Source of the DNA: a bacterium
GTDB taxonomy: Bacteria > SAR324 > NAC60-12
Length of the DNA stretch: 36,007 bases
Direction: 5' to 3'
Assembly (NCBI GenBank): GCA_965233585.1
Contig: CBDDTI010000109.1
Coordinates: forward strand, 1 to 36,007
A program made the translations under genes and the position numbers. The notes under the pieces were generated by a model. That model was not told the origin of the DNA and made no database searches. It saw nothing but the letters and a program-made list of their open reading frames with translations. Every line of letters starts with the position of its first letter. Positions within the stretch are counted from its first letter, which is position 1. Below are positions 1 to 36,007 of the stretch, piece by piece.

Positions 1-1480
1 TGCCAAACTTCGTGCTTATGCGGATTGGACATTTGGCATGTCTTTGACCCGTGCGATGTCTCTGAAAGCAGGTCAGACATTGCACATTGGCAGGGTTTCT
101 ACTCCGACTTTAAATGCGATTGTCAAGCGATGCAGAGAACATGAGACTTTTGTCCCTCGTGAGTTTCAGGTGCTAACAGCTAGTTTTGGAGAGGTGAAAC
201 TCTCCTCTGATGAACTGAAGCCTGAACAGATGGAACAGTTAAAACTTCCTGTTGAGCAAGAATTAGTATTGTCCATAGAAAAAGAAGTCAAAGAAATTGC
301 TCCTTTGCAGTTTTTCTCTCTGGAGACTTTACAGCAGGAAGCAAACAGAGTGTTTTCTTTCACTGCAGATGAGACTCTGAAAATAGCTCAAAGTCTGTAT
401 GAATCTCAACTGATCACTTACCCAAGAACAGATTCTAAACACTTACCTAGTGACTTTGACAAGATGAGCATCAAGAGCATTTTTATCATTCATCAAAAGT
501 TGTTTGTGGATTACACAGAAAGCAAGCGATTCTTTGATTCTAGCAAAGTAGAAGACCATCATGCCATCATTCCCACAGAACAAGTAGCCTCTTTGGAAGA
601 TGAAAAGACTAGGGAGTTGTATGAGTTGATTTGTGCCAGATTTTTCCAAGCGTTTCAACCTCCTGCTCAAGTAGAAACTCTTAAAATCTCATCTTGTTTT
701 GATGGAATTGAGTTAAAAGGGAGTTTAGGTAGAGATGTGATATTAGGTTGGAAAGCTCATTACCCTTATGTCTCTGTCAACTCTGATGAGTGGCTAGAGT
801 TCCAAGATGGGCAAAGTGTTCAGGCTTGTCTTGATTTAGAGAGGAGGACAACCAAACCCCCTGCTTTGTTCAATGATGCCTCCATTTTGGGATTTATGAA
901 GAATCCAAAATCAGAATCTGACGAAAAAACCAGCAACGGCATAGGCACTCCTGCCACCCGTGCAGGAATCTTAAAAGAATTGCAAAACAGGGGCTACACT
1001 TTGCACAAAGGCAAAAGCATTGTTGCCACTGACAAAGCCTACACGCTCATTGATGCCACGCCTGTTGCCACTCTCAAAAATCCAGACATCACTATTGCCT
1101 TAGAAAAGCTGTTTGATTCCCTGAAGAAAGGAACAATCAGTTATGAACAAGCCAAGTGTCAGATGCAAGAGACCTTACAAGTTTTGATACAAGACGTCCT
1201 TAAACTGCCAACTCAAATAAACAAAGACTCAAAAAGCTATGGTCTTTGTCCTGTGTGTGCAGAGCCTGTGCTGTATGGCAAATATGGGCTTTACTGCAAG
1301 AACAAGGATTTTTCTTTGCCAATTTCTTTTTGTGGCAAGAAGATTCAAAGTCATTGGAAAACTTTGATGAAAGGTCAGCAGACGCCTCTTATCAAGGGTT
1401 TTCAATCCAAAGCAGGAAAAGCCTTTGATGCTTTTCTTGTTCTCAATGACAACAAAATTCAATGTTTGTTTAATAACTAA
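1..1480 (+). CDS. topB: DNA topoisomerase III, C-terminal part (full protein about 647 aa)
   Basis: Type IA motifs GRVSTPTL, LITYPRTDS (catalytic Tyr), DHHAIIPT and GIGTPATRA. C-terminal Cys ribbon and GFQSKAGKAFDA repeat. Confidence 0.95.
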   Translation, partial: AKLRAYADWTFGMSLTRAMSLKAGQTLHIGRVSTPTLNAIVKRCREHETFVPREFQVLTASFGEVKLSSDELKPEQMEQLKLPVEQELVLSIEKEVKEIAPLQFFSLETLQQEANRVFSFTADETLKIAQSLYESQLITYPRTDSKHLPSDFDKMSIKSIFIIHQKLFVDYTESKRFFDSSKVEDHHAIIPTEQVASLEDEKTRELYELICARFFQAFQPPAQVETLKISSCFDGIELKGSLGRDVILGWKAHYPYVSVNSDEWLEFQDGQSVQACLDLERRTTKPPALFNDASILGFMKNPKSESDEKTSNGIGTPATRAGILKELQNRGYTLHKGKSIVATDKAYTLIDATPVATLKNPDITIALEKLFDSLKKGTISYEQAKCQMQETLQVLIQDVLKLPTQINKDSKSYGLCPVCAEPVLYGKYGLYCKNKDFSLPISFCGKKIQSHWKTLMKGQQTPLIKGFQSKAGKAFDAFLVLNDNKIQCLFNN

Positions 1481-1483
1481 TTT

Positions 1484-1759
1484 ATGGAGAAACCTATGAA
1501 AACTGAAGAAGAAAAAATGCAAGAGTATTTAGCTCAAGATGATCCGTTTTACGATCCTGACCACCCCTTCCAAGTTCCACCACGAAAAGAAAGTTATACT
1601 GCCGAAGAACTGGGATTTTCTTCTATTATAGGAGTAGATGAATACGGCAACCCCATCGTTGACCCTGATTCAGATTTTGATGAGGAGGGAAACCCCAAAC
1701 GAGTGTTTGATGAAGAGGGGAATGAACTCTTTATGTTGGATTCTGTTGAAGAAATTTAA
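1484..1759 (+). CDS. Small acidic hypothetical protein
   Basis: 91-aa D/E-rich ORF tightly packed between topB and the primase gene. Confidence 0.6.
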   Translation: MEKPMKTEEEKMQEYLAQDDPFYDPDHPFQVPPRKESYTAEELGFSSIIGVDEYGNPIVDPDSDFDEEGNPKRVFDEEGNELFMLDSVEEI

Positions 1760-1761
1760 AC

Positions 1762-4700
1762 ATGGTCAAAGTGTCTGATGTCAAACAAGCTCATTCCATT
1801 GAGTCAGTGGTGTCTCAATATGCTGTCATTGACAAAAATGGCATGGCTTGTTGTCCCATTCATCAAGAAAAGACAGCATCGTTCAAAGTCAATGCAGACA
1901 AAGGTACAGCTCACTGCTTTGGTTGTGGCTTTCATGGGGACGTCATCTCCTTTGTGCAAGCAGTTGAAAAACTAGACTTCAAAGAAGCCATTCAAAAACT
2001 TGGACAAGGTTTGACCCCTTCTCATCAGCCAACAACTTCAGTCAAACAACAAGCAGCTGCTCCAGAGGTTTCACAGGAGCAAAAGCAAATTATTTATGCT
2101 GTCAACAAACGAGCAAGTGACTTGTTTCATGCCTCACTGAATGCAGGAGGCAAGCAATATCTCTACGGCAGAGGTGTCAATGATGAGAGCATTGAAAACT
2201 TTCAACTTGGATACTCATCAGCTCATGCAACTGAAACCTTAAAAAAAGAATTTAGGCAAGAAGATTTAATCCAAGCAGGTTTGTTTAAGCAGACTGACAA
2301 AGGATTGAGACCTGTTTTTTATAACAGGCTGATGTTTCCCATTCAAGACGAACAGGGACGATGCTGTGGATTTGGTGGACGTTCGTTGAGAGAGAATGAC
2401 AAGGTCAAATATCTCAACACAAAGGAGACACCCATCTATAAGAAATCTCACTTACTTTATGGAGAGTCTCTTTGTCAGAATAAGGAACAGGTTGTCATCA
2501 CGGAAAGATACGTAGATGCGATTGCACTGCATCAGAAAGGATTCAATGCAGTAGCACTTTGTGGAACTGCTTTGTCTGATTCGCAAGTGGCAAGAATTGA
2601 AAGGTTTGAACAGGTTGAACTGGCTTTTGACGCAGATAATGCAGGGAGGCAAGCGACTGACAAAGCACTTGAAAAGCTCCCTCAAGCAGAGGCTTGGATT
2701 CTACCACAAGGACAAGATGCAGCAGATTTTCTCTCTCAACAAAAAGAAATCGGACAAAGCTTAGATGAACAATACAACATCACAGGGAAATATCCCAGTT
2801 TCACTCTACCCACCAAGACACTCAAAAACATGTATACCGATGGTTTCTATATGACAGAATCACGTCGCTTTAAATATAGAACAAGCCAAGCGGAACAACG
2901 AGATGCAGAACGTTTATTAAATGCTGGAATGAAGGGTCAAACACTCATCATCAAGAACATTGCTAAGAAATACGAATCTCATTCAAGACGACATGGTTCT
3001 CTCAATGTCAGACAACGTAAATCCATCTCACGTGCTGGCTTGCACTTGCATCAGATGGCAACTGCTTTCCTCATTCATCAAAAACCGATGCCGAAAAAAA
3101 TCACACAACAAGAACAATTTAACAAACTTCTTGATTCTTTACAGAAGTTGGAAGACAAAAATTGGCAACAAAGTTGGTCTCCAGCTCTCTCTCATTTTAG
3201 GAGTCCTTCTTTATCCTATCGTTCTAATGGTTCTGTCTATGGAGCATATAACCAATTTGCTTTGTCTTTAGAACGAAGAATCCAACCTTGTTCTAATGTG
3301 TATATTGGATTTGTAGAAGCCAAAAAACATGGCTGGTCTATTAAAAAAGGAGAAAAAGGGCATCAGATCATTTTTACGAATCGTTATGTTTTTGACCAAG
3401 AAAAAAGAAAACGACTACAAGAACTCAATCAAAAAGATTCTTTAAGTGAGCAAGAGTCAAAAGAGAAAAAAGACATTGAGAAAGAGGCTGTACCTTTTGC
3501 TAAAGCACAGACTGTGTTTTCACTAGACCAAACTACTGCAGCACCTGAACAAATCAAAGAAAAACTTGGTCTTGAAATCAAAGCTCCCGATCTAACAAAC
3601 CATTCTTTGATGGAGCAAAAGCGATTTGCTCATGCAGAGTCTATCTTACAAAGATACTTCAAAGAACAAGGGATTACTTTTGAGTCAACAAATTCAAATC
3701 GTGCATTCTTTAAACCTTCTGAGAAAAAAATTGTTGTTCCCAAAAAAGAGCAATTTAAAGAATTAGAAGAGTATTATTCTACTGTGTTTCACGAAGCAGG
3801 ACATTCTACTGGAGTCGCTTTGGGGAGGGAATTTGGAACTCATCAAAAAGGAAAAACTTATGCCAAAGAGGAGTTAGTTGCTGAATTGACAAGTCTCAAT
3901 CTGCAACAAGAGTATCATTTTACAAATAATGAGACTCACACCAATTCTCTGAAATATCTCAAAGGTTGGTTAGACCATGCCAAAGGAAAAGAAGACGCTC
4001 CCAAAGTTCTGTTTGAGGCGTTTAAAGAAGCAGAAAAAGCGACCGATTTGATTATGGGAAGGAATCAAGACTTACAAAAAGGTGTTGAGATTGAGCAAGA
4101 CTCTCAAAAAGAAAAACTTCCCTCCAATCTTCAACTCAAGATTGATGAGAAAGGCACTGCTCATTTGCTTGGTAGTGACAAAAGTATTTCTTTGCCACAA
4201 GAAAAACTTCCTTCAGACATTCAAAGCAAGCTCATCACAGAAGCAGTGCAGCATGGTTTTACCTATAATGACAAAGAGAATCTTTTAACTGCTCCTGAAA
4301 ATGAAACTTCTCAAAAATTCATCAAGGCTCTTGAAGAAAAAACACTTGCCACCCATCAAGAGTTAGAAATCACAAAAGAAGAAAAAATACCTGTCCAACA
4401 AGAGCAAGAGAATCTTGCTAGCAAAGTGGTTGTTGCATCAGTTGGATTTGACCAAGCACAGACTCAAAAATTTGACCAAGCTGTCAGGGAAAAGTTTGAC
4501 CTTAAAAAAGAAAAACCGACTGAAACCCAAAAAGAAGACATAGTTTCTCAAGTCATTGTTAAGGTGAGTGAAGAAGAAAAAATCAGACCAATTCAAGAAC
4601 AACCAACTGGCACAAAAAGCACTGAACAACCGAGTTTATTACCTCCTGAACAAGTGGTTTTCAAACAAAAACTAGCCTCTTGCAAGCCTGAATTTGTGCA

Positions 4701-4860
4701 ACTGCTGAACGACCATGACTTCCGTTATGATCCAAAGGAACAAGCCTTTAAAGCTCCTGCTGACAGCCCTAAAGCTCAAAAATTCTTGAAGATTGCTAAA
4801 CAAGAAGAGCAAAAAATCAAAAAGCAAACAAAGGAAAAAGAAACCTCAATGCAGATGTAG
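1762..4860 (+). CDS. DnaG-type primase (CHC2 zinc finger + TOPRIM) fused to ArdC-like ssDNA-binding and zincin metallopeptidase domains
   Basis: CPIHQEKTASF...CFGCG zinc finger; FYNRLMFPI, GFGGR, KYLN and DADNAG primase motifs; Y.AYNQ..L and IKKGEKG ArdC-N motifs; YYSTVFHEAGH and YAKEELVAEL peptidase motifs. Confidence 0.9.
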   Translation: MVKVSDVKQAHSIESVVSQYAVIDKNGMACCPIHQEKTASFKVNADKGTAHCFGCGFHGDVISFVQAVEKLDFKEAIQKLGQGLTPSHQPTTSVKQQAAAPEVSQEQKQIIYAVNKRASDLFHASLNAGGKQYLYGRGVNDESIENFQLGYSSAHATETLKKEFRQEDLIQAGLFKQTDKGLRPVFYNRLMFPIQDEQGRCCGFGGRSLRENDKVKYLNTKETPIYKKSHLLYGESLCQNKEQVVITERYVDAIALHQKGFNAVALCGTALSDSQVARIERFEQVELAFDADNAGRQATDKALEKLPQAEAWILPQGQDAADFLSQQKEIGQSLDEQYNITGKYPSFTLPTKTLKNMYTDGFYMTESRRFKYRTSQAEQRDAERLLNAGMKGQTLIIKNIAKKYESHSRRHGSLNVRQRKSISRAGLHLHQMATAFLIHQKPMPKKITQQEQFNKLLDSLQKLEDKNWQQSWSPALSHFRSPSLSYRSNGSVYGAYNQFALSLERRIQPCSNVYIGFVEAKKHGWSIKKGEKGHQIIFTNRYVFDQEKRKRLQELNQKDSLSEQESKEKKDIEKEAVPFAKAQTVFSLDQTTAAPEQIKEKLGLEIKAPDLTNHSLMEQKRFAHAESILQRYFKEQGITFESTNSNRAFFKPSEKKIVVPKKEQFKELEEYYSTVFHEAGHSTGVALGREFGTHQKGKTYAKEELVAELTSLNLQQEYHFTNNETHTNSLKYLKGWLDHAKGKEDAPKVLFEAFKEAEKATDLIMGRNQDLQKGVEIEQDSQKEKLPSNLQLKIDEKGTAHLLGSDKSISLPQEKLPSDIQSKLITEAVQHGFTYNDKENLLTAPENETSQKFIKALEEKTLATHQELEITKEEKIPVQQEQENLASKVVVASVGFDQAQTQKFDQAVREKFDLKKEKPTETQKEDIVSQVIVKVSEEEKIRPIQEQPTGTKSTEQPSLLPPEQVVFKQKLASCKPEFVQLLNDHDFRYDPKEQAFKAPADSPKAQKFLKIAKQEEQKIKKQTKEKETSMQM

Positions 4861-6678
4861 ATGAAAAACGACACTTACAAATTATTAAGAGATACTTGGT
4901 TTTTGATTCCTGTGTTGGTGTTTGCAGGAATCAATGCCTTTTATGCTGAGGCTTTTGGTCAGAGATGGTATGAGATGCCTTATGTAGAAGTCATCAACTC
5001 TCTTTTTGAATTATTAGAATCTTCTCAAGAAGGCAGTGATGTGTTCAGTCTGTTAGCTTTTGACGAGTTGGTTTCTTCTCTTTTGATGTTCTCTTCTGTG
5101 GCTTTAGTATTGTTATACAATCCGTTTCAAGAGTTGTATGAAAATACACGTGTTCATGGAGCTGCACGCTTTGCTAAATTGAAAGACATTAAGAAAGCAG
5201 GTTTTTTAGCAAGGAATGGCATCGTGTTAGGAACTTGGAGATCAAAGACTTTGAGGTTAGATGAGCCTTTGAGTGTGTTGGTTTTAGCACCACCAGGGAC
5301 AGGAAAGAGTGCAGGGATAGCCGTGCCGACTTTGTTTCAGTGTCAGAACTCCATCGTGTGTTTAGATGTTAAAGGAGAGTTATTTTCTATCACGTCTGCC
5401 CATCGTGCATCGTTTTCAAAAGTGATGGTGTTTGAGCCGACCAATCCCAACACGTCCAAATGGAATCCGTTTGCCAAATCTTCTTTGCCAGATGACCAAT
5501 CAGAGTTGTATGTCAAAGTGCAAAAGATTGGTACCATTCTGTTTGATTCCTCGCAGAGTCAAGACAAGTATTGGCAGGAAGCAGCCAAGAAGATTTTTAT
5601 CAATACAGCTTTAGCTCTCATTGCCAGAGATGGAGAAACCTCTTTGCCACTCATTTACCAATCAACATTAGGAGAAGATAGGAAAGGGGTGTTAGCTAGT
5701 CTGTCTCATGTGGAGAAACTTCAGTCATTCACATTTGGATCAATGGTCAAGAAGGAGCTGTCTGAATACATCAACAAAGCAGACAATCAGTTTTCAGGTG
5801 AGATTGGCTCATTTGATATGGGAATGCAGGCATTTACCGACCCAAGACTGATCAATGCCTTGTCTCAAGATGAGATTCGCTTTCAAGATTTAAGAGGTAT
5901 TGATGGGAATGCAGTGTCTCTGTATCTGATCATTAAGCCTGAAGATGTGGACAGGCTAGCTCCTGTCATTCGTTTATTCTTTGAATTTATGACTCAATAT
6001 TTCTTGTCTAATCCAGTAGATAAAAGCAAAGATAAGATGATTACTTTGGTTTTAGATGAGTTTATCAGGCTTGGAAAGTTAGACCAGATCATTCAGATGC
6101 CAGCCCTGTCTCGTGGGCAGTGGGTCAATGCTGTGTTTATTGCTCAATCCATTGGACAAATTGACAGACTTTATCAAGAGGCTGGTAGGCGTGAGATTAT
6201 GGCAACAACAGCTGTCAAAGTCATTTTTTCTCAAAATGATCCTCAATCGGCAAGAGAAGTCTCTGATTCCATCGGAGACACCACTGTTGAGATTGTCAAT
6301 CGTTCTGCAGGCTCAAAGCATTCTGTCTTTGCTTCTGCTTCTGTCAGTGAACAAGGCAAGAAACTTTTATCGCCCCAAAAGATTCAGACCATTCCTAAAT
6401 CAGACTGCTATGTCCTCTATCAGTTTGGCGGAGAAAGACCGATCCAAGCCAAGATTGCTTACTGGTTTCAAAACAGAACATGGAAAAGAAAACAAGGAGC
6501 AGTCGCTCATAGTTTGATTTACAGACCTCATCAATCACAAATCTCTGACCAAGAACTCCAAAAGATTCTACCACCTCAAACAACCACACCCGCACAAGAA
6601 CAAGTTTTTGATGAGAATCTTGAGAATCAGGAGCTTCAAGACAACATCATCAACTTTCTCAAACAAGATAGCGATTAG
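4861..6678 (+). CDS. virD4: Type IV coupling protein VirD4/TraG
   Basis: N-terminal TM segments, HGAARFA, Walker A APPGTGKS, DVKGE, Walker B LVLDEF, AQSIGQI. Confidence 0.95.
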   Translation: MKNDTYKLLRDTWFLIPVLVFAGINAFYAEAFGQRWYEMPYVEVINSLFELLESSQEGSDVFSLLAFDELVSSLLMFSSVALVLLYNPFQELYENTRVHGAARFAKLKDIKKAGFLARNGIVLGTWRSKTLRLDEPLSVLVLAPPGTGKSAGIAVPTLFQCQNSIVCLDVKGELFSITSAHRASFSKVMVFEPTNPNTSKWNPFAKSSLPDDQSELYVKVQKIGTILFDSSQSQDKYWQEAAKKIFINTALALIARDGETSLPLIYQSTLGEDRKGVLASLSHVEKLQSFTFGSMVKKELSEYINKADNQFSGEIGSFDMGMQAFTDPRLINALSQDEIRFQDLRGIDGNAVSLYLIIKPEDVDRLAPVIRLFFEFMTQYFLSNPVDKSKDKMITLVLDEFIRLGKLDQIIQMPALSRGQWVNAVFIAQSIGQIDRLYQEAGRREIMATTAVKVIFSQNDPQSAREVSDSIGDTTVEIVNRSAGSKHSVFASASVSEQGKKLLSPQKIQTIPKSDCYVLYQFGGERPIQAKIAYWFQNRTWKRKQGAVAHSLIYRPHQSQISDQELQKILPPQTTTPAQEQVFDENLENQELQDNIINFLKQDSD

Positions 6679-6782
6679 CTGCTGGTCATTTCATTCTTCT
6701 TTCTTTGCCTTCTTCTATCTGCTACAAAGAAAATAATTGTTGTGACTCCTATAAAAATGACTGTTGTTGTGTACAGTATCAT
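6675..6782 (-). CDS. Small single-TM protein B with basic tail, cassette copy 1 (35 aa)
   Basis: MILYTTTVIFIGVTTIIFFVADRRRQRKKNEMTSS. Confidence 0.65.
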   Translation of the reverse strand: MILYTTTVIFIGVTTIIFFVADRRRQRKKNEMTSS

Positions 6783-6898
6783 TTGTCTTTCTCCAAAAAG
6801 TAGATAATTGTGACTATGACATTTTCTATCACTAGACTCATCAAATAACCTATTCCTGCAATATTTCCTGCAAGAATCAACAACAGGTATTCTTTCAT
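6779..6898 (-). CDS. Small membrane protein A, cassette copy 1 (39 aa, probably internally shortened)
   Basis: Manual translation MKEYLLLILAGNIAGIGYLMSLVIENVIVTIIYFLEKDK; ATGA overlap with the next ORF. Confidence 0.65.
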   Translation of the reverse strand: MKEYLLLILAGNIAGIGYLMSLVIENVIVTIIYFLEKDK

Positions 6899-6994
6899 TT
6901 TAAAATTTTTAGATGTATATTAAGTCTTTGATGAGAATCTTGAGAATCAGGAGCTTCAAGACAATATCATCAACTTTCTCAAACAAGACACGGA

Positions 6995-7084
6995 TTAGCT
7001 TTTAATCGCTTTTTTTCTTTCTAAGATGAAAAGAGTGATGACTGTGATCCCAACCACACCTGTCATTATCATATAAAGTATCAT
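6995..7084 (-). CDS. Small single-TM protein B, cassette copy 2 (29 aa)
   Basis: MILYMIMTGVVGITVITLFILERKKAIKS, a paralog of 6675-6782. Confidence 0.6.
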   Translation of the reverse strand: MILYMIMTGVVGITVITLFILERKKAIKS

Positions 7085-7118
7085 TTTTGATTCCTCATAA
7101 AATAGACAACCATCAGTA

Positions 7119-7226
7119 TTATTTAGAGTAACCTAAAAGCGTCTTTTTATTTTCCATGACAAGACTGATGAGATAACCAGCTCCTGCAATGTTTCCACCA
7201 AGTAACAACAATAAATATTCTTTCAT
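7119..7226 (-). pseudogene. Small membrane protein A, cassette copy 2, apparently truncated
   Basis: MKEYLLLLLGGNIAGAGYLISLVMENKKTLLGYSK*. The remnant tail (LMVVYFMRNQK*) lies in another frame and ends in ATGA at 7081-7084. Confidence 0.55.
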
Positions 7227-7324
7227 TTTTAAGGTTCTAAATCTTTTTCATCACATAATATCCTTAAACAAGAAAATATATCAAAAAGACATAATAACAA
7301 TACTGTTATCATATTTTTTTGATA

Positions 7325-7768
7325 CTAGAAAAGCATCTCATCTAATAATTTGATATTGCCAAAGTGTTTTGCTTTTTCATAGTACCTTTTGTCTGCAGTG
7401 ATGAAGTCACATTGATTAAAAAGAGCTAAGGCATGATAGCTTGCATCATAGAAGGTAGGGAATCCTGATTTCTCTGTTCTTTCTTCACTAATTGTGAGAG
7501 CTTGACTGACTATTTCTTTTTGCAATTCAAAGACTTTGATACATGGGTTGTAATAGTAATTGTTAAGAAACTCTTCTATAAGAACTTGGCTATAACCATA
7601 TTTCTTAAAAACACCTATCACTTCATATAAAAAAAGAGAAGGAACAAGAATATAATTTTCGTCACTGATGATTTTGGCAAATAATGCCTCAACACGTTCC
7701 GAATCTTTTTCAAAAACTAAAAGTTTCACATAAACGGAGGAATCTAACACATAACTTTTATTCATCAT
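7325..7768 (-). CDS. vapC: PIN-domain toxin (VapC family)
   Basis: YVLDSSV start, P.LFLYEV, YDASYHALA and FITAD conserved PIN motifs. Confidence 0.9.
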   Translation of the reverse strand: MMNKSYVLDSSVYVKLLVFEKDSERVEALFAKIISDENYILVPSLFLYEVIGVFKKYGYSQVLIEEFLNNYYYNPCIKVFELQKEIVSQALTISEERTEKSGFPTFYDASYHALALFNQCDFITADKRYYEKAKHFGNIKLLDEMLF

Positions 7769-8057
7769 TTTTCTGCTGGATAGCGACTTGAGACTTTCTG
7801 TCAGTTATCTCCTTCCTGACTTCTCTGACTACATCTTCACTTTTCTTATTTAAAGATTGAGGTAGATTTTCCCTTTCTCTTTTGAGTGTTTTGAGACTTT
7901 GAAGAATTTTTTTTCTTTCCAATTTTTCTTGTTCTCTTTCTAATTCATTCTTAATCGCTCTGTTAACAAAATCTGTTTGCTTCCTGCTGGGAATGATGAG
8001 TTTCATCAGGTCACTAGAGTCACGATTGATATTGAATGTTTTTTTGTTAAATTCCAT
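7758..8057 (-). CDS. Putative antitoxin (RHH-like) partner of the PIN toxin
   Basis: Small upstream overlapping ORF with a TDFVNRAI helix and an SEDVVREVR tail; typical type II TA layout. Confidence 0.75.
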   Translation of the reverse strand: MEFNKKTFNINRDSSDLMKLIIPSRKQTDFVNRAIKNELEREQEKLERKKILQSLKTLKRERENLPQSLNKKSEDVVREVRKEITDRKSQVAIQQKNDE

Positions 8058-8191
8058 AATTGAGATCGCTTTATAAGTCAGTATAAATAGATGGCATTAT
8101 ATATGGTTTTATAAAAAATTACAAAGAAAGAAACTATTGATATTATTTTTATTTTATAATAGTATATTTTCAATCTCATTAAAATATTAAT

Positions 8192-8836
8192 ATGATACTA
8201 ACAATAGCACACCAGAAAGGCGGAGTTGGCAAGAGTACCATCGCATTTAATCTTGCCGTAGAGTTTCAAAAGAAAGTGAGAGTTAAATTACTGGACTTGG
8301 ATATTCAAAAGACTTTGAGCTATACGAATCTTTTAAGACAAGAACATAAGACAATGCTTGATTTGGAAAAACCAAATCAAATGCAACTAGAAGAGATTTT
8401 ATCTGCTCCAGAAAAAAATGTTTTTTATATCTTAGATTTAGGAGGTTTTGATTCTAGTTTGAATCGGATTGCTTTGTTCACATCAGATTTGATTTTGACA
8501 CCTGTGTCAGATGAAGGTGTTGAGATTTTGGGATTGCAAGAGTTTGAGAAGATTTTGAAAGAGTTAAGTGAACTAGCAAGTAGCTCCATTCAGTCTTTTG
8601 TGATTTTGAACAAAATCAATCCTGCTGCTAAAAAATTTGATGAGATGAGACATTTCATCAACAGTTCAGATCATTACCAAGTTTTGGATAGCATCGTCAA
8701 AAGAAGAGTAGATTTGTCAAGATCATTGGCAATGGGATTATCTGTATCTGAATATGCCCCAAACTCTGTTTCTGCCCAAGAGATTAATCAGCTCACTCAA
8801 GAAATTTACAATTTAACAGGATTAAACAATGTCTAA
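8192..8836 (+). CDS. parA: ParA family partition ATPase (type Ib)
   Basis: Deviant Walker A QKGGVGKST, DLDIQ; 214 aa with no N-terminal HTH. Confidence 0.93.
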   Translation: MILTIAHQKGGVGKSTIAFNLAVEFQKKVRVKLLDLDIQKTLSYTNLLRQEHKTMLDLEKPNQMQLEEILSAPEKNVFYILDLGGFDSSLNRIALFTSDLILTPVSDEGVEILGLQEFEKILKELSELASSSIQSFVILNKINPAAKKFDEMRHFINSSDHYQVLDSIVKRRVDLSRSLAMGLSVSEYAPNSVSAQEINQLTQEIYNLTGLNNV

Positions 8837-9044
8837 AACTCAACAATTAGAGAAGTTTAAGCAGGTTGCTCAATCTGCTCCAATGCAACAAGAAGGCTCA
8901 CAAGCCACTCAGAATGATCATAGTCTTGTGGTCAGATTCCCGAAGCAATGGATTGAAAGAATCAAAAGCCACCCTTCCAATTATTCAATGAATCAATTTA
9001 TTCGTTCAGCCATTTGGGAAAAAATAGAAAAAGAACGTCTCTAA
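8829..9044 (+). CDS. Small RHH partition partner (ParG-like)
   Basis: 71 aa, overlaps parA; C-terminal LVVRFP...SMNQFIRSAIWEKI RHH pattern. Confidence 0.7.
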   Translation: MSKTQQLEKFKQVAQSAPMQQEGSQATQNDHSLVVRFPKQWIERIKSHPSNYSMNQFIRSAIWEKIEKERL

Positions 9045-9057
9045 TCGTGATTTTGGT

Positions 9058-9152
9058 GTTGTATTAAGGAAAATAGGGGTTGTAGTACTGATTTTTAGGT
9101 GTGTAGTACGCTTTTTTAGGGTTGTATTAAGGAAAATAAGTGTTGTAGTACT
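9058..9152 (+). repeat. 21-bp-period iteron-like repeats (candidate oriV or parS)
   Basis: GTTGTA core at 9058, 9079, 9121 and 9142 (variant at 9100). The 32-mer GTTGTATTAAGGAAAATA(G/A)G(G/T)GTTGTAGTACT occurs at 9058 and 9121. Confidence 0.7.
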
Positions 9153-9271
9153 TTGATGGGATTTTGAAGAATTTAGGTAGCAGGATACGCATTTCCTAAT
9201 AGTGAAACTATTAGCCATGCAATGACGGGGTCGCTGACGCTTACTGTGATGAAAATTGTGTTAAAAATTGC

Positions 9272-9300
9272 TTGACATCTTGTTGTGAGTCTATTACGAT
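9272..9300 (+). promoter_or_regulatory. Sigma70-like promoter
   Basis: TTGACA (9272-9277), 17 bp, TACGAT (9295-9300). Confidence 0.55.
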
Positions 9301-9360
9301 AGATGCAAACGTTAGGACTTTCACAAATGATAAGAATTATTATCGCTTATATAAATTATC

Positions 9361-9945
9361 CTAATCTAGCTTGGTGACTGAATTGTATTCGGTCACTTCC
9401 AGTCTGAGTGGATTGATGACATCCACATTTTCTATTCCTAATCTTATATCGTTTTCTGGGAATTGAGTCAAGAGTTTCCACTGTATCAGTGCGACTTTCT
9501 TTTCAATGTTTTCATCAGTCTGACTAATATACTCCATTTGAATTAAGTTGTCATCTAATTTTTCAGTTGAGATGATTTTAATTTGAACAATTTGATTGGA
9601 TTGTTTGAATCGTCTCCATTTAGAGAATAAGAAAGGATTTGTGAATGCTTTGAGATTTTCTAAATCCCTTCTTTCATGGAGTAAGATGAATGTTTTAAGA
9701 TATTTCTGAATGATGAAATCATCACCAGACGTCAATCCATCTTGAACGGATTGGATTTGTTGGATGTGTTGGTTTTCGTAGAGATAGACCTTTTGTGTAT
9801 TGATTTGTCTTGATAGATAGCGATTGGATATAGATTGATAGACAATTCCAGCTAAAGCAATCAGACAAGCAGAGATGAGAATCTTGGTAATGGCTTTTTG
9901 GACTTCCCAAGTTTCAAAAGAGAGTTGAAATCTGTGAATTTTCAT
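9361..9945 (-). CDS. VirB8-like protein (paralog 2)
   Basis: Single N-terminal TM, YLKTFILLHER helix, C-terminal INPLRLEVTEY resembling the VirB8 NPLGF.V..Y motif. Confidence 0.6.
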   Translation of the reverse strand: MKIHRFQLSFETWEVQKAITKILISACLIALAGIVYQSISNRYLSRQINTQKVYLYENQHIQQIQSVQDGLTSGDDFIIQKYLKTFILLHERRDLENLKAFTNPFLFSKWRRFKQSNQIVQIKIISTEKLDDNLIQMEYISQTDENIEKKVALIQWKLLTQFPENDIRLGIENVDVINPLRLEVTEYNSVTKLD

Positions 9946-10541
9946 TGTTGTAAGTGAGCAATAGCATAGTTGGTGACTTTGAATCCTGAAGGATTGATGT
10001 TGAGTTGATCCCCTTTGATTATTTCATCTTGAAAATCAAACCTGATGTTGATTTTGAATTTTTTAATAGATTTTTTTTTTTGTAGCAGATCAATGGTTTT
10101 GAGTTGGATTTGTCGGACGTCATCAGAGATTTTCTGATACATATTGATTTGAACAAATCTTTGAAAAGGTCTGTTTTGGATTCTATCTTTTAATCTACTT
10201 CTAAAGTCTTGAAAGAAAGCAAAAGTGTCTTGGTTGGACATTGCATTGATTTTGTTGAGTTCTTCCTTTTTTAAGGGATAACGTTCTTTGGTGAGGACAT
10301 ATTCATAGATGAGAGCTTTGATGAGGTTCTCATTGTCAAGGTATGAAGTTTTGAGTCTATTGACTTGGTATTCGCTTGGTTTTTTGAATTGGACATAGTC
10401 GTAAACAATTTGAGGAGTTTTGATGATCCAGAAACGTTCAACGAGTAGAGCTAGATTGACAAGTAATAACAAAATCAATAGGACAGAATAAGTTTTGTTG
10501 ATGAAAACTTTTTCTCTGATGAGAGTTAAAGGGATATTCAT
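9942..10541 (-). CDS. virB8: VirB8-like protein
   Basis: Single TM, IYEYVLTKERY, C-terminal NPSGFKVTNY VirB8 signature. Confidence 0.75.
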   Translation of the reverse strand: MNIPLTLIREKVFINKTYSVLLILLLLVNLALLVERFWIIKTPQIVYDYVQFKKPSEYQVNRLKTSYLDNENLIKALIYEYVLTKERYPLKKEELNKINAMSNQDTFAFFQDFRSRLKDRIQNRPFQRFVQINMYQKISDDVRQIQLKTIDLLQKKKSIKKFKINIRFDFQDEIIKGDQLNINPSGFKVTNYAIAHLQQ

Positions 10542-10563
10542 TTTTTCTTTTTTTTATGGCATC

Positions 10564-10637
10564 TTTTTGCGTCTAGCACACCTTGTGTGTGCGCTAAGAC
10601 GCAAAAAATTAAAAAATAGAGCATGCGTTAGCATGCT
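10564..10637. other. Long inverted repeat plus second palindrome (terminator or oriT candidate)
   Basis: TTTTTGCGTCT (10564-74)/AGACGCAAAAA (10597-607) with inner GCACAC/GTGTGC; AGCATGC-4-GCATGCT (10620-37). Confidence 0.5.
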
Positions 10638-10719
10638 TCCTTATTTCTTTATTTGTTTTTTTGAGGTTTATTTTTCGTGAGTCATGGACGTCCTTTAGAC
10701 AGAATGAATGAACGATAGT

Positions 10720-12102
10720 TCATTCAAGAGAAGTAGGTCTGTCTAAAAAAGTGTTAGGTGAATAAGAATAATGGAAATCAATTTTTGTAAAGTTGTTTTG
10801 GGGGAAGTCATCTTTTAGAGCCTGTAAGACTCTTTCATAATAAGACCCTCGTAACAAAGACAACATCATCTCATTATTGAGATAAAAAGACACCTGTCCA
10901 TCTTGGATTTGGACTAAATCCGTGTAGCCTTGCATCATCTGACCATAAGTCTTGTCTTCCAAAACCTTAACCCAAAAATTGATGCCAAGACCTAAAATCT
11001 TGCCTTCTTTGTTCTTCTGCTCAAGAATGTTTCTTTTCTCTCGTTTAGCGACTTTGGCTTTGGTAGATTTCAATGCTCGGTCTTTAAGACATTCCTGCCT
11101 ATTGTTACAAGGCAGGACTGCAATCGCTTTGAACTTGTTCATTAAATCTTTCACAGACACATTTTTAGGAGCTTGTCCCACCGACAGTTGCAAATGATAA
11201 AGAAAATAAGCCCACGGATTCCTGACCTGATGGCGACCTGATTTGCTCATGCCATCATATAACGTTTGTAGTGCCTGTTGAATCTTGTCATCATCTTCCC
11301 ATAAACGATACAAATACAACTCATAGAGACTTGGCATGTTCCCACGTCCTGCTCCAATAGCTAAAAAGACATTTGCCAACTTACTCCAGACCTTTTTAAC
11401 AAGCCTTGTTTTAATTTCCCCTGCATTGAAACAATACAGATGACTGATGATAAGTTTCTGGTCTATGATGTCTTTGACAAAAAGTCTCTTGTCTTCATAG
11501 CTAGGACACTCTCCCAGCTTCTTAACTAAATGATCTACTTTCTTATTCTGTTCAAAGACTTCATCTACAGTGACATTGGAGTTGCCTGACGTGTCAGGTT
11601 CTTGTCCTTTGGCTCGCTGAAGTTGATCTTTGAGATACTTCTGTTGTTCTGCATTAAGATTGCGATTGATGAACCCTGTCTTTCTTTGAATCTTCTTGCA
11701 GTTGTCAAAATCATCAAGCCAGCGATTCTGCTCAATCCAATCAGAGATTTGCACCAGATAGATTTTTCTGTCTGTGACAGGCTGCCCTCCTTTTTGAATA
11801 TTGAGGGATTTCCTGTGGATTAAACAAACGACACTCTCTAATCGTTTTAACACTTTATTCACAGAAGTTGGAGAGGTCAGACCTACCAACTTTCCCATGC
11901 TAGACTCCTTGTAGGACGTCCTTTTCATCTTAGAAAGAAGGTATTGATTAGAAGGGTCACACACACGACCATTGCGTGCTTGATACTGATCAAGAAGTCT
12001 CAAAACCTCTTGGTCACGATTGTTCAGGACTCCCAAGACCTCTAAGTCTTGAGTCTGTGGATAAACTAAATTTTGTTGGAATGCTGATTTTGAAGTTGTC
12101 AT
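10720..12102 (-). CDS. Candidate replication initiator (N-terminal wHTH, C-terminal DnaA_N-like segment)
   Basis: HTH-like SMGKLVGLTSPTSVNKVLKRLE; RNPWAYF motif; C-terminal FWVKVLE...VSFYLNNEMMLSLLRGSYYERVLQAL resembles DnaA domain I. No other Rep candidate on the circle. Confidence 0.55.
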   Translation of the reverse strand: MTTSKSAFQQNLVYPQTQDLEVLGVLNNRDQEVLRLLDQYQARNGRVCDPSNQYLLSKMKRTSYKESSMGKLVGLTSPTSVNKVLKRLESVVCLIHRKSLNIQKGGQPVTDRKIYLVQISDWIEQNRWLDDFDNCKKIQRKTGFINRNLNAEQQKYLKDQLQRAKGQEPDTSGNSNVTVDEVFEQNKKVDHLVKKLGECPSYEDKRLFVKDIIDQKLIISHLYCFNAGEIKTRLVKKVWSKLANVFLAIGAGRGNMPSLYELYLYRLWEDDDKIQQALQTLYDGMSKSGRHQVRNPWAYFLYHLQLSVGQAPKNVSVKDLMNKFKAIAVLPCNNRQECLKDRALKSTKAKVAKREKRNILEQKNKEGKILGLGINFWVKVLEDKTYGQMMQGYTDLVQIQDGQVSFYLNNEMMLSLLRGSYYERVLQALKDDFPQNNFTKIDFHYSYSPNTFLDRPTSLE

Positions 12103-12360
12103 GTCCGTTTTCCTTTAAAAAAGAGTTGAAGAAAACGGCAATGTCAGAAAGGAGAAAGAGAAGAAAAAAAGACTCAATGCTCACTTTCTGACACAATATT
12201 CACTTATCTCGTCTGGTTACGACCCCAAACTTAGCCAGAGTGAGCATTTGCTTTGCAGATTCAGGAGAGCAAGAGAGTCTTTGTCTGGTTCTTTTGACGT
12301 GACAGATCCGTAAATTCTGTCCCTCAGTGAAAAGGTGTCTAGCAAAAAGCTCAATCCAGT

Positions 12361-12390
12361 ATTTTAGATGATAGAAAAATGGTTTGTCAA
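12361..12390 (-). promoter_or_regulatory. Sigma70-like promoter upstream of the candidate rep, giving a 5' leader of about 250 nt
   Basis: Minus strand TTGACA (12390-12385), 18 bp, TAAAAT (12366-12361). Confidence 0.55.
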
Positions 12391-12415
12391 GGGGTCTGGT
12401 CTCTTTTTTTCTTTA

Positions 12416-12985
12416 TTAGTCATAAAAATCTATTTTTGCAACAATGGTAGCAGATTTTTGTGAGGTTAAATCAGGACTTCCATCTAATATTGCAGGTAAA
12501 AGTTTAATAGTCATATCATCAATATCATTAGCATCTTGATGAGACAAAGCCTGACCAACCAAAGAAATATTGATCATAGTATCACCAATTTTGGTCACGT
12601 TGACAGTAATTCCCATAGGAACATTAGAAACTGTGTAGTGAACATCACGGGTAAAAAGATTCCAAGCCAAAACGCTTTTTATAAATTGATGTCGTTTAAC
12701 ACCTAGCTTTCTTGTCACCACTTGAATGACTGGGGAAAGTGTAAAACTGCCATCATTACTGGAACCTTCTAGAAATCTATCTTTGCCTGCATCTTTTGGC
12801 AAATAACCAGTCCAATAGCTACTAAAAATGGCTTTTTTAGCTTCTTCTATCTTTTCATCTAATTCTTTTATTTCCTTATCATCTTCTGAAGAACTACCAC
12901 CAGAACCACTACCACCAGAACCACAAGCGATCAAGAAAGCCAAAGCCAAAGCCATAGTCAAAGTAAGAAACGATTTAATTTTCAT
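12416..12985 (-). CDS. Lipoprotein of unknown function
   Basis: Signal peptide with lipobox LIAC, Gly/Ser linker, RBS AGGAG. Confidence 0.75.
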   Translation of the reverse strand: MKIKSFLTLTMALALAFLIACGSGGSGSGGSSSEDDKEIKELDEKIEEAKKAIFSSYWTGYLPKDAGKDRFLEGSSNDGSFTLSPVIQVVTRKLGVKRHQFIKSVLAWNLFTRDVHYTVSNVPMGITVNVTKIGDTMINISLVGQALSHQDANDIDDMTIKLLPAILDGSPDLTSQKSATIVAKIDFYD

Positions 12986-13036
12986 AGAAATTCTCCTGAA
13001 AAAATAATAAAAGTTAAGTGTTTAAGAACATCACAC

Positions 13037-13300
13037 TTAACTATAACACCTCGCAATGCGATTGCCAAACTCATTGTAAACATATTGTTCTTGTTGAGGT
13101 GTGTCAAGTCTGCTTTCTTGATACTGATTGATTCTAATCTTGACGTATTCAGAGCAAGGGCTTGTTGGTGGTTTGGTAGAAGAACAACCAGAAACTAAAA
13201 AGAGACCAACCAACACTTTTTTGATAGACTTATGATGTCTTTTTGATATGTTTTAAACATAGATTTGATTAAACAGTGATATTGGGTTCAAGGTCTTTGT
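13037..13300 (-). pseudogene. Second copy of the virB7-like lipoprotein gene plus virB6 3' end
   Basis: Near-identical to about 15340-15630; encodes ...LFLVSGCSSTKPPTSPCSEY...RIARCYS*, but the upstream ATG (13260) is out of frame. Confidence 0.75.
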
Positions 13301-13383
13301 TCTGTTTCTGAAGAACAGCCAATCAAATTTGAACAAATCAAAATCTTTAGTGTTAGAATATCAATTTTTAATATTGAAACATT

Positions 13384-14514
13384 ATGCGAGTAGATACATC
13401 AGACATAGGTAAGGATGTCATCATTATTGTTGAAAAAAATGGAACACAAAAAAGATGTGGAATAACCACTTCAGGTAGAAAGTATATTGAGTATCAAGGC
13501 AATCAATACGATTTAGTTGAAAAACAAGGTCAAATTGATGAAAGGATTCCAGAAGGCAGTTTTTCAAGATGTATTTTTTTAATGGATGTAGATTTTAGTT
13601 CTGCCAATTTTACAGGAAGTGTAGATTTTAAAGAAAAACATTTTTCAGAACATGCATCTTTTAGTCATGCTACTTTTTTAGAATATGCAAATTTTAGTCA
13701 TACCACTTTTTCAGAATATGCAAATTTTAGTCATACCACTTTTGTCAAAGATGTATTCTTTAACAACGCCATTTTTTCAGAACAATCTTTTAACGAAGCC
13801 ATTTTTTCGGAACATGCATCTTTTAGAGATGTATCTTTTTTAGAACATGTATCTTTTAGAGATGCATCTTTTTCAAAACACGCAGATTTTAATTTTGCTA
13901 GCTTTTCAAAAGATGTAGATTTTGAGTTTGCCTCATGTGAAAGGGTCCTGTCTTTGAGGGAACTTCAAAAATCAGGAGTCTTGAATCTTAAATCTGCTCA
14001 AGTTGGGAAGATAGATTACTATGACACAACCATAGATCAAGCAGCCAATCGTGAAACTTTTTTGGTTCTCAAAAACCTTGCGATTGACCAACAAGATCAA
14101 GTAAAAGCTTTAGACTTTCATGTTCAGGAGATGGAGATGTATAGAAAAAGTTTAAGCTGGAAAAAGTTTGATTGGTGGCTTTTAGATTTTGAGAAGTTTA
14201 CCAGTAGTTATGGGACGAAGCCTTGGCAACCTTTGCTGTGGATTATTTTTTTTCAAGGTTTGATGCTGACTTTTATGTTTCCCCTATTTACCAATGGCGC
14301 ATTAGAATTGACAGAATATCTTTCCAGCATTTTAGGTTATAAATTTTGGTCTCATGAAAGTTTAGAACCACTTCAATTCTCTGAATATTTCCAAGAAAAT
14401 AGCCTACTCTCATTGGGGAGTTTAAAACTTATCAATAGCCTCAAGAACATTGGCACTGTAGTGCTGCTTTATGAGCTTATCAAGTCTTTTAGAAAGTTTT
14501 CAAGGAAGCTTTAA
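13384..14514 (+). CDS. Pentapeptide-repeat membrane protein
   Basis: Repeated A.F...TF units (HASFSHATF, YANFSHTTF); TSSYGTKPWQPL followed by C-terminal TM helices. Confidence 0.85.
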   Translation: MRVDTSDIGKDVIIIVEKNGTQKRCGITTSGRKYIEYQGNQYDLVEKQGQIDERIPEGSFSRCIFLMDVDFSSANFTGSVDFKEKHFSEHASFSHATFLEYANFSHTTFSEYANFSHTTFVKDVFFNNAIFSEQSFNEAIFSEHASFRDVSFLEHVSFRDASFSKHADFNFASFSKDVDFEFASCERVLSLRELQKSGVLNLKSAQVGKIDYYDTTIDQAANRETFLVLKNLAIDQQDQVKALDFHVQEMEMYRKSLSWKKFDWWLLDFEKFTSSYGTKPWQPLLWIIFFQGLMLTFMFPLFTNGALELTEYLSSILGYKFWSHESLEPLQFSEYFQENSLLSLGSLKLINSLKNIGTVVLLYELIKSFRKFSRKL

Positions 14515-14545
14515 GCATCACACCTCGCAATCCGATTTCCAAACT
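14515..14545. repeat. 31-bp copy of the virB7-like 3' end
   Basis: GCATCACACCTCGCAATCCGATTTCCAAACT, identical to 15335-15365. Confidence 0.9.
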
Positions 14546-14566
14546 TCCCTGTCTTCTGAAATATTC

Positions 14567-14659
14567 CTAAGGATTGGATTTTTTTCTTTTATTTGAGTAA
14601 TAAATCGCTGTTGAGATATAAAAGATACCTATTGCTGTCACTATTGCAACTACAATCAT
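14567..14659 (-). CDS. Small single-TM protein B, cassette copy 3 (30 aa)
   Basis: MIVVAIVTAIGIFYISTAIYYSNKRKKSNP; ATGA overlap with A. Confidence 0.65.
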   Translation of the reverse strand: MIVVAIVTAIGIFYISTAIYYSNKRKKSNP

Positions 14660-14835
14660 TTTCCCTCCTCTCCGTTAAAGTAAATAAATATAAGTGCTAC
14701 GTGAATGATAACACCAGCCGCTAGCAAGCACCATGCTTCTAGTGCATATGTTGTTTTTTCTGATGCAATGTAGTTGATTGCACCTCCTATCAGCCCTCCA
14801 CTGAGTCCAATCTCTACCAGTAATAAATTTTTCAT
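14656..14835 (-). CDS. Small membrane protein A, cassette copy 3 (59 aa)
   Basis: MKNLLLVEIGLSGGLIGGAINYIASEKTTYALEAWCLLAAGVIIHVALIFIYFNGEEGK; clear paralog of 21585-21773. Confidence 0.75.
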   Translation of the reverse strand: MKNLLLVEIGLSGGLIGGAINYIASEKTTYALEAWCLLAAGVIIHVALIFIYFNGEEGK

Positions 14836-14857
14836 ATCTACAACAATAGCTAAAAAC

Positions 14858-14898
14858 CTAACTATAACACCTCACAGTGCGATTTCCAAATTGATTGT
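14858..14898. repeat. Variant copy of the virB7-like 3' end
   Basis: Minus strand reads NQFGNRTVRCYS*, matching the tails at 13037 and 15331. Confidence 0.85.
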
Positions 14899-14935
14899 TT
14901 TTTGTTAGACTAACTCATTTTTATAGTAGTTTTTT

Positions 14936-15334
14936 ATGCCAATCGCCATCAATACACTAGAATATGCTCGCTTACTGATAGATTCAGGAGTAGAACAAAA
15001 GCAAGCAGAAGCTCATGCTCTGACACTGGACAAAACGCTTAAAGAACATGTTCCCAGTAAAGAAGACGTTCAAAGCACCATAGAACAAGCTCAAACCCAA
15101 CTTAAAAGAAAAATCCAAACCGATATTGATAGCTCTATTGACACTGCAAAGATTGAAATCAATTCAACTATTGAAAAAGTCAAAAGTGAACTCAAACAAG
15201 ACATATCAGAGTTAAAAAGTGAACTCAAACAAGACATATCAGAGTTAAAATCCGACAATAAATTGATGAAATGGATGCTGGGGTTTCAGTTTGCAATGAT
15301 TTTAGCAATTTTTGTAAAACTTTTTGTTGGTTAG
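14936..15334 (+). CDS. DUF1640/CCDC90-like coiled-coil protein with C-terminal TM
   Basis: NTLEYARLL..GV..KQAEA start; 33-bp tandem repeat (KSELKQDISEL x2); KWMLG TM tail. Confidence 0.8.
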   Translation: MPIAINTLEYARLLIDSGVEQKQAEAHALTLDKTLKEHVPSKEDVQSTIEQAQTQLKRKIQTDIDSSIDTAKIEINSTIEKVKSELKQDISELKSELKQDISELKSDNKLMKWMLGFQFAMILAIFVKLFVG

Positions 15335-15576
15335 GCATCACACCTCGCAATCCGATTTCCAAACTGATTGTAAACATATTGTTCTTGTTGAGGTGTGTCA
15401 AGTTTGCTTTCTTGATACTGATTGATGCGAATCTTGACATATTCAGAGCAAGGACTGGTTGGAGGTTTGGTAGACGAACAACCAGAAGCCAGAGCCAAAC
15501 AAATCAACACTTTTTTGATGTGTTTTTGACTCTTTTTTGATGTATATCTGATGTCTTTTTGATATGTTTTCAACAT
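15331..15576 (-). CDS. VirB7-like small lipoprotein (start uncertain)
   Basis: Lipobox ASGC followed by TSPC, directly downstream of virB6; resembles the VirB7/ComB7 C...SPC pattern. Confidence 0.6.
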   Translation of the reverse strand: MLKTYQKDIRYTSKKSQKHIKKVLICLALASGCSSTKPPTSPCSEYVKIRINQYQESKLDTPQQEQYVYNQFGNRIARCDA

Positions 15577-15595
15577 AGATTTGATGTAGATTTGA

Positions 15596-17380
15596 TTAAA
15601 CAGAGATATTGGGTTCAATGTCTTTGTTGTCTTTCTTGGGTAAATTTGTTTTGACTTCAGGAGTTTTGGGGACAGGATTGCCCACTTCAAAATCTTTCTG
15701 GTCTTGTTGGAATGATGGCATGTTGTCGTAAAGATCAAGAGGCGGTCTCTCATCATTTTGAGCAAAGGAAGGCATGTTGTCATAAAGATCAAGGGGCGGT
15801 CTCTCATCATTTTGAGCAAAAGAAGGCATGTTGTCATAAAGATCAAGAGGAGGTAAATCCATCGGAGGCCTGTCTGATGCCTTCTCTTTTTGAAGTTGTT
15901 GATTGGTCTCTTTTTCATTGGTTTTCTGCTTGGATTGTTGAGCAAAGTTTTGAGAACGTTCATGCGTCTTTTGAGGAACAGACTCAGATTGAGCAGAAAA
16001 AGAAGGAAAAGCAGGCATGTTTGATGGAGCTTGTGGCGTCTGCTGTGATGCACTTTTTTTCTCTTTCATATCTGATGAAGTGTGAGAAGAGTGAGATGCT
16101 TCCTGTGTCTGCTGTTGCTGTGAAGCAGTAGAAGATTGAGAACTTTGAACAGTTTCAGAGGAGGCAAGAGTGCCTTCAATGATTCTATCTGCACCAGTCG
16201 CACCAGAACCTGATTGAGAAGATGACCCTTGAGTTTGGGGGTTGTCATCAGGCATCTTTTGTACAGAAAAAGGAGGCGGTTCAGGTTGTCCAAGATTCCT
16301 GTATTCTTCAACAGGAATATGAGGCAGGAACACAGGCGGTGCAGGGAGCTGAGGAACATCACCAGCACCAGATGACTCTCCCCCACCATCTGAACGCATT
16401 CCTCCTAGCATTTCTTTAGCACTGCTGATGCCTGCTTTTCCTGCACCATAAGCAGCCTTGCCAGCCCTCGCTGCACTGGCAGCAGCAGAAATGCCTTTGG
16501 CAGTCGCACCAATGATGTCTCTCCCAATCTGAAATGGATTGCTTCCCTTGCTAGAGACATTGCCCCGAGTCAAAGAATTAGCAATCTCTGCCACCTTAGA
16601 AAACGAAAAACAAGCAATCAATCCAATTAAAATAATAATCCCTGAAGGAATAGGAGAAGAGGAGTTTTCAAGACTTTGGTAGTCCAAAGCCAACCTAAAA
16701 ATCAACTCATTGACAAGATAAATAATACAGGTCGCAATGACTGGATACAACATAACAGTCAGCACAGCACGAAACCATTCAAAAAACACATTCCTACTCT
16801 CTGAAAAGGCAGAGAGCATAATGACCGCAGGAGAAAACAGCATATAAATCACTACATTAGACAAAAAAGCAAACTGCACCAGCCAATACTGTAAGTAAGT
16901 GATATACACCACCAAAGCAGCAAGATAGATGATGAACGCATCATAAGTTGGCAAGACTGACATCCAGCGGTCATCATTGCCTGCTTGTTCTATCAGATTG
17001 TCATAAATCATACTGTACAGCTGGCTCATGTTAGTCTCTGACGGAATTTTGAGACCCAAATTGTTGGCATTGGCAGAAATAATAAATTCAGCAATTTCTT
17101 TGGGGGTGTCAAACACCAGAGCAATCAAATACTCTTCATAAGACTCCATATTCGTTATGAAGTTAAAATTCATAGAAAGCAGGAGACCTGTGAACATGGT
17201 TTTGTAGCCGACTGTGCCGATTCCCGTTTTAAACGCAAAGACAAAGTAAAACAGAATCGCCAAGTGAAACCCTGCCGAAAAAATAGGCTGTGCTGCATGA
17301 CCAAACACCGAATACAAACCCAAAATCACCTCTATAAGAGTTGTCTCAAAAATCTCATAAACTTCATTTCCTCTAAACAT
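15596..17380 (-). CDS. virB6: VirB6/TrbL family protein with long low-complexity C-tail
   Basis: Multiple TMs; SPAVIMLSAFSESRNVFFEW TrbL/VirB6 motif; Ala/Gly-rich then Ser/Gln-rich tail. Confidence 0.85.
   Translation of the reverse strand: MFRGNEVYEIFETTLIEVILGLYSVFGHAAQPIFSAGFHLAILFYFVFAFKTGIGTVGYKTMFTGLLLSMNFNFITNMESYEEYLIALVFDTPKEIAEFIISANANNLGLKIPSETNMSQLYSMIYDNLIEQAGNDDRWMSVLPTYDAFIIYLAALVVYITYLQYWLVQFAFLSNVVIYMLFSPAVIMLSAFSESRNVFFEWFRAVLTVMLYPVIATCIIYLVNELIFRLALDYQSLENSSSPIPSGIIILIGLIACFSFSKVAEIANSLTRGNVSSKGSNPFQIGRDIIGATAKGISAAASAARAGKAAYGAGKAGISSAKEMLGGMRSDGGGESSGAGDVPQLPAPPVFLPHIPVEEYRNLGQPEPPPFSVQKMPDDNPQTQGSSSQSGSGATGADRIIEGTLASSETVQSSQSSTASQQQQTQEASHSSHTSSDMKEKKSASQQTPQAPSNMPAFPSFSAQSESVPQKTHERSQNFAQQSKQKTNEKETNQQLQKEKASDRPPMDLPPLDLYDNMPSFAQNDERPPLDLYDNMPSFAQNDERPPLDLYDNMPSFQQDQKDFEVGNPVPKTPEVKTNLPKKDNKDIEPNISV
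15709..15853 (-). repeat. 54-bp tandem repeat in the virB6 tail (about 2.7 copies)
   Basis: PPLDLYDNMPSFAQNDER unit; GGCATGTTGTC at 15717, 15771 and 15825. Confidence 0.9.
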
Positions 17381-17417
17381 TTTTTTTACTTTTGTGACAA
17401 AGATTAATCAAACAGTT

Positions 17418-17453
17418 ATCTACAACAGTAGAAATTAAGTCAGTCTATCAGAC
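17418..17453 (-). CRISPR. Solitary type V-A CRISPR repeat upstream of virB6
   Basis: ATCTACAACAGTAGAAATTAAGTCAGTCTATCAGAC is 33/36 identical to the array repeat; the AATTTCTACTGTTGTAGAT handle is intact. Confidence 0.92.
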
Positions 17454-17500
17454 TTGATTTTTGATAACGAAAGTAGTAATTTGATAGAAATTTAGAAACG

Positions 17501-17674
17501 ATGAAAAACATCTTGTTACAACAAATGAACGCCTGCCTTGCAGGCATTGGTGGCTGTCTGGCTTATTTTGCAAGTGAAAAAACAAAGTACATAGACCAAG
17601 CAGTTTATCTCACACTCGGATTTGCCATTGCTTATCTAGTTATATTTTTAATCTACACAAAAGAAGACTCATGA
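17501..17674 (+). CDS. Small membrane protein A, cassette copy 4 (57 aa)
   Basis: MKNILLQQMNACLAGIGGCLAYFASEKTKYIDQAVYLTLGFAIAYLVIFLIYTKEDS; shares the SEKTKY motif. Confidence 0.75.
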   Translation: MKNILLQQMNACLAGIGGCLAYFASEKTKYIDQAVYLTLGFAIAYLVIFLIYTKEDS

Positions 17675-17781
17675 CAGGAGAAACCGCCATCTACGTTGCT
17701 TCAGGCATCTTTTTTATGAGTGTTTTGATTACCATCATCAAAACACTCAAACAACAAAAACGAAACAAAACAACTACTTAA
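17671..17781 (+). CDS. Small single-TM protein B, cassette copy 4 (36 aa)
   Basis: MTGETAIYVASGIFFMSVLITIIKTLKQQKRNKTTT; ATGA overlap with A. Confidence 0.65.
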   Translation: MTGETAIYVASGIFFMSVLITIIKTLKQQKRNKTTT

Positions 17782-18850
17782 ACAAGGGACCTGAGTCATA
17801 TCTCTTGTAGTATTTGCTTTGTCTGACTTTTTCCAACAAAGCATCAAAGTTAGGAGTCGCAGACTGATGTTGGTCAGCACTTTTACCCTTTGCTCGCAAG
17901 TCACGGATTTGCTGTTCAGTCAGGGACAGCTTCGCCGCACGTTGCAGTTGCCGCACGTTTCGTTTCTGCTTAGCGTGCAAGTTGATGCCGTTCAAATAAA
18001 TCCCCTCCAGATTTTTGTCAATCCTGTGCAAGATTTTAAGCATTTGCCACTGAAGCATCATCTGTGTATCTAATGTTCCTTTTGTTCCCTCAGTACTCGG
18101 GTCATTTCCAGACACCCGATCAGCTAGAATCTCCCACTCTTTGTCTTTGAGTTTTTTATAGTCTTCGTCCAGATTTTTCATGTATCTTGAATTGATGCGA
18201 TTAAACTCACCTCGCTCCCTCTTGAGCTTGTCCATTGCTTCGTCATAGTAGGTCTTGACTAAAGCACACTTGCCTTTGACAAGCATGCCCAGCTGGTTAG
18301 TGCCTGCTTTGCGATGCACACGTTTTTTCAAGTAAAGCCCTCCCTCGGGATCCACCTCTAACGTGGTATAGGTAGATTCCCTAGAGTCTACGTCATTGTT
18401 AAATCCAAGCTCTTTTGCTATCAGCCCCTCCCCTATCTTTTCAGGATCCTTGCCGTAGAAGTAACGTGCATTCCACATGTTTTCAGTTTTCTGATAAGCA
18501 TCTACATCAGAAAAAACACACTCTGAGTCTTTTTTGAACTGCTCAATCGCAGCCTGAAACTCCCCCGGAGTTTTTTCTAGCTCATCCTTGAGTTGCTTAA
18601 TTTCCCCCATCACCCCAAAAACAGAGTTGTAGACTTTTGCCATTTCGCTCCTCATGTTCATAATCTCGTCCTGTACATTCATCATGGTCATCACTGCTCT
18701 TCTGCTAGTTTTCACTTGCTCCCTCAAATTCGCAACAGATTTAACCGCCTGCTCAAAATTTGAGGGATCGAAGACGTATTGAACACCCTGACCGTAAACT
18801 ACTGAAGGAATGACAGCGACCAAAAAAATATATTTAATTTTCATTAACAT
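17774..18850 (-). CDS. virB5: VirB5/TrbJ-like minor pilin
   Basis: Signal peptide then VFDPSNFEQAV, helical coiled coil, located upstream of virB6. Confidence 0.7.
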   Translation of the reverse strand: MLMKIKYIFLVAVIPSVVYGQGVQYVFDPSNFEQAVKSVANLREQVKTSRRAVMTMMNVQDEIMNMRSEMAKVYNSVFGVMGEIKQLKDELEKTPGEFQAAIEQFKKDSECVFSDVDAYQKTENMWNARYFYGKDPEKIGEGLIAKELGFNNDVDSRESTYTTLEVDPEGGLYLKKRVHRKAGTNQLGMLVKGKCALVKTYYDEAMDKLKRERGEFNRINSRYMKNLDEDYKKLKDKEWEILADRVSGNDPSTEGTKGTLDTQMMLQWQMLKILHRIDKNLEGIYLNGINLHAKQKRNVRQLQRAAKLSLTEQQIRDLRAKGKSADQHQSATPNFDALLEKVRQSKYYKRYDSGPLFK

Positions 18851-19214
18851 ACAAATCTCCTTTTGAATTTAATTGATTTGAACTTAATCCACCACTAGGA
18901 CTAACTTCTCTATAATTAGCAATTCCATCTGCGCCAACAGAACAGGCTTTTTCTTTTGCTTCTTTCATGGCTTCTTCTACTGGTTTATTACTACAACCAC
19001 AGAAAATCCCTGCTTGCAACTGCTGAAAAATAGTCACCTCCCCTATTTTTTTCTGTCCCTCTTGCAGAGGTTCACGCGAAATGGGAATGTCACAGGTTTT
19101 AGGCTTTGGTTGGTAGTTTTCATCAGTCATCTGGCTGTACAGAGCTGGCTGGGAACACCCCGCCATCAGGGCGGTTGCACAAGTGGCAGTGATGATTGAT
19201 TTGATTGTTTTCAT
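18834..19214 (-). CDS. Small lipoprotein next to virB5 (candidate entry/surface exclusion protein)
   Basis: Lipobox MAGC; KIGEVT...KEKACSVGADGI resembles the YbjQ/RcsF-like fold. The exclusion role is inferred only from position. Confidence 0.7.
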   Translation of the reverse strand: MKTIKSIITATCATALMAGCSQPALYSQMTDENYQPKPKTCDIPISREPLQEGQKKIGEVTIFQQLQAGIFCGCSNKPVEEAMKEAKEKACSVGADGIANYREVSPSGGLSSNQLNSKGDLYVNEN

Positions 19215-19269
19215 AAAATTCCCTTGTAAAAAAAATAATTAAAAAAAGTAAAGAGTTATTTCTTATTAT

Positions 19270-19802
19270 ATCTACAACAGTAGAAATTAAATAAGTCTAT
19301 TAGACCTCTTGCAGAGGTTCACGGGAGACGGATCTACAACAGTAGAAATTAAATAAGTCTATTAGACAGCAAAATATAGAGTAAATGTCTGGTATCTACA
19401 ACAGTAGAAATTAAATAAGTCTATTAGACCAGCTCTTTATTCTAAGATGACAGATATCTACAACAGTAGAAATTAAATAAGTCTATTAGACCATTCCACA
19501 TGTTCTCTGTTTTCTGAATCTACAACAGTAGAAATTAAATAAGTCTATTAGACGAGTTGCTTAATCTCTCCCATGACACATCTACAACAGTAGAAATTAA
19601 ATAAGTCTATTAGACAATTTTACGGCTAAGCCTCTTGGCTGATCTACAACAGTAGAAATTAAATAAGTCTATTAGACACATGTTTTCAGTTTTCTGATAC
19701 GCATATCTACAACAGTAGAAATTAAATAAGTCTATTAGACTGACATTCCTGTCTCTCGTGAACCCTATCTACAACAGTAGAAATTAAATAAGTCTATTAG
19801 AC
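19270..19802 (-). CRISPR. Type V-A (Cas12a-type) CRISPR array 1: 9 repeats, 8 spacers of 26-27 nt
   Basis: Identical 36-bp repeats, minus strand GTCTAATAGACTTATTTAATTTCTACTGTTGTAGAT, at 19270, 19332, 19394, 19456, 19518, 19580, 19642, 19705 and 19767. The 3' 19 nt is the canonical Cas12a handle. Confidence 0.98.
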
Positions 19803-19945
19803 CGATAACACGCTTGCAACCCGCACATCTTGGTCAAAAAACAAAATCAAAAGTGTAAATTTTGAGCAATTTCTGCCATTAAGACTCAGGTTTGCAATTT
19901 TTTAAGAAAGAAACGATCCATCAGCGGTATAGCTTCATCCTCATC
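19803..19945 (-). promoter_or_regulatory. CRISPR leader-containing segment, copy 1 (143 bp)
   Basis: Identical to 20294-20436; lies 5' of the array in the crRNA orientation. Confidence 0.8.
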
Positions 19946-20293
19946 ATCTACAACAGTAGAAGTTAAATAAGTCTATTAGACATTATCATCAGTAGTGGGT
20001 CTATACTTCGATCTACAACAGTAGAAATTAAATAAGTCTATTAGACCCAGTACCAGAAGATGACCCTTGAGATCTACAACAGTAGAAATTAAATAAGTCT
20101 ATTAGACGAAAGAAATGATCAAGCTATCCAGTGATCTACAACAGTAGAAATTAAATAAGTCTATTAGACATTAAAGCGTTTTATGTTAGATTCATATCTA
20201 CAACAGTAGAAATTAAATAAGTCTATTAGACGATTTTGATTTTCATAATTTTCCTTGATCTACAACAGTAGAAATTAAATAAGTCTATTAGAC
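19946..20293 (-). CRISPR. Type V-A CRISPR array 2: 6 repeats, 5 spacers of 25-29 nt
   Basis: Repeats at 19946 (one A>G change), 20011, 20072, 20134, 20196 and 20258. Confidence 0.97.
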
Positions 20294-20461
20294 CGATAAC
20301 ACGCTTGCAACCCGCACATCTTGGTCAAAAAACAAAATCAAAAGTGTAAATTTTGAGCAATTTCTGCCATTAAGACTCAGGTTTGCAATTTTTTAAGAAA
20401 GAAACGATCCATCAGCGGTATAGCTTCATCCTCATCATCTACAACAGTAGAAGTTAAATAA
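20294..20461 (-). promoter_or_regulatory. Leader copy 2 plus truncated 25-bp variant repeat (20437-20461)
   Basis: Exact duplicate of 19803-19970; ATCTACAACAGTAGAAGTTAAATAA, then similarity stops. Confidence 0.85.
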
Positions 20462-20500
20462 AAATTTTGTTTCATTTCATAGGCAATTTTTGGTCAGAGG

Positions 20501-21478
20501 TTAAAGGTTTTGAATTTGTTGTTTGGGTAGTCCAGTGGCAATGCTGATGGTATCAATGTCTAATCCTTGAGCCAGCATCTTTTTGGCAATTTCAATAGCT
20601 TTTTGTTGTTCTCCTTCTTGCCGTCCTTTTTCTATGCCTTTTTCCATTCCTTTTTCCATTCCTTGCTGGAGACCTTCTTCTTTGCCTTCTTGCCGTCCTT
20701 TTTCCATTCCTTTTTCCATTCCTTTCTCCATTCCTTTTTGAAGACCTTTTTGGAATCCCTGTTTAAGTTGGAGTTGTTCAGCACCTTTGATGATGGCAAC
20801 AAACTCCTGCCTTTTGTAGATGACTTCTAGTTCTTCAGGAGACAGCCCTGCTTGATTGACCAGATGTAAGGCTTCTTGAATGGTTGGATTAAAAGTTTGG
20901 GGAATCTCTTGTAAGCCTTCAGCGTGCTTGATGCAATAAATCCACTCTTCTTGCAACTCTTTGAGTTCATCTAAAGACTTTTGAAACTTGGGGAGTTCTA
21001 CAAAGATCAATTCAATGTCATCAGAATACGGGCTTAAGTTCTTCTTCTCTAACAATTTGAAAACATTGATGATTTGGTCATTGTTTTCAAACATGATGAA
21101 GTCAAGGATATTGAGAGCAATGACAGGATTCAGCAGATGAAACTCCTGCCCTTTCTCTAGTTGCATAGAGTAGTTTTTACAAGCATTGTAAAGGATTCTT
21201 TTCTCAAAACCTTCATGGTTGATGACCTGCATCTCAATCAGGACTTGCTGACCTGTGTCTAGTTTCGCTTTGACATCAACAAAGGTGATTTTCATACCTT
21301 CTAGCAAAGGCGGGTTGTAAGGGTCTTGAATGGTCAGGTCTTGAATTTTCTGCTGATGAGGAAACTCAATGAGCGAGTTAAGAAAGCTGATGAGTAGCTT
21401 CTTATTCTTCTCATCTCCAAACAGCATCTTAAAAGCATAGTCTGTTTTAAGGTCTAAAAACTTCATCATTTTTGGCAA
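20501..21478 (-). CDS. Rpn family PD-(D/E)XK nuclease (PDDEXK_2)
   Basis: DLKTDYAFKMLFG, VDVKA, IEMQ, FVELPKF; C-terminal (EKGM)n repeats and IAKKML..GL..DTISIATGL. Confidence 0.92.
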   Translation of the reverse strand: MPKMMKFLDLKTDYAFKMLFGDEKNKKLLISFLNSLIEFPHQQKIQDLTIQDPYNPPLLEGMKITFVDVKAKLDTGQQVLIEMQVINHEGFEKRILYNACKNYSMQLEKGQEFHLLNPVIALNILDFIMFENNDQIINVFKLLEKKNLSPYSDDIELIFVELPKFQKSLDELKELQEEWIYCIKHAEGLQEIPQTFNPTIQEALHLVNQAGLSPEELEVIYKRQEFVAIIKGAEQLQLKQGFQKGLQKGMEKGMEKGMEKGRQEGKEEGLQQGMEKGMEKGIEKGRQEGEQQKAIEIAKKMLAQGLDIDTISIATGLPKQQIQNL

Positions 21479-21489
21479 GGGTTAGAGGT

Positions 21490-21588
21490 TTATTTTTGCT
21501 CTCTACGGTTTAAAACTTGTTTGACAGCAATGTACGAGGCAACTACGCCAATCAGAGTCAACAAGATGGTTGTTAAAGTGATGATCAT
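21490..21588 (-). CDS. Small single-TM protein B, cassette copy 5 (32 aa)
   Basis: MIITLTTILLTLIGVVASYIAVKQVLNRREQK; ATGA overlap with A. Confidence 0.65.
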   Translation of the reverse strand: MIITLTTILLTLIGVVASYIAVKQVLNRREQK

Positions 21589-21773
21589 TTTTTGTCCTCA
21601 CAAATAACAATGATGAGATAAGCAGTGGCACAACTTGAATAAAGAATGAGACCACCACTGAAAATAACCCAGCTTTCAAAAAGATACTTTGTTTTTTCGC
21701 TGCCAATATAATTGACAGCAGAAGCAATAGCACCCCCAGCCATTCCAATTTGCAGAAGTAAAAAGTTTTTCAT
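21585..21773 (-). CDS. Small membrane protein A, cassette copy 5
   Basis: MKNFLLLQIGMAGGAIASAVNYIGSEKTKYLFESW...ICEDKK. Confidence 0.75.
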   Translation of the reverse strand: MKNFLLLQIGMAGGAIASAVNYIGSEKTKYLFESWVIFSGGLILYSSCATAYLIIVICEDKK

Positions 21774-21808
21774 AGGCAATTTTTGAAAAGATTGTAAAGG
21801 CTCATTAT

Positions 21809-22087
21809 TTAGTAAGGGATAGAATCTGTCAAGACTTTAGGAGCCAGAGAGAGTCGTTTAAAAGACATAAGAAACTCAAGCAAGATGTCCGAGAAGTTTG
21901 GGTCAACATACTTGGCAAGCAAGTGTCCAAGTCCTAAAGTCAGGGCATAAGCCAGCAATCCAACGAGTAACATGTCCATGTTATAGGGGATCAAATAAGC
22001 AGGAGCAGAAATAAGAAACCAAGAGCGAGGGACTCCAAAGATGAGTTGAGGACGCAACAGGGTTCGGTACACTTTGGAATAAATCAT
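21809..22087 (-). CDS. virB3: VirB3-like protein
   Basis: VYRTLLRPQLIFGVP motif, two TMs, DPNF; the start at 22087 overlaps the upstream stop (ATGA). Confidence 0.8.
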   Translation of the reverse strand: MIYSKVYRTLLRPQLIFGVPRSWFLISAPAYLIPYNMDMLLVGLLAYALTLGLGHLLAKYVDPNFSDILLEFLMSFKRLSLAPKVLTDSIPY

Positions 22088-22848
22088 AAGAAAAACCAAA
22101 AATAAATGAGAGAGCCAACTAACAACAGCAGTCCAAGCCCTTGCTGAATAAGCGTTTTGTTTTGCCAAAAAGGGACATTGACACTGACAGCAGGTTTTTG
22201 TTGAGCGATCAAGTCATCAGCACTCAAATCCAAAGGCTCACTGGAAGTGGGACCTACGTTAGAGTCTTTGTGAGGGGTCAGCTGTGCCTTAATATCCTTC
22301 AAGAGTTGAATGATGACTTGATTGGGGTCATCAGGTTGTGTGCGTTGTCCAATGGTCTGGAGCATGTTTTTGTTGATGTTGACAATTTTCAAAGTTTCTT
22401 TGGTGTCATTAGCCATTTGGGACACGGACAAAGAAAACTGCTGATAACTCTCTAACACTGCTCTGACATATTCAGGATTGGAGTCAGACTGAGCCAATTC
22501 CTGAAAAGTCTGGTTGTCAGCATTGAGCTTGCTTTGGAGTTCAGCGATGTGTTCCTCTAAATAATTCAAACGAGGCTCAATGAATGACTTAAAAGTTTGG
22601 TCTAATGCTTCAAGAATCTGTGAACCAACTAAGTTGGTCAAGTCAGGAGTTTGAAGATTTGAGTTTTGAGAGTCTTCAAGGTCTAGCTGGTCAATCTCAT
22701 CAGACTGTGAGTATTCAGCTGTGGAAGCATCTGACATTTCAGCAAGCACCTCCTCAGTTGGATTCTTGCCTTTCTTAGACTTCTTCGCCTTCCCTTTGGC
22801 AAGAGAAAGTTCTTTTTCAATTTGGTCTTGGTCTTCTTCTTGATTCAT
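22084..22848 (-). CDS. Hypothetical coiled-coil protein with C-terminal TM anchor
   Basis: 254 aa, translationally coupled between virB4 and virB3. Confidence 0.7.
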   Translation of the reverse strand: MNQEEDQDQIEKELSLAKGKAKKSKKGKNPTEEVLAEMSDASTAEYSQSDEIDQLDLEDSQNSNLQTPDLTNLVGSQILEALDQTFKSFIEPRLNYLEEHIAELQSKLNADNQTFQELAQSDSNPEYVRAVLESYQQFSLSVSQMANDTKETLKIVNINKNMLQTIGQRTQPDDPNQVIIQLLKDIKAQLTPHKDSNVGPTSSEPLDLSADDLIAQQKPAVSVNVPFWQNKTLIQQGLGLLLLVGSLIYFWFFL

Positions 22849-25142
22849 ACCACTGCCCGTAAATACTCTTGCATGAGTTCTTGAGGAGAAAGGTTTTGTT
22901 TTTGGAGTGTTTCAATGGCTCTGACGTGAGTTTGAGAGGAATTGAAAACGTGTAGATATTGTTTTAAAAAAGCTAAGTTAACTTGGACAATGTCAGTAGA
23001 ACCGCCCGCTGTTTTGACCATGACGGCTCTGGTTTTAGGGTCTGTGTTTTTCAGCCAAGCCAGTTCGTCTTGATTGAGTCCAATGCCGTCTAAGTAGGCA
23101 TCAGGATTCAATCCCTCACGAGAAGGAAACAGAATAAACTTGGCAAAGTTAGCAAGATTTTGTTTTCCGATGGGGTGCAAATAGAGATGATCTAAAGACT
23201 GCACGGCTGCGACAAAAACACCATTGAGTTTTCGCAACTCCTGCAACATTCTGGCAGCGATTTTAGCAAAGACCTCAGATTCTAAATATCTGCGAAACTC
23301 ATCAACAAAAATGAGGCGAGGAGTGCCATCGCAAGACTTAAAGAACCGATGCGAGAGATAAGACGCAAACAGCCCCAGCTCCTCAGGTCTCTCTAAGAGA
23401 TGCGTGAAATCAAAACACAACCAGTCAGCCTCAAGAGGCACTGGCTGTCCAGAAAACAAACCTGACTTTGTGCCAGTAGAGCCGTATTGTTTCAGTTTCT
23501 CATACAACGGCTCTCCTTTTTGAGCAATGGTGTGAAGGAGCTGATCCACGGTGCGACTGGACAAGTCCCAATCCAGAATCTGCGATGCCCCTGCAATGAT
23601 TTTGAGCTTGTCTTGCTCACTTTGCACCTGTGCCATGTCACACAAGAAATCAATCAAGAATCCTGAATCCTCTTTGTCCAAATCAAACGGATTGAGCGAC
23701 AAGCCTCCTTGCTCAAAGTTTAAATACTTGCCACCAAGTAACAATGTAGAAACTTTGAGACCTTGCAGTTGGTCAAAAGCGAGCATCTTCATTCCTTTGT
23801 ACTTAGTGGCTTGTGCCAGTAAAAAACTAATCAAAGTGGTCTTACCTGACCCTGACGAGCCAACGACTAAAGTATGCCCTAAGGCACTTTGTGAAGAATC
23901 TTTGTGAAAGCAAAAGTTGTAGATAGACCCTGACGCACTAGAGAAGTGAGTCAACGGCTCACTTCCCCACGAACAAGACGTCAATCCCTCTTGAGAAGAA
24001 GGAAACGCGACAAAGCAACTGGCATTTTGTGATGTGATTTTTGTGTTTCGTTTGTTTGCCTTGCGTTTGGGTGGAAACTGCGAATAAAACAAAGATTCTT
24101 TGAGCAAGGTGTCATTACCCAGCAAATAGCCGTTCTGGTCTAAGAATTTTCTAATTTTCAAGCAATCCTGCTTGTTCTGACTTTCGGAGTGAGAAATGAC
24201 TTGAATCGTGAAGTAATGTTGAATGAGCTGAATCAAGTCAGCCTGCAAGTTGTTTTGAAGCTCATAGTATTCTTGCAACACAAAGTCTGCATACTTGACG
24301 AATTGATGAGTGAACCGAATCTTGTCAGCCACGAACGCTAAGGCTTTCTCTTTCTCCATGTAGTCAAAATGATGAGCCACCATCATCTCCACAGGTAGCT
24401 CAAGCAATCGGTCAAAGACAGGTTGTGCGGCATAGTCTCCATAGTTGCGAATCGTCATAAAAGACGACACCCGATTGGTGTTGAGATAGTGCAAATAAGG
24501 GTCAAAGCGAGACATCTTGATTGGCGTGTTGAGAATCCACTCATCCAAAAGTTGCTTGTTGAATTGCAAAGGGTTTTCAAAACACTCTGCATTGATGAGC
24601 GTGGCTAGAAACTGCAACAACACAGAACCTTTGAGCCTGATACAACCAAAGTCTTCAAATGCTGACAAGAAATAAGTTGCCACTTGCTCCAGACGTTCCA
24701 CATCGGATGCAATGTTCCGCAACTTCTTGATGGGATTGGTCTTGCTAGTGAGCATGAGATAATGCTGTGTTTCATAAACCGATTGAAACGACCCTGCCCA
24801 AGATTGAGCGATGGTTTGGACGTTGACATTGTTAAATTCACTGACTTTCAGATCACTCTGTTTCTGAAAGCGAGTGTGAAAGATAGAGATGACAAGGTCA
24901 TCATTATTAGCAAAGGTAGAGTTTCTGACTTGATACAACATCTGTTTTCTGCTTTCGGGAATGGCATTGTAATCCACCCCTGCAAGACTCATCACACAAG
25001 ACACAGTCTCATCTTTGTTCAAAATCAAGGCATCAGAGAACAAGCACAACATCGGCAGTTGCGGACTTTCTAACCCTTGCCAATTCTTGAAAGGATTCAA
25101 CCACTGACTTTCGGAAAACTCTTTTTTCAAAAACTCCAGCAT
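22845..25142 (-). CDS. virB4: VirB4 ATPase
   Basis: GHTLVVGSSGSGKTTL Walker A, IFVDEF Walker B, LRKLNG, 765 aa. Confidence 0.95.
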   Translation of the reverse strand: MLEFLKKEFSESQWLNPFKNWQGLESPQLPMLCLFSDALILNKDETVSCVMSLAGVDYNAIPESRKQMLYQVRNSTFANNDDLVISIFHTRFQKQSDLKVSEFNNVNVQTIAQSWAGSFQSVYETQHYLMLTSKTNPIKKLRNIASDVERLEQVATYFLSAFEDFGCIRLKGSVLLQFLATLINAECFENPLQFNKQLLDEWILNTPIKMSRFDPYLHYLNTNRVSSFMTIRNYGDYAAQPVFDRLLELPVEMMVAHHFDYMEKEKALAFVADKIRFTHQFVKYADFVLQEYYELQNNLQADLIQLIQHYFTIQVISHSESQNKQDCLKIRKFLDQNGYLLGNDTLLKESLFYSQFPPKRKANKRNTKITSQNASCFVAFPSSQEGLTSCSWGSEPLTHFSSASGSIYNFCFHKDSSQSALGHTLVVGSSGSGKTTLISFLLAQATKYKGMKMLAFDQLQGLKVSTLLLGGKYLNFEQGGLSLNPFDLDKEDSGFLIDFLCDMAQVQSEQDKLKIIAGASQILDWDLSSRTVDQLLHTIAQKGEPLYEKLKQYGSTGTKSGLFSGQPVPLEADWLCFDFTHLLERPEELGLFASYLSHRFFKSCDGTPRLIFVDEFRRYLESEVFAKIAARMLQELRKLNGVFVAAVQSLDHLYLHPIGKQNLANFAKFILFPSREGLNPDAYLDGIGLNQDELAWLKNTDPKTRAVMVKTAGGSTDIVQVNLAFLKQYLHVFNSSQTHVRAIETLQKQNLSPQELMQEYLRAVV

Positions 25143-25178
25143 TTTGTCTTTTAAATAGAAGTTTGTTAGGCTGTCTGA

Positions 25179-25369
25179 ATGGCATCATTGAATAAAATTT
25201 TTACCACTTACTTTGTTTTTAGTTTGATTGGCTTTGGCTACTTAATGGGTTACTTGATAGAAGGTCAAACCTTTCAAAAGATAGATGTTCAAATTATTTT
25301 CATTATTTGGTCTCATTTTATGAGTGCAATAGGAATGTTCCTTACAGAAAAATTTGGCAAAACAAAAAC
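25179..25369 (+). pseudogene. Orphan small membrane protein A-like sequence that runs on into the virB2 antisense strand
   Basis: LIGFGYLMGYLIE resembles IAGIGYLMSLVIE of copy 1; no stop before virB2. Confidence 0.4.
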
Positions 25370-25678
25370 CTATTCAGTAAAAAGCCAGTCTGAAAGGTTT
25401 GGAGCAAACATGACAAGGAATGCTCCTGCTAAGACAGTGATGGCAAAGCCTTTGTTGATTCTTCCAGAGAACCAGCCAAAGCCAACAATGACAATGACGA
25501 TGGTGGTGAGAGTTTTGGCAAATCCTCCCCTGAGTGCTTTGGTGATGACTGATAGTTTCTTCTCAATTTTGGTGAGAAAAGGGAGTTCACCCCCTTGAGC
25601 CAGTGCGTCAATGCCTCCCCCAAAGTTGAGACTTCCAAACAAGAATCCAATCAACAGTAGTTTTTTAATGGTTTTCAT
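25370..25678 (-). CDS. virB2: VirB2/TrbC pilin
   Basis: Signal peptide (..DALAQ), two hydrophobic helices, upstream of virB4; start assigned to MKTIKK. Confidence 0.85.
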   Translation of the reverse strand: MKTIKKLLLIGFLFGSLNFGGGIDALAQGGELPFLTKIEKKLSVITKALRGGFAKTLTTIVIVIVGFGWFSGRINKGFAITVLAGAFLVMFAPNLSDWLFTE

Positions 25679-26018
25679 AAGTTTTTCCATAGATAGATAA
25701 GAGTTGACAAGCAATGGCTTCAATGGCTTGTCGGTTAGAAATTTTTCGTTCAGTGAGGGACTGCATGAGGTGTTTAAGTTGCTCAATCACTTGAAGTCCT
25801 TCATCAGACAATTTTAAATAAATGACAGTGGTCAGGTCTTGTTCTGCTTTGTTTTGCAAATGGGATTGAAGCAAGTCCTGCCTCTGTAACATGAGTCTGG
25901 CAGTGCTGATAATCAGGTCTTGATGAGCCAAGAGACTCTGTTTATATTTCTTTTGAATCCTGAACTGTTTTTTGTTGGTTGATGGCATAGTTGAATTTTT
26001 TGAGTTTAGTCGGGTCAT
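25665..26018 (-). CDS. Hypothetical protein
   Basis: 117-aa ORF filling the gap between relaxase and virB2; start uncertain. Confidence 0.5.
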   Translation of the reverse strand: MTRLNSKNSTMPSTNKKQFRIQKKYKQSLLAHQDLIISTARLMLQRQDLLQSHLQNKAEQDLTTVIYLKLSDEGLQVIEQLKHLMQSLTERKISNRQAIEAIACQLLSIYGKTYENH

Positions 26019-27702
26019 TTAAAGCAGACTGATAGTTTTTGAGAGTATGAAAGAACTGCTGAGCAGCTTGGAATCTGTTCTGTTTTTTGTTCAAGAAGTA
26101 TTGGTCAAAGATGACATCCAGTTGATTGACTTGCTCTAGGGAGACACCTGCGTTCTGGGCAAGTCGTTTCTGATAAAAGGCTTTGCGTTCAGCAAGAAAC
26201 TTGTCTTTGGTGTGCTGTTCTTTGAGGAGTTCAAAGGCATGACGATCCAGCTTTTCTTGCTGCATCTGTCCTTGAAGGACAAAGTCAATGGTTTGTTTGA
26301 TTCGTTTTCTTTTGTTGGGGTCGTTTGACTTTTGAAACCATTTGAGTTGGTCTTGCATGTAAATTCTGCCAGAGTCTCCGTAGGGATTGGGTTGTTTGAT
26401 TTGTTGAGCAACGGCTTTATTTTCATCTTGCCTCTGTCCAAAATCAGTGATGGCTTGGAACACTGCCACGGTTTGATGGACAGGCAAGCCTTTTTGTGAA
26501 AGCAACATCAAACTCTCTTTGAAAGCCCTAGCACGTTGCAACTTCTCAAGCGAAGGGACATGTTCAGAACGTGCTTGTTTCAACGCCTTTGCCTCCATTG
26601 CAAAGGCATAATCTACGGTCATCTTGACATGTTCAGGTTTGAGACTAGGACACGCTTCTTGGAGTGCTTGTTTGGTTTCAAACTTTTCTAGCTGTCTGGA
26701 GTAAGCAGCCAGAGAGTCTTGAAAAGACTGATGAGCTGCTGCATCTCCTTTGAGCGACTTCCTAAAATCTTTCAAAATCGCAGTTGCCCGCTGTCCTGCT
26801 TGTCCCTCATCGTGTTGTTCAATGAAGGATTTTTTAATCAGTTTTTCTCCCACTGCTCCAAAATCCCGCTTGGCTACTGATTTCAAATAGTTCTGGTCAG
26901 ACTTTTCTTGCTGGTAGTCTTGGTATTCAGGACTATTGGATTTGGTGGCACAATAACTCAAACCTGCTTGTCTAACAGACTTGGCAAACTCATACCGCAA
27001 CGCAAAGAGTTCTGCTTTGCCCAGTCTCAACTTGACTTTGGTTTGGTTGTTTCTGGCTCTGATGATGAGATGCGCATGAGCATTCTGGGTGTCTTGATGG
27101 ACAGCAAAGGCGGTGTCAAAGCCCTCATCAGCATAAGCGTTTTGAATCTTCCTAATGGCTTGTTCAATGATGAGACAATTCTTTGAATTGGGAAGTTCAT
27201 TAAGAGAAAAGATGAGATGAGCAGCCGTGCGTCCTTCTTCTCCTTTGTTCTTCAAATCCCAAGACGCACCAAGCTGCCTAAACTCTTCCTTTGAAAGTCG
27301 CTGCCCATGTTCTCCCACCAAACAGAAGGCTTTTTGTTCCTTGCTGTAATAGTCAAATTCAGTTTGTTCTTTGGAATCCTCTTTAGACAAATAGCCAAAG
27401 ACTTTCTGACTTTCTGATGTCTTTCCTTGCGAATCAGGTTTTTGATATTTGTGATGCCAGATGGCTTTGACTAACACTTGTTTAGCTGAAGTCTCTGAAA
27501 AAGAGTCATCAAACAAACCTTGCTCAAAAGACCCTGTGTGCCTTCTTTTCTTTTGGGCAGAAGAGACAACAGGCATCGTATAAGAATAGTCTTGTTTCCC
27601 TCTTCTTCCCTTTCTCCATCGTTTGATTTCCTCATCTATGCCAAAAGGATTTTGACGAAACAAAGCCCCCCGACCATAGACAACTAACTGACCTGCTTTC
27701 AT
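25942..27702 (-). CDS. MOB_P/VirD2-like relaxase
   Basis: QVLVK...GYLSK (motif I Tyr), AHLIFS, AVHQDTQNAHAHLII (HUH). Confidence 0.9.
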   Translation of the reverse strand: MKAGQLVVYGRGALFRQNPFGIDEEIKRWRKGRRGKQDYSYTMPVVSSAQKKRRHTGSFEQGLFDDSFSETSAKQVLVKAIWHHKYQKPDSQGKTSESQKVFGYLSKEDSKEQTEFDYYSKEQKAFCLVGEHGQRLSKEEFRQLGASWDLKNKGEEGRTAAHLIFSLNELPNSKNCLIIEQAIRKIQNAYADEGFDTAFAVHQDTQNAHAHLIIRARNNQTKVKLRLGKAELFALRYEFAKSVRQAGLSYCATKSNSPEYQDYQQEKSDQNYLKSVAKRDFGAVGEKLIKKSFIEQHDEGQAGQRATAILKDFRKSLKGDAAAHQSFQDSLAAYSRQLEKFETKQALQEACPSLKPEHVKMTVDYAFAMEAKALKQARSEHVPSLEKLQRARAFKESLMLLSQKGLPVHQTVAVFQAITDFGQRQDENKAVAQQIKQPNPYGDSGRIYMQDQLKWFQKSNDPNKRKRIKQTIDFVLQGQMQQEKLDRHAFELLKEQHTKDKFLAERKAFYQKRLAQNAGVSLEQVNQLDVIFDQYFLNKKQNRFQAAQQFFHTLKNYQSALNDPTKLKKFNYAINQQKTVQDSKEI

Positions 27703-28088
27703 TGGTTCTGAATGTTTAAGGCTTTTTCAATGGCATCTAATTTCACAATCGCCTCTTTCATCTGGCTTTCTAATTCTTCAATGGCTGACTGAAGTTGCTG
27801 AAAGTTAATCTCCATTGGCTCTATTTTGCGAATATAAATGTTGCGAATGATGGTGTTCAGCAGTGTTCCGATTTTTCTAATCACAATCAAAGTGTCCACA
27901 TAGTCAGCATGACACTGGTCAAAATGAGTCCGATTGATCTCTGCTCTGGAGTCCAAAGCAGTCTGGAGCAAATAGACAATCGTTTCAGAAAAAGTATTAA
28001 ATTTGTTGATCTCTTGAAAGTTTTTGATGTTGGCACACAAGTTTTCAGGCAAAGAGACTGATTTAGAGAGACACTTCATGTTGAGCAA
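27699..28088 (-). CDS. mobC: MobC-like relaxosome accessory protein
   Basis: N-terminal RHH-like pattern, IRKIGTLLNTIIR resembles MobC L.RIGNNLNQIA; overlaps the relaxase start. Confidence 0.7.
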   Translation of the reverse strand: MLNMKCLSKSVSLPENLCANIKNFQEINKFNTFSETIVYLLQTALDSRAEINRTHFDQCHADYVDTLIVIRKIGTLLNTIIRNIYIRKIEPMEINFQQLQSAIEELESQMKEAIVKLDAIEKALNIQNQ

Positions 28089-28190
28089 ATTAGAGAATTA
28101 CGGTGTTTTTATATAATTGATAATAATTCTTATCATTTATCTAAAAAGAATTTTAAGCAAAAAACAAAATTTCAATTTTTATTATTTTTT

Positions 28191-29162
28191 ATGACACTTA
28201 AACAACTGGTAACCTTTTTTTGTTTGGTAAATGTCTTTTTTCAAGGAGTTTTAGCTCAACAAATTGGAACAGATGCTAATGCTCCCATGATTCAAAATGA
28301 AGACACAGAACAAAACACTCCTAAAATAGGAGGATTACATCTTTATGTAGATGACATCAAAAGGATTCAAGAAGCATTTAATCAATCAAAACCTGATAGC
28401 AATATCATTATATATAGATATGATCCCCAGCATACCTACAAAGTCCGATTACGTTCCTTTATGACAGCAGTGATTCAACTGCCAAAGTGGGAGCAAATCT
28501 ATGCCTTCACTTTGGGAGATACTCATCTGTTTCAGTTTGAAGTGCTGGATAAGAAGAACGTAGGAGTGATTAAAAATAAATTCGCAGGAGCAGATTCTAA
28601 TCTGACTATCATTGGAACATCAGGCAACATCTATAACTTTTATATCCGAGTGGACAATGTCAAAAGTCCTTTCTTACCTCTCAATGTGGTCTATATCCAT
28701 GCCAAACAGCCTGAATCTCTTCAAGACAAGACACTCACCAAAAACCAAAAACCCATCAAACCTACTCAAGAATCAAAGAAATCTCCCAAAACTCCCAAGA
28801 ATGTCAACGATTACTTGAGAGACATTGACAATGCGACAAGAAGACAACTAGAAAGCAGACAAGACCTTGATTGGAGATATGTCATCTATCTCAATGAAAA
28901 CATGATCCCCCCAACCAAAGTCTTTGATGATGGATTCTGGACTTATTTTAAAATCAGCAAAGAGGACAACTTAGACAAGGTGGAGGAACTCCCTGCTTTG
29001 TTCATGGTGGATTCAGAAGGAAAAGAAGTCCCTGCTAACCTGAGAGTGGTCAAGGGATACCTCATTGCTGAACAGATCGGAAGGGCTTGGGTCTTGAGAC
29101 AAGGAGAGAAATACATCTGTATCCAAAAAGACACACACAACAAAGAACGAGATTTGTCTTAA
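28191..29162 (+). CDS. virB9: VirB9/TrbG
   Basis: Signal peptide, LGDT..F, SNLTII...YNF, PTKVFDDGFWTYF, LRQG..YICI. Confidence 0.92.
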   Translation: MTLKQLVTFFCLVNVFFQGVLAQQIGTDANAPMIQNEDTEQNTPKIGGLHLYVDDIKRIQEAFNQSKPDSNIIIYRYDPQHTYKVRLRSFMTAVIQLPKWEQIYAFTLGDTHLFQFEVLDKKNVGVIKNKFAGADSNLTIIGTSGNIYNFYIRVDNVKSPFLPLNVVYIHAKQPESLQDKTLTKNQKPIKPTQESKKSPKTPKNVNDYLRDIDNATRRQLESRQDLDWRYVIYLNENMIPPTKVFDDGFWTYFKISKEDNLDKVEELPALFMVDSEGKEVPANLRVVKGYLIAEQIGRAWVLRQGEKYICIQKDTHNKERDLS

Positions 29163-29254
29163 TAAAACTTGCTTAACATCACGCCTAACATGACAAGATT
29201 CATTGCTAAAATCACTCCTCGTTCCAAAAACAGCATTCTAACAAAAAGGAAGGT

Positions 29255-30442
29255 ATGAATCAAATCTTGATGTATGCAGGGGGAGCAGTGGCAATGATTG
29301 GAGGTTTCTTAGGTTGGGTGTATTTAGATGAAGAACAAACAGAGAGGAGTTTTCAGTTTGAGAGTTCGTATTCTGAAGAGATGTTGCCTGATGAGGTGGT
29401 CGTTCAAAACTCTCCTAAAAAAAAGGAAAAAAAGAGACCAGTCTCAGCCAAGCCTCAAAAGAAGAAAAAACAGATTACTCCAAAGAAAAAGGTGATTCCA
29501 AAGAAACCTGCCAAGCCTGTTGCGAAGAAACCAGAACCAGAACCGCAACCAGCACAAATACCTGAAAAGCCTGTCCAGCAACCAGAGACTCCAATCATTG
29601 AAGAAGAAGAAGTCTTTGTCAAAAGCAAGGAGGAATTAGAAGCAGAAGCGATTGCAAAGGTTTTAAAGTCATCACAGAAGCAAGCTTTTGATGAGACGGT
29701 GGTGTTGACGTCTTTGAGTGCTAGTAGTGAATCTTCTCAAAGTGCTACAAAGGAGACAGACAAGAACAAGGCAGAAGATTGGAATGTGGACAAAGATGAA
29801 AACACTTACCCCTTTGATTTGACGAGAGTCATCACGAAGGAGAAGTTTATCCCTGCCATCACGAGGAATCGGATTGTGTCTAAGCTAGCAGGCAAAGCGT
29901 TGTTGTTGATTACGAGGAATGTGTATGGGTCTCATGGGAATTTGGTTTTGATTCCAGCAGGCTCACAAGCCAGCGGATATTACAAGCCCCTAGCGAAAGT
30001 GGGAGATGATCGTTTGTCTCTAGTGATTGAGCGAGTGGTCAAACCCAATGGCGATTTGATTCTTTTTAGAAAGACGTCACTGGGAGCAGATGCCTCTGGA
30101 GCCACAGGAGTCCCTGGAGACGTGGACAATCACTACTTTGAGAAGTTTGGGATTCCATTGATGTTTTCTACTCTTAACTCTGCTAGCAATGCTGCTTTAA
30201 GACAGTTCATTGCCAACAATTCATCACAAGCAGGTAGAGAAATCTTTGATGGACAATGGCAACAAGAACAAAGACAAACCAACTCTCAAGTGATTCAAGA
30301 GATTATCAGAAACAACATCAACATTGCTCCTGTCATCACGATAGAAGCAGGAACATCTCTGTTGTTGTTCTTACAGAATGACATCTTTTTTAAACCCAAT
30401 CTGAACAATCAGACTTCTGAAGCTCAAGAAGTTCAACTTTAA
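29255..30442 (+). CDS. virB10: VirB10/TrbI
   Basis: TM, Pro/Lys-rich linker, VLIPAGS, DASGATG.PG.VDNHY, NIAPVITIEAG. Confidence 0.95.
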   Translation: MNQILMYAGGAVAMIGGFLGWVYLDEEQTERSFQFESSYSEEMLPDEVVVQNSPKKKEKKRPVSAKPQKKKKQITPKKKVIPKKPAKPVAKKPEPEPQPAQIPEKPVQQPETPIIEEEEVFVKSKEELEAEAIAKVLKSSQKQAFDETVVLTSLSASSESSQSATKETDKNKAEDWNVDKDENTYPFDLTRVITKEKFIPAITRNRIVSKLAGKALLLITRNVYGSHGNLVLIPAGSQASGYYKPLAKVGDDRLSLVIERVVKPNGDLILFRKTSLGADASGATGVPGDVDNHYFEKFGIPLMFSTLNSASNAALRQFIANNSSQAGREIFDGQWQQEQRQTNSQVIQEIIRNNINIAPVITIEAGTSLLLFLQNDIFFKPNLNNQTSEAQEVQL

Positions 30443-30450
30443 CATTCTAT

Positions 30451-33400
30451 ATGGAGAACACCATGAAAAAACTCACGTCCTGCCTCGTACTCATCTTTTA
30501 TGGATTCACGATGGTCGCAGAAACCTTACAAATCACACTGACCCAAGAGACTTTTTTGAAAGACAAGGAGCAAGCACTAGGAGATGTGTTGTTCCAGCAG
30601 AAGACGTTGTCGTTTAGTGGAACACTTGCTGTGGAGCAGTTGAACGGGACACAGCGGATTAAAATCAACTGGACAAAAGTCAATGGCAAGTCCGCTCCCA
30701 GTGAATTTTTGTCTCAATTTAAGACTCAAAGCCAAGAATTACCCAGAGGGTTCAAGTTCAATATCACAGGAGACTTTGAATCGCTCAATGATCCCAGTCT
30801 AGCAGTGGCAGTCGTAGATGAAGTGGAAGATTCAGGTGTTTCAGATTCATCTGTTCCCTCTGCTTCAAATTCTGCTCCAAAAGAAAGTCAGGGATTAACA
30901 GACTCTGCTGACAATCCTGATGCTGCAACTGCAACCTCTCCTGTTTCCATTCCAAATCAACAGGACATGACTCAAAATCAAGGCACTCAAAGCACTCCAG
31001 AAAGGTCTTTCCAAAAAGAAAAACAAGAAGAAAAGAATGATGATGATGAAAAAGATACTCCTGAACAACAAGAAGAAAAAAGAAATGATGCAACAGCAAT
31101 AGACACGTTGACAGAGACAACTCATGAAACTTGTGATGCTCAAATCACTGATGTTGCTTACATCACAAGGAAGCAAAAAGTGTTGTCCTATTCTTCAGGC
31201 AAGAAGGTCAGACAAGAGTGCCAGAATGACAGAACCTTTGCTTTGCTGGAAACTTTTCAAGGGTGCAGTCCCAGACATGACTTTCAGAACAAACGAACCA
31301 TCATGCAGAAGAAAAAATACTATGTCTCTGATGCAGGCTCACGAGTGGACATTGTCAACTGTACAGACTCCAAAATCATCTATCCTCATTTACAAGCTGT
31401 GTTTGACTGCACTCCTGTCTTTGATGCAGGTCAGCAGAGAGCCTACACCACCAAAAAAACCTACTATGTGGACGGCACTGGTTCTATTCAGACCATTACA
31501 GACTGTCGCATGGCTTCTGATGACTTTCAGACCTTCACTCAAAATGATTATCTCATAGAGTATTCTGATAAAGACCGAATAGACCATGCTAACAAAGTGG
31601 TCTATCGCAGAATGAGGCATTACATCAAAGTCGGAGACCAGAAGAAAGTGATTGGTTCGTGGCAAGATGACACTGCTAAACCGATGCCGATTGTCAGGGA
31701 ATATGACAAATGTAGTTACTTTCACAACAAACAAGCCCAGAAGTCATACAGGCAATATGCAGATGTCTATTACAAGAACGGACAAAGGCAAGTGGTCATT
31801 GCTTGTCAAAAAGACCCAAACAACTACTTTGCTCACATCTCTGATTCCAAATACTGTGACCCAATGGTCAACAATCGCAAAATGGTGTTGCGGAAGTCTG
31901 TCTATTTCTTTGACCAAAACGGACAGAGAAAGAACGTAGAAGATTGCAAAGTCTCTTCTGTGGAACACGATTTGACTCCTGCAGACATTCAAAAAGACTT
32001 CTCAGTTTGTAAGGCTCATTTGGATTTTGCTGCCAAACGTGCCTATCCCAAATATAGAGAATTTGTCCAAATCAAAGAAAGCAAGACCTACATCTCTAAC
32101 TGCCAAAAAGACAGCAACTTCTTTGACATGGTAGAGACTGATCAAGGATGTTCTCCTCGTTTTGATTTCAATCAAATGCAAGCCATCATCAAAAAAAGAC
32201 TCAAATACAATGATAGCCAGAAGGATGTCTTTGTCTCTGCTTGCTTGGAGACTTTTAGGCGGTATGTTCTCAAAAATGATGCTGCCATGTGCCGTGATCG
32301 GCTTTCTGAAGACAAGATGAGCATCATCAAGTTTCAAGCTGTGGTTTACACCGATGACAAAGGAGTTAAAAAAATTGCTCAAACTTGTCAATCTACTCAT
32401 CACTCCACTCCCATTGATCCCAAGAAATTGGTCAAAAAATACACCTGTGCAGACCTCTATGATGTCCCCAACATGAAGGTTTACAGACAATACAAAAACT
32501 ATTTAAATCTAGGAGGAAAAGAAGAAGAAATTAGCAGTTGTCTGGTAGATAAGAGCCAGTTTTATCCCATTGAGAGAGATTTTGCTGATTGTAAGAATGA
32601 TTACAACACCTTCACGATGAAAGCCATCTTAAAAAACAAACTGTTTTACAACACAGGCATTGAGAAAAGATACATCAGTGCTTGCTTGACCTCCAATATA
32701 CAATATGACCTCCAAAAGACCACTGGAACTTGTCCACCCAAGTTGTCCCTCAATAATTCTATGTTGGTCGCTCAACAAGAAATCTATTACATTGACCCCA
32801 ATACCAAGAAACGAGTGGTTGTTTTGCACTGTCACGAAACTGATCAACTCACAGCGATTCCAGATTCTATGATCATAAAAAAATATGCAGAATGTCCTGT
32901 CTTTTGGAATCCAAAAACTTTGAAAGTGGTCAAACAATACAGGAAGTATGTCAAGTTAGATGGACAGACTGAAACCAAGATTTCTGATTGTGTCTTTGAC
33001 CCTGCCAAAACCTACAACTCTCAATGGGATTACTCCAAATGCTCTGTGAGAGTGGACACAGTAGCAGGAAAAGTCAGAGAACTTGCCAAAGCCTATTATA
33101 ATGACGGGGCGCAGGATCATTATGTCTCTGATTGTGTAGAGACTGGAACGTTGTATGCGATCAAAGACAATCACAACATTTGCCAACCCATCAAACTGGC
33201 TAATCCGACCAAAGTCATCTTGCAGAAAAGACTTTATTACAATGACCGTTTAGGAATTGTCACGTGGCTTGGACAATGTGAGCCTTCTTTGACAGTAGAT
33301 TCAGGAAAAGAAAAGTTATGTGCATCGTCTCCTATCAACTACAATGACAATGTCAACCAAGCGTTTTTAAACACGAAATGGATCTATCAGCACGGTGCCA

Positions 33401-34293
33401 GTGAGATTGAGTTGGTGTCTTGCAACGTGAAAGCACAACGTCCGTCTTCTACTTATACTCAAAGACTCTGTGGTTGGCAGCATGCCAGAGCGTCTTCTTA
33501 TGGAGAACGAGGTTATTCCAAACCTAAGATTGAGTCGTATATTCAATTTCCTCAAACCTCTCTCAATGTTTTACTAGATGCCAATGTAGTTGGAACGAAG
33601 AAATACATAGTTCCCACCAAAAAATGTGATGTTTCTAACATTGAAGTCAATCACTCCACTAGACATGTCTTTGCCAAATATTGGCATCAAAACTTCTTTA
33701 GGATTATTAACCAAACTCATACCAGACAAGTCACCTCCTCTATTCCTATCACTCAAAGGTATCTTTATGCAAAAGTAAATTGTAGTAGGTATGCTCATTC
33801 AGATTCACAAACAGACTACCCCTACAGGATGCGTTATTACTATCCTGAGAGTCAGACTCATTCTTCTCCGAGGCGCGTGGCAAGTTGTGGTGCTTATAGC
33901 GATATTTATAAAACAAAGACTGTTGGATACACCTATCATTTCTCTCAAACCAATGAGTATGAAATTCAGTGTGGTTCACGCTTTAGAAAAGCGATCATTT
34001 ACTCCTACCCGACTAATTACAACATTGCCCAACAAAGTTCTAGCTCCTTTGGCAATGATTACGATCACATCAAATTAGATGCCTATGCTAAAACCAAGTG
34101 GGGAACGTCTTTTAAGGTATACAAAAGTGCGGGAAGTAGTTCTTTTGACTCCAGAAATGCACATTTAAATTCTGCTCCCAGTCCCTCCAATCCGTCTCTC
34201 AGTAACCTTTGCAATACCTCCAAGATAGAAGGAGATCAAGATTCTTACGGAAACTGGAGGGTGGATAATGGTCTTGATGGAAAAAGGAACTGA
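30451..34293 (+). CDS. Large secreted Cys-rich repeat protein (putative adhesin) inside the virB9-virB11 operon
   Basis: Signal peptide, S/Q/E-rich linker, about 15 repeats of roughly 50 aa with C-x(~30)-C, unique C-terminus. Confidence 0.8.
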   Translation: MENTMKKLTSCLVLIFYGFTMVAETLQITLTQETFLKDKEQALGDVLFQQKTLSFSGTLAVEQLNGTQRIKINWTKVNGKSAPSEFLSQFKTQSQELPRGFKFNITGDFESLNDPSLAVAVVDEVEDSGVSDSSVPSASNSAPKESQGLTDSADNPDAATATSPVSIPNQQDMTQNQGTQSTPERSFQKEKQEEKNDDDEKDTPEQQEEKRNDATAIDTLTETTHETCDAQITDVAYITRKQKVLSYSSGKKVRQECQNDRTFALLETFQGCSPRHDFQNKRTIMQKKKYYVSDAGSRVDIVNCTDSKIIYPHLQAVFDCTPVFDAGQQRAYTTKKTYYVDGTGSIQTITDCRMASDDFQTFTQNDYLIEYSDKDRIDHANKVVYRRMRHYIKVGDQKKVIGSWQDDTAKPMPIVREYDKCSYFHNKQAQKSYRQYADVYYKNGQRQVVIACQKDPNNYFAHISDSKYCDPMVNNRKMVLRKSVYFFDQNGQRKNVEDCKVSSVEHDLTPADIQKDFSVCKAHLDFAAKRAYPKYREFVQIKESKTYISNCQKDSNFFDMVETDQGCSPRFDFNQMQAIIKKRLKYNDSQKDVFVSACLETFRRYVLKNDAAMCRDRLSEDKMSIIKFQAVVYTDDKGVKKIAQTCQSTHHSTPIDPKKLVKKYTCADLYDVPNMKVYRQYKNYLNLGGKEEEISSCLVDKSQFYPIERDFADCKNDYNTFTMKAILKNKLFYNTGIEKRYISACLTSNIQYDLQKTTGTCPPKLSLNNSMLVAQQEIYYIDPNTKKRVVVLHCHETDQLTAIPDSMIIKKYAECPVFWNPKTLKVVKQYRKYVKLDGQTETKISDCVFDPAKTYNSQWDYSKCSVRVDTVAGKVRELAKAYYNDGAQDHYVSDCVETGTLYAIKDNHNICQPIKLANPTKVILQKRLYYNDRLGIVTWLGQCEPSLTVDSGKEKLCASSPINYNDNVNQAFLNTKWIYQHGASEIELVSCNVKAQRPSSTYTQRLCGWQHARASSYGERGYSKPKIESYIQFPQTSLNVLLDANVVGTKKYIVPTKKCDVSNIEVNHSTRHVFAKYWHQNFFRIINQTHTRQVTSSIPITQRYLYAKVNCSRYAHSDSQTDYPYRMRYYYPESQTHSSPRRVASCGAYSDIYKTKTVGYTYHFSQTNEYEIQCGSRFRKAIIYSYPTNYNIAQQSSSSFGNDYDHIKLDAYAKTKWGTSFKVYKSAGSSSFDSRNAHLNSAPSPSNPSLSNLCNTSKIEGDQDSYGNWRVDNGLDGKRN

Positions 34294-35207
34294 TGCAACT
34301 TGAAGGATTCATCAAGGAAACTTTAAGACCGATTGAGAAATACTTAACCATGAAAGGAGTCGTAGAGTTGATGATCAACCAAGCAGGTGAGATTCTGCTA
34401 GAAACGGAAAATGGAAAAATCAAATCGTTCAAAGACCCTTCTTTGACTTTGGAGAGGCTTGAGGCAATGCTGTTCAACATTGCCAACTGGGCGGGGCAGG
34501 AGTTTTCTATTCAGAACCCTATCCTTTCTACTTATTTACCCAAATATGGTTTTCGGATTCAAGGCGTGATTGCAAATGCTGTGGAGTCTAGCATTTCTAT
34601 TTCTATTCGGGTAGGAAACACAAGGGTTTTTCCTCTGAAGTTTTATTTTGGGGAGCAGGCTGATGCAGTGAAGCAGTTGATTCTTGAGGCTAAGAACATT
34701 GTCGTTGCTGGTGGAACGTCCACAGGCAAGACAACCTGTGTCAACTCTTTAATTACTGCGATTCCCTTAGAAAAAAGAATCATCTCATTGGAGAACATGA
34801 GAGAACTCAACATTCCTCATCTTAACAAAGTCTGTTTGTTGGCTAGTGAGTCTAAAGATGAACAGATGTATTTTAAGTTGGCAAATTCAATTCTTCGCAT
34901 GAGACCTGACAGGATTCTCATTGGAGAGCTGACCATTGCCTCTACTAAATTTTATTTACGACTGTCTAATACTGGACATTCTGGGACGCTGACCACTCTG
35001 CATGCAGATTCTCCTCTCAAAGCATTAGATGCCATGAGACAGAACCTCATCTTAGATGGAGCATCAGATTCAGGACTCATCAATTATGTTGGCTCAACCG
35101 TGCAGTATGTCATTCAGATGACCAGACAACAAGGCAGGAGAATCACTGCCACTCTCTACAAAACAGGAATCTCCAATGGACAATTTACTGCTCAAGAAGT
35201 TTTTTAG
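34293..35207 (+). CDS. virB11: VirB11 ATPase
   Basis: AGGTSTGKTT, LRMRPDRILIGE, NTGHSGTLTTLHA. Confidence 0.95.
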   Translation: MQLEGFIKETLRPIEKYLTMKGVVELMINQAGEILLETENGKIKSFKDPSLTLERLEAMLFNIANWAGQEFSIQNPILSTYLPKYGFRIQGVIANAVESSISISIRVGNTRVFPLKFYFGEQADAVKQLILEAKNIVVAGGTSTGKTTCVNSLITAIPLEKRIISLENMRELNIPHLNKVCLLASESKDEQMYFKLANSILRMRPDRILIGELTIASTKFYLRLSNTGHSGTLTTLHADSPLKALDAMRQNLILDGASDSGLINYVGSTVQYVIQMTRQQGRRITATLYKTGISNGQFTAQEVF

Positions 35208-35305
35208 TCTTCTTGTGAGTGTGTCAGTAACCCCTTTTTATAAGCGTAAACAAGACAACCTGTTAGCATCAGCGCAATGAGTGTTCCTGTGATAGACAAA
35301 ATCAT
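35204..35305 (-). CDS. Small single-TM protein B, cassette copy 6 (33 aa)
   Basis: MILSITGTLIALMLTGCLVYAYKKGLLTHSQED. Confidence 0.6.
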   Translation of the reverse strand: MILSITGTLIALMLTGCLVYAYKKGLLTHSQED

Positions 35306-35493
35306 CTTTTTGCTCCTTTAAAAAATACAGAAATATAAACAATATTCAAAATAATCAAAAACATGATGCTTAAAAATAACAAATACAGACCATGTTTAAC
35401 CAAATCGTGTGCAGGATTGCTCACAAGCCAAGTCACCAGACTACCAGTACTTGATGCTAAAATTGCAACCCAAAGTAGTAACCATGCTTTCAT
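35302..35493 (-). CDS. Small membrane protein A-like, cassette copy 6 (divergent)
   Basis: 63 aa, MKAWLLL start, two TMs, ATGA overlap with B. Confidence 0.65.
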   Translation of the reverse strand: MKAWLLLWVAILASSTGSLVTWLVSNPAHDLVKHGLYLLFLSIMFLIILNIVYISVFFKGAKR

Positions 35494-35530
35494 AAATGCA
35501 CTATTCTAACCCTTAACACGAGATTTGACA

Positions 35531-36007
35531 ATGAAACTGATATTAACAGAGAAACCTGATGCTGCTAGAAAGATTGCAGCAGTCGTTGGAGCAAAGAGTA
35601 AGAAAGAGGGTTATTTAGAGGGCAATGGTTATTGTGTGTCGTGGGCGATTGGACACTTGATAGAGACGTTAGAGCCTGAAGGACAAGATGCGAATTGGAA
35701 GGATTGGAGACTGGAGACCTTGCCTCTGATGCCTGATGAGTTAAAAACTCAAGTCATTCCTCAAAAGGCAAAACAATTTAAGATTATCAAGGAGCTTGTA
35801 AAGCAAGCAGAGGTCATCATCAATGCAGGAGACTGCGGACAAGAAGGTGAAGCGATTCAAAGACTGATTTTGGAGCATTGCCAGTTTAAAAAATCTCACA
35901 AAAGACTCTGGTATTCTTCTTTTGTGGAGAAAGAGATTCAAAGAGCCTTTCAGGATTTAAGAGAGTCTTCTGCGTATGATGCTTTGTATGCTTGTGCCAA
36001 ACTTCGT
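35531..36007 (+). CDS. topB: DNA topoisomerase III (type IA), N-terminal TOPRIM part; continues across the circular junction
   Basis: ATG at 35531 gives MKLILTEKPDAARKIA...GYLEGNGYCVSWAIGHL...AGDCGQEGE. It is open to the window end and joins in frame to position 2 via the 13-nt terminal overlap. Confidence 0.93.
   Translation, partial: MKLILTEKPDAARKIAAVVGAKSKKEGYLEGNGYCVSWAIGHLIETLEPEGQDANWKDWRLETLPLMPDELKTQVIPQKAKQFKIIKELVKQAEVIINAGDCGQEGEAIQRLILEHCQFKKSHKRLWYSSFVEKEIQRAFQDLRESSAYDALYACAKLR
35995..36007 (+). other. 13-nt terminal overlap with positions 1-13 (circular contig)
   Basis: TGCCAAACTTCGT at both ends; the topB frame is continuous. Confidence 0.95.

Follow-up and report, generated by a model that had tools for sequence, protein, structure and literature searches.

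The closed 36-kb conjugative plasmid C109, whose full length is the window of 36,007 nt analysed here, carries two leader-bearing type V-A CRISPR arrays (8 + 5 spacers) together with one truncated repeat and one lone repeat. There is strong reason to think that several diverged sibling plasmids were the source of 7 or more of the 13 spacers, with their lipoprotein, VirB5-family and VirB6 genes as the donor regions. As the plasmid has no cas genes, a matching Cas12a is encoded by the host, and over half of the spacers stem from sibling alleles, the plasmid probably shuts out its siblings by using the host Cas12a in trans, and the adaptation genes of the host would add the spacers. If true, this would provide an updatable and sequence-specific exclusion of close relatives competing for the same host. 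The arrays, the leaders, the host-identical repeat, the intact host operon and the plasmid-unique spacers are all established at the level of sequence. The idea itself is partly known, since plasmid orphan arrays that may use host Cas proteins in trans and viral mini-arrays directed against kin are already published.

Plasmid arrays and the cas operon of the host

Both arrays were recovered upon recounting repeats and spacers, at the coordinates given by the first-pass annotation (Table 1). They comprise 15 full 36-nt repeats at a spacing of 61-65 nt and 13 unique spacers of 25-29 nt, which is also the length range of the host spacers. The leader-distal repeat of P2 (19946-19981) shows an A>G change. 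The truncated repeat and the lone repeat were missing from the earlier description. The latter shares its strand with virB6, whose start codon follows 37 nt downstream, and the host leaders contain a degenerate repeat remnant at the place equivalent to the truncated repeat. When reverse-complemented, the repeat has AATTTCTACTGTTGTAGAT at its end and forms a 3' hairpin. The hairpin UCUAC-UGUU-GUAGA is part of the minimum-energy fold in three variants of the repeat. Hence, crRNAs would come from the - strand. The repeats matched no family in an Rfam search, and a simple promoter scan of the leader - strand retrieved no sigma-70-like promoter. As in the canonical FnCas12a-type V-A locus, the 36-nt repeat has a ...AAUUUCUACUGUUGUAGAU 3' handle, presumably the Francisella handle, the spacers are 25-29 nt long and TTV-type flanks are over-represented at the imperfect own-allele sites. 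In contrast to the canonical locus, the arrays of C109 stand alone and the cas genes are found on another replicon.

Table 1. Array components, spacer-matched genes and the adjoining transposase-like gene on the plasmid.
Feature	Position	Strand	Remarks
VirB6/TrbL gene	15596..17380	-	own-allele site of S10 at 16209-16233
Lone repeat	17418..17453	-	3 changes in 5' part, last 20 nt identical
VirB5/TrbJ-family gene, 358 aa	17774..18850	-	sites S4 18469-18494, S7 18475-18501, S5 18590-18615
Lipoprotein gene, lipobox ALMAGC	18834..19214	-	sites S1 19059-19084, S8 19067-19092, S3 19122-19147
Array P1	19270..19802	-	9 identical 36-nt repeats, 8 spacers S1-S8
Leader copy 1, 143 nt	19803..19945	-	homologous to both host array leaders
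Array P2	19946..20293	-	6 repeats, 5 spacers S9-S13
Leader copy 2	20294..20436	-	within exact 204-nt duplication, 19767-19970 = 20258-20461
Truncated repeat	20437..20461	-	A>G variant, 25 nt of the 3' part; lies upstream of leader copy 2
PD-(D/E)XK transposase-like gene	20501..21478	-	PF12784, 9.3e-49; directly upstream of array block, same strand

The closed circle had been described as devoid of recognizable cas genes, and this is borne out by all searches. Pfam identified no cas gene among the 30 of 70 ORFs of at least 70 aa that were covered (the long, non-nested ones), and NCBIfam identified none among the eight plasmid ORFs without a Pfam family. A six-frame search of the whole assembly with TIGR04330 matched only the chromosomal contig C745. 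The 1280-aa ORF of the plasmid shows no relation to the host Cas12a. Circularity is evident from a 13-nt terminal overlap and from a topoisomerase ORF continuing across the junction.

C745 is a 620-kb contig of the same assembly with 241 spacers and an intact cas12a-cas4-cas1-cas2 operon adjoining dxr. All four genes score above curated cut-offs. The host Cas12a of 1544 aa reaches 776.7 bits to TIGR04330 and matches solved Cas12a structures with E values of 1e-182 to 1e-196 (5NG6 and 5MGA among the matches). The alignment shows the stretch ...IGIDRGE..., which we take to be the RuvC-I motif. The intact reading frames suggest that the host CRISPR system is active. A host V-A locus using the plasmid repeat, for which a search had been proposed, is thus present. 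The 36-mer is identical (36/36) in 240 of 244 host repeats and occurs in 14 of 15 plasmid repeats. The same 36-mer had no exact match in the metagenome_contigs and genome_contigs collections, and the 19-nt repeat handle is present in only one of 88 genomes of the class, which is the genome of C109 itself. The plasmid leader is 89.8% identical over 127 nt to C745 positions 87667-87793 and 404725-404851, with the homology extending over ~130 nt. Furthermore, four of the 241 host spacers near-match the plasmid. Co-assembly, the common repeat and leader, and these host spacers together make it likely that plasmid and chromosome belong together.

A repeat common to both replicons could also have led to a chromosomal array being joined to the plasmid contig during assembly. 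Short-read contigs break at repeats, and one run contig of 3923 nt stops 27 nt inside the first repeat. Such a misjoin is scarcely credible though, because none of the 13 spacers is present in the chromosomal arrays (13 vs 241 spacers; best ungapped match 17/26), the leader copies are ~10% different from the chromosomal ones and the contig closes as a circle. Both flank-to-repeat junctions are also found in contigs of four runs from a single study, the source sample perhaps being among them. Run contigs show the junction of the truncated repeat and the right flank as well, in the form of a loose end.

Origin of the plasmid spacers

Seven of the 13 spacers near-match the lipoprotein, VirB5-family and VirB6 genes of the plasmid itself. 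Ungapped matches amount to 23/26 for S1, 19/26 for S3, 24/26 for S4, 22/26 for S5, 26/27 for S7, 20/26 for S8 and 20/25 for S10. The match of S10 to virB6 consists of 17 contiguous PAM-proximal identities followed by divergence. Shuffled spacers (n = 300) served as a control and yielded best matches of 15 to 20 in 299 cases and of 22 in one. The DNA match of S3 alone is not significant, since 31 of 300 shuffles reach 19, but an in-frame peptide of the same lipoprotein gene agrees at 7/8 residues and lends it support. Six spacers have in-frame peptides that agree at 7/8 or 8/8 residues. The first-pass annotation had listed eight self matches, none of them perfect. Seven of these hold at the coordinates given, and there is indeed no perfect plasmid match among the 13 spacers. 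The proposed resemblance of S13 to the ribosome-binding site and start of the lipoprotein gene is within chance, given a gapped score of 13 compared to 11-16 for 40 shuffles. For 6 of the 13 spacers, no target was identified. The label virB5 used for one of the matched genes is supported by homologues and gene order, but not by a Pfam match of the 358-aa protein itself. PF07996 was matched by 5 of 16 aligned sequences (the 358-aa query and 15 homologues; best E 1.4e-10), and a homologue with 36% identity sits between virB4 and virB6 in the genome G074.

The nature of the mismatches points to relatives of the plasmid as spacer donors. Codon position 3 holds 19 of the 28 mismatches (p=2e-4), and only five amino-acid changes result from all 28. 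S1 and S8 both imply I45V through different synonymous codons, and S4 and S7 are not the same although they overlap. Third-position mismatches and the different alleles in overlapping spacers indicate that several diverged siblings, and not the plasmid itself, were the source, which agrees with the earlier proposal of closely related plasmids. A single homologue of the lipoprotein was found among 5.8 billion proteins (P0002, 67% identity). P0002 reads ALYSKMTD and DIPVSREPLK, which are the K28 and V45 states predicted by S3, S1 and S8. The Lys of P0002 combined with a TTR Leu codon would also give S8 a TTTA PAM. Perfect protospacers in homologous plasmids had been expected, yet none was retrieved from the own assembly, from PLSDB or INPHARED, by DNA from 64 genomes of the order, or with back-translated VirB5-family peptides from metagenome, genome and viral contigs. 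No collection searched contained a close relative, and identity to the closest protein relatives is just 53-72%.

All seven kin spacers fall within one 2.9-kb stretch adjoining the arrays (p ~3e-6). Acquisition hotspots adjoining a CRISPR array are known in E. coli. The clustering might hence indicate that DNA of the plasmid itself, close to the array, supplied the spacers and that the mismatches arose later by escape or drift. We consider such an origin very unlikely. Escape needs one change in the seed or PAM, whereas the spacers here carry 1 to 7 changes each, mostly at synonymous third positions. Two different foreign alleles are represented at each of two sites (S1 vs S8, S4 vs S7), and the residues predicted by the spacers exist in the natural relative P0002. 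Divergence also does not rise with spacer age. S8 adjoins the leader and is thus the newest P1 spacer, and it differs at 6/26 positions, compared to 1/27 for S7 and 3/26 for the oldest spacer S1. The newest spacer being more diverged than the oldest argues against sampling of self followed by drift. Kin exclusion does not by itself explain the clustering of the seven spacers. An acquisition hotspot acting on siblings of the same layout may account for it.

Probable exclusion of siblings and competing explanations

We suggest that the plasmid contributes two captured leader-plus-array modules, with everything else being supplied by the chromosomal cas12a-cas4-cas1-cas2 operon. Host Cas1-Cas2-Cas4 would insert spacers at the leader-proximal repeats of the plasmid. 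The arrays would be transcribed from the - strand, as are the T4SS genes, and the transcript would be processed by host Cas12a. Host Cas12a would then cut incoming siblings with a matching protospacer and a TTV/TTTV PAM. Flanking sequences are consistent with such targeting. A TTV flank is found at 4 of 7 own-allele sites compared to a background of 6.9% (p=7e-4), and at none of the seven on the opposite side. With the four near-matches of host spacers added, 6 of 11 sites have the flank (p=4e-5), all sites being imperfect homologues. The resident plasmid could be spared by two routes. Own alleles of S1, S3, S4 and S5 have at least two mismatches in the first 14 PAM-proximal positions, and the own alleles of S7 (GTAG), S8 (TGCA) and S10 (CAAA) have no PAM, each of which would prevent cutting. 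S4 differs from the own allele by only two mid-spacer mismatches adjoining a CTTA flank. Two mid-spacer mismatches of this kind would probably be enough to avoid self-cutting, given the known response of Cas12a to mismatches.

Partly matching crRNAs might instead guide non-cutting Cas12a to the plasmid's own T4SS genes and thereby tune conjugation. crRNA-like regulators are known in V-A loci, as described in 10.1101/2024.10.29.618823, and the 17 contiguous PAM-proximal identities of S10 followed by mismatches resemble binding-only guides. However, the best candidates for such regulation, S7 and S10, have no PAM at the own-allele sites. Cas12a needs a PAM for DNA binding. Sites with a PAM have seed mismatches (S1, S5), and the guides are of mixed strand orientation relative to the mRNA, making self-regulation hardly plausible.

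The arrays could also be passive passengers. A leader-array module captured from a V-A host might still serve the host adaptation machinery as an integration site without any selected benefit, and the kin spacers would then merely record DNA abundant at acquisition. Capture could have occurred, for example, via the PD-(D/E)XK transposase-like gene, which is possibly involved. Plasmid orphan arrays are common and often read as decaying remnants according to PMC9071438, and one repeat of C109 is truncated while another is stranded alone. In the T4SS operon of a distant relative, virB4, the VirB5 homologue and virB6 are direct neighbours, and a search of 19.5 kb retrieved no tandem repeats, which indicates that the array module of C109 is an insertion. 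Nevertheless, a passenger role is unlikely, because near-matches to the plasmid are found for 54% of plasmid spacers (7/13) compared to 1.7% of host spacers (4/241; Fisher p=4e-8). The host spacers directed at the plasmid are old, as they occupy places 94 to 109 counted from the leader of H3, and the two sets of arrays therefore did not draw on a common pool. In addition, 14 of 15 repeats and both leaders are intact, and the block is placed between the PD-(D/E)XK and lipoprotein genes on the strand of the T4SS genes.

A role as anti-CRISPR decoy is quite improbable. The arrays or the lone repeat would in this case act as RNA anti-CRISPRs (Racr) or as crRNA-like RNAs that silence cas genes (Cracr), titrate or redirect host Cas12a and thereby shield the plasmid from the four near-matching host spacers. 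Inhibition of MbCas12a is known for solitary V-A repeats carried by mobile elements (RacrVA1-3; PMC10651486), and crRNA-like RNAs of mobile elements, including V-A, can be array-like (10.1101/2024.10.29.618823). C109 shares host-like V-A repeats on a mobile element with these systems, and its lone repeat fits the sequence definition of a solitary repeat unit as given in PMC10651486, as a candidate only. The arrays of C109 differ in having leaders and diverse genuine spacers, and such leaders and kin-derived spacers would be superfluous for a decoy. Moreover, 13 extra guides would barely dilute the 241 host guides unless strongly over-expressed. Cracr would need a match to the promoter region of the host cas genes, and none of the guides has one. 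The 13 spacers and three pseudo-spacers were compared with the host cas locus (C745:404700-413500), and none has a PAM-proximal match of at least 9 nt together with a PAM. Two 9-nt matches were found, both in coding sequence and flanked by CTGC and ACAA.

Relation to known mobile arrays

The proposed sibling exclusion by C109 has its closest counterparts among viruses and plasmids. Mini-CRISPR arrays of Sulfolobales viruses likewise come without cas genes and with host-identical repeats, and their spacers are aimed at kin of the carrier, as those of C109 probably are, with exclusion of kin by the host effector as the function proposed in PMC11656645. Targeting of related viruses by such viral mini-arrays is described there as validated. 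In contrast, the arrays studied here belong to a class 2 system of type V-A and reside on a conjugative plasmid. Viral mini-arrays have 1-2 spacers, whereas C109 has 13 spacers in two complete arrays whose leaders are intact, and it targets alleles of T4SS genes that the carrier itself possesses. A PLSDB survey described 207 orphan CRISPR arrays on plasmids and proposed host Cas in trans, with the spacers mostly targeting plasmids and conjugative ones being over-represented (PMC9071438). These orphan arrays are plasmid-borne and without cas genes as in C109. For C109, however, the host system, leader and repeat have all been identified in the same assembly and spacers are traceable to sibling alleles. 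The term V-A is absent from the main text of PMC9071438, though V-A orphan arrays might be included in its supplements. Plasmid type IV-A3 systems resemble the model proposed for C109 in inter-plasmid conflict, conjugative targets and host adaptation in trans (PMC11656645). Type IV plasmids encode an effector themselves and depend on the host for adaptation only, whereas C109 contributes nothing but arrays and would borrow adaptation as well as a DNA-cutting effector.

Array architecture and the host Cas12a system

The plasmid is one contig of a 747-contig, 12-Mb assembly. It is circular, with a 13-nt overlap of the ends, removal of which leaves a topoisomerase ORF of 649 residues across the junction with a single terminal stop. 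Pfam domains describe a conjugative backbone with topoisomerase, primase-ArdC fusion, VirD4, a VapBC-like pair, ParA, VirB8, VirB6, VirB3, VirB4, relaxase, VirB9, VirB10 and VirB11. The array block comprises two modules, array P1 (spacers S1 to S8, S8 being the newest) and array P2 (S9 to S13), joined by an exact 204-nt duplication (19767-19970 = 20258-20461). The reverse complement of the repeat has the 3' end AATTTCTACTGTTGTAGAT and folds into a short 3' hairpin. Given this position of the handle hairpin, the arrays are predicted to be read from the minus strand, which is also the strand of the flanking PD-(D/E)XK, lipoprotein, VirB5-family and VirB6 genes. Read in this direction, each 143-nt unit lies upstream of its array and appears leader-like. 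A promoter scan of the minus strand of the leaders found nothing, and Rfam gave no family match at 17000-20700. The PD-(D/E)XK gene is located 40 nt from the truncated CRISPR repeat, has a C-terminal part made of 12-nt (4-aa) repeats, and shares 81% identity at its 3' end with part of a chromosomal contig (C746).

Coordinates of features on the plasmid and of the host cas12a gene
Feature	Position	Strand	Remark
Primase fusion	1762-4860		fused to ArdC-like anti-restriction domain and zincin peptidase domain
VapBC-like PIN toxin-antitoxin pair	7325-8057
Pentapeptide-repeat ORF	13384-14514
33-nt tandem repeat	13641-13891		about 7.7 copies, within pentapeptide-repeat ORF
Exact 33-nt repeat	15182-15250		x2, near virB6 3' end
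54-nt repeat	15717-15854		x2.6, near virB6 3' end
Lone V-A repeat	17418-17453	-	3 changes in 5' part, last 20 nt identical
Lipoprotein gene	18834-19214	-	left border of array block
Array P1	19270-19802	-	9 repeats, 8 spacers
143-nt unit (leader copy 1)	19803-19945	-
Array P2	19946-20293	-	6 repeats, 5 spacers
143-nt unit (leader copy 2)	20294-20436	-	second copy
Truncated repeat	20437-20461	-	25 nt
PD-(D/E)XK transposase-like gene	20501-21478	-	right border of array block
1280-aa ORF	30451-34293	+	between virB10 and virB11
Host cas12a	C745:406982-411616

A host V-A locus with the same repeat, which the first-pass annotation had proposed to look for, is indeed present in the assembly. All 264 copies of the handle fall on the plasmid and on a 620-kb contig (C745), which encodes an uninterrupted 1544-aa Cas12a (TIGR04330, 776.7 bits) followed by V-type cas4 (TIGR04328), cas1 (TIGR04329) and cas2. 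The gene dxr alongside the cas genes identifies the contig as chromosomal. Solved Cas12a structures align to the host protein with E values of 1e-182 to 1e-196, and the alignment contains the stretch ...IGIDRGE..., which we take to be the RuvC-I motif. The protein is unusually long compared to the 1288-position family model, and its family match is split into three stretches, suggesting insertions in the N-terminal half.

The chromosomal arrays H1, H2 and H3 hold 46, 67 and 128 spacers, and 240 of their 244 repeats are identical to the plasmid consensus across all 36 nt. The plasmid 143-nt unit shares 89.8% identity over 127 nt with sequences directly upstream of H1 and H3, and the plasmid also has an equivalent of the degenerate repeat remnant that precedes the host leaders. 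The handle was found in a single genome among the 88 of the class, the window's own, and the exact 36-nt repeat had no match in metagenome_contigs or genome_contigs, which indicates that the plasmid arrays belong to the system of this host lineage. Plasmid and host have no spacer in common (best match 17/26). Hence, the plasmid arrays were not copied from those of the host, and their spacers must have been added after capture of the module. Misassembly of a chromosomal array into the plasmid contig is unlikely, since the spacers and leaders of the plasmid are distinct from those on the chromosome, and the two flank junctions recur in contigs of four sequencing runs (all of one study, and possibly including the source sample).

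The host arrays show some further peculiarities. Three H3 spacers (at C745:401605-401693 and 403478-403504) perfectly match the host's own large contigs (25/25 on C746 at 814425, 28/28 on C745 at 258859 and 27/27 on C747 at 994729), with the non-PAM flanks AGAA, AAGG and TAAG. The matched sites may be self-targets that the host tolerates, or integrated elements that escaped through their PAM. Twenty-four host spacer sequences are present twice (e.g., H1 90029 and 90342, H2 394721 and 395096), pointing to internal block duplications in H1 and H2. The gap between H2 and H3 is about 0.9 kb and holds no leader copy, so that an insertion seems to have divided a single array into the two.

Spacers resembling alleles of the plasmid's own mating genes

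Seven of the 13 plasmid spacers near-match the lipoprotein, VirB5-family or VirB6 genes of the plasmid itself. We re-derived all spacers from their coordinates and compared them with both strands of the array-masked plasmid, which reproduced the identities claimed in the first-pass annotation for these seven exactly. Among shuffled spacers (n=300), the best match was 15-20 in 299 cases and 22 in one. The S3 match is not significant by identity alone. Read in the gene frame, S3 encodes ALYSKMTD against ALYSQMTD in the plasmid, and six of the seven differences leave the residue unchanged, among them a complete AGC-to-TCT exchange of a serine codon. The additional match proposed between S13 and the lipoprotein start did not hold, as its score of 13 lies within the 11-16 obtained in 40 shuffles. 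For S2, S6, S9, S11, S12 and S13, neither the assembly (plasmid included) nor PLSDB or INPHARED contains a credible match. Peptide-level 6/8 matches of S6, S11, S12 and S13 were dismissed as noise because 28 of 100 shuffles do equally well.

The seven kin spacers, with the four bases 5' of the own allele in crRNA sense
Spacer	Own-plasmid match	Own-allele 5' flank	Own-allele mismatch positions
S1	23/26	ATTC	3, 5, 8
S3	19/26	TTTC	4, 12-16
S4	24/26	CTTA	10, 13
S5	22/26	TTTG	2, 5, 11, 14
S7	26/27	GTAG
S8	20/26	TGCA
S10	20/25, 17 contiguous	CAAA

Mismatches of the kin spacers are concentrated at codon position 3 (19/28, p=2e-4), and only five residues are changed in total. S1 and S8 both give Val against Ile45 of the plasmid and spell the neighboring Pro, Ser and Pro codons differently, and three positions distinguish the overlapping S4 from S7. 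Each of the two sites was thus sampled from no fewer than two foreign alleles. Divergence does not rise with spacer age in P1 (6/26 in the newest spacer S8, 1/27 in the next, S7, and 3/26 in the oldest, S1), which counts against an origin from the plasmid itself with later drift or escape. Among 5.8 billion protein sequences searched, one lipoprotein homologue was found (P0002, 67% identity). The homologue carries ALYSKMTD and DIPVSREPLK, i.e. the Lys28 and Val45 states predicted by S3, S1 and S8. In addition, a Lys follows a Leu there and, with a TTR leucine codon, TTTA would precede the S8 protospacer. This protein is much too distant to have supplied the spacers, yet demonstrates that their alleles occur naturally in this plasmid family. 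Two bases ahead of the S4 protospacer, the S7 allele has G for the plasmid's own T (CGTA instead of CTTA). The newer, overlapping spacer S7 therefore came from a variant lacking the PAM of the older S4, as would be expected of escape and subsequent re-acquisition.

A TTV flank precedes four of the seven own-allele sites compared to a 6.9% background (p=7e-4), and none of the seven on the opposite side. This enrichment fits the Cas4-dependent selection of T-rich PAMs described for V-A adaptation (PMC9419969). All own alleles with a TTV flank are mismatched to their spacer within the first 14 positions. The differences at S1, S3, S4 and S5 are presumably sufficient against self-cutting, given the published mismatch tolerance of Cas12a. 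S4 is the least safe case. The own alleles of S7 and S10 are nearly identical to the spacer PAM-proximally, but their flanks are non-PAM. At the S7 site, a single synonymous GTA-to-GTT change would create a TTG flank.

Host spacers also address this plasmid family. Four of 241 differ from a plasmid site at no more than five positions, whereas none of 241 shuffled controls does: H3_397914 (2 mismatches, virB4, flank CATC), H2_394220 (3, ORF 9361-9945, ATTC), H3_398852 (3, all after position 21, topoisomerase, TGAT) and H3_398100 (5, plasmid 14761-14786, TTTC). Their targets are scattered around the plasmid, and the spacers are leader-distant (places 94 to 109 of 128 in H3). In the resident plasmid, no PAM flanks the two closest matches, which in these two cases would fit an escape variant coexisting with an active host system. 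The self-family share is far higher in the plasmid arrays (7/13) than in the host arrays (4/241; Fisher p=4e-8).

Searches for source plasmids

The first-pass annotation expected perfect protospacers in homologous plasmids. Searches of PLSDB and INPHARED with the arrays returned chance-level matches only (E 0.03 or higher), and PLSDB searched by DNA and protein gave no match. Among 64 genomes of the order, DNA 17381-19269 matched gene-wide in the window's own genome only, and three further genomes had weak matches (E about 4e-4 to 8e-4). Protein patterns of the VirB5 family, including YQKTENMW (the S4/S7 site) in all synonymous spellings, produced 86, 32 and 2 pattern matches in metagenome_contigs, genome_contigs and viral_contigs, none of them confirmed. 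The closest public relatives reach 72% over a 152-aa fragment and 53% for the VirB5-family protein, and 64% for VirB4. By protein, the best relative in the 88 genomes of the phylum is 36% identical. Four sequencing runs (one study, two samples) contain the stretch, with one 3923-nt contig piece identical to 15596-19268, and their contigs hold no variant allele at 80% likeness or more. None of these runs is registered as RNA. A handle match on contig C269 was rejected as a chance partial match. The predicted structure of the VirB5-family protein (16-row alignment; mean pLDDT 51.5, pTM 0.27) was too poor for a fold search, and an Atlas search with the protein gave a weak VirB5 lead only.

Proposed kin exclusion and alternative roles

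We suggest, with somewhat more confidence than doubt, that the arrays act in kin exclusion, with host Cas12a working in trans and spacers added by the host adaptation genes. The function is proposed from sequence features. Orphan arrays are common on plasmids, and PMC9071438 reports 207 of them, listing their function as unknown and suggesting the use of host Cas in trans, and describes plasmid spacers as targeting mainly plasmids, with conjugative ones over-represented. Viral mini-arrays, validated in archaeal viruses, have host-identical repeats and target related viruses (PMC11656645). The same source describes host Cas use in trans by cas-less arrays as shown only in archaeal viruses, and reports that type IV-A3 plasmids borrow host adaptation genes. 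The working mode proposed here is that of viral mini-arrays. In contrast to these, the carrier is a conjugative plasmid, the nuclease is of class 2, the arrays are full and leader-bearing, and targets are resolved at the level of alleles. Our literature search found no Cas12a-type cas-less plasmid array directed against relatives of its carrier, and the supplements of PMC9071438 may list V-A orphan arrays.

Guides could alternatively silence the host cas genes (Cracr). A scan of the 13 spacers and three pseudo-spacers against the host cas locus (PAM-proximal, at least 9 nt) gave two matches, both coding and without a PAM. The arrays could also be a simple decoy (Racr), and the lone repeat fits the sequence definition of a solitary repeat unit in PMC10651486. 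A decoy needs neither leaders nor kin-derived spacers, though. A neutral captured module is a rather unlikely explanation. The plasmid is a clean natural case with all pieces in one assembly, from cas-less arrays with leaders to the matching host Cas12a and adaptation operon. Spacers readable as alleles of the plasmid's own mating genes suggest self/kin discrimination by a few synonymous bases. If this is confirmed, the plasmid would practise exclusion through a system both adaptive and heritable that takes up almost no coding sequence, and a single nuclease gene together with about 1.2 kb of array would provide a simple test bed for self-sparing while attacking near-identical rivals.

All seven kin-spacer sites lie in 16209-19147, 2.9 kb directly beside the arrays (p about 3e-6), and the 1.8 kb between the lone repeat and P1 contain six of them. 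Missing homology elsewhere is not the cause, as the near-matching host spacers target other parts of the backbone. Priming is described as not seen in V-A systems (PMC9419969), and an acquisition hotspot beside the CRISPR array is reported for type I-E of E. coli (PMC10011333). Speculatively, such an array-adjacent hotspot might explain the clustering if sibling plasmids share the same layout. The gene order in G074, a distant relative whose VirB5 homologue is 36% identical, is virB2, virB4, the VirB5 homologue, virB6, virB8, virB9 and virB10, with a 107-aa ORF without family assignment in the virB3 position. The 19.5 kb examined of its T4SS region gave no tandem repeats, so the array block of the plasmid has been inserted into the operon.

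The lipoprotein-virB5 genes are preceded, at a distance of 55 nt, by a perfect repeat. The lone repeat is located 37 nt upstream of the virB6 ATG, between virB6 and small plus-strand ORFs starting at 17504. It could be a Racr-like solitary repeat unit, what is left of an array or, within the virB6 5' UTR, a site of Cas12a processing. It seems unlikely, though conceivable, that host-type repeats have become working parts of the conjugation operon, beyond immunity. If they were, host Cas12a would cut the long transcript at the repeats and stay on the 5' ends of T4SS mRNAs, coupling mating-gene expression to the host CRISPR status. The repeat-bracketed variable cassette could also be swapped between sibling plasmids via repeat-repeat recombination, and the arrays would record an allele-level arms race, e.g. 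the T>G change of the S7 allele in the S4 PAM.

Elsewhere on the plasmid, the 1280-aa ORF matches no Pfam or NCBIfam family and is unlike Cas12a. The primase-ArdC-zincin fusion and the VapBC-like pair are further conflict or maintenance genes of the plasmid.

Follow-up and report, generated by a model that had tools for sequence, protein, structure and literature searches.

A cas-less type V-A CRISPR array on a conjugative plasmid carries spacers that nearly match the genes beside it

Mini-CRISPR arrays without cas genes have been described for the portogloboviruses SPV1 and SPV2 (Medvedeva et al. 2019, PMC6858448) and, according to the account given there, for phages (Faure et al. 2019). As that work describes them, the virus arrays have repeats matching those of the host and a host-like leader, their spacers match close relatives of the carrier whilst the carrier's own loci are mutated, sparing self, and their targets lie near the array. 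Closeness of targets to cas-less arrays is already on record for archaeal viruses and phages, noted by the authors and left unexplained (PMC6858448). Plasmid-borne CRISPR loci and orphan arrays are treated as players in inter-plasmid conflict by Pinilla-Redondo et al. (PMC7038947, PMC9071438); the latter account has plasmid spacers mostly targeting plasmids and orphan plasmid arrays possibly using host Cas proteins in trans, and type IV-A3 work cited in PMC11656645 reports spacer acquisition in trans.

The stretch of DNA analysed here (the window, 36,007 nt) is a circular conjugative plasmid, about 36 kb in size, with a Cas12a-type (type V-A) CRISPR array (19270-20472, minus strand; 13 spacers in two leader-plus-array units) situated between backbone transfer genes (Table 1). 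The plasmid is without a recognisable Cas protein: Cas families were matched by none of the 30 window ORFs in Pfam and by none of 14 in NCBIfam. The host chromosome encodes cas12a, cas4, cas1 and cas2. Its Cas12a scores above the cut-off for TIGR04330 and contains the Pfam domains RuvC_1 (4e-86), REC1, NUC and PI; Cas1 and Cas4 were identified in the same profile search as these domains, and Cas2 in a separate one. The plasmid repeat is identical to that of the chromosome's three arrays, where 242 spacers stand behind it (identical repeat in 238 of 242 units). Plasmid and host arrays agree in spacer length (25-29 nt), and the plasmid leader shares 89.8% identity over 127 nt with the leaders of two chromosomal arrays.

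The locus resembles the virus mini-arrays in lacking cas genes, in its host-matching repeats and host-like leader, in spacers that would match near kin of the carrier, in the apparent sparing of self, and in the nearness of its targets. It differs from those described in PMC6858448 in that the carrier is a conjugative plasmid and not a virus, in being type V-A where the SPV viruses use Sulfolobales type I/III systems, in having 13 spacers in two units as opposed to one or two, and in that targeting is read from near-self matches, relatives being absent from the collections searched. With the plasmid-borne loci of PMC7038947 and PMC9071438 it shares a conjugative carrier, reliance on host machinery in trans, and spacers directed against plasmids and conjugative-transfer genes. 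Here, however, cas genes are absent and the nuclease would be Cas12a of the host, which cuts DNA, in place of a type IV complex encoded by the plasmid, and the targets belong to the carrier's own gene family beside the array, a pattern that we did not meet in the portions consulted of those two accounts.

Fifteen full 36-nt repeats lie between 19270 and 20293, of which 14 are exact and one, the leader-distal repeat of sub-array A (19946-19981), carries a single substitution. In the assembled sequence, 19767-19970 and 20258-20461 are an exact 204-nt duplication, and the truncated repeat at its far edge marks the end of a partial tandem duplication. In sub-array B, S08 is leader-proximal and S01 oldest.

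Table 1. Features of the array, of the neighbouring genes, and of the plasmid's own copies of spacer targets (self copies).
Feature	Position	Strand	Remarks
VirB6/TrbL-like gene	15596..17380	-	holds S10 self copy
S10 self copy	16209-16233		5 mismatches
Solitary CRISPR repeat	17418..17453	-	same orientation as array; 3 mismatches
VirB5-like gene, 358 aa	17774..18850	-	relatives' Pfam PF07996 and family profile against TrwJ
S04 self copy	18469-18494		VirB5-like gene; 2 mismatches
S07 self copy	18475-18501		VirB5-like gene; 1 mismatch
S05 self copy	18590-18615		VirB5-like gene; 4 mismatches
Lipoprotein gene, 126 aa	18834..19214	-	lipobox LMAGC, from translation
S01 self copy	19059-19084		lipoprotein gene; 3 mismatches
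S08 self copy	19067-19092		lipoprotein gene, opposite strand; 6 mismatches
S03 self copy	19122-19147		lipoprotein gene, opposite strand; 7 mismatches
Sub-array B	19270..19802	-	9 repeats, 8 spacers (S01-S08)
Leader copy B	19803..19945	-	143 nt, identical to leader copy A
Sub-array A	19946..20293	-	6 repeats, 5 spacers (S09-S13)
Leader copy A	20294..20436	-	part of exact 204-nt duplication
Truncated repeat	20437..20461	-	last 25 nt of repeat, crRNA handle included
Rpn-family (PD-(D/E)XK) recombination-promoting nuclease or putative transposase gene	20501..21478	-	adjoins array
Rest of chromosome-like module	21489..21883	-	81-aa ORF; 89% identical to C746:594696-595091

For six of the 13 spacers, none of 300 shuffles did as well as the near-match found elsewhere in the window. 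A seventh, S03, is borderline at the DNA level (15 of 300 shuffles equally good), and its peptide is that of the lipoprotein site, with a score reached by 0 of 200 shuffles. The seven traceable spacers have their self near-matches in the lipoprotein, VirB5-like or VirB6 gene: S01, S03, S04, S05, S07 and S08 of sub-array B match adjacent genes, whilst in sub-array A only S10 has a local near-match, within the low-complexity C-terminal tail of the VirB6/TrbL-like protein. For S02, S06, S09, S11, S12 and S13, matches in the window were no better than shuffles for DNA (67-298 of 300 as good) or for peptides (54-126 of 200), and no match was found elsewhere in the 12-Mb assembly. Family searches gave no match for the lipoprotein; the VirB5 assignment rests on PF07996, matched by three of 16 relatives, and on the match of the family profile to TrwJ (7o3v_A, E 9e-7).

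For the lipoprotein and VirB5-like genes, the six spacers together show 23 mismatches, 17 of them in third codon positions, and the encoded residue is unchanged in 16 of the 19 codons affected, which argues that the seven spacers were copied from slightly different, protein-conserving sibling alleles of the lipoprotein, VirB5-like and VirB6 genes. One site is represented by three distinct alleles (S01, S08 and the self copy), a second is shared by the overlapping S04 and S07, and the sampled sibling sites differ from self at 28 of 183 nt (approximately 15%). Every self copy has early mismatches (guide positions 1-13), no TTV PAM, or both, and would be spared by the mismatches, the missing PAM, or both. 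For the S04 self copy, which has a CTTA PAM and just two mismatches (positions 10 and 13), we assume protection.

Use of this cas-less type V-A array against sibling plasmids, as a weapon of inter-plasmid exclusion, is the most likely explanation, to which we give roughly an even chance. The array would be transcribed on the minus strand and the transcript processed by host Cas12a; the guides would then direct cutting of sibling plasmids entering the same cell, the rival mostly being lost, whilst host Cas1-Cas2-Cas4 would add new spacers at both leaders. Close relatives of the plasmid were not found in PLSDB, among 60 related genomes, in JGI metagenome contigs or GTDB genome contigs, in IMG/VR, in four public sequencing runs containing the plasmid, or in protein sets of 5.8 billion and 1.84 billion sequences. 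In the two protein sets the best matches of the VirB5-like protein were at 53% and, for a fragment, 72% identity; VirB4 reached 64%, possibly on the same distant contig as the VirB5-like relative. As the collections searched held neither a sibling plasmid nor an exact protospacer, we infer the targets, their PAMs and any sibling array.

The seven targets span 16209-19147, without exception to the low-coordinate side of the array, at distances of 136, 191, 199, 668, 782, 789 and 3049 bp. An earlier, sequence-only reading had placed all confident matches within about 3.1 kb on one side, which holds, and seven of them within about 0.8 kb, where the count is six (136-789 bp), the seventh lying at 3.05 kb. 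Its statement that virB4, virD4 and the remaining backbone have no match to the plasmid array was borne out by shuffle-tested matching across the window. With overlapping targets merged into five sites for the calculation, five random sites would all lie no more than 3049 bp to either side of the array with a probability of 1.5e-4. A control set of 218 unique host-chromosome spacers gave four near-matches to the plasmid (2, 3, 3 and 5 mismatches), at 3545, 4497, 9576 and 16087 bp from the array; these involve the topoisomerase gene, ORF194, an intergenic stretch and virB4, and none of the four falls within the 15.6-19.2 kb target region. Plasmid-array targets lie closer than host-array targets (one-sided Mann-Whitney p 0.003, seven versus four; p 0.008 for five merged sites versus four). 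Since the host-array near-matches are scattered over the backbone, the clustering is specific to the plasmid's own array. Adjacency as such is one instance here, with p of about 0.05 if the targets form one cluster: treated as one event, the 0.7-kb cluster has a chance of 0.046 of landing within 801 bp of the array.

Under the exclusion reading, the closeness would result from two filters acting together. According to PMC9419969, RecBCD activity biases type V-A adaptation, the PAM is TTTV and no priming was seen; hotspots of protospacers have been described around active arrays of P. furiosus and E. coli (PMC5737086). Since type V-A adaptation is fed by DNA breaks, and active arrays are known as such hotspots, a co-resident sibling with an array at the same site would be sampled mainly beside that array. 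At the second filter, retention, a spacer would be kept only if the plasmid's own target copy had diverged and lay so near the array that recombination with siblings could not join the array to a sensitive allele. The likeness to the hotspots lies in spacers being taken preferentially from DNA flanking the acquiring array (PMC5737086, which for E. coli cites type I-E work). Those hotspots concern the cell's own DNA and self-targeting spacers, whereas the donor here would be a presumed co-resident, array-bearing sibling; the idea needs siblings with an active array at the same site, and no hotspot of this kind is shown for type V-A in the work cited. Phage mini-arrays, as described in PMC6858448, target adjacent genes without having host-like leaders, which rules out a hotspot as the general cause of closeness.

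Unlikely, in our estimate, is that the clustering arose from interference-driven acquisition and that its adjacency to the array is chance: a first spacer would by chance have fallen in the lipoprotein/VirB5 region, later cuts yielding DNA ends and more spacers. The bias of type V-A adaptation to RecBCD activity at breaks agrees with this, as does the heaping of targets on two overlapping sites and their neighbours within 0.7 kb; counted as one event, adjacency has p of about 0.05 to 0.18 and speaks weakly against chance. Set against it, priming in type V-A was not seen in the one published test, as given in PMC9419969. S10, 3 kb away, adds a second site to that side of the array, the solitary repeat too falls inside the target region, and the like closeness in virus mini-arrays (PMC6858448) makes coincidence less likely.

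Three consecutive mating-pair-formation genes contain all seven traceable targets, which raises the question of whether target identity was selected, with array position irrelevant: hits in pilus-tip, surface or exclusion genes (lipoprotein, VirB5, VirB6) might be especially effective, or siblings might differ by these genes. Conjugative-transfer genes are enriched among targets of CRISPR spacers of all types according to PMC7038947, and relatives of the VirB5-like protein are variable, at 72% and 53% identity where VirB4 has 64%. Yet the spacers match protein-conserved patches, as the synonymous codons above indicate, and not specificity-determining differences, and the plasmid array has no matches in virB4, virB8, virB9, virB10, virB11, virD4 or the relaxase gene. 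Because a Cas12a cut at any position destroys the entire replicon, what the target gene does should make little difference. We regard selection of this kind as quite unlikely.

The solitary repeat lies 37 nt upstream of the VirB6 start codon. Its three mismatches are all in the 5′ part, leaving the 19-nt handle and hairpin intact; the 3′ hairpin is preserved in the consensus, variant and solitary repeats alike. The RNA anti-CRISPRs of PMC10651486 are a parallel for this element only, sharing a single host-like repeat of intact structure on a mobile element; the work reports that solitary repeats on phages and plasmids inhibit CRISPR, three type V-A examples having been tested. The plasmid's repeats, above all the solitary one, could by analogy serve mainly as an RNA anti-CRISPR or decoy that sequesters or misloads host Cas12a, shielding a plasmid that the host's own arrays nearly match (three host spacers have two or three mismatches to the backbone). 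In contrast to the elements of PMC10651486, the solitary repeat here sits inside a transfer operon and co-occurs with a full array, and a simple promoter scan found no promoter-like site adjoining it. Leaders and regular 25-29-nt sibling-derived spacers would be superfluous for a decoy, and the clustering is left unexplained; such counter-defence is highly improbable.

Free-standing homing endonucleases of T-even phages adjoin the gene that they cut in relatives, their own allele being resistant, and repair co-converts the neighbourhood. The plasmid shares with them a cutting function beside a gene that would be cut in relatives and resistant by polymorphism in the carrier; it differs in that an RNA guide array would give the specificity and the nuclease would be borrowed from the host, in that no conversion event is observed, and in that nearly half of the spacers point elsewhere. 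By analogy, as the sequence-only reading proposed, array-guided host Cas12a might cut a rival's lipoprotein/VirB5 allele, and repair from this plasmid might copy the resistant alleles and, through co-conversion, the linked array into the rival's backbone, perhaps with the whole block from 17418 to approximately 21883. The anatomy fits: the six nearest targets (136-789 bp from the array edge) are within the ordinary range of resection and co-conversion, the module with the array interrupts a run of backbone transfer genes expected in siblings too, its immediate neighbour is an Rpn-family recombination nuclease gene, and the solitary repeat and the array's last repeat (19270), as direct repeats, bracket the two most-targeted genes (lipoprotein and VirB5-like). 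A full-text literature search found no paper proposing natural homing of arrays and no earlier work arguing against it. Nevertheless, the targets are on one side exclusively, 6 of 13 spacers lack a local target, the target genes are not distinct from the backbone in GC or GC3, and the collections searched held no relatives for breakpoint or tree comparison. Divergence of approximately 15% between sibling alleles at the sampled sites lowers RecA-dependent repair and would hamper conversion, and a multicopy plasmid cut by Cas12a is mostly lost. The closeness recurs, with its cause unexplained, in unrelated virus systems (PMC6858448); this and the array hotspots (PMC5737086) also offer two non-drive explanations with published support. 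Overall, we consider homing very unlikely.

The Rpn-family gene has 87% DNA identity to a chromosomal copy, and the remainder of the module overlaps the 3′ end of a VirB3-like ORF. The chromosomal copy is likewise flanked by a degenerate repeat and a leader fragment.

The window is a single contig within a 12-Mb, 747-contig genome, and its ends share a 13-nt overlap (1–13 = 35995–36007). Once the overlap is removed, a topoisomerase gene, with its Toprim domain on one side of the junction and its main body on the other, continues in frame, which shows the contig to be a closed circle of ~35,994 bp. Pfam searches identified conjugation genes (VirB3-, VirB4-, VirB6-, VirB8-, VirB9-, VirB10- and VirB11-like, a VirD4 coupling protein and a relaxase) together with maintenance genes (ParA, a PIN toxin pair and a primase–ArdC fusion), a combination that marks the circle as a conjugative plasmid. 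The fusion is one 1032-aa ORF in which a DnaG-type primase is joined to an ArdC N-terminal domain and to a zincin-like metallopeptidase domain. Neither Pfam nor NCBIfam gave a match for the 1280-aa ORF located between the VirB10-like and VirB11-like genes. Cas families were matched by none of the 30 ORFs searched against Pfam and none of the 14 searched against NCBIfam.

The plasmid array, which lies on the operon's strand, contains 15 repeats of 36 nt (14 identical and one with a single change) and is organised as two tandem units with a leader of 143 nt apiece. Unit A holds five spacers (S09–S13) and unit B eight (S01–S08), and in the assembled sequence an exact 204-nt duplication (19767–19970 = 20258–20461) joins them. 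RNA folding predicts a 5-bp stem with a 4-nt loop at the 3′ end of the repeat (minus strand) in its consensus, variant and solitary versions. The 13 spacers are 25–29 nt long, matching the lengths in the host arrays. An identical repeat is present in 238 of the 242 units of three arrays on the host chromosome (contig C745), two of which have leaders to which the plasmid leader is 89.8% identical over 127 nt. One of the chromosomal arrays adjoins a complete set of cas12a, cas4, cas1 and cas2, surrounded by housekeeping genes; the 1544-aa cas12a product scores over the TIGR04330 cut-off and has Pfam RuvC_1, REC1, NUC and PI matches. The plasmid thus has the ~36-nt repeat with a Cas12a handle hairpin, the regular unique spacers and the upstream leader of a type V-A array, whereas the cas12a/cas4/cas1/cas2 genes that would normally adjoin it are on the chromosome (C745). 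Judged by these features, it is an orphan type V-A array, which would work and gain spacers only through host proteins in trans. Host Cas in trans has been suggested for orphan plasmid arrays in PMC9071438, where plasmid spacers are described as mostly plasmid-directed. As the leaders are apparently intact (~90% identical to the host's), spacer addition is presumably possible. The plasmid and chromosomal arrays have no spacer in common, the closest pair differing at seven positions, which makes it unlikely that part of this host's array was simply captured. A promoter scan, crude and uninformative for this purpose, gave no promoter-like site on the minus strand of either leader.

Each spacer was compared with the rest of the plasmid and with 300 shuffles, and S03 and the six spacers without a self copy also at the peptide level, with 200 shuffles. 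A near-copy on the plasmid (hereafter self copy) better than 300/300 shuffles was found for six of the 13 spacers. For S03, 15 of 300 shuffles were equally good as DNA; the spacer encodes ALYSKMTD, compared with ALYSQMTD in the lipoprotein, and this peptide score was reached by 0/200 shuffles. The other six spacers gave nothing above chance in plasmid DNA, plasmid proteins, the two proteins of a distant relative or the rest of the assembly. The seven self copies all lie to the same side of the array, at distances of 136, 191, 199, 668, 782, 789 and 3049 bp. The sequence-only reading had placed all the matches within ~3.1 kb on one side of the array, with seven inside 0.8 kb; its description holds throughout, save that six lie inside 0.8 kb (136–789 bp) and the seventh is the outlying one. 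With overlapping sites merged, the probability of all five target sites lying so near the array is 1.5e-4, and when the 0.7-kb cluster is taken as one event, adjacency has p ~0.05. Chance adjacency combined with interference-driven clustering is an explanation that we regard as rather unlikely.

Positions of spacer near-matches and other features of the plasmid
Feature	Position	Strand	Mismatches	Remarks
Self copy of S01	19059–19084		3	
Self copy of S03	19122–19147	other strand	7	borderline at DNA level
Self copy of S04	18469–18494		2	
Self copy of S05	18590–18615		4	
Self copy of S07	18475–18501		1	
Self copy of S08	19067–19092	other strand	6	
Self copy of S10	16209–16233		5	
Host-spacer near-match	539–565		3	topoisomerase gene
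Host-spacer near-match	9681–9707		3	ORF194
Host-spacer near-match	14761–14786		5	intergenic
Host-spacer near-match	24005–24030		2	virB4; both synonymous
Array repeats	19270–20293	-		last repeat 19270–19305
Truncated repeat	20437–20461			25 nt
Solitary repeat	17418–17453	-		
Lipoprotein gene	18834–19214	-		
VirB5-like gene	17774–18850	-		
VirB6/TrbL-like gene	15596–17380	-		
54-nt tandem repeat	15717–15854			VirB6 C-terminal tail
Two-gene cassette	14564–14835	-		
Two-gene cassette	17501–17781	+		
Repeat-end-like piece	14836–14849			14 nt
Rpn and 81-aa ORF genes	20501–21883			
Primase–ArdC ORF	1762–4860	+		
1280-aa ORF	30451–34293	+		
Topoisomerase, Toprim domain	35525–36007			
Topoisomerase, main body	2–1480			

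The host arrays (C745, 87.8–90.7 kb and 391.5–404.7 kb), with 242 spacers, 218 of them unique, served as a control. Four unique spacers near-match the plasmid, and shuffled host-spacer sets under the same criteria gave 0 matches in 5/5 trials. These near-matches lie 3.5–16 kb from the plasmid array, with none within the target region, and their distances differ from those of the plasmid array's targets (Mann–Whitney p 0.003; 0.008 with merged sites). Their scatter over the backbone indicates that the host met relatives of the plasmid and sampled the backbone broadly. Clustering near the array is specific to the plasmid's own array, the traceable spacers of which are all directed at its neighbourhood. 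Selection for the lipoprotein, VirB5-like and VirB6 genes as targets would fit with the report that transfer genes are favoured CRISPR targets (PMC7038947); we consider such selection an unlikely cause of the clustering. The resident plasmid is mismatched to the host near-match spacers, or lacks a PAM, in every case. Three of the four, numbers 94, 106 and 109 of 128, are close together in one host array, pointing to a single early encounter with a relative. The genome would record a three-way conflict: the host keeps a memory of the plasmid family, none of these host spacers fits the resident plasmid exactly, and the plasmid, on the reading favoured below, may turn the host nuclease on its own kin. 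Separately, spacer 27 of C745 array 3 resembles a dispersed chromosomal repeat (>100 places at 2–5 mismatches), and the host spacers 20, 49 and 50 have perfect chromosomal matches without a TTTV PAM (TAAG, AAGG and AGAA).

The names lipoprotein and virB5, assigned from sequence alone, are supported by closer analysis. The 126-aa product of the first gene has, in translation, a signal peptide ending in LMAGC, which identifies it as a lipoprotein; it matches no family in searches that included Pfam and NCBIfam. The 358-aa VirB5-like protein has no direct Pfam match, and three of its 16 aligned relatives match PF07996 (best E 1.4e-10); in the PDB, the profile of the family hits the R388 VirB5 protein TrwJ (7o3v_A, E 9e-7), and the gene lies between the lipoprotein and VirB6/TrbL genes, such that both similarity and position place it in the VirB5 family. 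Its structure model (pLDDT 36) was unusable. The third target gene is VirB6/TrbL-like, with the S10 site in a low-complexity tail. GC and GC3 values per gene revealed no foreign signature in the target genes. The tandem repeat in the VirB6 C-terminal tail (2.6 copies) encodes repeats of PPLDLYDNMPSFAQNDER. A small two-gene cassette without Pfam match is present in two copies, each encoding a hydrophobic protein of ~57 aa, similar to judge by eye from the translations, and a second protein of ~30–36 aa. The VirB5-like gene and VirB6 flank one copy, which is on the opposite strand, and the second copy adjoins a 14-nt piece resembling the end of the repeat.

The differences between spacers and self copies inform on the origin of the spacers. 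The six spacers matching the lipoprotein and VirB5-like genes differ from their self copies by 23 mismatches, of which 17 fall at third codon positions, five at first and one at second. The change is synonymous in 16 of the 19 codons affected; the other three give amino-acid substitutions, I to V (in S01 as well as S08) and Q to K. Since random spacer decay would ignore the reading frame of the target, this codon pattern indicates that the spacers are, as far as can be read from sequence, copies of working homologous genes, that is, of alleles from related (sibling) plasmids. With S10 included, the alleles sampled are of three adjacent genes. One site is represented by three alleles (S01, S08 and the self copy), and a second is overlapped by S04 and S07; the presence of multiple alleles at one site implies that at least two non-self variants were sampled. 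With respect to the plasmid's own copies, S01, S03, S05, S07 and S08 have a mismatch within the first eight guide positions, and the self copies of S07, S08 and S10 lack a TTV PAM. The least protected is the S04 self copy, whose PAM is CTTA and whose two mismatches are at positions 10 and 13. Every self copy is probably spared by early mismatches, PAM loss, or both.

Searches for siblings used region DNA, proteins and alignments as queries; exact protospacers may exist in the collections. In PLSDB, neither megablast of 15000–21500 nor tblastn with the VirB5-like protein gave a match, and a DNA search of 60 related genomes found no sibling, only a weak match (E 7e-4) in one of them (G008). No sibling was found in JGI metagenome contigs (VirB4 and two-sequence alignment queries), GTDB genome contigs (VirB4 query) or IMG/VR; the alignment query against GTDB contigs gave only four distant N-terminal matches (26–31% identity), one of them in a gene that follows a VirB4 gene. 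Protein sets contained only distant relatives of the VirB5-like protein (one at 53% identity and a 152-aa fragment at 72%) and, for VirB4, a 64% relative, whose contig is equal in length to that of the 53% relative, followed by one at 38%. Four public runs from one study carry the plasmid, and 15374–19265 is identical in them with no other letters, although storage as contigs hides rare variants. Loose ends in these runs were considered as sibling alleles; one of them, at 18317, has no likeness to the window when compared by eye, and the loose ends are accordingly not taken for such alleles.

It is known that cas-less arrays on mobile elements attack close relatives. The mini-arrays of the archaeal viruses SPV1 and SPV2 have leaders but no cas genes and are directed at the other virus, the carrier's own loci being mutated; according to the same paper (PMC6858448), spacers of phage mini-arrays target neighbouring genes in close relatives. 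Array-adjacent targeting by cas-less arrays is already in print and was left unexplained there. As in mini-arrays, host-matching repeats and a leader occur on the plasmid together with a lack of cas genes. Mini-arrays, however, have one or two spacers, whereas the plasmid array has 13 in two units; and where mini-array spacers match relatives, own loci being mutated, the self loci of the plasmid differ by 1–7 mostly synonymous changes and/or PAM loss, with no exact-match relative found in the collections searched. The plasmid array is a well-marked plasmid example of this known kind of element, one which displays the unexplained adjacency with particular clarity. The case is unusually clean, in that seven spacers trace to three adjacent genes with a synonymous signature and a scattered host-array control, and it makes testable whether closeness arises from spacer gain, from a need for retention in a recombining family, or from drive.

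We favour a model in which the array is expressed and its guides would direct host Cas12a to cut sibling plasmids entering the cell, the main outcome probably being loss of the rival plasmid. The closeness of the targets would have two parts: break-driven sampling of spacers next to arrays in co-resident siblings, and retention of spacers only where the self copy has diverged and is tightly linked to the array. Protospacer hotspots around active arrays are reported for P. furiosus and, as cited there, E. coli (PMC5737086); type V-A adaptation is reported to use a TTTV PAM and to follow RecBCD activity, with no priming in one test (PMC9419969). For the whole picture, sibling-plasmid exclusion with break-driven sampling and a retention filter, we judge the chances to be about even. 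An acquisition bias towards the leading region was also considered; neither the establishment-type ArdC-primase and topoisomerase genes (35.5–4.9 kb, over the junction) nor the relaxase gene (25.9–27.7 kb) is near the targets; oriT was not located.

The sequence-only reading had instead proposed a possible homing or gene-drive module. In an extended form of that idea, the block from 17418 to ~21883 (solitary repeat, resistant VirB5-like and lipoprotein alleles, two-leader array and Rpn nuclease gene, in that order) would be a natural CRISPR-guided homing cassette: host Cas12a would cut sensitive sibling alleles, a few hundred bases from the array insertion point, and repair from the plasmid would transfer its array, along with its resistant alleles, to the rival's backbone. 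The anatomy is compatible with this, as homing elements have an adjacent target and a resistant allele of their own, and the plasmid array has both (136–3049 bp; mismatches/PAMs). Were it true, the array would spread through the plasmid family as synthetic gene drives do, and the frequent own-neighbourhood targeting by cas-less virus and plasmid arrays would be explained, which would be remarkable. Full-text literature searches for CRISPR arrays that naturally home or undergo gene conversion yielded no papers beyond those on synthetic gene drives or mini-arrays. We hold homing to be distinctly unlikely, and a gene drive is not demonstrated on present evidence.

The solitary repeat has the array's orientation and lies 37 nt upstream of the VirB6 start codon; its three changes are all outside the handle, leaving the Cas12a handle intact. 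It forms direct repeats with the array's last repeat, bracketing 1.8 kb with the lipoprotein and VirB5-like genes, within which six of the seven traceable targets lie. It could be what remains of an array that collapsed, it could serve as an RNA anti-CRISPR, or it could supply a guide from the virB6 5′ region. Solitary repeats are able to function as RNA anti-CRISPRs, type V-A systems being among those inhibited (PMC10651486), and such repeats are usually just downstream of a promoter. The plasmid's repeat is solitary and structurally intact, and a crude promoter scan gave no promoter-like site beside it. A decoy role of the plasmid repeats, with which an intact handle would agree, seems to us highly improbable. 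A regulatory cr-like RNA acting on the cas12a promoter, from either the solitary repeat or the sequences after the terminal repeats, was rejected (best partial matches with 5–6 mismatches in 16 nt, no seed).

Between the array and ~21883 are an Rpn-family PD-(D/E)XK nuclease gene and an 81-aa ORF, and the module overlaps the end of the VirB3-like ORF. This stretch is 87–89% identical to C746:594696–596157, on a second contig of the host chromosome, where a degenerate repeat and a leader fragment lie between the two genes, in a different order from that on the plasmid. The array–Rpn module has the appearance of DNA of chromosomal origin inserted into the transfer operon. Further Rpn copies are located 1.8 kb from a chromosomal array (C745:389164–389769), and within this genome Rpn genes appear to move together with pieces of CRISPR leader or repeat.

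Follow-up and report, generated by a model that had tools for sequence, protein, structure and literature searches.

When a CRISPR repeat stands by itself directly in front of a conjugation gene, it may be asked whether it is a working element of that gene's mRNA, a substrate for the CRISPR nuclease of the host, or the debris of an array. The question was raised by a sequence in the window, by which we mean the whole stretch of DNA that was analysed (36,007 nt). On its minus strand, positions 17453..17418 read GTCTGATAGACTGACTTAATTTCTACTGTTGTAGAT, a 36-nt type V-A (Cas12a) repeat. The 24 nt directly 3' of this repeat, AACTGTTTGATTAATCTTTGTCAC (17417..17394, minus strand), are guide-like in position and belong to the virB6 leader. 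They are followed by AAAAGTAAAAAAA (17381..17393, minus strand), which sits between the guide-like stretch and the virB6 ATG (17380..17378, minus strand) and makes up the last 13 nt of the leader; these are A-rich, and no GGAG-type ribosome site was seen in them by eye. The repeat and the ATG lie on a common strand with a spacing of exactly 37 nt, and the sequence confirmed the earlier note, which had placed a full-length 36-bp repeat, its handle intact, at this distance upstream of virB6 and in the orientation of the gene.

The lone repeat was compared with the array repeat of the window, GTCTAATAGACTTATTTAATTTCTACTGTTGTAGAT, and with the host repeat, and 33/36 positions were identical. The three differences, at repeat positions 5, 13 and 15, all fell within the 5' 17 nt, the part of a V-A repeat that is lost on processing. 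The 19-nt crRNA handle, AATTTCTACTGTTGTAGAT (17418..17436, minus strand), was exact, with 0/19 mismatches, and consists of an AAUU lead-in and a 5-bp stem (TCTAC/GTAGA) closed by a TGTT loop. When 17500..17370 was folded, the MFE structure and the centroid each contained the handle hairpin; the fold of this leader (131 nt) gave a z-score of 0.06, which marks no unusual degree of structure. In the window the handle had 17 matches at three or fewer mismatches, compared with 0.01 expected from shuffles; 16 of these were within 19270-20455, and the lone repeat was the sole match elsewhere. Identity to the cognate array repeat, the handle structure and a Cas12a gene in the same assembly were all found, and the lone repeat is certainly real and CRISPR-derived. 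From its sequence, the host Cas12a is predicted to be able, probably, to cut and bind it. The chance that all three changes would fall outside the handle was 680/7140 (about 0.10), which is weakly informative and not significant.

The earlier note had also called the repeat solitary, and this held in part: the nearest other repeat (19270-19305) is 1,816 nt away, but the same replicon holds two arrays. No second repeat-like sequence (at least 24/36) was found within 1.8 kb of the lone repeat, which is thus not a two-repeat mini-array. The flanks of the lone repeat showed no resemblance to the array leaders or trailers, and a search of 17200-17700 against Rfam gave 0 matches at E 1 or better. 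A candidate for a decayed second repeat about 60 nt upstream (17509..17474) scored only 17/36 on a hand count and was rejected. In contigs from four public runs, which come from one study and are not independent, the region 16800-19296 showed 0 differences and no structural variant at the repeat.

The window is contig C109 of a 12-Mb assembly of 747 contigs. A 13-nt overlap of its ends, together with a topoisomerase gene that continues across the junction, indicates a whole circular plasmid of about 35,994 bp; its G+C content is 38.8%, compared with 39.7-40.7% in the large contigs. The plasmid is conjugative, with genes for a relaxase, a coupling protein and VirB3-, B4-, B6-, B8-, B9-, B10- and B11-type proteins of a type IV secretion system (T4SS), together with a primase-ArdC fusion, ParA and a PIN protein. 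No cas genes were found on the plasmid. On the chromosomal contig C745, cas12a (C745:406982-411616, 1544 aa) is followed by cas4 and cas1. The host Cas12a carries four Cas12a Pfam domains, with PF18516 (RuvC_1) matched at E 4e-86 and REC1, NUC and PI domains in addition. The same contig holds three arrays of 47, 69 and 129 repeats, and 240 of these 245 repeats were identical to the plasmid array repeat. The lone repeat is therefore carried by a mobile element whose host has a matching V-A system with an identical handle.

The genes on both sides of the repeat were then characterized. The 594-aa virB6/trbL gene (15596..17380, minus strand) matched PF04610 (E 3.8e-9), and its match to TIGR02783 (E 4.5e-7) was below that model's cut-off. 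Its sole homologue, at 44% identity, likewise begins MFR, which makes the virB6 ATG a credible start and probably the true one. A 57-aa membrane-like ORF (17501..17674, plus strand) is divergent from virB6, and the two bound a 120-bp intergenic region that contains the lone repeat. This small ORF is probably real, because it has a paralogue on the plasmid (a 62-aa ORF, 21773..21585; 35% identity, E 1e-7) and a homologue on the chromosomal contig C295. Beyond it lies a 358-aa ORF (17774..18850, minus strand) with a weak lead to a VirB5-type T4SS family (atlas lead PF07996, 0.89) and no match in Pfam, PHROGs, NCBIfam or PDB. Protein searches showed that its sole homologue (53% identity) shares a 25,987-bp contig with the VirB6 homologue, from which it follows that the 358-aa ORF and its 126-aa neighbour belong to the plasmid backbone. 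A 126-aa ORF (18834..19214, minus strand) has a VirB7/TrwH-like N-terminus as a weak lead (E 0.21, a lead only), and its ATG lies 55 nt past the last repeat of array 2 on the same strand. Directly upstream of the plasmid arrays is a gene for an Rpn-family PD-(D/E)XK nuclease or putative transposase (20501..21478, minus strand; PF12784, E 9e-49; TIGR01784, E 2.7e-51). No anti-CRISPR or other known family was found for the 57-, 358- and 126-aa ORFs in the general libraries Pfam, PHROGs and NCBIfam, and there were no PDB matches pointing to an Acr for the 358-aa or 126-aa ORF.

The plasmid arrays comprise 14 array repeats and two variant repeats with host-type leaders, and are arranged in tandem 1.8 kb upstream of virB6 on the same strand as that gene. 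Array 2 (19270..19802, minus strand) was found by the repeat scan to have nine repeats and eight spacers, and array 1 (20011..20293, minus strand) five repeats and five spacers. A variant repeat (AACTTC...) with a 143-nt leader copy lies at 19803..19981 (minus strand), and a second leader copy follows a partial variant repeat at 20294..20461 (minus strand) as part of a duplicated block, 20258-20461 being an exact 204-nt duplicate of 19767-19970. Over 163 nt, the plasmid leader shares 91% identity with those of two chromosomal arrays.

Five of the 13 repeat-bounded plasmid spacers matched the plasmid's own 16209-19084 region with 1-5 mismatches; as a control, none of 260 shuffled spacers matched within five mismatches, their best being six mismatches in four cases. 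The matched sites were 16233..16209 within virB6 (20/25), 18501..18475 (26/27), 18494..18469 (24/26), 18615..18590 (22/26) and 19084..19059 (23/26). Two more spacers matched 19067-19092 and 19122-19147 with six and seven mismatches. At the resident targets with 1-3 mismatches the PAM position read GTAG, CTTA or ATTC, and the two resident targets that do have a TTTV (TTTG, TTTC) carried four and seven mismatches, the seed included. Such a pattern is expected if a diverged relative was the source of the spacers and they spare the bearer, and the arrays appear, from these matches, to be aimed at the virB6 region of such a relative. Three of the 245 host spacers also have near matches on the plasmid (2-3 mismatches each), at 565..539, 24030..24005 and 9707..9681, where the PAM positions were TGAT, CATC and ATTC. 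Host and plasmid thus both hold guides against this plasmid's kin, and the plasmid appears to borrow the host Cas12a for inter-plasmid conflict, a theme already known (PMC11656645, PMC9071438).

Whether the lone repeat lies within a transcript was assessed from signals in the DNA. No terminator-like site was found between the repeat and the virB6 ATG (17417 to 17381). The scan tool gave no promoter-like site on the minus strand of 17381-17620, and a looser promoter scan gave one weak candidate at 17519..17489 (GTAACA, a 19-nt gap, TAAATT). Between the upstream ORF and the repeat there are two minus-strand terminator-like hairpins (17690..17671 and 17548..17528), antisense to the 57-aa ORF; the count of terminator-like sites in the region was not above that of shuffles (4 vs 2.3 +/- 1.4). 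The 57-aa gene, on the plus strand, separates the upstream operon genes from the lone repeat.

If the repeat is processed, the 24 nt behind it would become a guide, and the target of this guide was therefore sought. The earlier note had suggested that the repeat might yield a regulatory crRNA-like guide and that the downstream 24 nt should be compared with the host genome and the cas12a promoter. This comparison was negative. The longest PAM-proximal run in the 384 nt upstream of cas12a was 4-5 nt, and no PAM-flanked, above-chance target was present in the assembly, so that this branch of the earlier proposal is not supported. In the plasmid the best match was 17/24, at chance level. Across the assembly, a TTTV followed by the first 9 nt of the guide occurred at three sites, whereas 40 shuffled guides averaged 6.7 and reached 27 at most; TTTV-flanked seed matches of at least 10 nt were absent from the 12 Mb, and there were no 9-nt sites on C745 or C109. 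With a relaxed NTTV PAM, five sites of 10-12 nt were found, none of them on the cas contig or the plasmid, and seeds of at least 8 nt with any PAM numbered at least 1030 (shuffled mean 721, range 139-1398), again at chance level.

These results bear most directly on the reading that the 24 nt direct Cas12a to the cas12a promoter or another host promoter and silence it without cutting, in the manner of Cracr or CreR RNAs. The layout of one repeat-like and one spacer-like sequence resembles that described for V-A Cracr (10.1101/2024.10.29.618823). However, the same report gives at least nine PAM-proximal pairs at a PAM-flanked promoter site as the mark of a Cas-repressing RNA, and the lone-repeat guide showed no such pairing beyond chance. 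In addition, no terminator follows the guide, and no repeat element resembling a host CreR was found upstream of cas12a. With its defining PAM-flanked promoter match absent, this reading was rejected as close to refuted and is highly improbable.

The reading that we favour, tentatively and at somewhat less than an even chance, takes the lone repeat of the virB6 leader for an orphan one-repeat crRNA unit, which would occupy Cas12a in a decoy-like manner and would lead to processing of the mRNA as a by-product. Cas12a makes its own crRNAs, and a single repeat upstream of a guide suffices. Any transcript entering virB6 from upstream of 17453 would carry the lone repeat. The host Cas12a would then cut just 5' of the AAUUUCUACUGUUGUAGAU handle, leaving a new 5' end at about 17436-17437 (minus strand), and would keep the handle and the next 20-24 nt of the virB6 leader as a crRNA-like RNA. 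The guide's own locus would be spared, the repeat occupying the PAM position, and because the cell offers no PAM-flanked target and the own locus is protected, the complex would be non-targeting. Such a unit may occupy Cas12a as a Racr does, or as an 'extraneous' terminal-repeat crRNA does. As a side effect, the virB6 mRNA would gain a Cas12a-made, Cas12a-bound 5' end 37 nt before the start codon. The DNA itself shows the repeat with its strand and spacing, the exact handle, the cognate Cas12a of the assembly and the lack of a resident target, whereas transcription, cutting, binding and any gain for the plasmid are inferred.

Published work is consistent with these steps. One repeat with a spacer-like sequence was reported to be processed by Cas12a to a 19-nt handle and a 21-nt guide, and a V-A unit with a mutated spacer still displaced some crRNA from Cas12a (10.1101/2024.10.29.618823). 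Solitary repeats have been reported on PLSDB plasmids, 90 in number, and three V-A Racrs inhibited a Moraxella Cas12a (PMC10651486). Since host spacers nearly match the plasmid, occupying Cas12a could pay, and both Cas12a cutting and a decoy role, as raised in the earlier note, are plausible given the exact handle, its strand and distance from virB6, the lack of a terminator-like site between them and the cognate Cas12a of the assembly.

Other features of the plasmid speak against a decoy. The plasmid's own 13 guides require active Cas12a, and with 16 other handles on the plasmid and 245 in the host, a single extra one would add little unless it were highly expressed. The negative promoter scan, the terminator-like hairpins upstream and the reversed 57-aa gene that interrupts the operon weigh against the orphan unit as a whole.

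The assembly was also scanned for other repeat-like sequences. Outside the arrays, 39 sites in the whole 12 Mb scored at least 24/36, the cut-off used, and the reversed repeat, which served as the control, gave 50 sites with a maximum of 26. Three sites exceeded the control maximum, with scores of 33 (the lone repeat), 31 and 29. Altogether three other decayed copies were recognized outside arrays (31, 29 and 26 of 36), with 2 to 6 handle mismatches. All three precede a start codon in the same orientation, by 7, 16 and 17 nt; two of them are in front of paralogous Rpn-type nuclease genes, and so are not independent, and the third precedes an fmt-like gene. The hairpin is destroyed in two of the three, so the position of these copies cannot reflect Cas12a function and more likely reflects the origin of the fragments or the sites at which they survive. 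The two decayed chromosomal copies that adjoin Rpn nuclease/transposase genes, one of them also with a leader fragment, indicate that repeat fragments do get scattered in this genome. A T to G change at repeat position 13 is common to the lone repeat and one chromosomal relic, which means that the changes in the lone repeat may stem from a different source repeat and not from selection on the handle. The 63 further genomes of the order lacked the handle, and the 87 further genomes of the class lacked the full repeat (three or fewer mismatches); the 5' variant of the lone repeat was absent from the viral contig collection, and an 80-nt blastn against PLSDB gave chance hits only (E 0.6 or worse).

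These relics bring forward the view that the lone repeat is itself a silent leftover of recombination with a V-A array, untranscribed on the minus strand or of no consequence, and harmless in its intergenic place. The three decayed repeats just described, two of them beside Rpn genes, agree with it, as do the Rpn gene adjoining the plasmid arrays, the mutation-pattern test that did not reach significance, and the lack of a convincing promoter together with possible terminators upstream. However, the handle of the lone repeat has 0/19 mismatches and those of the chromosomal relics have 2 to 6, which argues weakly against decay; two gene starts lie within 120 bp, so some transcription is likely there, and an exact handle would be expected to be bound if it is transcribed at all. 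A silent relic is a rather unlikely explanation. The relics were also considered as evidence for selected control of VirB6, the main idea of the earlier note, in which Cas12a would cut the leader and stay on the following 24 nt, up to 13 nt from the AUG, so that VirB6 translation or mRNA stability, and with it conjugation, would track free Cas12a. This is favoured by the short same-strand distance of 37 nt from repeat to start codon, within which no terminator-like site was found, and the last repeat of array 2 is similarly placed, 55 nt before the ATG of the next ORF of the T4SS block. The same-strand position of all three other extra-array sequences just upstream of a start codon points in the same direction, but it is undermined by the lost hairpins and by the paralogy of the two Rpn loci. 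Direct repeats in mRNAs can let Cas RNases set expression in a synthetic system (10.1101/2025.03.17.643761); a natural precedent was not found in the literature searched, and the direction of the effect is not predictable from the DNA. Coupling of Cas12a to conjugation is possible from the position of the repeat, and as a selected function we consider it unlikely. Extended to both T4SS segments that follow a repeat (the VirB7-like and VirB5-like ORFs, and virB6), the idea becomes an mRNA-leader switch in which the repeats would serve to process and bind RNA and free Cas12a would set VirB6 output and conjugation, and in that form it is quite improbable.

A further reading makes the unit a one-guide weapon: the virB6 leader, used as a crRNA, would cut a co-resident relative that carries the same leader behind a TTTV PAM, and the bearer would be safe because the repeat replaces the PAM in its own copy. 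The guide (17417..17394) lies inside the 16209-19147 region matched by 5-7 of the 13 array spacers, Cas12a requires an upstream repeat only, and mobile elements are known to use mini-arrays against their relatives (PMC11656645). However, a clean 36-bp insertion would leave TCAA, not TTTV, at the PAM position of the relative, there is no evident route that would place a repeat exactly beside native sequence, and the guide is AT-rich, like intergenic DNA. This reading is quite improbable, more so than the relic or the control of VirB6, and the orphan unit with decoy-like occupancy of Cas12a is retained as the best explanation.

Compared with known systems, the orphan unit most resembles the Racrs. 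Like RacrVA1-3 (PMC10651486), it is a single intergenic repeat on a mobile element and matches the host in subtype and repeat. It differs in its replicon, which also has two arrays that look functional, in its place within a T4SS gene's leader, in having no terminator of its own, and in that no acr-like neighbour was found, although such neighbours are frequent for Racrs and not obligatory. The last two features speak against a Racr or a Cracr. With CracrVA1 and the host CreR (10.1101/2024.10.29.618823; 10.1101/2023.03.10.532045) it has in common a repeat-like followed by a spacer-like sequence and a predicted 19-nt handle plus guide, but it has neither a partial match to the cas promoter nor a terminator, and no host CreR was found for it to mimic. 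The mini-arrays of mobile elements (PMC11656645) use the host effector with host-identical repeats, and the plasmid's full arrays appear to target relatives as they do; the lone repeat, in contrast, has no second repeat and no known target for its 24 nt. Standalone V-A repeats have been described (10.1101/2023.03.03.530964) that, like this one, are lone repeats with no evident conserved target, but those are beside cas12a in host loci and have a weak likeness to the array repeat, whereas the present repeat is beside virB6 and has an exact handle. In the extraneous crRNA reported for Cas13 (PMC13187072) the guide is likewise whatever sequence follows the repeat, but the lone repeat is not array-terminal, and two ORFs and a reversed gene stand between it and the nearest array. 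On this comparison the lone repeat would come closest in action to solitary repeat units or Racrs; it is not classed as a Racr, its solitariness being partial, and it would be neither a Cracr/CreR nor a mini-array.

Relatives of the plasmid were sought by blastn of 15596-19300 and tblastn of VirB6 against PLSDB, which gave nothing. The VirB6 protein was found in none of the other 44 genomes of the family. Searches with VirB6 alone or with a two-sequence alignment gave none in the genome and metagenome contig collections, and the two-sequence alignment gave none in the viral contig collection. No natural case of a Cas12a repeat in the mRNA leader of a conjugation gene was found in the literature searched; similar plasmid cases may be among the SRUs (PMC10651486) and Cracrs (10.1101/2024.10.29.618823) already catalogued.

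What is new here is the setting of the repeat: its exact handle lies in a T4SS gene's leader, and the plasmid bears, in addition, host-type arrays that appear to target its kin. For solitary repeats of phages and plasmids, roles as RNA decoys and as guides that repress Cas are known; the lone repeat sets itself apart from these by lying in the leader of an essential conjugation gene, by its exact handle and by the dependence of the plasmid on the same nuclease for its anti-plasmid arrays. Processing of the repeat, if it occurs, would give an example from nature of an mRNA on which a Cas12a repeat acts, and would offer a simple test of decoy, weapon and gene switch. If the leader switch were true, it would be a natural mRNA use of the Cas12a direct repeat, one that senses a Cas12a-bearing host. 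If the repeat is inert, it shows how array fragments are scattered beside genes in a genome rich in Rpn-type nucleases. The plasmid and its host together form a compact record of a three-way conflict, in which the host's spacers and the plasmid's own are both directed at the plasmid's kin and every resident match has a changed PAM or seed.

The two ends of the contig (window positions 1-36007) had 13 nt in common, and after removal of this overlap the type IA topoisomerase gene (35525 to the end of the contig, continuing from its start to 1480) was continuous across the junction. The contig is therefore a circle. The plasmid measures about 35,994 bp, and its G+C content was 38.8%, in comparison with about 40% for the large contigs of the host assembly. 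Two tandem type V-A arrays, with 5 and 9 repeats, were located at 19270-20461 on the minus strand, within the T4SS gene block and without cas genes. Each array is preceded by a variant repeat and a 143-nt leader, and these leaders were 91% identical to leaders of chromosomal arrays. A sequence of 204 nt was exactly duplicated, with one copy at 19767-19970 and the other at 20258-20461. The plasmid arrays could probably be extended by the adaptation genes of the host.

The spacers of the plasmid arrays were compared with the genes of the plasmid itself. Imperfect matches to its own virB6 gene and to the backbone ORFs of 358 and 126 aa (16209-19147) were found for 5 of the 13 spacers, with two more borderline, and two of the spacer targets (18501..18475 and 18494..18469) overlap each other. 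The close self-matches lacked a TTTV PAM, and the self-matches flanked by TTTV carried mismatches in the seed. The source of these spacers seems to have been a relative that is about 10% diverged.

The Rpn-family nuclease gene, which lies directly upstream of the arrays (20501..21478, minus strand), has two chromosomal relatives (PDDEXK_2), whose products were 87% and 93% identical to the plasmid Rpn protein. In both chromosomal genes a decayed Cas12a repeat was present 16-17 nt upstream of the ATG (contig C746 of the host assembly, 595103-595189 and 351622-351657). One of the two loci also retained a leader fragment, and at this locus the same two small ORFs were present upstream as at the plasmid Rpn gene. 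A further Rpn gene (389165-389995 on contig C745, which carries the cas12a locus) and a chromosomal array that starts at 391545 are separated by about 1.5 kb. The decayed repeats, the leader fragment and the proximity of this further gene to an array suggest that Rpn genes are linked to V-A array fragments. The plasmid segment that contains both arrays, the Rpn gene and the backbone ORFs of 358 and 126 aa is flanked by a pair of paralogous small membrane-like ORFs in opposite orientation (17501-17674, plus strand, and 21585-21773, minus strand; 35% identity). In contigs from public runs, position 21473 was joined to 21803, and the omitted 329 nt hold the ORF at 21585-21773; other copies of the Rpn module may be the source of these contigs. 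In the plasmid Rpn gene, 12-nt tandem units (20591-20770) code for the C-terminal part of the protein, and a far longer run of the same unit was seen in the C746 copy that follows the decayed repeat at 351622-351657 (240-480 of stretch L013). This tandem tract appears to be expanding.

A repeat-like sequence with a broken hairpin (29/36 identical positions) was found on C745 at 510516-510551 (4017-4052 of stretch L017), 7 nt upstream of the first ATG of an ORF. By eye, the N-terminus of this ORF was read as a candidate methionyl-tRNA formyltransferase-like sequence. At repeat position 13, this sequence and the lone repeat upstream of virB6 on the plasmid (17418..17453, minus strand) carry the same T-to-G change. 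As described in 10.1101/2023.03.03.530964, many V-A loci have a repeat-like element upstream of cas12a; however, none was present in the 250 nt upstream of cas12a in the host C745 locus (about 7020-7264 of stretch L012). By eye, this region seems to include a short opposite-strand ORF.

An ORF of 1280 aa (30451-34293, plus strand) is flanked by VirB10-type and VirB11-type genes and had no match in Pfam, PHROGs or NCBIfam. Its size is Cas12a-like, but no Cas12a Pfam domain was matched.

Among the 245 chromosomal spacers, three matched the plasmid with 2-3 mismatches and without a TTTV PAM, at 539-565, 9681-9707 and 24005-24030, in the topoisomerase gene, a 194-aa ORF and the VirB4 gene, respectively. 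The host carries immunity against kin of the plasmid, and the resident copy resembles an escaper. Host spacers also matched other sites of the host assembly with no or one mismatch (C747:994729-994755, C745:258859-258886, C746:814425-814449 and C746:51754-51778), none with a TTTV PAM. One C745 spacer (at about 403068) matched a short high-copy sequence at 24/24 positions. Among the matches listed, this sequence was present on C745, C746, C747, C729, C295 and other contigs, and the spacer seems to have been sampled from a dispersed genomic repeat.

Follow-up and report, generated by a model that had tools for sequence, protein, structure and literature searches.

Viral mini-arrays whose repeats are identical to those of the host target related viruses by means of the host Cas proteins (PMC11656645, with a competition experiment cited as ref. 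14), and they are among the closest described counterparts of the locus reported here. Both are arrays without cas genes on a mobile element, with host-identical repeats, with spacers that are apparently directed against close relatives and with a carrier that appears to be spared by sequence differences. The present carrier, however, is a conjugative plasmid, the arrays are of type V-A and hold eight and five spacers instead of one or two. Furthermore, they have host-like leaders and sit in a row of T4SS genes, beside the genes that they target. Orphan arrays on plasmids were hypothesised to use host Cas proteins in trans, although their function is given as “as yet unknown” in the survey of Pinilla-Redondo et al. 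(PMC9071438), in which class 2 systems on plasmids are described as poorly represented with the exception of type V-F. The conjugative plasmid and the plasmid-directed spacers are common to these orphan arrays and the present case; in contrast to that survey, a single assembly here displays the cognate chromosomal V-A locus, the homologous leaders and the spacers' allelic origin. The plasmid-borne type IV-A3 and V-M systems follow a similar logic of inter-plasmid conflict, with essential or transfer genes as targets, and type IV-A3 borrows the host adaptation proteins in trans (PMC11656645). These plasmids carry their own effectors, which act mostly by transcriptional repression, whereas the plasmid studied here would depend on a nuclease-competent Cas12a of the host. 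Finally, the Racr and Cracr RNAs, including CracrVA1 (PMC10651486; bioRxiv 10.1101/2024.10.29.618823), are resembled by a solitary repeat that places an intact Cas12a handle on the mobile element. Unlike them, no spacer-like match to the region upstream of the host cas12a was found, and the main arrays consist of full-length spacers with apparent sibling-plasmid specificity.

The window, i.e., the whole stretch of 36,007 nt that was analysed (contig C109), is on sequence grounds a circular conjugative plasmid of ~36 kb. Its ends overlap by 13 nt, a topoisomerase ORF closes across them, and Pfam searches identified VirB3/4/6/8/9/10/11-like proteins, a coupling protein, a relaxase and ParA. No cas genes were found by Pfam in the 31 longest non-overlapping ORFs among the 70 (70 aa or longer) that were listed for the plasmid. 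The assembly comprises ~12 Mb in 747 contigs, with an estimated contamination of 2%. Two CRISPR arrays, both co-oriented with the T4SS genes, and a solitary repeat are present on the plasmid; the spacers are numbered S1 to S13 from left to right on the plus strand, the crRNA strand being the minus strand.

17418..17453, minus strand: solitary repeat, three substitutions, 19-nt 3' handle perfect; the start codon of the VirB6-like gene follows 37 nt downstream
19270..19802, minus strand: CRISPR array 1, nine identical 36-nt repeats and eight spacers, S1-S8 (26-27 nt)
19803..19945, minus strand: leader copy 1 (143 nt), within an exact 204-nt duplication (19767-19970 = 20258-20461)
19946..20293, minus strand: CRISPR array 2, six repeats and five spacers, S9-S13 (25-29 nt)
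20294..20461, minus strand: leader copy 2 (20294-20436); a truncated variant-repeat copy (20437-20461) comes before it

Cas12a repeats are defined by a TCTAC-NNNN-GTAGA hairpin at the 3' end, beside the spacer; repeats of 36 nt and spacers of roughly 25-30 nt are typical of type V-A arrays. In reverse complement, the plasmid repeat carries TCTACTGTTGTAGAT at its 3' end, and with 15 repeats and 13 spacers of 25-29 nt the plasmid arrays have the features of type V-A. The leader-proximal spacer of array 1 is S8, and the leader-distal repeat of array 2 shows one substitution. Outside arrays, the 12-Mb assembly contains no other perfect handle than that of the solitary repeat, which might function as an RNA anti-CRISPR and would then counter the arrays. 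An Rfam scan of positions 17000-21000 returned a miRNA below threshold as its sole match.

A complete cas12a-cas4-cas1-cas2 locus was identified on a chromosomal contig (C745) of the same assembly. Its Cas12a (1544 aa; TIGR04330, 776.7 bits at a cut-off of 300) is encoded beside type V Cas4, Cas1 and Cas2 and contains the RuvC motifs. The WED motif GWDKNKE, which presumably contacts the PAM, is identical to residues 608-614 of FnCas12a. On C745, 244 repeats correspond to the plasmid repeat, with complete identity in all except a few, and the plasmid leader is identical to both host chromosomal leaders at 114 of 127 positions (90%) in its repeat-proximal ~127-128 nt. By this comparison, leader and repeat of the plasmid clearly appear to derive from a host-type locus, and their identity suggests a common cell for C109 and C745. 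Host-matching repeats and leader combined with a lack of cas genes are the marks of an array that uses host Cas proteins in trans, and all of them were found. The host leader has a promoter-like element that is absent from the plasmid leader, and transcription of the arrays must therefore be assumed to start from the operon. No spacer is common to the plasmid and host arrays; the three perfect chromosomal self matches found for host spacers are all without TTTV.

Most matches between the plasmid spacers and the plasmid itself fall into two genes next to array 1:

17774..18850, minus strand: gene of a 358-aa secreted protein, VirB5-like by position; target of S4, S5 and S7
18834..19214, minus strand: gene of a 126-aa lipoprotein (lipobox LMAGC), adjoining array 1; target of S1, S3 and S8

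The VirB5 label is positional, as the gene lies between the lipoprotein gene and the TrbL/VirB6-like gene. The 358-aa protein matched no family in Pfam and NCBIfam, including the PF07996 (VirB5/TrbJ) profile; an Atlas lead to PF07996 ranked 24th (score 0.89, with PF07996 in 32% of the cluster members). One homologue was found, 53% identical. The 126-aa lipoprotein was likewise without a match in Pfam and NCBIfam, and its Atlas leads point to RcsF/DUF4156-like small lipoproteins. The self sites are as follows:

16203..16233 (core 16209-16233), minus strand: S10, flank CAAA; VirB6-like gene
18469-18494, minus strand: S4, flank CTTA, mismatches at 10 and 13; VirB5-like gene
18475-18501, minus strand: S7, flank GTAG, mismatch at 5; VirB5-like gene
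18590-18615, minus strand: S5, flank TTTG, mismatches at 2, 5, 11 and 14; VirB5-like gene
19059-19084, minus-strand protospacer: S1, flank ATTC, mismatches at 3, 5 and 8; lipoprotein gene
19067-19092, plus-strand protospacer: S8, flank TGCA, six mismatches; lipoprotein gene
19122-19147, plus strand (guide equals plus strand): S3, flank TTTC, seven mismatches; lipoprotein gene
19200..19230, minus strand: S13, gapped candidate (about 19200-19226) at chance level, flank TTTA; spans the lipoprotein start codon

A preliminary description of this DNA had listed seven of these sites, S8 being an eighth. For S1, S3, S4, S5, S7 and S10, its mismatches and flanks were exactly reproduced, and the homologies are real according to shuffle tests or, for S3, a peptide comparison. 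The best ungapped match was reached by 0 of 200 shuffles for each of S1, S4, S5, S7 and S10, by 1/200 for S8, 14/200 for S3 and 34/200 for S13. Gapped scores, compared with 100 shuffles, gave 0/100 for S1, S4, S5, S7, S8 and S10, 51/100 for S3 and 24/100 for S13. The DNA-level scores of S3 alone are not significant in either comparison; at the protein level, however, seven of eight residues are identical when read in the frame of the 126-aa gene, which was reached by 0 of 60 shuffles. The S13 site, although present as listed, was rejected, as its gapped score and its peptide (30/60) are at chance level and it is not the top gapped match in the window. The ungapped self matches of S2, S6, S9, S11 and S12 were at chance (119-200 of 200 shuffles), and these five spacers had no match with up to four mismatches in the 12-Mb assembly. 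Self homologues are supported for seven of the 13 spacers (S1, S3, S4, S5, S7, S8 and S10), and six of these sites lie within 18469-19147, ~680 nt beside the array (P=4e-10, uniform sampling). The interval 18469..19230 that had been given for the pattern covers the other listed sites, but the S10 site falls outside it, in the VirB6-like gene.

Of the 23 positions at which spacers and self sites differ, 17 are third codon positions (P=8e-5). S4, S5 and S7 are fully synonymous to the plasmid: the S4 and S7 sites overlap (18469..18501, codons 117-128 of the VirB5-like gene) and all three differences are silent, and the four mismatches of S5 are all third-position changes (codons 79-87). In S3, 7 of 26 nt are changed and a serine codon has switched family, yet a single amino-acid change (Q->K) results. 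The S1 and S8 sites also overlap (19059..19092); I->V is the one amino-acid change specified by either spacer, and position 19077 occurs in three states, C in the plasmid, G in S1 and A in S8. Between S4 and S7 there are two differences, and the plasmid agrees with S7 at both positions. The match of S10 consists of 17 perfect PAM-proximal nt, followed by an in-frame indel of 6 nt and a further 7/8. As S4/S7 and S1/S8 overlap yet differ mutually, at least three alleles per site are implied. Synonymous differences and the multiple alleles recorded by overlapping spacers thus argue for capture from diverged sibling plasmids and not from self, and at least seven of the 13 spacers appear to be diverged alleles of the plasmid's own VirB5-like, lipoprotein and VirB6-like genes. 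Spacers with a match to this plasmid family are 30-fold enriched on the plasmid (7/13) compared to near-matches among unique host spacers (4/217; P=8e-8). The pattern had initially been framed as self-avoidance; an adaptation of the self sites to the arrays is not supported by it, given the almost exclusively synonymous mismatches and the different alleles in overlapping spacers.

A TTV motif at positions -3 to -1 was found in four of the seven supported sites (S1, S3, S4 and S5; background 0.069, P=6.6e-4) and, after addition of the four host-spacer sites, in 6 of 11 (P=3.6e-5). This enrichment supports the earlier proposals that TTV/TTTV on the expected side indicates the array orientation and protospacer homology and that the cognate Cas12a recognises a T-rich PAM, the evidence for the PAM being indirect as the flanks belong to diverged alleles. 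The S7, S8 and S10 self sites have no TTV PAM, and S1, S3, S4 and S5 show several mismatches within the PAM-proximal 17 nt. All four sites with at most one mismatch in positions 1-17 (S7, S10 and the host-spacer sites C745:397914 and C745:398852) are without TTV, whereas six of the seven more diverged sites have kept it (Fisher P=0.015, with a post hoc grouping). The rule that a self site retains either the PAM with mismatches or a near-perfect match without PAM holds, as none of the seven supported sites combines both, and the four host-spacer sites follow the same rule. The S4 site, which matches at 24 of 26 positions with nine contiguous PAM-proximal nt, might be cleavable if this Cas12a tolerates CTTV. 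For Cas12a, a 24/26 match is expected to carry a risk of cleavage and not to result in clean repression, which counts against a regulatory role of this guide.

Taken together, the arrays probably serve inter-plasmid competition via the host Cas12a, with a carrier that is spared by divergence and purging. In this model, the host Cas12a would process the plasmid crRNAs and cut incoming or co-resident sibling plasmids, so that the arrays would function as a programmable exclusion or incompatibility weapon against siblings, and the host Cas4-Cas1-Cas2 proteins could extend the plasmid arrays. The carrier would survive as its own sites are disabled, either by a missing TTV PAM or by several PAM-proximal mismatches; this self-sparing would result from neutral synonymous divergence and from the loss of plasmids that acquire a self-cutting spacer. 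CRISPR-mediated plasmid incompatibility via borrowed class 2 machinery becomes directly testable here, with a defined Cas12a, defined arrays and defined targets, since a single assembly combines a Cas12a locus on the chromosome with plasmid arrays that share its repeat and have a copied leader, and with spacers that appear to be sibling-derived. In addition, the self sites offer natural data on the combinations of PAM and mismatches that Cas12a tolerates in vivo.

That protospacers cluster so extremely next to the array is not explained by the sibling-plasmid model alone and hints at hotspot- or interference-driven acquisition in type V-A. In sibling plasmids, arrays at this locus may be break-prone protospacer hotspots, or Cas12a cuts may seed further acquisition nearby. 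It is conceivable, though somewhat less likely than not, that the plasmid parasitises both arms of the host V-A system, interference by Cas12a and adaptation by Cas4-Cas1-Cas2, the latter through an integration-competent leader. The arrays would then grow in situ and record an arms race of sibling plasmids near the array, the host would independently keep its own spacers against this plasmid family, and the resident plasmid would be an escape variant of both. If true, this would constitute a heritable and updatable CRISPR-based incompatibility or exclusion system inside a T4SS operon.

Alternatively, the arrays might be a passenger, i.e., a captured piece of a host array without a role in targeting, or a decoy that acts together with the solitary repeat mainly as a Cas12a sponge to shield the plasmid from the spacers of the host. 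The four host spacers derived from this plasmid family suggest CRISPR pressure on the plasmid, the handle of the solitary repeat is perfect, leader and repeat point to a host-type locus, and Racr and Cracr RNAs are known on plasmids (bioRxiv 10.1101/2024.10.29.618823; PMC11656645). A decoy, however, needs no specific spacers, which is difficult to reconcile with the enrichment for the plasmid's gene family and with the absence of spacers common to the host arrays. Moreover, the resident plasmid already escapes all four host spacers by mismatches or a missing PAM. None of 16 potential Cracr guides (all 13 spacers, the solitary repeat and the segments that follow the variant repeat and the last repeats) showed a PAM-flanked match of at least 10 nt in the host cas locus or upstream of it; C745:404724-412200 contains two seeds of 8-9 nt only, neither of them flanked by TTV. 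A passenger or decoy role is therefore unlikely.

It is quite improbable that the spacers were derived from array-adjacent DNA of the plasmid itself and that the sites subsequently escaped by PAM and synonymous seed mutations. The position of six of the seven supported sites within 680 nt beside the array would agree with such an origin, as in P. furiosus active arrays act as hotspots for protospacers (PMC5737086), and escape mutations in essential genes would be synonymous as well. The number of changes is, however, far above what escape needs, as seen for S3 with its codon-family switch. Sequential escape also predicts that older spacers are the more diverged, but the newer S8 (six differences) exceeds the older, overlapping S1 (three). 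The three states at 19077, the two differences between S4 and S7 and the in-frame indel of S10 likewise speak against this scenario. A regulatory function, in which partial guides, chiefly S4, let Cas12a bind without cutting and tune the T4SS genes, such as the repression of the VirB5-like gene by S4 that had been suggested initially, is very improbable: it would fit the CTTA flank and the largely matching guide of S4, the co-orientation of the arrays with the operon and the repression by a viral V-A Cracr RNA with 10 contiguous nt and TTTA (bioRxiv 10.1101/2024.10.29.618823), but the other PAM-bearing sites (S1, S3 and S5) are mismatched within positions 2-5, the near-perfect sites have no PAM, and the mismatches resemble neutral synonymous divergence and not a designed truncation.

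Inter-plasmid competition, the preferred reading, presupposes sibling plasmids, and a sibling with a perfect protospacer was found in none of the plasmid, phage, relative, contig, protein and read-contig searches. Positions 17400-19270 had no blastn match in PLSDB, and the array DNA, compared with PLSDB and with phages up to an E value of 10, gave chance-level matches only (best E=0.03). Among 60 relatives searched by DNA, two marginal matches (E ~4e-4) were obtained, the remainder being repeat matches in G000, and query P0002 was absent from 63 other genomes of the order. Searches of genome and metagenome contig collections for the VirB5-like protein yielded 32 and 86 pattern matches, none of which was confirmed, and the exact repeat did not occur in the same collections. 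In Logan contigs from the four runs, all of one study, that contain this stretch, an identical contig of 3,923 nt and short spurious pieces were the only matches at 80% likeness; as Logan contigs drop rare variants, minor sibling alleles are still possible. No RNA run was listed as containing this stretch. By protein comparison, the nearest VirB5-like (53%) and VirB4 (64% identical) sequences are both encoded on one ENA contig of 25,987 nt.

On the leader side, a further gene abuts the arrays within the T4SS gene row:

20501..21478, minus strand: Rpn-family PD-(D/E)XK nuclease or putative transposase (PF12784, 1e-48; TIGR01784)

The contig C109, the window itself and one of 747 contigs of a 12-Mb assembly, is circular, with a length of about 35,994 bp: once a 13-nt overlap between the contig ends is trimmed, the junction is spanned by a topoisomerase ORF of 649 aa. 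Judged by its gene content, it is a conjugative plasmid. Of 70 ORFs with 70 aa or more, the 31 longest that do not overlap were scanned with Pfam, which identified VirB3-, VirB4-, VirB6/TrbL-, VirB8-, VirB9-, VirB10- and VirB11-like proteins as well as a coupling protein, a relaxase, a primase/ArdC protein, ParA and a PIN toxin module; no cas genes were found among these 31 ORFs. A 1280-aa ORF between the VirB10-like and VirB11-like genes (30451-34293, plus strand) shows no Pfam or NCBIfam match. Two tandem repeats could represent iterons or coding repeats: 7.7 copies of 33 nt within a pentapeptide-repeat ORF (13641-13891) and 2.6 copies of 54 nt in the C-terminal region of the VirB6-like gene (15717-15854).

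Two CRISPR arrays, running in the same direction as the T4SS genes, are flanked by a small lipoprotein gene (18834-19214) on one side and an Rpn-family nuclease gene (20501-21478) on the other:

19270-19802, minus strand, array 1, 9 repeats, spacers S1-S8
19946-20293, minus strand, array 2, 6 repeats, spacers S9-S13

The 3' end of the repeat on the minus strand, TCTACTGTTGTAGAT, is the handle characteristic of Cas12a repeats. Each array is preceded by a 143-nt leader, and an exact 204-nt duplication (repeat, leader and variant repeat) connects the two. The cognate system is found on C745, a chromosomal contig of 621 kb in the same assembly, which codes for a Cas12a of 1544 aa (TIGR04330, 776.7 bits at a threshold of 300), for type V forms of Cas4 and Cas1 and for Cas2, and contains a leader with an array of some 197 repeats and another array with 47. 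With few exceptions, these 244 repeats are identical to the plasmid repeat, and over the 127 nt closest to the repeat the plasmid leader matches both host leaders at 114/127 positions (90%). The assignment of plasmid and chromosome to one cell rests on this repeat and leader identity. Among solved proteins, the host Cas12a is best matched by FnCas12a and an entry named ReChb; it shares the WED motif GWDKNKE with FnCas12a (608-614), and the three RuvC motifs are present. The protein thus looks active and FnCas12a-like. Encoded at C745:406982-411616, it exceeds the solved Cas12a proteins (1206-1365 aa) by about 240 aa, and the extra part precedes the RuvC region.

The preliminary description had reported plasmid sites that resemble the plasmid's own spacers, and this observation is real: the mismatch positions and flanks for S1, S3, S4, S5, S7 and S10 proved exact on recheck. 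For S1, S4, S5, S7 and S10, the self match was reached in 0/200 ungapped and 0/100 gapped shuffles. An overlooked S8 site (19067-19092, opposite strand, flank TGCA, 6 mismatches) was reached in 1/200 and 0/100, respectively. The S3 match is weak at the DNA level (14/200 and 51/100), yet 7/8 residues agree in frame, which none of 60 shuffles achieved. Consequently, seven of the 13 plasmid spacers have supported self homologues. The gapped S13 site is present, but its homology was dropped as indistinguishable from chance (34/200 ungapped, 24/100 gapped, 30/60 in the in-frame peptide test), and a better match exists elsewhere in the window. S2, S6, S9, S11 and S12 were at chance (119-200/200 ungapped, 32-81/100 gapped) and showed no match with four or fewer mismatches anywhere in the assembly.

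The differences between spacers and self sites are almost entirely silent in the frames of the targeted genes, with 17/23 falling on third codon positions (P=8e-5). All differences of S4 (two), S5 (four) and S7 (one) are synonymous third-position changes, S1 differs at three positions with one I to V change, and S8 differs at six and carries the identical I to V change. S3 shows seven differences, including a serine codon-family switch and one Q to K change, and S10 a 6-nt in-frame indel. Overlapping spacers carry different alleles: S4 and S7 share 20 nt and differ mutually at two positions, while S1 and S8 share 18 nt, with three states at position 19077: C in self, G in S1 and A in S8. Since the differences are mostly silent and overlapping spacers disagree, we infer that sibling plasmids, which carry several diverged homologues of these genes, were the source of the spacers. 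The gene family is matched by 7/13 plasmid spacers vs. 4/217 unique host spacers (P=8e-8), and no spacer is common to plasmid and host arrays; the plasmid arrays are specialised on their own gene family.

Sibling plasmids were sought in PLSDB and phage records, in 60 relatives and the 63 other genomes of the order, and among GTDB representative contigs and JGI metagenome contigs; none was found. The nearest VirB5-like protein (53% identical) and the nearest VirB4 (64%) are both located on one ENA contig, and contigs of four runs of one study contained only an allele identical to that of the plasmid. The family is essentially unsampled, and the targets of the spacers are therefore inferred.

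Six of the seven supported self sites lie inside 680 nt directly adjoining array 1 (P=4e-10 under uniform sampling). Acquisition of spacers from the plasmid itself, followed by escape, would account for this clustering. However, the allele pattern disagrees: stepwise escape would leave the older S1 as the more diverged of the pair, but it is the newer S8 that differs more from self. Even the single distant homologue conserves the targeted protein segments, so the region is not simply a hypervariable patch. In P. furiosus, active arrays form protospacer hotspots because integration nicks the leader-proximal repeat (PMC5737086). A similar result is known from E. coli. Given an origin from sibling plasmids, siblings that also carry arrays in this position could shed spacers from this neighborhood by such a mechanism. 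Alternatively, Cas12a cutting could seed further acquisition nearby, as is known for other CRISPR types. Either cause could apply.

A TTV motif at positions -3 to -1 is present at 4/7 supported self sites (TTTC, TTTG, ATTC, CTTA) against a background of 0.069 (P=6.6e-4), which supports the proposed array orientation and T-rich PAM. Selection of TTTN by Cas4 is described for V-A adaptation in F. novicida (PMC13034035). Four host spacers that nearly match the plasmid provided an independent sample:

C745:397914, plasmid 24005 (virB4), flank CATC, mismatches 16 and 25, both at third codon positions by hand arithmetic
C745:398852, plasmid 539, flank TGAT, mismatches 22-24
C745:394220, plasmid 9681, flank ATTC, mismatches 11, 16 and 26
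C745:398100, plasmid 14761, flank TTTC, 5 mismatches

When these were pooled with the seven plasmid-spacer sites (n=11), all four sites with at most one mismatch in positions 1-17 lacked TTV and 6/7 more diverged sites kept it (Fisher P=0.015, suggestive only, as the grouping was picked post hoc with n=11). The three perfect chromosomal self matches of host spacers have no TTTV flank. The rule that self sites either combine a PAM with mismatches or are near-perfect without one hence holds and extends to host spacers, which argues for active, PAM-dependent interference. Self-avoidance is real as an outcome. In its cause it is derivative and is most simply explained by survivorship: the siblings that supply the spacers would differ in their divergence (about 4-27% at these sites), and a spacer able to cut its carrier would disappear along with it. 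S4 (CTTA, mismatches 10 and 13) remains, by its match, the closest to self-reactive; its self site may be tolerated, weakly cut or bound, and a regulatory role of plasmid crRNAs is conceivable only for this spacer. A function of the arrays as decoy or anti-CRISPR leaves the specific spacer content unaccounted for, and no guide has a PAM-flanked match in the host cas locus or its upstream region.

Virus-borne mini-arrays directing host Cas proteins at related viruses (PMC11656645) have their plasmid counterpart in the C109 arrays, which also offer a concrete case of the idea that orphan plasmid arrays use host Cas in trans (PMC9071438). From these systems, C109 differs in its type V-A arrays, in having two multi-spacer arrays with a copied leader on each, in their position within the T4SS gene row and in targeting the genes that adjoin them.

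The promoter-like element of the host leader is situated about 250 nt upstream, outside the portion kept by the plasmid, and near the plasmid arrays the minus strand has only one strong promoter-like site (21832-21804), located upstream within the operon. The plasmid thus appears to have retained the integration-relevant leader end, with the arrays probably transcribed by read-through from the T4SS operon. The only perfect handle outside the arrays in the 12-Mb assembly belongs to a further element:

17418-17453, minus strand, solitary Cas12a repeat 37 nt upstream of the start codon of the VirB6-like gene, altered by 3 substitutions, its 19-nt handle perfect

This repeat is a candidate Racr-type RNA anti-CRISPR or a Cas12a processing site in the operon transcript. 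The Rpn-family PD-(D/E)XK recombination-promoting nuclease gene (20501-21478, minus strand) adjoins the arrays and breaks the T4SS gene row; its product may have helped to import or duplicate the array cassette. A 26-nt stretch of capybara microvirus MK496734.1 (2204-2229) that shares 99% identity with a portion of the repeat (E=0.3 per piece) is probably a chance match.

The host arrays (C745:391545-404723 and C745:87795-90716) contain 241 spacers, 217 of them unique, and therefore carry internal duplications. On large contigs of the assembly, three perfect matches and one single-mismatch match of host spacers were found (C745:258859, C746:814425, C747:994729, C746:51754), 0/4 with TTTV. One host "spacer" (C745:403042-403068) is a 27-nt palindrome. 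A palindromic element dispersed over C745, C746, C747 and other contigs, with varied flanks, matches its bases 4-27 in at least 94 copies.
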